This document shows, one piece after another, positions 1-37,423 of a stretch of DNA of 37,423 nucleotides; the stretch's first letter is position 1, and each line of letters opens with the position of its first letter. This DNA is from Craspedostauros australis. Its lineage: Eukaryota. The DNA lies in NCBI GenBank assembly GCA_030167865.1, contig JALAGF010000901.1:1-37423 (forward strand), given 5' to 3'. Made by a program: the position numbers and the translations under genes. Below the pieces are notes generated by a model. It was not told the DNA's origin, made no database searches, and saw only the letters and a list, made by a program, of their open reading frames with translations.

Positions 1-589
1 TGCGTGCAACTCAGAGCACACCCATTAATGATCCTATCAACCTTTGGTCTCAACAAGTGATGCGATAACATGCAAGGAGCATTCTTATCAGAGCAGTCTA
101 AACTAGAGCTCTATTCTACAGAAGAGAAGCCGATCCAGTCATGTTGGTCGTCTTTCCGTGTTGGTCACGAACNAGTCACGAGTACCAATGTGAAATCCGA
201 ACGTGAGTGCCACATGTGACATGAACACAGGGGTGTGAATGTGAAATGCGATAGGCCTCTATTGTGACTCTCGGTCGGGGAATCGTGGTTTGCGGGTCTT
301 TGTCATGTGTTTGCGAAAGCACGATCAGTGCACACACAGTCGTTCTTTCGTTGTTTTCACGTACGCGAAGATGACGAACACGGACCGAATCACGAGTCTT
401 TGTGTTCGCACGAGTCAATTTCCACATTCTTGTGTCGAAAGCAGGTTGTGGTCTAATGATAGTCATAGCATGCCATGTTCCTTGGGATTGGGGTGCCGAT
501 GCCAAATCAAGCTGGTGTCTGCTTCGGGAGTCCACAAGGGGGAACCAGGTCGCTCCTCTTGGTTGAGGACGTGGCATTGGTGTTGGTGG

Positions 590-1117
590 GCGTTTGCCAT
601 CTTCATCTTCGTTCGTCCACATCTCGGCAGCGTCATGGTCGATCCTTTTCACACCTCTAGTACGCAGTCATCAGCGGCACATGCCGTTCTCAAGATTAGA
701 GAACAATGTGAGAAGCTTCAGGAAATGATCGAGCAGAAGGAGGAAGCCTCATTCAATCCAGGAAAATGGAATTGCAGTCTACCACTCGCAAGTGTAGCAG
801 AGGGATCAGGCAACCTGGCGGATAGATATGCTTCCACTGTGGGGATGCGAAAGATCACAGACGTCGGGTACAAGTTTCTGAGATGGGAGGTGGACTTGTT
901 CACGATCTGCGTCCAGTCTAAGGGTTCATTCAGTACAACCGGGCAAAAGCCTACAGAAGTCCGCGACAGCAGAGACAGGGTTCAACATGAACTTGTAGAC
1001 GTCATGTTCGGTCCCAATCGGTTGTTCTGTGTTGCGAGCAAGAAAAGCAGGCTCTCTTGCAAAAAAATTGCACAAGACAACCCTCCACGAAGTAACCTGA
1101 AGACACACTACACTGGC
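590..1117 (+). pseudogene. Highly diverged 3' end (RNase H-like) of an upstream Ty1/copia element
   Basis: Frame of ORF 290..1255 reads AIFIFVRP...TSSTQ...LP...GNLADRYAST..RKITDVGYKFLR. This loosely follows the copia RNase H pattern (LSSTEAE...LP...AIFLAEN...KHIDIRYHFVRE). It is followed directly by a purine-rich tract and an LTR. Similarity is weak and boundaries are approximate. Confidence 0.35.
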
Positions 1118-1135
1118 TTTCCAACAGAGGAGAAC
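1118..1135 (+). promoter_or_regulatory. Polypurine-tract-like site abutting LTR-A
   Basis: tttccaacAGAGGAGAAc lies immediately before the LTR's TG. The 14-mer tttccaacagagga recurs at 9528-9541. Confidence 0.55.
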
Positions 1136-1927
1136 TGTCGAGATGTACATGCGTGTATATGTCGAGATGTACATGGATATGTGCATCGTTCACCTGTTAT
1201 TCTCTTATACGTACTTGGACGGTACAACTACATTCGTGTCAATAGTATGCTGTGATTCGTCAGAATTACAGTGGAAATGGAACACACGAAAACGAGCAGA
1301 CTTTCTGGAGGAAATTTGCAATCGACGATTTCTGAGAGAATTAGAAGATCGTCCGTCCATCCATCAATGGTACCAAGAGAATCTCGAGGTACTTCCCAAC
1401 TAAACCTCAGATGACGATATCATCTGACAGACTACTACATCACCAATGGAACGTGACATCTGGAGAGCAGAAGAACGCCTACTGACGTCAACAGGATGTC
1501 ATCATGTCACCACGTCGACATCTGTCTCCAAGTCAGAGCAGGAGGCAGAGATCCGATGACCGAGGACATCAAGATCATGGATACAGGAGGTGAACTTCAA
1601 ATGGTAAGTACTCATGGAGTAGGAACCAGCACTGAATGAACGGAGTGTCAAGTGCGAAGTACACATCGAACGTGGGGTATCGTGTAGCACGAAGCACACG
1701 ATATTGAGAGAGAGAGAGAATACGAAGAGTAGCAAGAGAGCATCTCGCTCACCAACTCATAGTCGGAGACTGAATCTACAAAACAGATTGAAGCGCCAAG
1801 AGCATCGGGCAAGAGAACGGACACCAAGACGATCGGAGTGCCAACGTACTGAAATAGCAAATAGAACGACTATCAACCAACACCATCTTCCACGATCGTA
1901 GGCTTCCAATCACGGAACTTGCCAACA
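1136..1927 (+). repeat. LTR-A (792 bp) of a Ty1/copia retrotransposon
   Basis: TGTCGAG...GCCAACA termini. Homologous copies at 16920-17725 (+) and 4854-6368 (-, split) share the same ends. Has a 24-bp tandem duplication at the 5' end and an internal (AG)n tract at about 1706-1719. Confidence 0.92.
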
Positions 1928-2413
1928 CGTTTATAAACGATAGATCAGGGCGATCCCGTGGATTGGATCATGCAAGGAAGGCGACATCATTCAGGAGCAG
2001 CAGGCTGAATGAGCAAGGAAGAGGAATTGAAAGACATCCCTCTGTCCAATCCGGCTATCAAGCAAGAAGAAGGTGCGAGTGAGACTCAACCATGACAAGA
2101 GAAGGAAGCAGCTGCGGCTACTGTCCTATCAGGCGCAGAGGCAAGTGCAATCAACAAGACCAAAGAGGAATGATCTGCCAGACTACATCGCGAGGAGAAG
2201 AGCATTCTCAAGGCGGTCAAGCAAGAGGAGACTGGTGTGACGGAGAGCATTCGCACAGCCAAACAGGGTGGGAAAAGTGAGACGCCACCAGGAGGAGAAT
2301 TTGTGACGAAAACAATCTCCGCACAACAACGAGCGAAAATCGAAAAAGTGACCACACAGAAACTGACGGAAACAGGAAGCGTGCGCGCACCACCAACAAA
2401 ACAACCAATCAAC

Positions 2414-4853
2414 ATGGCAACATCAGCCAACATGAACAAGAAGACTATAGTGCATGGGAGTCCCAAGTGAAGGTGTACGCCCGTGCACAGAAGACAAGAG
2501 ACGTGATGTTGGGTAAGACAGAGATCCCAACAGTGGGTGAGATCGCAGCAGCCAGCGGAGAAGTCAAGGAAGCAATGGAGGAGACCTATGAGCTGGCATG
2601 CGATTGCTTCAGCGATCTGATCCTCATGATGGATGCGGAGAAGGGAAAGGGTAAAGAGGCCATCCAATACATCAACCAATGTGTCTCTGACGACTACCCT
2701 GAGGGGAATCCACACACGGCGTGGAAGGTCCTTGCGGAGAAGTTCCAACCATCCGACGCAGCAACAAAAATCAAACTCAAGCGTCAATTCAACAACGAAA
2801 AGATGAAGAGAGACACGGACCCCGACGTCTACATCACACAACTTGAGCTCCTACGCTCGCGTCTCCACGATGTCGGATACGAGATCACTGATGAAGAAAT
2901 GATCATGCAAATCCTTAGTACGGTAAGCGTGGAGTACAGAACTCACATCGTGAGCTTCAATCATCAACTCACGTTTAATCCAGAAGTGGTTACCATCAGT
3001 GCGATCAGAGGAGTGCTCCGCACAGCACACGCTACACATCAAGGCGGAAAGGTGTACGTCGACGACTTCCAAGACAGTAACACGAAGAGCAACGACACCG
3101 GCTTCACGAGCACCGGTAACTTCAAGGGGACCTGCCACAACTGTGGTGTGTATGGTCATAGATCCGCCAATTGCCCAGAACGCAAGAAATCGAACAACAA
3201 GAAAAACAAAAACAACAACAACAAGATGAACAGAAAGCGCAACAACAATCGCAACAAAGGAAGCGGCTTCAACGGCAAATGCAACTACTGCGGCATCTTT
3301 GGACATCGCGAGGCAGATTGCCGAAAGAAGAAGTTCAACGAGAACAAGAAGGCCGACAAACAGGCCAACACAGCAACGGAAGGACACGACAAGAGCGGGC
3401 ACGAGATGGTACTCTCTGCGAAAGACATGCCGCTCTGCATGTTGGTGTCCGACAACTACATCGAAGACTCCTTCTTCGATAACTTCGAATGCGTCGGGAG
3501 TGACGACGAAGTGCAGGACGATGAGATCGTCCCGGAATGGCTCAGCGAGGAGCCCATCATCCACGAGGTGGATCCAAGACGCGAAGTGAGCTACGAATGC
3601 TGCTTCAACGCGAACGACCTGATTGGTCAATACTGCGACGGAGCTGAGATGGGCAACGAGGCCATCGATAGCGACATCGAAGAGGCAATGAGCGAAGAGG
3701 ATGATAACGCCGACGAGGACGGCGCAGATCAAGACAATGACGATGTCTCCGGAGATGAGACGAACCGCGGTGAAGCGCCGCCCCCTCCAGCAGCAGGGAG
3801 TAACAGAATGGGCATCTTCGATGAAGATGACAGCGACGAAGCTGAGGATCGTCCGAGCGACACCTTCAATCCCCACGAACACGTCGTCTATCCAATCAGA
3901 ATCCAATTCCCCGCGGAGCCAAACTCCAGAAGAGTTGACAACATCTACCGACTCCAAACCTTCCCAGAACCGACGGTCACTGCAAAACGAATGCAGAAGC
4001 AGCTCATCTACGACGCAGTTCTAACGGCTGCAATACCGATGTTCCCAGGGTTCGTGAACGAACCATTGCGATACATTTGGGTGAACATGGTAAGCACCAT
4101 CCTGTCCAAGAACTTCAAGCCGATTGAAGAGATACTTGCCAACGCAGCCATCCTCAACAGACTACTGCAAGCAAACGGAGAAGAAGAACTCTCTGAACTG
4201 GACTTGCACTACGTGCTCAGAGGATGCATGCAGGTGCTCCTGCATGAGCGACCACGAGTAACACCCTATGATCCAGTCACCAGAACACATCGGAACAGCA
4301 CGGTTCCATCGGATCTCGCAGAACTACCCAGTGACAACAACCTGGATGAAGATCACAATCCATACAATGAAGATGGAGTCCACAAAGACGAAGACGATGG
4401 AAGCTACGACGATGAGATAGCTGCAGCAGCCATGGAACAGCTCCACGAGCTGAGCACCAAACACAAGGACAAGGTCAACAAGGACACCTGGCTCGCTGAC
4501 AGCGGATCTTCGTGTCACATCGTCAACTTGGACACCGCTCTCTTCAACGTGCGGCACATCAAGTCCTTCGTCCAAGTGAGAGACAGCACGAAGCTGGACT
4601 CTCCCAAGATGGGATCCATTCACTTGAAGGTCAAGCAACGAGACAACACTGGCCACATCATCTGGCTCGATGATGTGAAGTACACACCCAAGATGGCGGT
4701 GAACCTTTTCTCCACGAACAAGGCTCTGTACAATGGCTATCAGCTTGGTAGCAACATCATTCTGATGGACATCATCAATGGATCCGGAACGAAGATCGTG
4801 TTTGATCGAGTCTTCCCCACATCCAACGGATTCATCACGGGAGTGCAGATGCA
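2414..4853 (+). pseudogene. gag-pol part 1: Gag (two CCHC zinc knuckles), acidic insert, aspartic protease
   Basis: ORF 2467..4908 has QEDYSAWESQVKVYAR just upstream in frame, knuckles CHNCGVYGHRSANC and CNYCGIFGHREADC, and protease motif WLADSGSSCHI. The probable ATG at 2414 is out of frame, suggesting a small indel near 2434. The frame runs into the inserted LTR at 4854. Confidence 0.88.
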
Positions 4854-5061
4854 TGTTGGCAAGTTCCGTGATTGGAAGCCTATGATCGTGGAAGATGGTA
4901 TTGGTTGATAGTCGTTCGTTTGCTATTTCATTACTTGGCTACTCCGATCCTCTCGGTGTACACCAGTTCTCTTGCCCGATGCTCTCGGTGCTTCAATCTG
5001 TTTTGTAGATTCAGTCTCCGACTATGAGTCGGTGAGCGAGATGCTCTCTTGCTACTCTTCG

Positions 5062-5101
<40 letters not shown>

Positions 5102-5354
5102 ATCGTGTGCTCATGCTACACGATACTCCGTGTTCGATGCATACTCTGCATTCGACACTCCGTTCATTCACTGCTGGTTCCTACTCCATGAGTACTTACC
5201 ATTTGAACTTCACCTCCTGTATCCATGATCTCAATGTCCTCGGTCATCGGATCTTCGCCTCCTGCTCTGACATGGAGACAGATGTCGACGTGGTGACACG
5301 ATGACATCCTGTCGACGTCAGGAGGCATCCTTCTGTTCTCCAGATGTCACGTTC

Positions 5355-6039
5355 AGTTGAGATTCAATGAGGGACAGACTATTACCGAACACGGTATCAA
5401 CCCGAAGGGAGAAATTCTTGTTTTGGCGCGAAATCTTCCGACTTGATNGACCACCAAATCTTTTCTCCTCCTTNCTCTCCTCCATTCACGAATCCATCAT
5501 GACTCAAACCTGACCGACCTGACTCACACCCCACCTGGGAACTATATGCTCTTCAGATCCTCCTTGCTACAACATACCTCGATTCCTCCATGCTGATGAT
5601 CACCACACTACCACCGTGGTCTCAACATGCGTATCCAACTTGCTTCAACTCAAGCAATGGAATCCGAGGGTCAGCTTCAGCCACAGCCACTGCTTCATGA
5701 CCATCACCACTAGGTGTCATGACCTACACTGCAGTGTAACTACATGTGCGGAGAGCAAAGTACTGTATTGAATGTCTACTCTGTCGCACTGAATCAAGTA
5801 CATCAGTGCAGGGTCTCGCCAAGTTGTGTGGCATCGTTTCTTCACCCTACTAACACCAATAAGCTAACTCATAANNNNNNNNNNNNNNNNNNNNNNNNNN
5901 NNNNNNNNNNNNNNNNNNNNNNNNNNNNNNTCTTCAATCAGTACACCTCTCTTGAACTGCATCACACGGCTATCCCGAAGCCGGCAGATTCACGAGGCAT
6001 TCTCCACCGATTCGCGACGTCTACGCCCGAATCCTAACT
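5355..6039. mobile_element. Unclassified insertion with AGTT...AACT termini and a 5-bp TSD; true length unknown because of an assembly gap
   Basis: TSD CGTTC at 5350-5354 and 6040-6044. Ends AGTTGAGATTC / GAATCCTAACT form an imperfect 11-bp inverted repeat. LTR homology stops and resumes exactly at the TSD. Confidence 0.75.
5875..5930. other. Assembly gap (run of N)
   Basis: Consecutive n characters. Confidence 0.99.
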
Positions 6040-6374
6040 CGTTCCATTGGTGATGCAGTGGTCTGTCAGATGATATCGTCATCTGAGGTTTAGTTGGGAA
6101 GTACCTCGAGATTCTCTTGGTACCATGCGTTTCCATTGATGGATGGACGGACGAGATTTCTAATTCTCTCAGAAATCGTTGGTTGCAAATTTCCTCCAGA
6201 AATTCTGCTCATTTTCGTGTGTTCCATTTCCACTGTAATTCTGACGAATCACAGCATACTATTGACACGANTGNAGTTATACCGTCCAAGTGCGTATGAG
6301 AGAATAACAGGTGAACGATGCACATATACACGTACATCTCGACATATACTCACATGTACATCTCGACAGATGCA

Positions 6375-7330
6375 TCCTATCATGCCAGCGAATGACGACA
6401 AGGCTTGCACAGCCATCATCAAGAATCCATCCAAGGAGATCAGCGCGGTGAACTTGCATCGAATGCTCAGCCACGCGCCACTCGAGACCATGAAGCGGAC
6501 AGCCGCTCAATACGGATGGAAGATCATTGGCGAGATGCCCGTATGTCGCGACTGCGCGGTCGCAAATGCGAGAGTGAAGAACATCTTGAAGGCAACAATC
6601 CCGAGAGCAAGTCAGCGCGGCGAACGTTTCTTCATCGACATTAGTTACACTAAACACACAAGCTTCAGAAATGAACGCTACTGGACCCTGATCGTGGATG
6701 ACTGCACGGATCACTGCTGGAGTTTCTTTCTCAAGAACAAGAGTGATCAACCAGGATACATCAAACGATTCGTCCAAACGATCAAATCACAGACTGGTGA
6801 CCAACAGATCATCTTCCAAGGAGACAACAGCGGAGAGAACAAATCCACGCAGGATATTCTCATCGATGCAGGACTGAACATGAAATTCGAATTCATGGCA
6901 TCGAACACGCCGCAACAGAACGGTAGAGTGGAACGCAAGTTCGCGTACCTCTACACCAAGATCCGCTCCATGCTCAACGGAGCACAACTCAACAAAGAGT
7001 ACAGGCATGGCTTGTGGGCAGCAGCTGCGAGCACTGCCACCGCCATCGCCAACATCACCGTCGCGAAGAACCAAAAGGAGTCACCACATCGCCAATTCTT
7101 CGGCAGCGATCCACCATACGCAGATGCACTCCGCACATTCGGAGAGGTGGGTGTTGTGAAGACTACCTACGGCGGGATCACCGCCAAACTCAAGAATAGA
7201 GGAGAAGAGATGGTGCACACCAACATGCATCAGGAGTATATAACATGTACAGATCATCAACCAAGTCACTGGTCTGTTCTCGCAACATCAAGTGGCTCAA
7301 CCAATCATACGGACAGTTCCGTGGCTGGGC
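6375..7330 (+). pseudogene. gag-pol part 2: integrase
   Basis: HHCC (LHRMLSH...CRDC) and DDE core (FFIDISY, IVDDCTD, GDNSGEN, TPQQNGRVERKF). Frameshift near 7215-7225; the C-terminal part HASGVYNMY...SRNIKWLNQSYG continues in another frame. Confidence 0.9.
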
Positions 7331-8130
7331 GCCAGCACCGAACACATCCAACGAAGCAGGAACAATGGACACAGACAGCTTCACAACCATTGGACAGAAG
7401 GGAGCGATACCAAGGACGGCAATGCGTCAAATATCAGAGGCAAAGAGAGTATCTTTTGCCAACACAACAAATATCACATCTTATCAGATAGCGATGACGA
7501 GGATGATGAGAATGAAGGAATGGAAATCCAACCAATTGACGACGAAATGGATCGGAGCGAATCTAGCTCAAAGGACAACACTATCCAACCATCCGACGAT
7601 GAAGCTGACGATGACACAGGCGTCACTCCTCCGAATACACCAGCGAAGTCTACACATGAGACTCCATCGAGATCTCCACAGACCAAACCAAGCAAGCGTG
7701 ACATAGACAGAAAGGAGAGGATCCGACATCATGAAGCATGAGGCAGGAAGGGAGACGTTTATCCCAAGCCTACCACAGGGAAGAGAAGTCCCAGAGCACT
7801 GCATGCGCTCGCAGACTTCAACGAACGAGGTCGAAAGGAAGAAGGTTACAAGAGCGAGTCATCATCCAATGAAGAGAGTGATGAACTCAGTGACGAAGTA
7901 ACTGATGAATCCAACAACGAAACTACAGACAATGAGGAAATTGCAGACAAAGAAGAGATCGAGATTACCCATCATAGTACAACAGGACTATACGGAATGA
8001 ACGCAATCATTACCGAGACACCAGCGATCGACATCGGACTGTCGATTCAGGACGAGAACAAGGAACCAGAGAAGCACATCGAACCAACAACATTCGATGG
8101 AGCCTTCAATCACCCAGATCCCATCCATCG

Positions 8131-8336
8131 TATCAGCACAAATACGTATAGTGCAAATTACGTTACTCCCGTAGCCCCCACTATCTATAAATTTCACTTG
8201 TGTTCGGATCAGCAATCGCAACGCCTGTAGCTCAACGGTAGAGCACCAGAAATTCTCACTGAGGTTCCGGGTTCGAATCCTGGCATGGTACTTTGCTTTT
8301 GCTCTCCCCTCGTGATTTTTCGATAGTGCTCTTTCA
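8131..8336. mobile_element. 206-bp insertion carrying a tRNA-like sequence (candidate solo LTR of a tRNA-containing TRIM)
   Basis: 5-bp TSD CATCG at 8126-8130 and 8337-8341. Termini TATCAGCAC...GTGCTCTTTCA share an inverted AGCAC/GTGCT core. Excision restores the RT frame. Confidence 0.85.
8221..8290 (+). ncRNA. tRNA-derived sequence (pseudo-tRNA / Pol III internal promoter)
   Basis: A box TAGCTCAACGGTAGAGC with intact D stem; B box GGTTCGAATCC in an intact T stem (CCGGG/CCTGG). Acceptor and anticodon stems are mismatched. TATAAAT at 8186-8192 and TTTT at 8297-8300. Confidence 0.75.
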
Positions 8337-9527
8337 CATCGAAAGGGATATCGAGCAACCATCAAAAAGGAGTTCGACTCCATGGATACACGCAAGGTGT
8401 AAAGCAAGATCAAACGAGACGCCATTCCACGCGGCCGCAGATGCTGCAAATGCAAATGGGTCTTCAAGCTGAAACGCGATGGCACACATCGAACTCGGTT
8501 CGTTACGTGTGACTACTCACAAGTCACAGGAGTAGACTTCCAAGAGCATTACTCACCAGTCATCCATGACATGACCTACCAAGTCATGATGGTGATCATG
8601 CTGATCAAGAAGATGGACTGCGCACTCGTTGATGTCATAACGGCATTCCTACATGGAGACCTTGACAAGGAGATCTACATGAACTGTCCCAATGGGATGG
8701 ATCATCAAGCAGACAAAGCCCTGACCTTACATAAGCCAATCTACGGACTTGTGCAGAGCACCAGGCAGTGGTTCAAGATGTTGGTATCGACCCTCAAGAA
8801 CATCTGTTTGGAATCGAGGGTACGACTTTGTTGGAATACCCATGATTGCCGCACCTCCCAAAATTGTTCATCACACCTTTGAATAGTATTCGTCACATAT
8901 TTGGAGACTATTCGTCACACCTTTGAATACCATGTCATTACGACTATGATTAAGGACACGAACGTGATTGATACCAGTCCTACTACGAAGAGGGCAGTCT
9001 GTCCTCTGGTATTGTAAGGACAACACCAATGGCGGATCAGGAGGTCCCAATACCAAACCAACCATGGCAACCCTGCAGACGGCAACGTCAGTCAGAACAG
9101 ATGGACAATGGGCAAGTGACGCACCCCCTCCGGGGAGCAACACGCGCCCCCTCCTACAGACAAGACATGCCACAGGTTTGGAACATCACCAAGGTTGACA
9201 TCGATCGTGGGACGATGGTGTCATGAGATCAACAACGGAAACATATGATAGGCAAGTGCTCAGGACTGCAGATCCCTACCATGCAAGCGTAGACAGCTAC
9301 GACGATACAGAGGCAAGCAACAACGATGCCAAGACAAGGAAGCAACAACAGAGCATGATGAATGGGGAGAGAAGCACCTAAGAACAACAGGACACCCCAT
9401 GTCGCCACCGCAACAAATGCCTTCTATGAAATTGAAATTGGAAGAGAAAGTGAGATTGAGCTCACAGTTCTAAAACAGTACAGTTTCTAACAGCAGATTA
9501 GATCACAGTACTAACTATAACCCGGGA

Positions 9528-9872
9528 TTTCCAACAGAGGATATCTTGTGGCGCGGCCAGCGTGTCGAGCCTAGCCTAGATGCCCATAACTATAAAATGT
9601 AAGAGCTAGGTGGGCCAACATTTCACACAGTAGCCCACCACCTTTAGTTTTATATGTGTGCAAAGTTACATATTGGTCATAAACGTCCTTCCGGGGCGAA
9701 CCCATGCTTCCAAGAGCAACAGAAAGTTGTACAGAACTCTATGTTGCGAAGATTCGAAGTATTCCGTTGGCAGTCACAAGATACAATCAAGTATGAAGAG
9801 TACTATTGTCGTATGTACCAACAAAAAGGATGGTGTAGAAGCAGATAGATACAATTGCTTGCATCTGTGACA
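9528..9872 (+). repeat. PPT-like site followed by a possible LTR of a different family
   Basis: tttccaacagagga is identical to the site before LTR-A and is followed by TGTGGCGC at 9547. Downstream sequence does not match LTR-A. The right end (CA at 9823 or 9872) is uncertain. Confidence 0.35.
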
Positions 9873-12822
9873 GGTCTAGCATTACGTGGGGTGATCCAGG
9901 GTCACAGAGCGATTGGATGATCTCGGAACTTCCAGAATGAATGAACATTGCAAGAGGCGTTGTGGTGGGTGATTGATGGTTGTCCATTTCCATATTGTGA
10001 GCGAGGGGGTTGACAGCTTGGCGATGTCTAGATGGTATGACTCCTCTATTTGTGCTCCCCATTGCTGGCATCTTCCTGTCCATGGATTCTGCTTTGTCTC
10101 GCCACCCGTTGTTGTACACAACTCCGCATGGTCCACACTAGCGTGTATCCTGGAATCGTGCGACGTCTGTGAACATGCAAATAAAAATCAATTTGACGTT
10201 CAATTGAAGCACTCCTGCAACCCCACAACATCAAGGACAGACTTGGCTGATCTCATTCCACTTGGTACCACAAACGCAGAGTACATTCTTTTTCTGCGAG
10301 TACTCTTGAGCCAATACGTCGATTGTATCAAACCGGTACTCGTTGAAATGGAATCTGTGTGTGTGGTTGTAGCTGCCAACGATTTGGTTGTCGAATGAAG
10401 CGGTACCTCATGAAGTATCCAACAGTCATCTCGAACAAAGTCCACAACGTTTGCGAGAGGGGGAGAGAACACTCAACGCCAGAGGACAGCATGATGCCTC
10501 GAACTAAACACATGCAGATCGACCAGCGCATCCGCTGTGCCGTGTTTTGTTGACCAACGTGGGTTGATCTGGCACCGCTCCGTCTGTCTCTATGTCTTTG
10601 CTGTTCCTCGGTCTGGAGTGTCAAAAGTTCGTTGCGAGTTGTCGATTGTCAGAATTGCTGCGCCTCGAAGGGGCTGGGATGTTGCAACAATCACTGCTCC
10701 TCTTCATTCCTCTCGTCACGTCACATGTGAACGCCAGGCCCAAGAGTTTTCCTTCACATTCGCGTTCCTCTGAGCCAAGGCTTTTTAATCTTCGTCGGGG
10801 GAGCGCTTTGCAGAAGACAGTGAAGCACATGGCGATGAGGTGGAGGTTGGTCTCGGTCTCGGTCTCGATTGTGCTTCTCTTCGCGCACGCGCTCGTGATG
10901 CGTTGCCATTGGCGATGCGGTTAACAATGTCGCTACTATTGGTGTTGTTGCTGATGATGCTGGTACGAATCTCGCTGCTCCCACGCTGCTCCTTGGGAAA
11001 GCAAAGCATTTCTAGACCATAGACAGAACATGTGTTTGGGGTGATTGCGAGGACTGTTCGACTGCAGCATAAATGAGTATGCCACACGGAGCACATTGAA
11101 GTGCGGCATCACTCTTGGCAACTCCATCGAACGCTCTGGATCTCTCGTGTTGCATTCCTGCATGTCTCTGTCTTCTGCCAATACGTCGGATCGTGGCGGT
11201 TTCACCATATTACACGCGATGATGACACATAGTATCGCATTGGCGGGCGTGTTTGATCTTTCAAGTTTTATCCGCTGAATGACCGAAGCGGGAGAATGGA
11301 GCCGGTCCAAGAATAACTTTGTGGGCATTGGAAGGCCACAAAAGCGCCAACACGTCTGGGTGCAAACATATCATGACAGTAACACAAAACAACCAGAATT
11401 AACACAGCCGTGACTACGACTTTGATACTTTCGGAGACTGTGCATACTTGTGTGTCTCGTCACAGCACCAATTCAATACAAACGTCATTCCCAGAGTTGC
11501 TTCGTGACGCAAACCAATAAATAGAGCGGATCAAGAAATGCCATTGGTGAAGCACAACGACTTTCAGTTCTGTCGAAGCTGGTCGTGATCACAACCTCAA
11601 CCAGATAACATTTAGAAATGAGTGAAGGTGGTCACAGAGAAAATAGGAACATGGTGGTGAACGTGCACGGACCAGGGCGTGCTTGTGTGATCCGTGTGTG
11701 TCGCAAGCGGTAGCTAGTGGGGCCTTCTCAACTCACTCCAGCAGTGGCGCACCACATCGCAACTTCTACCAACGGCGTCATCAACGCGAGTGCGAATGAA
11801 ACGGCGTCAATCTCGTTCAATTCGTATGAATACCACGCACACGAAGCAACAGCACTGGAACGAATCTCCTTGTTTTGGAATCAGATGTTGCTGGTGTGGA
11901 TCACCTTGGCGGACTTTGTCGAAGAGAGCTTCAGGATCGGATGAGCAACAGGCGAATGAACGAGCAATGCTTCTCCTCATACTTTTCTCCACAAGGTGTG
12001 TGTGGATGCACGAGCAGAGCAGCAGAGGGAGGAGTGTTCATCTGTCGTTGGCACAACACAAAACCACAGTGGTTATCGCACTATTCCTCGTGGTGTCTCT
12101 CGCTGCATGTGCATGTGGAATTGCGTCTGCGAAAATCACTTCCTCGCCTTCGCAACATCCACACTTCTCTCATAAAAACAATCGACGAACAGATTGTCCT
12201 CCGAAGCGCAGCATCACAACACAGCAATCGACAAGCATTGCCACGTGATCGCAAGCCTCTCTCCGGCCAAAGCCAGATACAAACCAAAGGTACGTTACGC
12301 TCATCGATCAATCGCAGCCGCAGGTTTGCAAGATGAATGAATATGTGCAGGGCGAGGAGTCCATGACGGAAGGATTCGTTCGCAGCACTCGTCCTGCCCG
12401 ACACAGCGTGCTGCCTCAAGCAGATGCACACATCGGGAGCAATAGCGTCACGGGCAGCATCTGGGGAGGACGCTCCCATCGGATCAGCTGCAATCGTCAT
12501 GGGAGGTGCGATGCGTAATGATGCCACACGTCCCCCACGCTAGTCGTTCCGATCGCATGCTTGCTTTGGCATGTTGGTGACGTGCTGTGTCATCACCTCC
12601 AACTCTGCTCTACTCTGCCCGCCCAATACACTGCTGCCACGTTCTGTTACTCTGCCCAACTCAACTCAACCCCACATCTCTCGTGTTTCACCGGTACGAG
12701 TGCTTCTGTTCCCGCACTCCACCATGCGCTGCGCTGCTCTATCCGTCTCCAACACGAAAATGAATCGCAGCACACAATCCAAGCAAGCGACAAGCACAGC
12801 AACCAGCAAATACCGAACAACC

Positions 12823-15627
12823 ATGATCCACACCAAGGCAGCCTTTGTCGCCTTTCTTCTTCTCGCCAACACGGCAAAAACCCACGCAGTGCTCCGCGGC
12901 AACAGGACTCCCGTGGATCCAACTGAGGAACTCCACATGATGATGACGAAGACCCGTATCCTCAAGGACGCCGACGGTGACACGAAGGCCATCAAGGGCA
13001 GAAAGAGAAACAACGAAGTACCTACCGACAACCCGGCTGATCCAGAAACAACCGCGCCAACCGCATTGCCTACTGGGTCGCCGACAGGCTTGATTTCGGA
13101 GATGCCCTCGTTGACACCTGTCGTTCAGCCAACCGCGTCGCCAACATCAAAGCCAACATCCAAACCATCAGCTGCCCCCGCCGTCCTTGATTCCACCATC
13201 GAGGTTGTTTGCCAGCCAGATGGCAAGACCGCCCTCACAACAGAAGAGACTAGCACCAAGACCATCATCTGTAACTCTGCCAAGCCATCCTGCCGCGAGG
13301 CAGTGACCGCCGTCAAGGACTCCGTGCAACTACAGAATTTCTTCGGGTGTGCAGGGGACCTCAGTGAAGGAGCCGCTCGGAAGCTCTTCAACAAATACGC
13401 ATCCAGTGACGTGCTCGCTGGCCAATTGGTCCTGATCGCTGCCACCAACGCGATCCTCGTCACCGAACGTCCGAATACCATGAAGGCAGCATGTGCGGCC
13501 ATCGCTGCGATGCAATCGCCTCCCGTCGAAACCTCATGCTGCCAAGGATCATCGGGATGCACCTCAGTCACCGGTTCCGCCTCCAACTCTCCTCCTTTCA
13601 TGACCGTCGCCATCACGGCATGCACTGGTGACAGCGCCTGCAAGGACATGGGCCCCAATCCCCTCATCCTCGATTCCTCCTGCACTGGCGCGAGTGCATG
13701 CGAGTTGGTCAACGAGAACGAGATCAACCCCTTCGTTACGGGAGTCACCTTCGTTGGTGAGATGGCATGCACCACCCCTCAATCTTGTGAGGGTGTGGGA
13801 CGCCGCTCCCATGGTGATGTGACCATCCAGACGGGCGCATGCGTTGGATCAGAGGCATGTAATGCAGCTGGACGCCGCGTCATGCAGAAGACCACCCGCA
13901 TCCAGAGCCACATCGACATCGGGTCGAATGCGTGCGTCGGCAGCAATGCCTGCAAGGATGCCCATTCCACTGTCAACTATGGTACTGCTGGCAAGCGTGC
14001 AGGCAGTCTGACCATTGGTGCTGGTGGCTGTGCCGCCGATGGGTCATGCGAGAAGATGGGCTTCAATGACAGGATGACAACCGACCTCGTCGTCCCTCCT
14101 GGTGGATGCGGCAGTGTCAAAGGCTGCAGGGGATGCATGACGAAGACGGAGTGCGGCTCCGACGAAGTCTACATCATCAGCGATGTCGATGGGGCCTGTC
14201 CAAAGGGAGGCAATGGCACCAACAACAATCCCACTGGTGACAAGGTGGAGGAGTACTGTACTGGCAAGGACACCTTGCCCACAGACTGTCCAACTTTTTC
14301 TCCCACTCCATTCCCCACACCTGCCACGTCACCTCCCACATCAGCCCCCACTGCTCCAACTTCAGCACCAACATCAGCCCCCACATCGACTCCTACATCG
14401 ACTCCGACGTCGGCCCCCACATCGGCTCCAACATCGGCTCCTACATCGGCTCCGACGTCAGCTCCCACATCGGCTCCCACATCGGCTCCAACTTCAGCAC
14501 CGACATCGGCTCCTACATCGGCTCCTACATCAGCTCCAACCTCACAGCCTTCGCAAGAGCCTACAAGAACAAGTAATCCAACTCTCCCTCCAGCATCCTT
14601 CACCGTAGGATGTCTCGAACAACCGGGTAACGGTGCATCCATGTTCAATCCCATCGATGGTGACATATTGTGCGATGGTGCTGCAGGCACATGCGCGGAC
14701 TTTGTTGCTGTGGTCGACGGCCTCGGTGACAAGGGCAAGATGATCAAGAGCATCTTTGGATGCAATGGTGAAGACCCTCCACAGCCCGTGACGTTGGAGG
14801 TGGCACAGGAACGCTTTGATAAGATCAGGAACGACGAAAGTGTGACCAAGGCATTGTTGGCGTTCGCGAACGAGGACAAGAAGCTCTTTACTGGCAGCAC
14901 ATCTGTGGTGATGACTGCGTGCAATGGCAAATGCTGCCGCGGTTTGGGTGCTTGCGCCGTTGGCTCTGGTGGTGTCCTGACGGTGAGCACAGGATCATGT
15001 GTTGGAGATTTTGCATGTTCAGGCACACATCCCAACGCAATCATACTTGACAGTTGCAAGTCAGCCAATGCCTGCAATGGGTTGGGCAATTTCTTCTATT
15101 TTCAGCCAGCTGCTGGTGCCAAAGTCGGTTTCAGGGTGATCGGACCAAGAGCTTGTGTTATGACAGGGAGCTGCTTTAATCTTGGACAAAACATCTTTGG
15201 CAATGTACGAGTGGAAGAAGGAGCATGCGATGCATCCCAGGCATGCAATCTACTTGCGAAACGCACCAACCAAGGGTCTACAACCACAACACCGGTCGTG
15301 GCAAATGTCTTCATCGGAAAGAATGCGTGCAAAGGGTTTAATGCTTGCACCGGCGTGCATAGTGTCGGCATCTCCTCCAAACTCGAAGGAAGTGTGATCA
15401 TCGAAGAGCGTGCCTGCTCGGGCTCCAGCGCGTGCAGGACTGTTGGCAGCAGTGGCAGCGCAACCAATGATATCATCATCAGAGCAGGAGTCTGCACAAC
15501 AGCCGTCACCTGCGACAGTTGCGCCCAAGGATCATTGTGTACGTCACCCATAGAAACGTACGTCGTCGACGACCCAGCCACGGATTGTGCTGAGCCATTC
15601 CAATCTGCTTGCGAAGTACTCTATTAA
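12823..15627 (+). CDS. Secreted Cys-rich / mucin-like cell-surface glycoprotein (934 aa)
   Basis: The ATG at 12823 gives signal peptide MIHTKAAFVAFLLLANTAKTHA, then VLRG and an RILKD motif. A Pro/Thr/Ser linker follows, then two homologous Cys-rich modules (FGC...CCxG..., repeated GACxGxxAC) separated by (PTSA)n. Single exon, no TM segment. Confidence 0.85.
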   Translation: MIHTKAAFVAFLLLANTAKTHAVLRGNRTPVDPTEELHMMMTKTRILKDADGDTKAIKGRKRNNEVPTDNPADPETTAPTALPTGSPTGLISEMPSLTPVVQPTASPTSKPTSKPSAAPAVLDSTIEVVCQPDGKTALTTEETSTKTIICNSAKPSCREAVTAVKDSVQLQNFFGCAGDLSEGAARKLFNKYASSDVLAGQLVLIAATNAILVTERPNTMKAACAAIAAMQSPPVETSCCQGSSGCTSVTGSASNSPPFMTVAITACTGDSACKDMGPNPLILDSSCTGASACELVNENEINPFVTGVTFVGEMACTTPQSCEGVGRRSHGDVTIQTGACVGSEACNAAGRRVMQKTTRIQSHIDIGSNACVGSNACKDAHSTVNYGTAGKRAGSLTIGAGGCAADGSCEKMGFNDRMTTDLVVPPGGCGSVKGCRGCMTKTECGSDEVYIISDVDGACPKGGNGTNNNPTGDKVEEYCTGKDTLPTDCPTFSPTPFPTPATSPPTSAPTAPTSAPTSAPTSTPTSTPTSAPTSAPTSAPTSAPTSAPTSAPTSAPTSAPTSAPTSAPTSAPTSQPSQEPTRTSNPTLPPASFTVGCLEQPGNGASMFNPIDGDILCDGAAGTCADFVAVVDGLGDKGKMIKSIFGCNGEDPPQPVTLEVAQERFDKIRNDESVTKALLAFANEDKKLFTGSTSVVMTACNGKCCRGLGACAVGSGGVLTVSTGSCVGDFACSGTHPNAIILDSCKSANACNGLGNFFYFQPAAGAKVGFRVIGPRACVMTGSCFNLGQNIFGNVRVEEGACDASQACNLLAKRTNQGSTTTTPVVANVFIGKNACKGFNACTGVHSVGISSKLEGSVIIEERACSGSSACRTVGSSGSATNDIIIRAGVCTTAVTCDSCAQGSLCTSPIETYVVDDPATDCAEPFQSACEVLY
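14335..14547 (+). repeat. Coding 12-bp tandem repeat, (Pro-Thr-Ser-Ala)n
   Basis: About 17-18 units of ccN acN tcR gcN with synonymous variation. Confidence 0.95.
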
Positions 15628-16919
15628 TCACATACACCGCCACACGTACTAGTGGCTAGTGGCTAGTTTCCATTTTTTTGCACTTTTTGGTAACCATTGG
15701 CGTATCGCCGACGCCACAGACTGCCAGGCGATGAGTTGATGGCTGTTGCCTGACGTCTTTGCATCATTAGGAAGAGGAGAGTGAGAGCTCTCTGTTGATG
15801 TGGTCATTGTAGGCAAACGGTCTCTGCTTGTTGTTCACCTCGATGCCTATTTTGACCCTATATTGGCCCTTTATGAGGAAATTCATGGACAACGTACAGA
15901 CAAGAATCCGGAATTTTTTGTTGGTAACCATTGGTAACTGCATAGAGTCTACGGCATTCTGGTACAGAAACTTGTTGCGTTTTGGTCCAATAGCAACCGA
16001 CTGTCTTCCAAAGACCCGCATCCAATTCTGTTTCGTCTATTGCTCAAGTGAATGGTATGGATGAATTCGTTGCTTCATTCTGCTTCAGGTGGTGTGCTGG
16101 TCAGTACTCCAGAATGTGTGTGTTGCTTTGAGTGTTTGAAGTCAGTCACTAGTGCTCGTGACAGCCATGATCATCAATCTGTGAACACACAAAAGTTCGC
16201 ACCCAAAATCATCGTGCATTTTTACGTCTTGTTGGGATCTGGGCTGATGGTAATGACTGTGGATGATCAGTGTGTGTGCTAAGTATGTTGTGTAGGAATG
16301 GGAATTATGAGGCATGTCTTGCTATTTTTGTTGTGTTTCGCTTTGTTCTGTTCTGCTGGCGTGTTTTGTTGTTTGCCTTCTTGTTTCTCTTTGTTGTTGC
16401 ATCTTGCTTGCTGCTGTTCTGCGGTCATCAAATCTTTTGTGTTTCCGACTCATGCGATCGTGGTGTCAATGGCTTCGGCTCGTGCGATTGCCGCTCGAAT
16501 ACGTGTTGTAGATTTGGATTGTGCTGCTCGCCTGAGTCTCTCTACTTTATGCAAGGTTGTGCCTCACCCCTGACATTGGATCATCGTGCTGTTGCTTGCA
16601 ATCGACGCAGTTTCCTCTCCTGCACCTGCCCATGTGGTCTTGGTCTTCGAACCTCACTTCCTCCAAAGATATATCAATTTCAAGTTATTTTCGTCGCTTT
16701 GTCGGGTACTATCATTGTGAGGAAACATCGCTTCCTGATCACGCCCCACAACTGTCTTCATTGGCACTGGTTGCTACACTCTTGCAAAGACTAGCCATTG
16801 ATTTCATGCTCATTCCATGGGTGAAGTCGTTGATGCAGTCGCTGTTCGTGCTCCATCCAAGCATGTTCGAAACGTTCTGTGCAGGAAGCCTCATGTTCTC
16901 TACTGGTCTTGAGCACCGC

Positions 16920-17725
16920 TGTCGAGATGTACATGTGAGTATATGTCAAGATGTACGTGTATATGTGCATCGTTCACCCGCTATTCTCTCATACGCAATT
17001 GGACGGTACAACTACATTCGTGTCAATAGTATGCTGTGATTTGTCAAAATCACAGCACAAATGGAACACACAAAAACGAGCAGAATTTCTGGAGGAAATT
17101 TGCAATCAACGATTGCTGAGAGAATCAGGAACATCGTCCGTCCATCCATCAATGGAAACGTATGGTATCAAGTGAAGTTCGATGTACCTCCCAATTAAAC
17201 TCCAGATGACAATATCATCTGACAGACCACTGCATCACCAATGGAACATGACATCTGGAGAGCAGAAGGACGCCTACTGACGTCGACAGGATGTCATCGT
17301 GTCACCATGTCAACATCTGTCTCCATGTCAGGAGCAGAAGGTGAGGATTCGATGACCGAAGGACATCAAGATCATGGATACAAGAGGTGAAGTTCAAATG
17401 GTAAGTACTCATGGAGCAGGAACCAGTAGTGAACAAACGGAGTATTGAATGCAGAGTACGCATCAAACGTGGAGTATCGTGTAATGCAAATACACGATAT
17501 GGAGAGAGAGAGAGAATACAAAGAGCAGCGAGAGAGCATCTCGCGTACTGGCTCATAGTCGGATGACCAATCTACAAAACAGATAGATGCACCAAGAGGA
17601 TCAGGTAAGAGAGCAGAGACCACGAGAGGATCGGAGTGCTCAACTACTGAAATAGCAAACGAAACAACTATCAACCAACACCGTCTTCCACAATCATAGG
17701 CTTCCGTGAGCGGAACTTGCCAACA
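16920..17725 (+). mobile_element. Solo LTR (806 bp) of the LTR-A family
   Basis: TGTCGAG...GCCAACA, colinear with 1136-1927. No PPT upstream, no internal domain downstream, and the flanks ACCGC / GATTC do not form a TSD. Confidence 0.92.
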
Positions 17726-18450
17726 GATTCATAATAAGGCACTGCGCATGGGTGAGGACATTGGTAGGCAGGGTGCATCATCTCTTGGAATCTTCCTCCT
17801 TGCCTGGATAAGCCATGCGCTTACCTTGCAAACAGAAATAGTCCCTCCAGAGCGAGTCCAGGTCGCGCCTCCTCGCGAGCGTCAGTCGTGTTTGGAACAA
17901 TGGAGTTTGTTCTCATTGCATTCGGATTGGTCGGCAGTTGCTTCAACGATCTTGTCGTGATTGGAGTCATGGACCGAATGAGTCCCACAACATCCACCAA
18001 GTTTTGTTGCCGTTTTCGTTTTCTTCGCCTTTCGTGGAACGAGCAGACTCTGTTCCTTTCCTGTCTTGTGGGCTTTGTTGGTTGTCGCGGTGAACTCAGA
18101 GGCCACTTTCTCGCGCGTTGGTGGCAGATCACACAGATTACTTTTGCATCACAGAGCCTTCCCAGAGGTCGTATAATAGGTCTTACTCTCGCGAATATTA
18201 TATTGCGAGATCGTCGCCATCGAGACACCCGCAGCTGACAATCAGGGTCGACATTTCGATCGCTGACAGGCAAAGGCGACAGTTGAGTTGATGCTCCTTC
18301 CCACAGAAGCTATCCAATTCGAGCCGTTGGACCATTTTTTGGAGGCGTTGACAGGCGACCACATTCCCAGAGAGAAGCGCGTTGCTACGCTTGCTGCAGT
18401 GCCATTTGTGTTTGTGTTTCGGAACCTACGAGGTGCACTCCGCAATCAGG

Positions 18451-20770
18451 ATGGATTCATTGACATCACACAGCGATGGTGGCGGTGATGGTCCCAGCCA
18501 TGAATCGAACCAACCGCAGCGTCAATACAAAGGAAAGCTGAGTGGTGACGACCAGCCGAATGTCACGTATTTCGAATTGGGCATCGACGGTGACGATGAC
18601 ACTCACGCTGAGACCGACGCCGACGCTGTCGCGACTTCCAGCGGTGCGGAATCAACACCGAGGACGACGGCGATGACACTGGATGGCGACATCGACGAGG
18701 AACAGCAACACAATGTACTCCTCGCTGGCGGTCGCTCGCAACGCGGGAATGGGATTGCCGCCAATTCATCAGCAGACGGCTACGATGGCCAGGATGACTT
18801 TGATGGTGCCGCTGGCATCGACGATGGCTTTCGCGCCGGTAATCAAAAGGGGACGCAGTCGACGTTATGGGATGTCATCGCCATCAATCCGCTTCGCACG
18901 GTCTTCGTCAAGCTTTACGGCGACGCGCTTTCCACGCAGGAAATGGTGCAGACATTGTGTCTAGCGGTCACCTTGCTCATGATCGTCGGTGCTTATTGGA
19001 TGTTGCGCTCCGTCAAGGATACTGTCATCGTCACGTTATGCGGGTACGAGTACATCCCCAAGGCGCAGATGCTGTCGCCTCTCATGGTATTTCTCATCGT
19101 CACCATCTACAACTGCCTCCTCGACATGCCCGGCCTGAAGAAGCACCAGCTCTTCTACATCTTCGGTATCGCGTACTCCGTCCTCTTTGCCGTCATCGCA
19201 GCGCTGCTCATGGACCCCGTCATCGGTCTGCCAAACGAGAAATCGGACCCGACCAGAATACTCGGATGGATCCACTACTTCGCCATCGACAGCTTCGGAT
19301 CCATCATGACGGCCTTGTTCTGGAGCTTCACCAACTCCACAGTCAGCGCAGAACGAGCAAAAGCGAGCTACGGCATCATGGTGGCAACAGCGCAGATCGG
19401 TTCCATCATCGGCGCCACGGTTGTGCAGCAATTCGCACAGGTTCTGGGCGTCGCGCAGTGTTACATGTTGGGAGCAATCACGATCCTCCTAACGCCGCTC
19501 TCCATGTTCCTCTACATTCGAACGTACGGCAGCCATGAACAGGAAACATCCGACGCACAAACTGTCGCAACAACTGCAAACGATGATGACGATGAATCGC
19601 CTGCACAGAACAAGCGCACCATCCGGAAACAACAATCCAATGCTTCCAAATCGCAACAGCCCAAAAGTTGCGAAAGCTGCGGTTTGTTCATCAAGCACTC
19701 CTACGTTCGAGGCATCTTGTTCATCGGTTCCTTCTTCATCATTCAGCTTGCAAGTAAGTGTCACGCGACGTGTGTCCATGGTGCATTGCATTTTGGTGAA
19801 CTGCTCGTTGCCGGTCGTATCACCTTTTCATGACTCTCGTTGACGTTAATGCAACGGCACTCTGTTTGCTCGTACCGTTACGCACACCATGATAACGGTG
19901 ATTGATGATGATGACGATGATGATGACGATACTCACACTTTGCATAAGCATACTTCGACTCTACTCTACTCATTTTTGCATTCTCCCGTTGGCTTCATCG
20001 ACTGTCCTTCCACAGTCGTCGATTACACTATGAAAGTGCTGGCCGTCAAGCACTTTTCATCTCAGTTCCCCTGCAAAGAGGGTGACACCTGCTGGGACCC
20101 ACACGGTGATCACAAAGCTTCAAAACGCGCCATGGAGGCCATGACCTCCTTCATGGGAACATTCGGTCAGGTCACTAACACTCTCACATTCGTCATGAGC
20201 CTGTTGGGCACCAGCGCCATCATCCGATCGCTGGGATTGCGATTGACTCTCCTTCTCTTCCCATCCATGTGCCTCATCGTGGTCGTCATCGTGCTGTGCT
20301 TCCCCAGCCTCTACCTCCTCTTCGGTGCCATGATCATCCTCAAGGCATCCTCGTATGCCCTCAACAATCCCACGAAGGAAATTCTCTACCAACCCACCAG
20401 TTCGGCTGTCCGCTACAAGGCCAAGAGCTGGATCGATATGTTCGGCGCGCGCGGCAGCAAGGCCATCGGCGGCTTGGTCACAGACGTGCTCAAAGGTTCG
20501 ACGGAAGGATTGGTGCTGTACGGGAGCTTGGTCGGAATGTCGGTATCCACATTCCTAATCTACAACGCATACTCGATGGGATTGATGTACGAAAAATTCG
20601 AAGCATCAGGATTTGTCGTCGGCGAGGAAGAAGAGGAGGATGGATCAGCGGTGGTGGTGGACGACGAGGATCATGAATCGCAATCGATACAGATGGCGCC
20701 GCTGATGACATCCTCCGCAAACACCGCGAATCATGTCACCGTCGAAGATGATGTCCAAGTAGCACAATGA
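18451..20770 (+). CDS. Non-mitochondrial nucleotide transporter (NTT / TLC ATP-ADP translocase family), 2 exons, 685 aa
   Basis: Exons 18451-19753 and 20016-20770. Intron GTAAGT...CCACAG (19754-20015) joins [14 protein letters not shown] in frame. Motifs [26 protein letters not shown] and [16 protein letters not shown]; many TM helices; acidic N-terminal extension. Start codon is the best guess. Confidence 0.88.
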
Positions 20771-21034
20771 ACAACAACTTCATGGTGAAGGTGACGCGAA
20801 TGCAGATCTAAATGCAAACGTTAACACGGTCTAATAGAGCATTCGACGCCACACTGTGGAATACTTGTGCCGAATTGAACGCCCGCATCACTCCATCGAA
20901 TTTGTTCGCAAGTATAATACCATTGTCATGTTATACTTGAGTAGATGGAGGCATGTCTCGCGCTGCTTCATTGGGCAGGGCAACGATGTGCCATGGAAAA
21001 TACAAAACTTGCCGCAATATTGTGGTTAATACCT

Positions 21035-22966
21035 TCAAGAGCCGGTATGCCCGGCCGCATCCGGACTGGTCGAAGCCTCGCCAACGACTTCATCTTGAAA
21101 GCCACTATCTGGCAATTCGATCGCGCTGTACGCAAACTCGTCCACAAGCGCGGCATTTTGTGGATGCAGCTGCACCGGAGCGTCGCGACCATGTCGAACC
21201 GTTTTGAAAATCCAAACGACCAAGAAGGGAAGCAAAATGACGGCTCCCACGATCGATCCACGGCAGGTGCCGCCGCAGCTGTGAGAGACGGCACTTGGAG
21301 ATGCGGAATCGTCTCCTTGCGTTGGATTGGCAGGTTTGTCGACGGAGGAATCGAAGACCGATGTGAACCCGTTTTGCTCGAGTATCTTGGAAAAGTCACA
21401 GTCGCTCTCGGCAAACCCGAGGCGGCCGCCATTGATATCAAAGAAGACGTCGTGTCCCATCATGACGTTGGCCCCCATCACGCTTCCACCAGATTCTGTC
21501 GGAGAGAACCGGGGAATGTATTGCCGTGACTGTTTCTTGTATTCCATGTAATGCGATGGAGGGAAGGCGAGAATGACATCGGTGGGATATTGCGGGTCCA
21601 GGTCGCCGGCCAGTCCGAGCGTCTTCTTGGGATCGGCACCGAAGTTGTCACCTTCGAGCTGGAAGAGGATGGTTGGCAGCGCTTCTAACTCCTCTTGGGT
21701 CAGCCTGACGCCGTGACGAGGGTAGTCCTGACCCGTCAACTCTCTGAATTTCAATTCGAATTCGGCGGCAATAAAGTGATTCCAATACGTGTCAGTGGTT
21801 CCAGAATCAAGGATGACGCCGTGCCTGTTAATGTCGTACTCGCTCAGATTCAGTCGCAGCACCCCTTCTGTTTGATCCTCATGTTTGGATCGCGCCGATT
21901 CGCCTGCTTTCCCGTCGCGCAGGTGTATGCGTCGCACCTTGACGCTGAATGATCCACGACGGCCTGCATTCCTGTTGGGAGTGTATACCATGTCATCGTG
22001 ATGCAGCCGTGGGTCGACACCGCCCAACGTCATGGCACCGGCCTCCGTGCCTTCTCGGTTGGCCGTTGGCTGTCTGGAGAAGCACAACGCGAACTGTTCC
22101 TTTTGCCCCATGTGCCCAGAAATGAACATCTGGTGCCAATAGGATGCAACGCTGTTGCCCATCCCCAAGATTCCGTCCGCAAGCTGCGTGCGGAAGAGAC
22201 CGGTGATCTCGAATTGGCAACCGAACACCATGTCGAACGCAAAGTTGCTCGCATGGCTGGGATCCAAATCGTCGCTGCCATGATCATCTACGAGAGGAAT
22301 GACGTGAGATCCACCGATGTAGCAATGGTCCTTAACTTCGTAAGCTTTCCAACCGCTGCCTTCCGCGTAGAACTGCGATAGCTCGCAGTGCTGGTAAGCT
22401 CCACAACTGGCTCGTTCGTTGGTGCATCCATCCACTGTGCAATCCTGAATGTGGAAGGATGTCGACTGATCGGGATCAAACAGCTTGTCGATGTGGTAAT
22501 CTGGCGCACCGCAATTTTCGCATCCCTTGCAGGGGAATCCAGTCGCGCCACTATTTGTGCTGACGATGACAGTCTGTCGTTGCGGCGGCGTGCCGCACCA
22601 TACATCGACGTAATGCGTGCCATATCCTTGGTACAACGCTCCCACCTGCTTGGCACCCCCGAGCCGGCGACGTGGGTGGTCTGCGTCGCCTAGATTCGCG
22701 CTGTCAAGGTTGTCATCCAAAGCTTGTGATGCGTCGATTGCATCCAACCCGCGCGCTCGTGCTCGCTGGCGCCGGCGGTGTTCAACATGATGGGGAACCA
22801 GCGGGTGCGAGACGATTCCTGTTGGCAGCCCAGCCATTTTCTCTTGGATTTCACCGTTGCTGTCTATGGCATCGTTGAGTGGCGGCAGCCCAGTCGCCAA
22901 GGCCGCGGCTGCGGCAGCTGAGGCGATGAACGCGTACAACGCAGCTGCACGGAGGAATGACTTCAT
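21035..22966 (-). CDS. Plasmepsin V/ASP5-like aspartic protease homologue AP1, first catalytic Asp absent (643 aa)
   Basis: Signal peptide, pro-region ending RRRL, GTPPQRQTVIV-STN-S in place of DTG, FPCxxCxxCG, YAEGS, FGC...LFRTQLADGILGM, ILDSGTT, C-terminal TM helix and acidic tail. Confidence 0.9.
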   Translation of the reverse strand: MKSFLRAAALYAFIASAAAAAALATGLPPLNDAIDSNGEIQEKMAGLPTGIVSHPLVPHHVEHRRRQRARARGLDAIDASQALDDNLDSANLGDADHPRRRLGGAKQVGALYQGYGTHYVDVWCGTPPQRQTVIVSTNSGATGFPCKGCENCGAPDYHIDKLFDPDQSTSFHIQDCTVDGCTNERASCGAYQHCELSQFYAEGSGWKAYEVKDHCYIGGSHVIPLVDDHGSDDLDPSHASNFAFDMVFGCQFEITGLFRTQLADGILGMGNSVASYWHQMFISGHMGQKEQFALCFSRQPTANREGTEAGAMTLGGVDPRLHHDDMVYTPNRNAGRRGSFSVKVRRIHLRDGKAGESARSKHEDQTEGVLRLNLSEYDINRHGVILDSGTTDTYWNHFIAAEFELKFRELTGQDYPRHGVRLTQEELEALPTILFQLEGDNFGADPKKTLGLAGDLDPQYPTDVILAFPPSHYMEYKKQSRQYIPRFSPTESGGSVMGANVMMGHDVFFDINGGRLGFAESDCDFSKILEQNGFTSVFDSSVDKPANPTQGDDSASPSAVSHSCGGTCRGSIVGAVILLPFLVVWIFKTVRHGRDAPVQLHPQNAALVDEFAYSAIELPDSGFQDEVVGEASTSPDAAGHTGS

Positions 22967-23599
22967 GGTGTTTGTTTATGTGGGGTAGATCGTACTCTAG
23001 TGTTTCCTTCAGTTCTTGCTTCTGTCTCTGTTGCTGATGCCGCCGCTACTTCCTCTGTTGCCGCTACTGCCACCACTGCCGAGGCGATTCTTTCCGACGC
23101 TCTTTCTCTCACGCGTCCTCTCTGTCTCTACACCAGCGCCTCCTTGTTCCGCCCAAGAGGCTCTTTTCTGCAACCAACCGAAGCGCCACGACAACAAAAG
23201 TTGAGAACTCGATTTCCAGACGAGCACAAGATCTCATCTCATGTGATGCTGTTGAATCGTGTTTCGCAAGCGATACGGACAGAACTATGCGAACAAGCTG
23301 CCGCAACAATCCGAACGCCGGACAAAGAGAACAGTTGTGGACGTCATACCCCAAGAAGAATTCTGTGGAGCGTATTCTAATCAATCGCGGGATAGGATTT
23401 TCTTTGGTAAAGCAGTGCATTCCTATTGATTATTCTGCCATTGCCTCTTCCATCTGTTGACTGACCAAGATTTCTTGTTCGCAATTGGTCGTGTGGGGCT
23501 GCTTGGTCCGTCTGATGGCCGAAATGTGAGACAACTTGGCAAGTTAAATGCATGATGTGTAAAGTAGAGTGCGCAGATTGCGTCTCTTCAGGTGCCGGA

Positions 23600-25140
23600 G
23601 TCAGACGAGATCGCTCAATGGAGGGACGACTTGGGACGTCTGGAATGTCCGCAGAGTCCAGGGAACCTGGAGAACCTATCTACTCCGATGAACTGGAGGA
23701 CGCAGAGGTGGAGGTTGAGGAAGAGGCAGAAGACACAGAGCCAGATCCAGAGGATGCGCTGGAAGACGAGTCTGGGGAGTCCGGAGAGTCTGGTGAATCT
23801 GCAGAAGAGACAGATCCGGAGCCAGCAGAAGTGCTGGAGCTCAAGCGGCGGCCATCAGAGCTGGATTTGCTGGTGGAAGTGTCCGGGGAATCCGGAGAGT
23901 CGGGAGAGTCTGGGGAATCTACAGAGGAGACGGATCCAGAAGATCCACTGGAGCTCAAGCGACGGCCATCACCGCTGGACTTGCTGGTGGAAGTGTCCGG
24001 GGAATCCGGAGAGTCTGGTGAGTCTGGGGAAGAGATAGAGACCGAAGAGACAGATCCAGAGCCAGCAGAAGTACTGGAGCTCAAGAGGCGGCCGCGGATG
24101 GTGCCTTGTTTGGCGCCATGTTTGGTGCCACCTGCAGCCACGAGGTCGAAGTTGCTGGCCATGGTGGCGGCGATGAAAAGGGTTGCGACGGAGGTGATCT
24201 TCATGGTTGGATGTTGTTGGTAGTGTGTCGGTCGACGGTGTGGGTTGGTAGTGTTGGTTTGTTTGTTTTTGGATGCTTTCGGTTTGATGATGATTGAGAT
24301 TTGTGAGATGAAGGAGTTCATGTCCGAACCCATTCCGCGTGCTCACGCACTCACATACATACATATAGTAAGTACTCTACTCAGCTCATTCCAACACGGT
24401 ACATCAGACTGCATCAGACTGCATCATACTTACTGCACCAGGACAAATGATAAACAGAGGTGAGTGAAGTGAGGTACTCTGTCAAATCTCCTGTCTTGAC
24501 TCAGTCTGATGGTTGAATCCAGTTTGCACGATCGACTGACACCCTGGCGAGGATGGGAGTTAGAGGGCTGCCGTGGAGGCTGTGTGATACGAGTACATGG
24601 CTGGAATGGACTGATGCGTACGAGTATGGCACGAGTGTGTGAGAGTACGAGTGTGTGACACTGGCGTAGAAATAGAGTAGAGTGACCCTCTCTGTGGTAC
24701 ATACTGCTGTGGCGCATGTTCTGATGATAATCAGTCACGTGTCTTGTGATGTGCGTATCTTTGCAATCGGACGCTTCTGCGAACGCGGAAGTGTTGTTCC
24801 ACACAGACAGCTCGTATTGCATGAGCATCATGCTCCTCCACGGTCTTGCCCACGACGATGTGCCATCGTGTGGAACGTGAGATCCGGAACTACGACATAC
24901 TCGAACGTGGATGTGAGGAGAAAGGAAGTGGGATTGAGATATCTTGGAGAAACGGAGTGGTCGAGCACGTTTGCTAACATCCTAGAGTATACGCTATTGC
25001 TCTGCAATGCCATGGTATCCTATGTTATGCTCTCTCCCTTTTCATACCGACTGAGGTAGGCACTCTACTCTGGGATTTATTCACTTGTTTAATCTCATTC
25101 CCGGGCGTGGCCATCGGATCATGCCTCCCTCTTTGCGACT
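23600..25140 (-). repeat. Tandem duplication unit 1 (SIL1 plus about 0.9 kb upstream)
   Basis: Colinear blocks shared with 25980-27000, e.g. 24504-24536 vs 26476-26508, 24732-24773 vs 26702-26741 and 25077-25116 vs 26936-26974. May extend to the (ACAG)-rich tracts near 25500 and 27440. Confidence 0.75.
23680..24204 (-). CDS. Secreted Ser/Asp/Pro-rich RxL-repeat precursor SIL1 (silacidin-like, 174 aa)
   Basis: The ATG at 24204 gives signal peptide MKITSVATLFIAATMASNFDLVAA. Three Ser-rich (SPD)n units follow RLL (24082-24090), RRL (23956-23964) and RRL (23842-23850). Paralogue at 25991-26224. Confidence 0.82.
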   Translation of the reverse strand: MKITSVATLFIAATMASNFDLVAAGGTKHGAKQGTIRGRLLSSSTSAGSGSVSSVSISSPDSPDSPDSPDTSTSKSSGDGRRLSSSGSSGSVSSVDSPDSPDSPDSPDTSTSKSSSDGRRLSSSTSAGSGSVSSADSPDSPDSPDSSSSASSGSGSVSSASSSTSTSASSSSSE

Positions 25141-25979
25141 CCACGTCCCTTCTCGAAGCACGAGTATGGTGCATACGCATGGCATCATACGTTTGCAATG
25201 TCCACCTGCCTCTTCGACGTGTTGTTGTTGTTGTCTGAACCGTGCGAGTAGAGTGCAGCGATCATCTGCGCCTACTCCGCACGCTGTCGTCATCAATCAC
25301 TCCATCGCCATACTCGTGAAGCACTCCAGTCTGTCATGCAGTTGGACAAGTGCGCAAGCATCATGTGTCAGTCAACAAGACCACACCGGCCAAGAACTGC
25401 CAAAGACGACTGAACATGAACAACAGTGGGATAACGCAAAAACTGTTGTTTCAGGCACCCAGACAGACAGATACAGACACACATACAGACACATACAGAC
25501 AGACAACAAATACATATGTACAAATATGCATGCACAAACGTACAGCCATGAACAGCCATGAACAGCCACGTCTGTTCGCCATGTACGGGCAACAGTGGAT
25601 GAATGATCCGGTGCCATCGACGCCGTGGACATAGTCATGTCCATGCCCGTGGCGATCCTTGCCCGTCGATGCGAGACAGGTGAACTCGTGTCCTGTCCAA
25701 CACAACGCGATGCCAAATGCAAAAGCAAGGATAGAGAAAGAGAGAGGTGTGTGTGGAGTATGTGTTGTTAAAGTGATTCATTCATACTAGCTACATCAGG
25801 GATGTGTTGTCGATAGTCGTTCCACCAATGTCTGGAGTATAGCATTCGTAGATCAGCCACAGTCTCGTATTCGAACCTTTGGAGCTGCTTGCCCCATGCG
25901 ATGATGGAAACACGAAGCCAGTCGATCATGGTGGGATGTAGCGCTCTATGTCCCTTGCAGCTCGTGCGATGTTGGAATC

Positions 25980-27000
25980 AGGCAATCCCTCTATGGAGGG
26001 ACAACTGGGGTGACAGGAGCATCAGGGGAGTCTGGAGAGTCTGGCGAATCTGGAGAGTCCGCGGAAGCAGAGGAGACTGAGCCGGAGGCAGAGCCAGAGG
26101 ATGCGCTCGAGCTCAAGCGACGGCCGCGGATGGTGCCTTGTTTGGTGCCACCGGCAGCTACGAGGTCGAAGTTGCTGGCCATGGTGGCGGCGATGAAAAG
26201 GGTTGCGACGGAGGTGATCTTCATGGTTGGATGTTGTTGATAGTGTGGGTTGATAGTGTTGGCTTGCTTCTGGATGCTGTTGGTTTGATGATGATTGAGG
26301 TTTGTGAGATGAAGAAGTTGAAGGCCCAGCACACTTCATGAAAGCATCGTCCTACGAATACCCGACATCATGCCGCCATAGGGAAGGGTACGTTGCAGTA
26401 CAGAATACGAGTGAATAGTACCAATGAGAAAGAGAGGTGAGCGAAGTGATACATTCGATCGCTCACCATGCCTCGGTCTGATCGTTGAATCAATTTCGCA
26501 CGATCGACAGTCATCATTCAATGAGATATGTCTGGTGGGAATCATAGGATCGCTGCGGAATATGTACTAGCTATGGTGTCATCCAAGGGATGGAATCGGC
26601 TTCAGCGTATGTTACATACGGTATCGGAGTAGCAGTTTGATAGCTGTAGAATATCAGTAGGGTGGCGCTGGAGTGAAATGTCGCATGTGGTTCATGGTGA
26701 CCAGTCGCACGTCTTGCGATTTGTATCTTCGCAATCGGACGAATCAGCGTTCGCTAGAAGTGTACTTCCACATGTACGCGTATGGTATCTATTATGAGTA
26801 CGTATAGTTGTGGGATGAAGACATCTGGCCAAACACGTTTGCCATCATGGTGCTACTATTCTATCGTCTTCCATTCCATACCATGTCATTTCGTGTCATT
26901 CTATTCCGGTATGTTCCTGCCCGTTCCTATCATGGTTTATTCACTTGTCCACCTACTCCCCGAGCGTGGCCATCAGGTCGCGCCTCGCTCTCTCCGTGCG
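25980..27000 (-). repeat. Tandem duplication unit 2 (SIL2 plus upstream)
   Basis: Same colinear blocks as unit 1; boundaries approximate. Confidence 0.75.
25991..26224 (-). CDS. Secreted Ser/Asp/Pro-rich RRL precursor SIL2 (silacidin-like, 77 aa)
   Basis: Same signal peptide as SIL1, then GGTKQGTIRG-RRL-SSSASSGSASGSVSSASADSPDSPDSPDSPDAPVTPVVPP. RRL at 26114-26122. Confidence 0.8.
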   Translation of the reverse strand: MKITSVATLFIAATMASNFDLVAAGGTKQGTIRGRRLSSSASSGSASGSVSSASADSPDSPDSPDSPDAPVTPVVPP

Positions 27001-27680
27001 ACATCGGCTCTTCTCTCGTCCTTTCTTCTTGTCCCGAAGCCTAACGTGCCATTTGCTTTTTGGGTTGCTTGTTCCTGGGTGTCTGCGGAGATCGTATGGT
27101 GCCCTATCCTCGAGACGAAAGTCACATATCCCATCCACGAGTCTCATCCATCCATCCCAGCAGGCACCATCTCGGAGAGAAACGGATCGTGCCAAAGCTC
27201 AGTCCCTGACCATCTCCATCAACCAAATCGTTGCCATCAGTTTGCTGGTATGTTGTGGTTGGTCAAGTGTATGCATGAGCACAATTCCTCCTTCGTGTGG
27301 ACCGGCGAGACTCAGTTTCGCTGTTTGGTTGGGACCTGTCGCAGACAACAAGAACGACGTGTCGACTTCCCACAGACAGCCATCCACAACAATTAGATGG
27401 ACAGACAAACATGTAGACAGACAGACATGCAGACAGACAGACAGACTCGCAACAACGAATGGAACCTGATAACTTCCCAATGGTTGTGCTTCGACACCAT
27501 CTTGTCCTTTGGCGAGAAACATGACAGCGACAGGATGATTCCAAGAGAGATGATTGCGCCCATTGTCGCATCTGCAAGTGGCTTGGGAATAGATGTAGTC
27601 TTTCTCAATACACAATCCATCGCAGACCGAAAGAGGAATTACCTATGCACAAAAGGTTGTTTAGAACAGTCCGCACCATG

Positions 27681-29564
27681 TTACTGTTTCTCACTTCGAT
27701 TGCTCGAAGTTTCATCTTCCTCCTCAAACTCGCCATCCGCCATTTCTATTGAATCGTTGTCAAAATCATCCGCCAGCGCGATGTTCTGCGCGTACAGTTC
27801 GGCGGGCGTGCTGCGACTGCGCGTCGACTTGGAGACGCAGACGACCAAGAATAGGATTGCGATGCAGCCACCGATGATGGAACCACGGCACGTGCTGTCG
27901 CACGATTCCAAAAGCTCCTGCAAGTCGCTGGATGCGCTGTCGTCGTCGCTGTCGTCATTCTCGGCCATGGTTTCGTTGATGGATGTATCAAAGACGGATT
28001 TGAATCCGTTGCGCTCAAGGATCTTGGAAAAGTCGCAGTCGCTCTCGGCAAATCCGATGCGGTTGGCGTCGACGTCGAAGAGGACGTCGTGTCCCATCAT
28101 GGCGTTGGCGCCCAGCACGCTGCCGCCGTTTTCCGTGACGTAGAAGCGCGGCGTGTAGGTTTTCGTCTCGGGGTCGTACTCCATGTAGTGCGATGGCGGA
28201 AAGGCGAGAAGGACATCGGTGGGATGCTCGGGGTCCAGGTCACCCACCAAACCGAGCGTCTTCTTGGGATTGGCCCCTTCGTTCTCACCGTAGATCTGGA
28301 AGAGGATGGTCGGCAGCGCTTCCAACTGCGCTTGGGTGAGCTTGCTGCCATGGTTGCTGTAGACCTTGTCTGTCATCTGCTTGTACTGCTTGCGGAATTC
28401 GCTGGCAATGTATCTGTTCCAGTACGTGTCGGTCGTGCCGGAATCGACGATGATGCCACTCTTGTTGATCCTATCCTCGGTGACATCTAGTCGCACCACC
28501 CCCTGCGTGACGTCATGATGCTTGGATCTCGCGGATTCTCCCGCCTTGCCATCGCGCAGATAGATGTTGCGCACGCGGATGCTGAAGAAGCCGCTGCGAC
28601 CTGAGTCCGTCTTGGTGGTGTAGACCATGTCGTCGTGATGCAAGCGCGCATCGACGCCGCCCAACGTCATGGAACCGGCCTCCGTGCCGTCGCGATCCGC
28701 CGTCGGTTGTCGCGAGAAACACAGCGTGAACTGGCGCTTGCTGCCCATGTGACCGGACTTGAACATCTGATGCCAGTACGTGCCCTTGTTGTTGGACATC
28801 CCCATGATGCCGTCCGCGAGCTGCGTTTTGAAGAGGCCCGTGATGGTGGTCTGGCAACCGAAGACCATGTCGAAGGCGAAGTGGCTCGCGTGGCTGGGAT
28901 CCAGATCGTCGCTGCCGTGATCGCCGACGAGGGGAACGACGTGCGAACCGCCGATGTAGCACTTATCCGCGCCTTCGTAGGCGCTCCATCGGCTGCCTTC
29001 CGCGTAGGCCATGGAGAGGTTGCACTGGTCGTTGGTCCCGCAATGCGATCGCGCGCTGGTGCAGCCGTTGGCCTTGCAATTGGGCACCTCGAAGGTGTCC
29101 GATTTTTTGGTATCGAAGAGGCCGTCGATGTGATACTCTGGCACGCCGCAGTCGTTGCATCCGTCGCACGGGAAGGCCGTGACGCTGCTGCCAGTGTCGA
29201 CGATGACGGTCTGTCGCTGCGGCGGCGTGCCGCACCACAGATCGATGTAGTGCGTGCCGTATCCCTGGTACAGCGCGCCCACCTGTTTGGCGCCGAGTCG
29301 TCGGTTCGAGCCATGGATCATGCAGTCAGCGTCATCGTCAGGCTCGCGTGCGTCCAATCCACGCGCTCGGCGTCGTCGACGGCGCTCCATGTGGTGCGGC
29401 ACCAGCGGGAACGAGATCATCTGGTGGCTGGGGTCATAATTCTGATCCGCGCTGTCATCTTGCAGCGCCTCCTTGAGTTGGGCAGTGACGGCCGCCAATG
29501 ATGGAGACACGGCAGCCAATACCAAGTGTGCGTACAACACTGCTGCGCAATGGAATGATATCAT
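27681..29564 (-). CDS. Plasmepsin V/ASP5-like aspartic protease AP2, catalytically intact (627 aa)
   Basis: The ATG at 29564 gives a signal peptide (MISFHCAAVLYAHLVLAAVSPSLA). Pro-region ends RRL. IVDTGSS (DTG at 29190-29198), FPCDGCNDCG, YAEGS, LFKTQLADGIMGM, IVDSGTT (DSG at 28437-28445), C-terminal TM and acidic tail. Confidence 0.92.
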   Translation of the reverse strand: MISFHCAAVLYAHLVLAAVSPSLAAVTAQLKEALQDDSADQNYDPSHQMISFPLVPHHMERRRRRRARGLDAREPDDDADCMIHGSNRRLGAKQVGALYQGYGTHYIDLWCGTPPQRQTVIVDTGSSVTAFPCDGCNDCGVPEYHIDGLFDTKKSDTFEVPNCKANGCTSARSHCGTNDQCNLSMAYAEGSRWSAYEGADKCYIGGSHVVPLVGDHGSDDLDPSHASHFAFDMVFGCQTTITGLFKTQLADGIMGMSNNKGTYWHQMFKSGHMGSKRQFTLCFSRQPTADRDGTEAGSMTLGGVDARLHHDDMVYTTKTDSGRSGFFSIRVRNIYLRDGKAGESARSKHHDVTQGVVRLDVTEDRINKSGIIVDSGTTDTYWNRYIASEFRKQYKQMTDKVYSNHGSKLTQAQLEALPTILFQIYGENEGANPKKTLGLVGDLDPEHPTDVLLAFPPSHYMEYDPETKTYTPRFYVTENGGSVLGANAMMGHDVLFDVDANRIGFAESDCDFSKILERNGFKSVFDTSINETMAENDDSDDDSASSDLQELLESCDSTCRGSIIGGCIAILFLVVCVSKSTRSRSTPAELYAQNIALADDFDNDSIEMADGEFEEEDETSSNRSEKQ

Positions 29565-30615
29565 CGCTGCGTGTGTGGTTGGGATGCTGCACAATCGCGA
29601 TGCTCTGCTGTTTGTGGATGCTGTTTGTGGATGTCTGGTCAGCCGCAGATTTGCGAGCCTGGCGCCGCTTCCGTTGCGTCGCACTATACGCCTATAATTA
29701 TGGCGGCCAGATCTCTGCAGCAGACTGAATTATCCTCCACTGTGTATTGGTGCTGCCGGTGTTGCTGATTGTATCCTGTCGCCTTGAGTGCCTCGAAGGT
29801 GATACTACTTGATCTCCGGTTGCTGTTGTTCTTGTGGTTGAAGATCGCCACGGATCGTCGACAATGCCAATGCGGACAGAGGAGGTCGTGTTTCCGCGCT
29901 CGGCACAACACAACACGACGTGACGCGCGGTTTCGTCTCCAGTTGTTTGCATGTGCACAGTTGCTCCACACGATGACCGTTTCGTGCTATCGTTTTGGGT
30001 TGTTCTCCGTTGGGTTCAGTTTATTCGTGTTTCTGGGCAAGTCGATGATGGACTTGTTTGACCATATCAAATTAATTGCATACTATTATATAATTGTACG
30101 TACCCTCCAATGATGTATGCGGTAAATGTATGGAATACTATGTTAATGACATACACAAAGAACGAATCGGGCCAATCCCGGGATCAACCTTGCTTTGGGT
30201 GGACTACTTCAGAGCTCTACTTCGCACCACTTTGCGGCGCTCTGCTCCATCTCAATCAATTCTACTCAACTCCGGAGTACTCGATCCTCCAGTCTGCCTC
30301 CCACTACTCTATCACATATAGTATTATATTATTCAAGTGCATTGTTTCTCTGTTTATTAATCTGTTTTTCCGTCGTGTGTTCCCCCACGTGAGTGTTTAT
30401 TACTCCACCAAAGGGTGCTTCTTCTGTCTTTGTCTTCCTCCCCTTTCCTTGCATCGCTGATAAAATCGAATTGAATTGCATCGCGCAACTGCTGTGCATG
30501 TGCTGTCTGTGTCTGTGTAGAAGCAACCACCAACATCATCGTCATCGTCACTGTCACCATCATTTTCATCTTCTTCAGGACCATTACCACCACCATCGCC
30601 AACAACGCAACATGC

Positions 30616-32109
30616 TTACTCCTTCTTCTTTTTCTTGTCCTTTTTCTTCTTCTTTTCCTTCTTGTCCTTCTTCTTCTTGGGCGCATCATCGCCGCTGCCA
30701 TCATCGTTCGACCTCTTCTTGGTGTCCGTGGCCGGCGTGTCCGGTGCGGAATCGCTCCCATCCACATCCATCGCCTGCGATTGCTTCACCGGCGTCGACG
30801 GCGCGCCGCCCGTTCCCTGCAGACCCGGCGGCCTGGATTTGGAGTAATCCTTGTAGGATTTGAGGTAGTCCTTGGGCGTCTTGTCGTTGGGCTTGCCGTG
30901 CTTGTCGAGCTTGCCGTCCTTGATGAGGGACTTCTTGCGCTGCGCCATGGGCCCCAATCCCCACCGGCGCGGGTAGACGTCGCGTTCCATGATGACGCGC
31001 TTGATCTTGGCGACGACGCCGTGATCGACCGTGGCCATGACGGCCGTGGTCATCTGCGCGATGGCGACGGCGATGGCCTCTCCCTTCGTCGTCATGAGAA
31101 CGACCTCCGTGCCGATCTCGATGCCGTCGGCGAAGCGCAGCAGGCCGGGGATCATGAATTTGGCGCCGTAGCAGATGGCGTTGACGGCGGAGTCCTTGAC
31201 GACGATGCGCTTGAAGTTGGTGAGGAGGACCTCGAGGGGCAGGACGACGCGGCGCAGGTAGGTCTCGTCCTTCGTGGTGTCGTAGACGTGCTGGGCATCG
31301 AGGACGTCGTGCATGGTGACCATGTTGTCATCCTCGCCGAGGACGCCGCTGCGCACGCGGCGCAGCTCCTGCATGTGGCCGCCGGTGCCGCACAGCAGAC
31401 CGAGATGCACGCAGAGGGTTCGGATGTAGGTGCCGGCCTCGCACTTGACCCAGACGATGCCGAGGTTGCGGTCCTTGTCGAATTCGAGGAGCTTAGATTC
31501 GTAGATGGTGCGGATGCGCAGCTGTCGCTTGACGGCGGAGATGAGGGGAGGTCTCTGGAAGAGCGCGCCCGTGAGGGTCTCCACGGATCTCTGCAGCTTG
31601 GAGTGCTCGCAGGCGCCATGCAGGCGCACGATGCCGACGTACTGCTTTCCGGCGCTCTGCTGGGCCTTGACGAGCCTCGTGGCGCGGTCGATGCAGACGA
31701 TGAGGCACCCCGTGACCTTGGGGTCGAGGGTGCCGGAGTGGCCGGTCTTCTCCACGCGCAGGATCCTCTTGATCCAGCTGACGACCTCGTGGCTGCTGGG
31801 ATTGGCCGGCTTGTCTAGGTTGATGATGCCGTAGCTCAGGTGCTGCTTCAGGCTGCGGGCCAGCGGCGAGCTGCCGTTGGGCAGCGGGGTGTAGTGCGAC
31901 GTGCGGATGTGCAGCTCATGGTAGTTCTTCAGCAGCAGGGGCCACTTGGAGGTGTCCAGCTTCGGCGTGGACTTGGAGGGCGGGATCAGCGCGGCTCCGC
32001 CATTGTTGCCGCCATTGTCGCTACCACTGCCGTTGCTGCTGGCTGAGCCATCTGGCACAGCCTCGCCGGAGCCATCCGACTTCTTGCGCTTCTTGCGTTC
32101 TGTTCCCAT
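30616..32109 (-). CDS. CBF5: Dyskerin, H/ACA snoRNP pseudouridine synthase (497 aa)
   Basis: [64 protein letters not shown] domain ([14 protein letters not shown]) and Lys-rich C-terminal tail. Confidence 0.97.
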
Positions 32110-33194
32110 CGTGGATCTAATTACATGCAGAGCAGAGTACTCTATGACGCTGCACTAATTGTATTGGTCTGGCAATGCCTCAGAGTATTGCAGCAGAGCA
32201 GTCAATGTGGATGCAGATGGCAAGTGTAGGATGGCGCGCAAACTCTTGTGGTCTGTGTGTGTGGATTTGATGGCGCTGGTTTCCTCACATGATCTTGGTT
32301 GACGCCAACAACAGGAACAGGAACAGGAACAGCAACAGTTGTGGCAGTTGCGCCAATCCACACGAATCGAAACCAGATTTTGGTCGGTCCACAGGTCGTC
32401 AATCCTTTTCTCGCGATGTTGATTGGCTTTGGCTGATACGAACGATGACAGACGTAATATATGGCGCTTATAATTCTAGTTGATTACTGATCATGATATT
32501 TGCATTCTGTGCGACGCACTGCAACAACGAAGTAAGATTGCGTTCTTCCACATCAATCCAGACATGCCATGATATTGCACTAACAACTTATAAACTGGAC
32601 AACAAAGCTTTGGAACAGGGATGTTCTACGCAGATGGCTCAGTTCTACTGCGCTGTCATTGAGCTGTTTGTTTTGGAGTGGGGTTTTGGTATTAGTTTAC
32701 AGATTTGTGCTTCTCATCGTCTCATGTGATGGAAGCAGTTGCTCAACATGCAGCGCATTGCGGGACGCGAGCACATGTCTCACCCCGCAGACTCGTGTTT
32801 ATGACATCCTGTGTTTGCCATCGTCGTGTGTCGAGACACGCAAAGCCGTGCATGCTTACTTGTGTCACAGGGGGTTCAAAGGCGCCTCATGCACCGGTTC
32901 CGTCACCGTCGTTTGAAGGTTGAGGTTTGGTGCTTCGTCCACCCCCACTGCCCTCGAAACTCGGTATCTGCTTCACTTTCACAAGCAATACAGATAGAGT
33001 GGGCTTCTTACACAGTGCCTCTTCTCACCCAAAGAGTTTTGCGATCAAAGGAAACAATGGCGAGCCAATACAAGGGTGTGTTGTGGGGGGTGATGCCACT
33101 ACGTGCATGGTGTGTGCATGTGGAAGCTGCGTATCGTATCGTATCGTGTCGCGATGCAGCGCAGCGGAAGCAACGGGGTGCGCTTGAGAAATGT

Positions 33195-33750
33195 CTAATG
33201 AGCGGCACCGTAGTTTGGCACGTCGCCTCCACCCAGCTGGTAGTCTCCCTCTTCCATTTCCTCTGCCTTGTTCTGCGAATCATACCAAATTCCAATAACC
33301 GAAACGATGAATGTGAAGATGAATGTACCGAATGCTCCGAACGCGCTTTCCTTCGCATGATCGACTTCCTCGATACCGCCGATGAAGAATGGCTGTGTCG
33401 TCAGCATCATACCGACCCAGAACTGTTGGGATATAAATGTGATGGTATTGTTTATGGAACGAAAGCGTGGATTAATGTGTGAGATCAAGATTCGAGAGCT
33501 TGGCTAGATGGTGGAGAGAAGCGAGCACAATCCGCTACGCAACGCAATCCAAGCCAACGGCAGCGCACCAAGAGCCGTTGATACTCAACCGTGACCGCGC
33601 CAACGGCAGCTCGAACTCCAAGTCGATCCATCAGAGCGCAAAGTCACGCCGCAGGAACCGATAGTCGACGAGGCAACTCACTGTGAAGAGGGCTCCGACG
33701 ATGGAGTAGCCCATGCAGCATCGTGACGTAGCACCAAGATCGGAGCACAT
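33195..33750 (-). CDS. Small two-TM protein, RNASEK / V-ATPase subunit f-like, 2 exons, 98 aa
   Basis: Exons 33750-33682 and 33422-33195; intron GTGAGT...CAACAG. Product MCSDLGATSRCCMGYSIVGALFT-FWVGMMLTTQPFFIGGIEEVDHAKESAFGAFGTFIFTFIVSVIGIWYD... The gene model is good. The family call rests only on size, the CCxxxS..G start of TM1 and two-TM topology. Confidence 0.7.
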
Positions 33751-35039
33751 GTTCTATTTCGGTGTTTGGGGTATTGGGGTATTGGAGTACTGGAGTGTTG
33801 GTGGCTTGTCGAGGATGGACGGAGGGAACGGCGTGGTCGCTTTGGTATGAGGGTTGCTGTCAAAGAAGATACCTTGGCCTTGTTGATGTGATGTGGGGTG
33901 TTGCGGAGTGTTGCGGAGTGTTGCTGGGCTTGAGTGGTGGATGGTCAATGTTGTTGGTTTCGTTGGTTTGTTTAACTTGATTTGGCTGCTGTCGTTGCTA
34001 TTTCCGTTGCTGCTGGTGCTGTTGATTCAGGCAGTTTCAGGAAACAAGAAACAACAGCAAAGACAAGCAAAGAACGAAACAGAGAAACCAACCACGGAAG
34101 CCAAAATACGAAATCCACCATGGCGTGCCTGCTGCTGTCGTTGCTGCCGCTGTGTTGTTGGCGCCTGCCGTCGTATCGCGCCACGACGCTGTCGTTGTTG
34201 GGAGAAGACTTCGGCACGCGGACGAATAAAACGAACGCTGGCTTGGTTGGCGACATATTAATGTATTCATCATTGAATGTATTTAATTCACGCTGGACAA
34301 TGATGCGCATTGACTCATGCGATCACTACGATAAAGTACTGAATCAATCTCGAACCAAAACGTGCACTAATCCAGTCGTGCATAGTTGTGCTGATGGAAA
34401 GGAGAGAACAAAATGCGTCACGATTCGAACTCGGTCGCAAATGCCCACTCACAAGTTTCAGTTGCGATGATGGGTGGTGGGTGATGGTGGTGATGTCGAT
34501 GACTGCCACATCACAACAGAACTCACACTGACACACACCTTGACATTGCCATCAAGTCGTCTACGACCAGCACACCCATGGACATGGGGAGAACGAGAAG
34601 AACTTGGTGATGATGTTTCGATGACGATTTCGCATCGTTCTTGTTCTTTTTTGACGAGATGGAGCTTGCACAGCACCCAGGTTTGCGTGTGGGGGCGGGT
34701 GGGTTTGGCTTGGTTGCTGGTGAAGATGATGGTAATGATGTGTGATGACCGATGCCTGATGGCTGGTTTCTGTGGTGGTTGGTTTGCGAAGTAACGAGTT
34801 GGTTGGTGACGATGCGTGATCATGGCAAGCACGCTCCAAGTCCAACACAGCACGCATCGACTCAGCAAATCTCCATCGTCGGCCCTTGTCATCCTCATAA
34901 AAAGCATCAGCATCAACAGAAAGCCATCAACAGAAAGCCATCAATAGGAAAAAATTCACCAGTCACCCCAGCAGCATTCCAGATACATCCAAGTACAAGC
35001 GCATCCATCTCCCCAAGATCAAACGAAAAGAACAAAAAC

Positions 35040-35090
35040 AAACCAAACCAAACCAAACCAAACTAGATCAAATCAAATCAAATCAAACCA
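35040..35090 (+). repeat. Pentanucleotide microsatellites (AAACC)n and (ATCAA)n in the 5' leader of the AKR gene
   Basis: aaaccaaaccaaaccaaaccaaac followed by atcaaatcaaatcaaatcaaa. Confidence 0.85.
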
Positions 35091-35096
35091 AGAACA

Positions 35097-36612
35097 ATGA
35101 AGTTGGATACCACCGCAATCTCGGCAGCACTCCTCGTTGCTGCAACAGTCCCAACATCGCATTCCTACGTCGCGGACGTCTCGTCAGCTGCCAGAAACCA
35201 TCATCCATCGAAACCGCCATCCAATTCGCCGGCCCTCTTCGACACCTCCAAGTTGGGGAACTTGGAGGTGCCCTCCGTCGGGGTTGGAACCATCTCATGG
35301 TCTTCCACAAAGTGTACGTACGGTGTATAGTTGCCATAGCGCATCGTTGTGAACAGCGAGGCCTTGATTCACTCCCAATTCTCATGCACACATACGTATC
35401 ATACTCGCTCAATTTCTCATTTATCCGCCTTCCATTTCTCCATCTGCCTTTTGCACTCGAATCCATCCCGGCAATCCGCGCTTCCGTCGTTGCACACATC
35501 ACGCCTCTCTATTCTACGCGCTACATCCAACAGGCGGGTCGTTGGAGAATGAAGAACTCCAGCAGGTCGTGGATTTGGCGCACACATCCAACGCGGCCTT
35601 TTTGGATACCGCCGAGCGGTACGGATCGCACATGAAGACGGCGTTCGGATTGGGATATCACGAGACGGAAGAACTATCCGCCGTGCTGCTCGACAAGGCC
35701 GTGGCCGTGCATGGTCAGTCGGAACGTCCAGCCATCATCGCCACCAAGTTCACCCCCACGCCGTGGCGCACCACGGTGCAAAGCGTCGTGGATGCCTGCG
35801 AAGCATCGCGTCAAAGCCTGGGTGTGGATCAGATCGATCTGTACCAAATCCACATGCCGGACATTGTCAAGCCGTTCCGATTTTTGGGGCAGGATGAAAC
35901 ATTCGACAAGGTATACTGGGACGGCATCGCCGAATGCTACCACAGAGGATTGGTCAAGAATGTGGGCGTCTGCAACTACGGTCCTACCTTGCTGGCGCAA
36001 TGCCAGGAACATCTTGACATGCGGGGCGTTCCGTTGGCCTCCAACCAGATCGGATATTCCTTGCTGGGACGTCACAATGGTTCCCAGCAGACCTTGGACT
36101 ACTGTCGCGACAACGGCATCGACGTGTTGGCATTCTACCCATTTGCCATGGGCCTTCTGACAGGCAAGTACTCCACGAAGAATGCGGATACCGTCGCTGC
36201 CGCTTCCAAGCTGTCGGGCATCGAGAAATCGCTGCGCAACAGCAAGAAGAGCAGGCTCGAGATGACGGATCTTATGCGGTACGCCAAGGGTGATGGTAAG
36301 GACATCCCGGAGGGTGGCATCACGCCATTGCTGTCCGTCATGGAACGCGTCGCTGAAGAACGTCAAAAGACCGTGGCGCAAGTAGCGCTGAATTACATCA
36401 TCTGCAAGGGTGCCATCCCAATTCCGGGTGTGCGATCGGTGGCGCAGTTGCAGGACAATCTAGGAGCCATGGGGTGGCGCCTGACGGAGGACGAGGTTAC
36501 GATGCTCGAGCTGGAGGCCGACAAGCTGGGATTCGGATTTGATGGCGCTGGCTTCAAGCGAACAAGCGAGAAGTTTGTCGGGTACGGCGTCGAGAAGTTC
36601 TCTTTGACTTGA
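35097..36612 (+). CDS. Aldo-keto reductase (pyridoxal reductase PLR1-like), probably plastid-targeted, 2 exons, 431 aa
   Basis: Exons 35097-35313 and 35534-36612; intron GTACGT...CAACAG restores the frame. Motifs GVGTISW, LDTAERYG, IATKF, LGVDQIDLYQIH, VGVCNY, SNQ and IPIPG. Signal peptide ends SHS-Y (ASAFAP-like aromatic +1), followed by a Ser/Pro-rich transit peptide. Confidence 0.9.
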
Positions 36613-37423
36613 GCGCACGAATACGTGCATACGTGCATACTCCCTCTGAGTGAGTGCCCGTTCCATGCGGGCACCACACAACGAAGTGCGCTGAATCTCA
36701 AACTGAACCTGAACCGAAAGCGGCAGCAGCACAATCACATCCATTTTACATATAATAGACGGAAGCTTCTGTGCTTACATATACCAAACGCGAACGTCGG
36801 CGCAACACCACAGCAAAGCGATGAAATCCTGCAACGAATGACGCAAATACATATGACCCCGTTGCAGATAAACCACATATGCCCCATCGAGAGACCTCGT
36901 GAGGAGCTCGAGGTTTGTTGTCTCTAAACACAATATAAACCACATAGATGTCTTCATAATCTTCTAAAACCTATACCTGGAGACTTTGAGCTTCATAGAA
37001 GGTATGGTTCAAGAGATATGATATAACTTATTTTGATGCCCCTAGCCTTCCCCTCTCGCAGTTTTCCGCGTTGTGTGCTTGGTTCGTGTTTCGCATTCAC
37101 GGGGATTTTGACGGGTGGGTGTCCAGACTTCGGTTTTTCCACCTTCCTCTCTCAAAAATCACACATCACATTTTGCGCGCGGATGTTGTGTGTTGTAAAC
37201 ATGTGCTGCTGGTGGCGGATTGGAGCCCCTCAGCGTTTGCTTCTTCCTTGCCTCTAGCCATTCTCCCAATCTTCAACCAACCACGACGCACTCCCCGTTG
37301 TACACAGCCTCCTTTCACCCTCACCCTCCTAGTAGTATCGCATCATATCGCCTCTCTCTCGTTCGCTCTGTCGTTCCGTCCATGATTCTTCCTTTCGTTC
37401 CACTTGTCTCCGATCGGTGAAAG

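Follow-up and report, generated by a model that had tools for sequence, protein, structure and literature searches.

A small family of RxL-punctuated, serine-rich precursors, possibly silacidin-like in function, beside plasmepsin V-like proteases in a raphid pennate diatom

Two neighboring precursor genes and a third paralogue

Two co-oriented genes, A and B, together span exactly positions 23680-26224 on the minus strand of the window, the whole 37,423-nucleotide stretch of DNA analysed here. Sequence searches found three genes of this family in the genome, a count that is a lower bound; the third is the paralogue C. The features are as follows.

23680..24204, minus strand: gene A, a 174-aa precursor with a leader and three Ser-rich peptides
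24082..24204, minus: leader of A (aa 1-41), a hydrophobic signal-like N-terminus and a short basic propeptide, common to B and C
24082-24090, minus: first RxL site of A (aa 39), at the end of the leader, RLL rather than RRL
23965..24081, minus: peptide A1, 39 aa, (SPD)4, one Lys, 46% Ser
23956..23964, minus: RRL site 2 of A (aa 81)
23851..23955, minus: peptide A2, 35 aa, (SPD)4, one Lys, 49% Ser
23842..23850, minus: RRL site 3 of A (aa 119)
23683..23841, minus: peptide A3, 53 aa, (SPD)3, no Lys, 58% Ser
23635..23679, minus: SPD block that has decayed behind the stop of A (3' UTR), keeping register with B's coding tail
24205..24790, minus: 5' flank of A, conserved between A and B and in its proximal part also in C, with an A/C-rich leader and promoter-side blocks
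25991..26224, minus: gene B, a 77-aa precursor with a leader, RRL and one 40-aa peptide
26114-26122, minus: RRL site of B (aa 35)
26225..26760, minus: 5' flank of B, 89% identical to gene C over 506 bases (leader included)
G000:C4645:2574-3383: gene C, 269 aa with seven RRL

The single 40-aa peptide of B carries (SPD)4 and a Pro/Val tail, with 38% Ser and no Lys. The initial annotation had proposed SPD peptides that are about half serine with at most one Lys, and this describes A and B well: their peptides span 35-53 aa, with 38-58% Ser, (SPD)3-4 and 0-1 Lys. The RRL separators that it reported are present twice in A and once in B, but the first site of A reads RLL. RxL sites number three in A, one in B and seven in C, and they are evenly spaced and nearly all RRL. 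Two or more RRL arose in 0 of 20,000 residue shuffles of A, the RRL count of B was matched in 0.37% of shuffles, and the count in C has a shuffle p < 1/20,000, the same as for A. Leaders followed by RxL sites, with RRL counts above those of shuffles, thus bear out the silacidin-like precursor layout seen in the initial annotation. Arg is almost restricted to RxL sites in all three precursors (five of the six in A), and the whole of A contains one Glu. All 11 units of A, B and C open with R-x-L-S-S-S, and none of the 11 contains the silaffin motif KxxK, as the initial annotation had also noted; the peptides are free of Lys clusters, Trp and Tyr.

Gene C departs from its paralogues in composition. 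Its peptides are of two alternating types of 31-35 aa, followed by a 20-aa end; they are near-neutral (net 0 or -1), contain SPDSP at most and never (SPD)3, and have two Lys in three of seven cases. The proposal of an acidic (SPD)n family consequently fails for C. Because of this we define the family by leader, RRL and serine rather than as ‘acidic SPD’: these are the constant features of A, B and C, and SPD and acidity are variable. Across the three genes, the peptides are 20-53 aa long with Asp+Glu at 5-17% (9-17% in A and B). Those of A and B are weakly acidic when unmodified, with a net charge of -4 to -5. Charge per residue over A, B and C is 0 to -0.14 unmodified and a computed -0.6 to -0.9 if 60% of the serines were phosphorylated; each A or B peptide has 5-6 S-x-D/E or S-P sites, which are only suggestive of phosphorylation. 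Pro, Thr, Ser and Gly make up 65-80% of each peptide, with Thr low at 0-3 residues. The N-terminus is hydrophobic in all three precursors by a crude hydropathy score, and the signal peptide was judged from hydrophobicity alone.

The 5' flanks of A and B have about 550 bases in common, as blocks. Gene C resembles B in its upstream region and A in its downstream region, and it is surrounded by transposon pieces. Tails and unit numbers change fast among the three genes. Pieces of a Copia-type LTR retrotransposon lie at 2506-7500 of the window and at L006:1-1650, and related repeats flank gene C.

Pattern searches of the genome returned 19 (SPD) matches against 9 in the control, seven of them in A and B, six in one unrelated secreted gene (C3586) and six in simple repeats. 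A double-RRL pattern matched 35 times, compared with 72 times in the control; seven are A and C, and the remainder look like chance. The unrelated gene (L020:883-1647; G000:C3586, ~16230-16790) encodes a secreted protein in which five Lys within 14 residues precede a long (S/T)PD tract, is probably spliced to a downstream exon, and is a silaffin-like candidate. The five-Lys pattern corresponds to the ‘pentalysine cluster’ described as silica-targeting (PMC5501833).

Searches beyond this genome found no relative, in line with the earlier remark that the peptides show no clear sequence identity to silacidins, at a sensitivity limited throughout by the low complexity of the queries. Pfam has no family for A or B, and no homologue turned up among 5.8 billion proteins in a search restricted to lengths of 95-305 aa. 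A profile search of 1.84 billion representatives gave five matches, each an unrelated repeat protein on inspection; the ESM Atlas showed nothing for A or C, and recognition was low; and a leader scan of metagenome contigs yielded 596 pattern matches, of which 0 were confirmed. A, B and C are a small, lineage-restricted family of RxL-punctuated, Ser-rich precursors.

The pennate host suspected earlier is likewise upheld. In a tree of 37 rows taken from the top matches plus one centric outgroup, the Cbf5 encoded in the window groups with a record labelled Stauroneis constricta (99/97), beside Bacillariaceae and Fistulifera, and the named matches of the flanking protease are pennates, bar one ciliate-labelled record. 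Matches to the silicon transporter family PF03842 number 92 in the genome; about nine are near full length, many are fragments and some contain stops. Model diatoms have a handful of silicon transporters, and the 92 matches are possibly inflated by the fragmented assembly. From the Cbf5 placement, the protease matches and the silicon-transporter matches, we conclude that the DNA belongs to a raphid pennate diatom that forms silica.

Coding constraint and transcription

When the SPD units are compared, all 41 of 41 base differences fall at third codon positions (0/0/41), and the leaders of A and B differ by five synonymous changes and one replacing change. Third-position bias is insufficient by itself, because a Glu-rich frame on the plus strand has the same wobble positions. 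This long plus-strand ORF was rejected as a shadow, with no ATG ahead of the repeats in B and C. The decayed SPD block behind the stop of A serves as a natural control: over 13 codons it differs from the tail of B by 2/5/9 changes by codon position, as against 0/0/9 for a coding block. Gene A stops with TAG and gene C, at the corresponding position, with TAA. A and B are therefore real coding genes, constrained at the protein level.

Contigs of one sequencing run from one study, X1, whose RNA nature is the tool’s guess and whose contigs are strandless, cover gene A at 23545-23755 (0 differences) and 23726-24005 (1 difference). The run also contains a variant that agrees with gene C in its TAA stop and in two deletions, one of 24 bases and one of 1 base. 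That X1 contains spliced RNA follows from a GT..AG joint at 19753-20016, which by arithmetic fuses two transporter ORFs in frame. We consider it probable that A and C are transcribed. No X1 contig covers B, which is uninformative since parts of clearly expressed-type genes are equally bare. The transporter is a TLC-family nucleotide transporter at 18451-20770 of the window (plus strand) with a 262-base GT..AG intron at 19754-20015. This intron is both spliced and retained in X1, where another contig lies inside it, and one X1 contig spans the 3' end of the transporter and the convergent protease gene.

Flanking aspartic proteases

A and B sit between two co-oriented aspartic protease paralogues.

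21035..22966, minus strand: plasmepsin V-like aspartic protease, 643 aa, with STN for DTG, RRL in the propeptide and a C-terminal hydrophobic stretch
27681..29564, minus strand: plasmepsin V/ASP5-like protease, 627 aa, with DTG and DSG, flap Glu, F-x-x-Q-x4-I, RRL in the propeptide and a C-terminal hydrophobic stretch

The 21035-22966 copy is, from its altered catalytic motif, a probable inactive pseudo-protease; its frame is intact and it has contigs in X1. Plasmepsin V is the best match with a solved structure (phmmer 2.5e-18 vs 9e-11 for BACE2). With Foldseek on a model of pLDDT 83, plasmepsin V ranks 1-2 at 1.4e-24 vs 2.1e-23 for BACE (~15-fold), with BACE TM-scores slightly higher. Aligned to plasmepsin V, the diatom protease shows the Glu/Gln pattern for P3 Arg and the I/Y/F/I pattern of the P1 pocket, and its F-x-x-Q-x4-I spacing equals F546/Q549/I554 of ASP5. 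Among homologues, Y.EG is found in 117/119 and F..Q.A.G[IV] in 118/119. Toxoplasma ASP5 cuts RRL after Leu and tolerates Ser at P1', clamping the P3 Arg by Glu and Gln and holding Leu in an I/Y/F/I pocket (PMC4764566); binding of the P3 Arg in an acidic S3 pocket is also described elsewhere (PMC13637054, PMC4643876, PMC12706786). The flanking proteases share with plasmepsin V and ASP5 the P3-Arg Glu/Gln, the P1 pocket and the C-terminal anchor (PMC4764566, PMC3116508), but they differ in a sequence identity of 21%, in BACE fold scores that come close and in a left copy without one catalytic Asp.

The genome encodes six plasmepsin V-like protease genes. In 100 of 106 diatom-type members of the family (P0004-P0122), RxL occurs 10-50 residues ahead of the mature domain, within the propeptide (shuffled mean 57, maximum 77). 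This suggests self-processing at the same motif, and it also points to RxL as a general maturation mark of diatom secreted proproteins. The protease responsible for taking RXL domains off the wall proteins of diatoms has been called unknown (PMC5525289). Co-regulated secretory proteases have been proposed, the plasmepsin V-like family being unnamed in the available text (PMC5501833), and a Phaeodactylum enzyme has been placed near plasmepsin V in a source that, in its available part, discusses only oomycete RxLR (PMC3116508). Among the papers listed from literature outside subscription journals, none linked a plasmepsin V/ASP5-like enzyme to diatom RXL cleavage. Linkage aside, the plasmepsin V/ASP5-like family is by its predicted pocket a candidate for the diatom RXL protease, at close to an even bet. 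A conserved linkage of protease and precursor was rejected: it was seen at none of 79 metagenome loci, 24 of which are at least 5 kb long, and in 0 of 4 neighborhoods of other protease paralogues (two cut by contig ends), and gene C has no adjoining protease.

Wall and adhesive proteins and the possible role of the peptides

In silacidins, about 60% of the serines are phosphorylated; the peptides occur in biosilica and precipitate silica with polyamines. Precursors of silacidins, silaffins and cingulins carry RXL at repeat ends, and A, B and C match the layout of signal, RxL and repeats found in silacidin, silaffin-1 and cingulin precursors (PMC4557024). With the silacidins of Thalassiosira pseudonana they share a repetitive RXL-bordered precursor and short, Ser-rich, Lys-poor peptides of several types per gene (PMC4557024, PMC11733937, PMC5649158). 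Silacidins are about 25 aa long and Asp/Glu-rich (PMC11733937, PMC4557024), in contrast to the lengths and Asp+Glu contents given above, they need phosphorylation for activity (PMC4557024), and their SEDS.SE motif (PMC12533330) is absent from A, B and C, which have SPD triplets instead. No silacidin similarity emerged from the protein, profile and metagenome searches, for which low-complexity queries are insensitive. Judged by described features and motif, the family is plausibly set apart from silacidins, not a member but at best something that may work like them.

Sil1p, the silaffin-1 precursor of the pennate Cylindrotheca fusiformis, likewise releases RXL-bounded, Ser-rich repeats behind a signal, but its units are basic with polyamine-bearing Lys clusters (PMC4557024); a silaffin identity was rejected on the lack of KxxK and Lys clusters in the 11 units. 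Protein 1401909 of Entomoneis vertebralis, also a pennate, has repeats of Ser and acidic residues that were compared to silacidin although the sequences are not similar, and differs in its SEV.S.SE motif, PT and K...K, with no RXL polyprotein layout in the description available (PMC12533330). Our literature search for ‘silacidin-like’ diatom peptides found no paper; for the pennate Entomoneis, a Ser protein of putative function that resembles silacidin had already been suggested (PMC12533330). The PTS-rich adhesive trail proteins of Craspedostauros australis resemble the present family as secreted proteins of a raphid pennate with about 70-78% Pro/Thr/Ser/Gly, but are built of O-glycosylated PTS-repeat domains (bioRxiv 2023.03.06.531300). 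A further gene of the window, at 12571-15627 on the plus strand, encodes a possible surface or adhesive protein, large and secreted, whose propeptide contains LRG and RIL and which also has PT repeats, Cys-rich modules and DUF7640.

We give about an even chance to the proposal that A, B and C encode cleaved, phosphorylated polyanions for the silica wall, silacidin-like by convergence. The signal peptide would be removed in the ER, and an RxL endopeptidase would cut after Leu, releasing disordered peptides of 20-53 aa that open with SSS. Many of their serines, in S-x-D and S-P contexts, may then be phosphorylated. Inside the silica deposition vesicle, the polyanions so formed could assemble with long-chain polyamines and so, by convergence, take the role that silacidins have in centric diatoms. 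We counted in its favor the layout, the R-x-L-S-S-S opening of every unit, the coding constraint, the X1 contigs, the silicifying host and the (SPD)n and Lys-cluster protein of C3586, and against it the weak charge, the commonness of RxL, the lack of KxxK, the adhesive-like composition and the failure to find relatives. Ten silica-associated proteins have been reported without any K..K, and silica proteins are described as motif-based and particular to a species (bioRxiv 2021.09.18.460806), so an RXL precursor restricted to one lineage is an expected kind of object.

The composition could also be that of O-glycosylated components of the adhesive trails, mucilage or organic coat of gliding raphid cells, with RxL as a general secretory maturation site, an explanation we consider distinctly less probable. 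Pro+Thr+Ser+Gly at 65-80% compares with 69% in the adhesive material of C. australis and 69-78% in two of its adhesive proteins (bioRxiv 2023.03.06.531300), and the raphid host, the neutrality of C and the generality of RxL fit as well. Yet the available description of those proteins as PTS-repeat domains does not mention RRL (bioRxiv 2023.03.06.531300), Thr is scarce in our peptides, and pieces of 20-50 aa would be poorly suited to a mucin-like polymer. It is unlikely that the products are instead partly cut, sulfated or glycosylated wall-associated regulators or scaffolds in the manner of silaffin-2 or cingulins, rather than precipitation partners. Anionic silaffin-2 and tpSil proteins are reported to regulate rather than precipitate (PMC4557024), RXL processing in general is said to ‘remain to be proven’ (PMC5647440), and the alternating peptide types of C suggest a patterned scaffold; the even spacing of nearly uniform RRL sites and the lack of Lys clusters, Trp and Tyr speak against it. 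Least probable of all, in our estimate, are recently expanded, species-specific secreted peptides with another role, such as cation binding or signalling, or with little role: the finding of three genes only and of no relatives, the position of C among transposon pieces and the fast-changing tails and unit numbers are in keeping with this, but the SPD units and leader carry a clear purifying signal.

Silacidin homologues (80-100% identical) are reported only from centrics, P. tricornutum and F. cylindrus having yielded none (PMC5649158). For the question of which polyanion partners polyamines in pennates, A, B and C offer between four and eleven defined peptides that could be synthesised and assayed, and the right pocket residues in the plasmepsin V/ASP5-like enzyme make the RXL-protease question testable by existing fluorogenic RRL peptide assays. 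The combined proposal, that a silacidin analogue of phospho-(Ser-Pro-Asp) peptides evolved independently in a raphid pennate and that the plasmepsin V/ASP5-like family is the RXL endopeptidase, with one active copy beside its substrate genes, is tentative and on the whole rather doubtful. If true, the maturation of diatom wall proteins would depend on the type of enzyme that also carries out PEXEL/TEXEL processing in apicomplexans.
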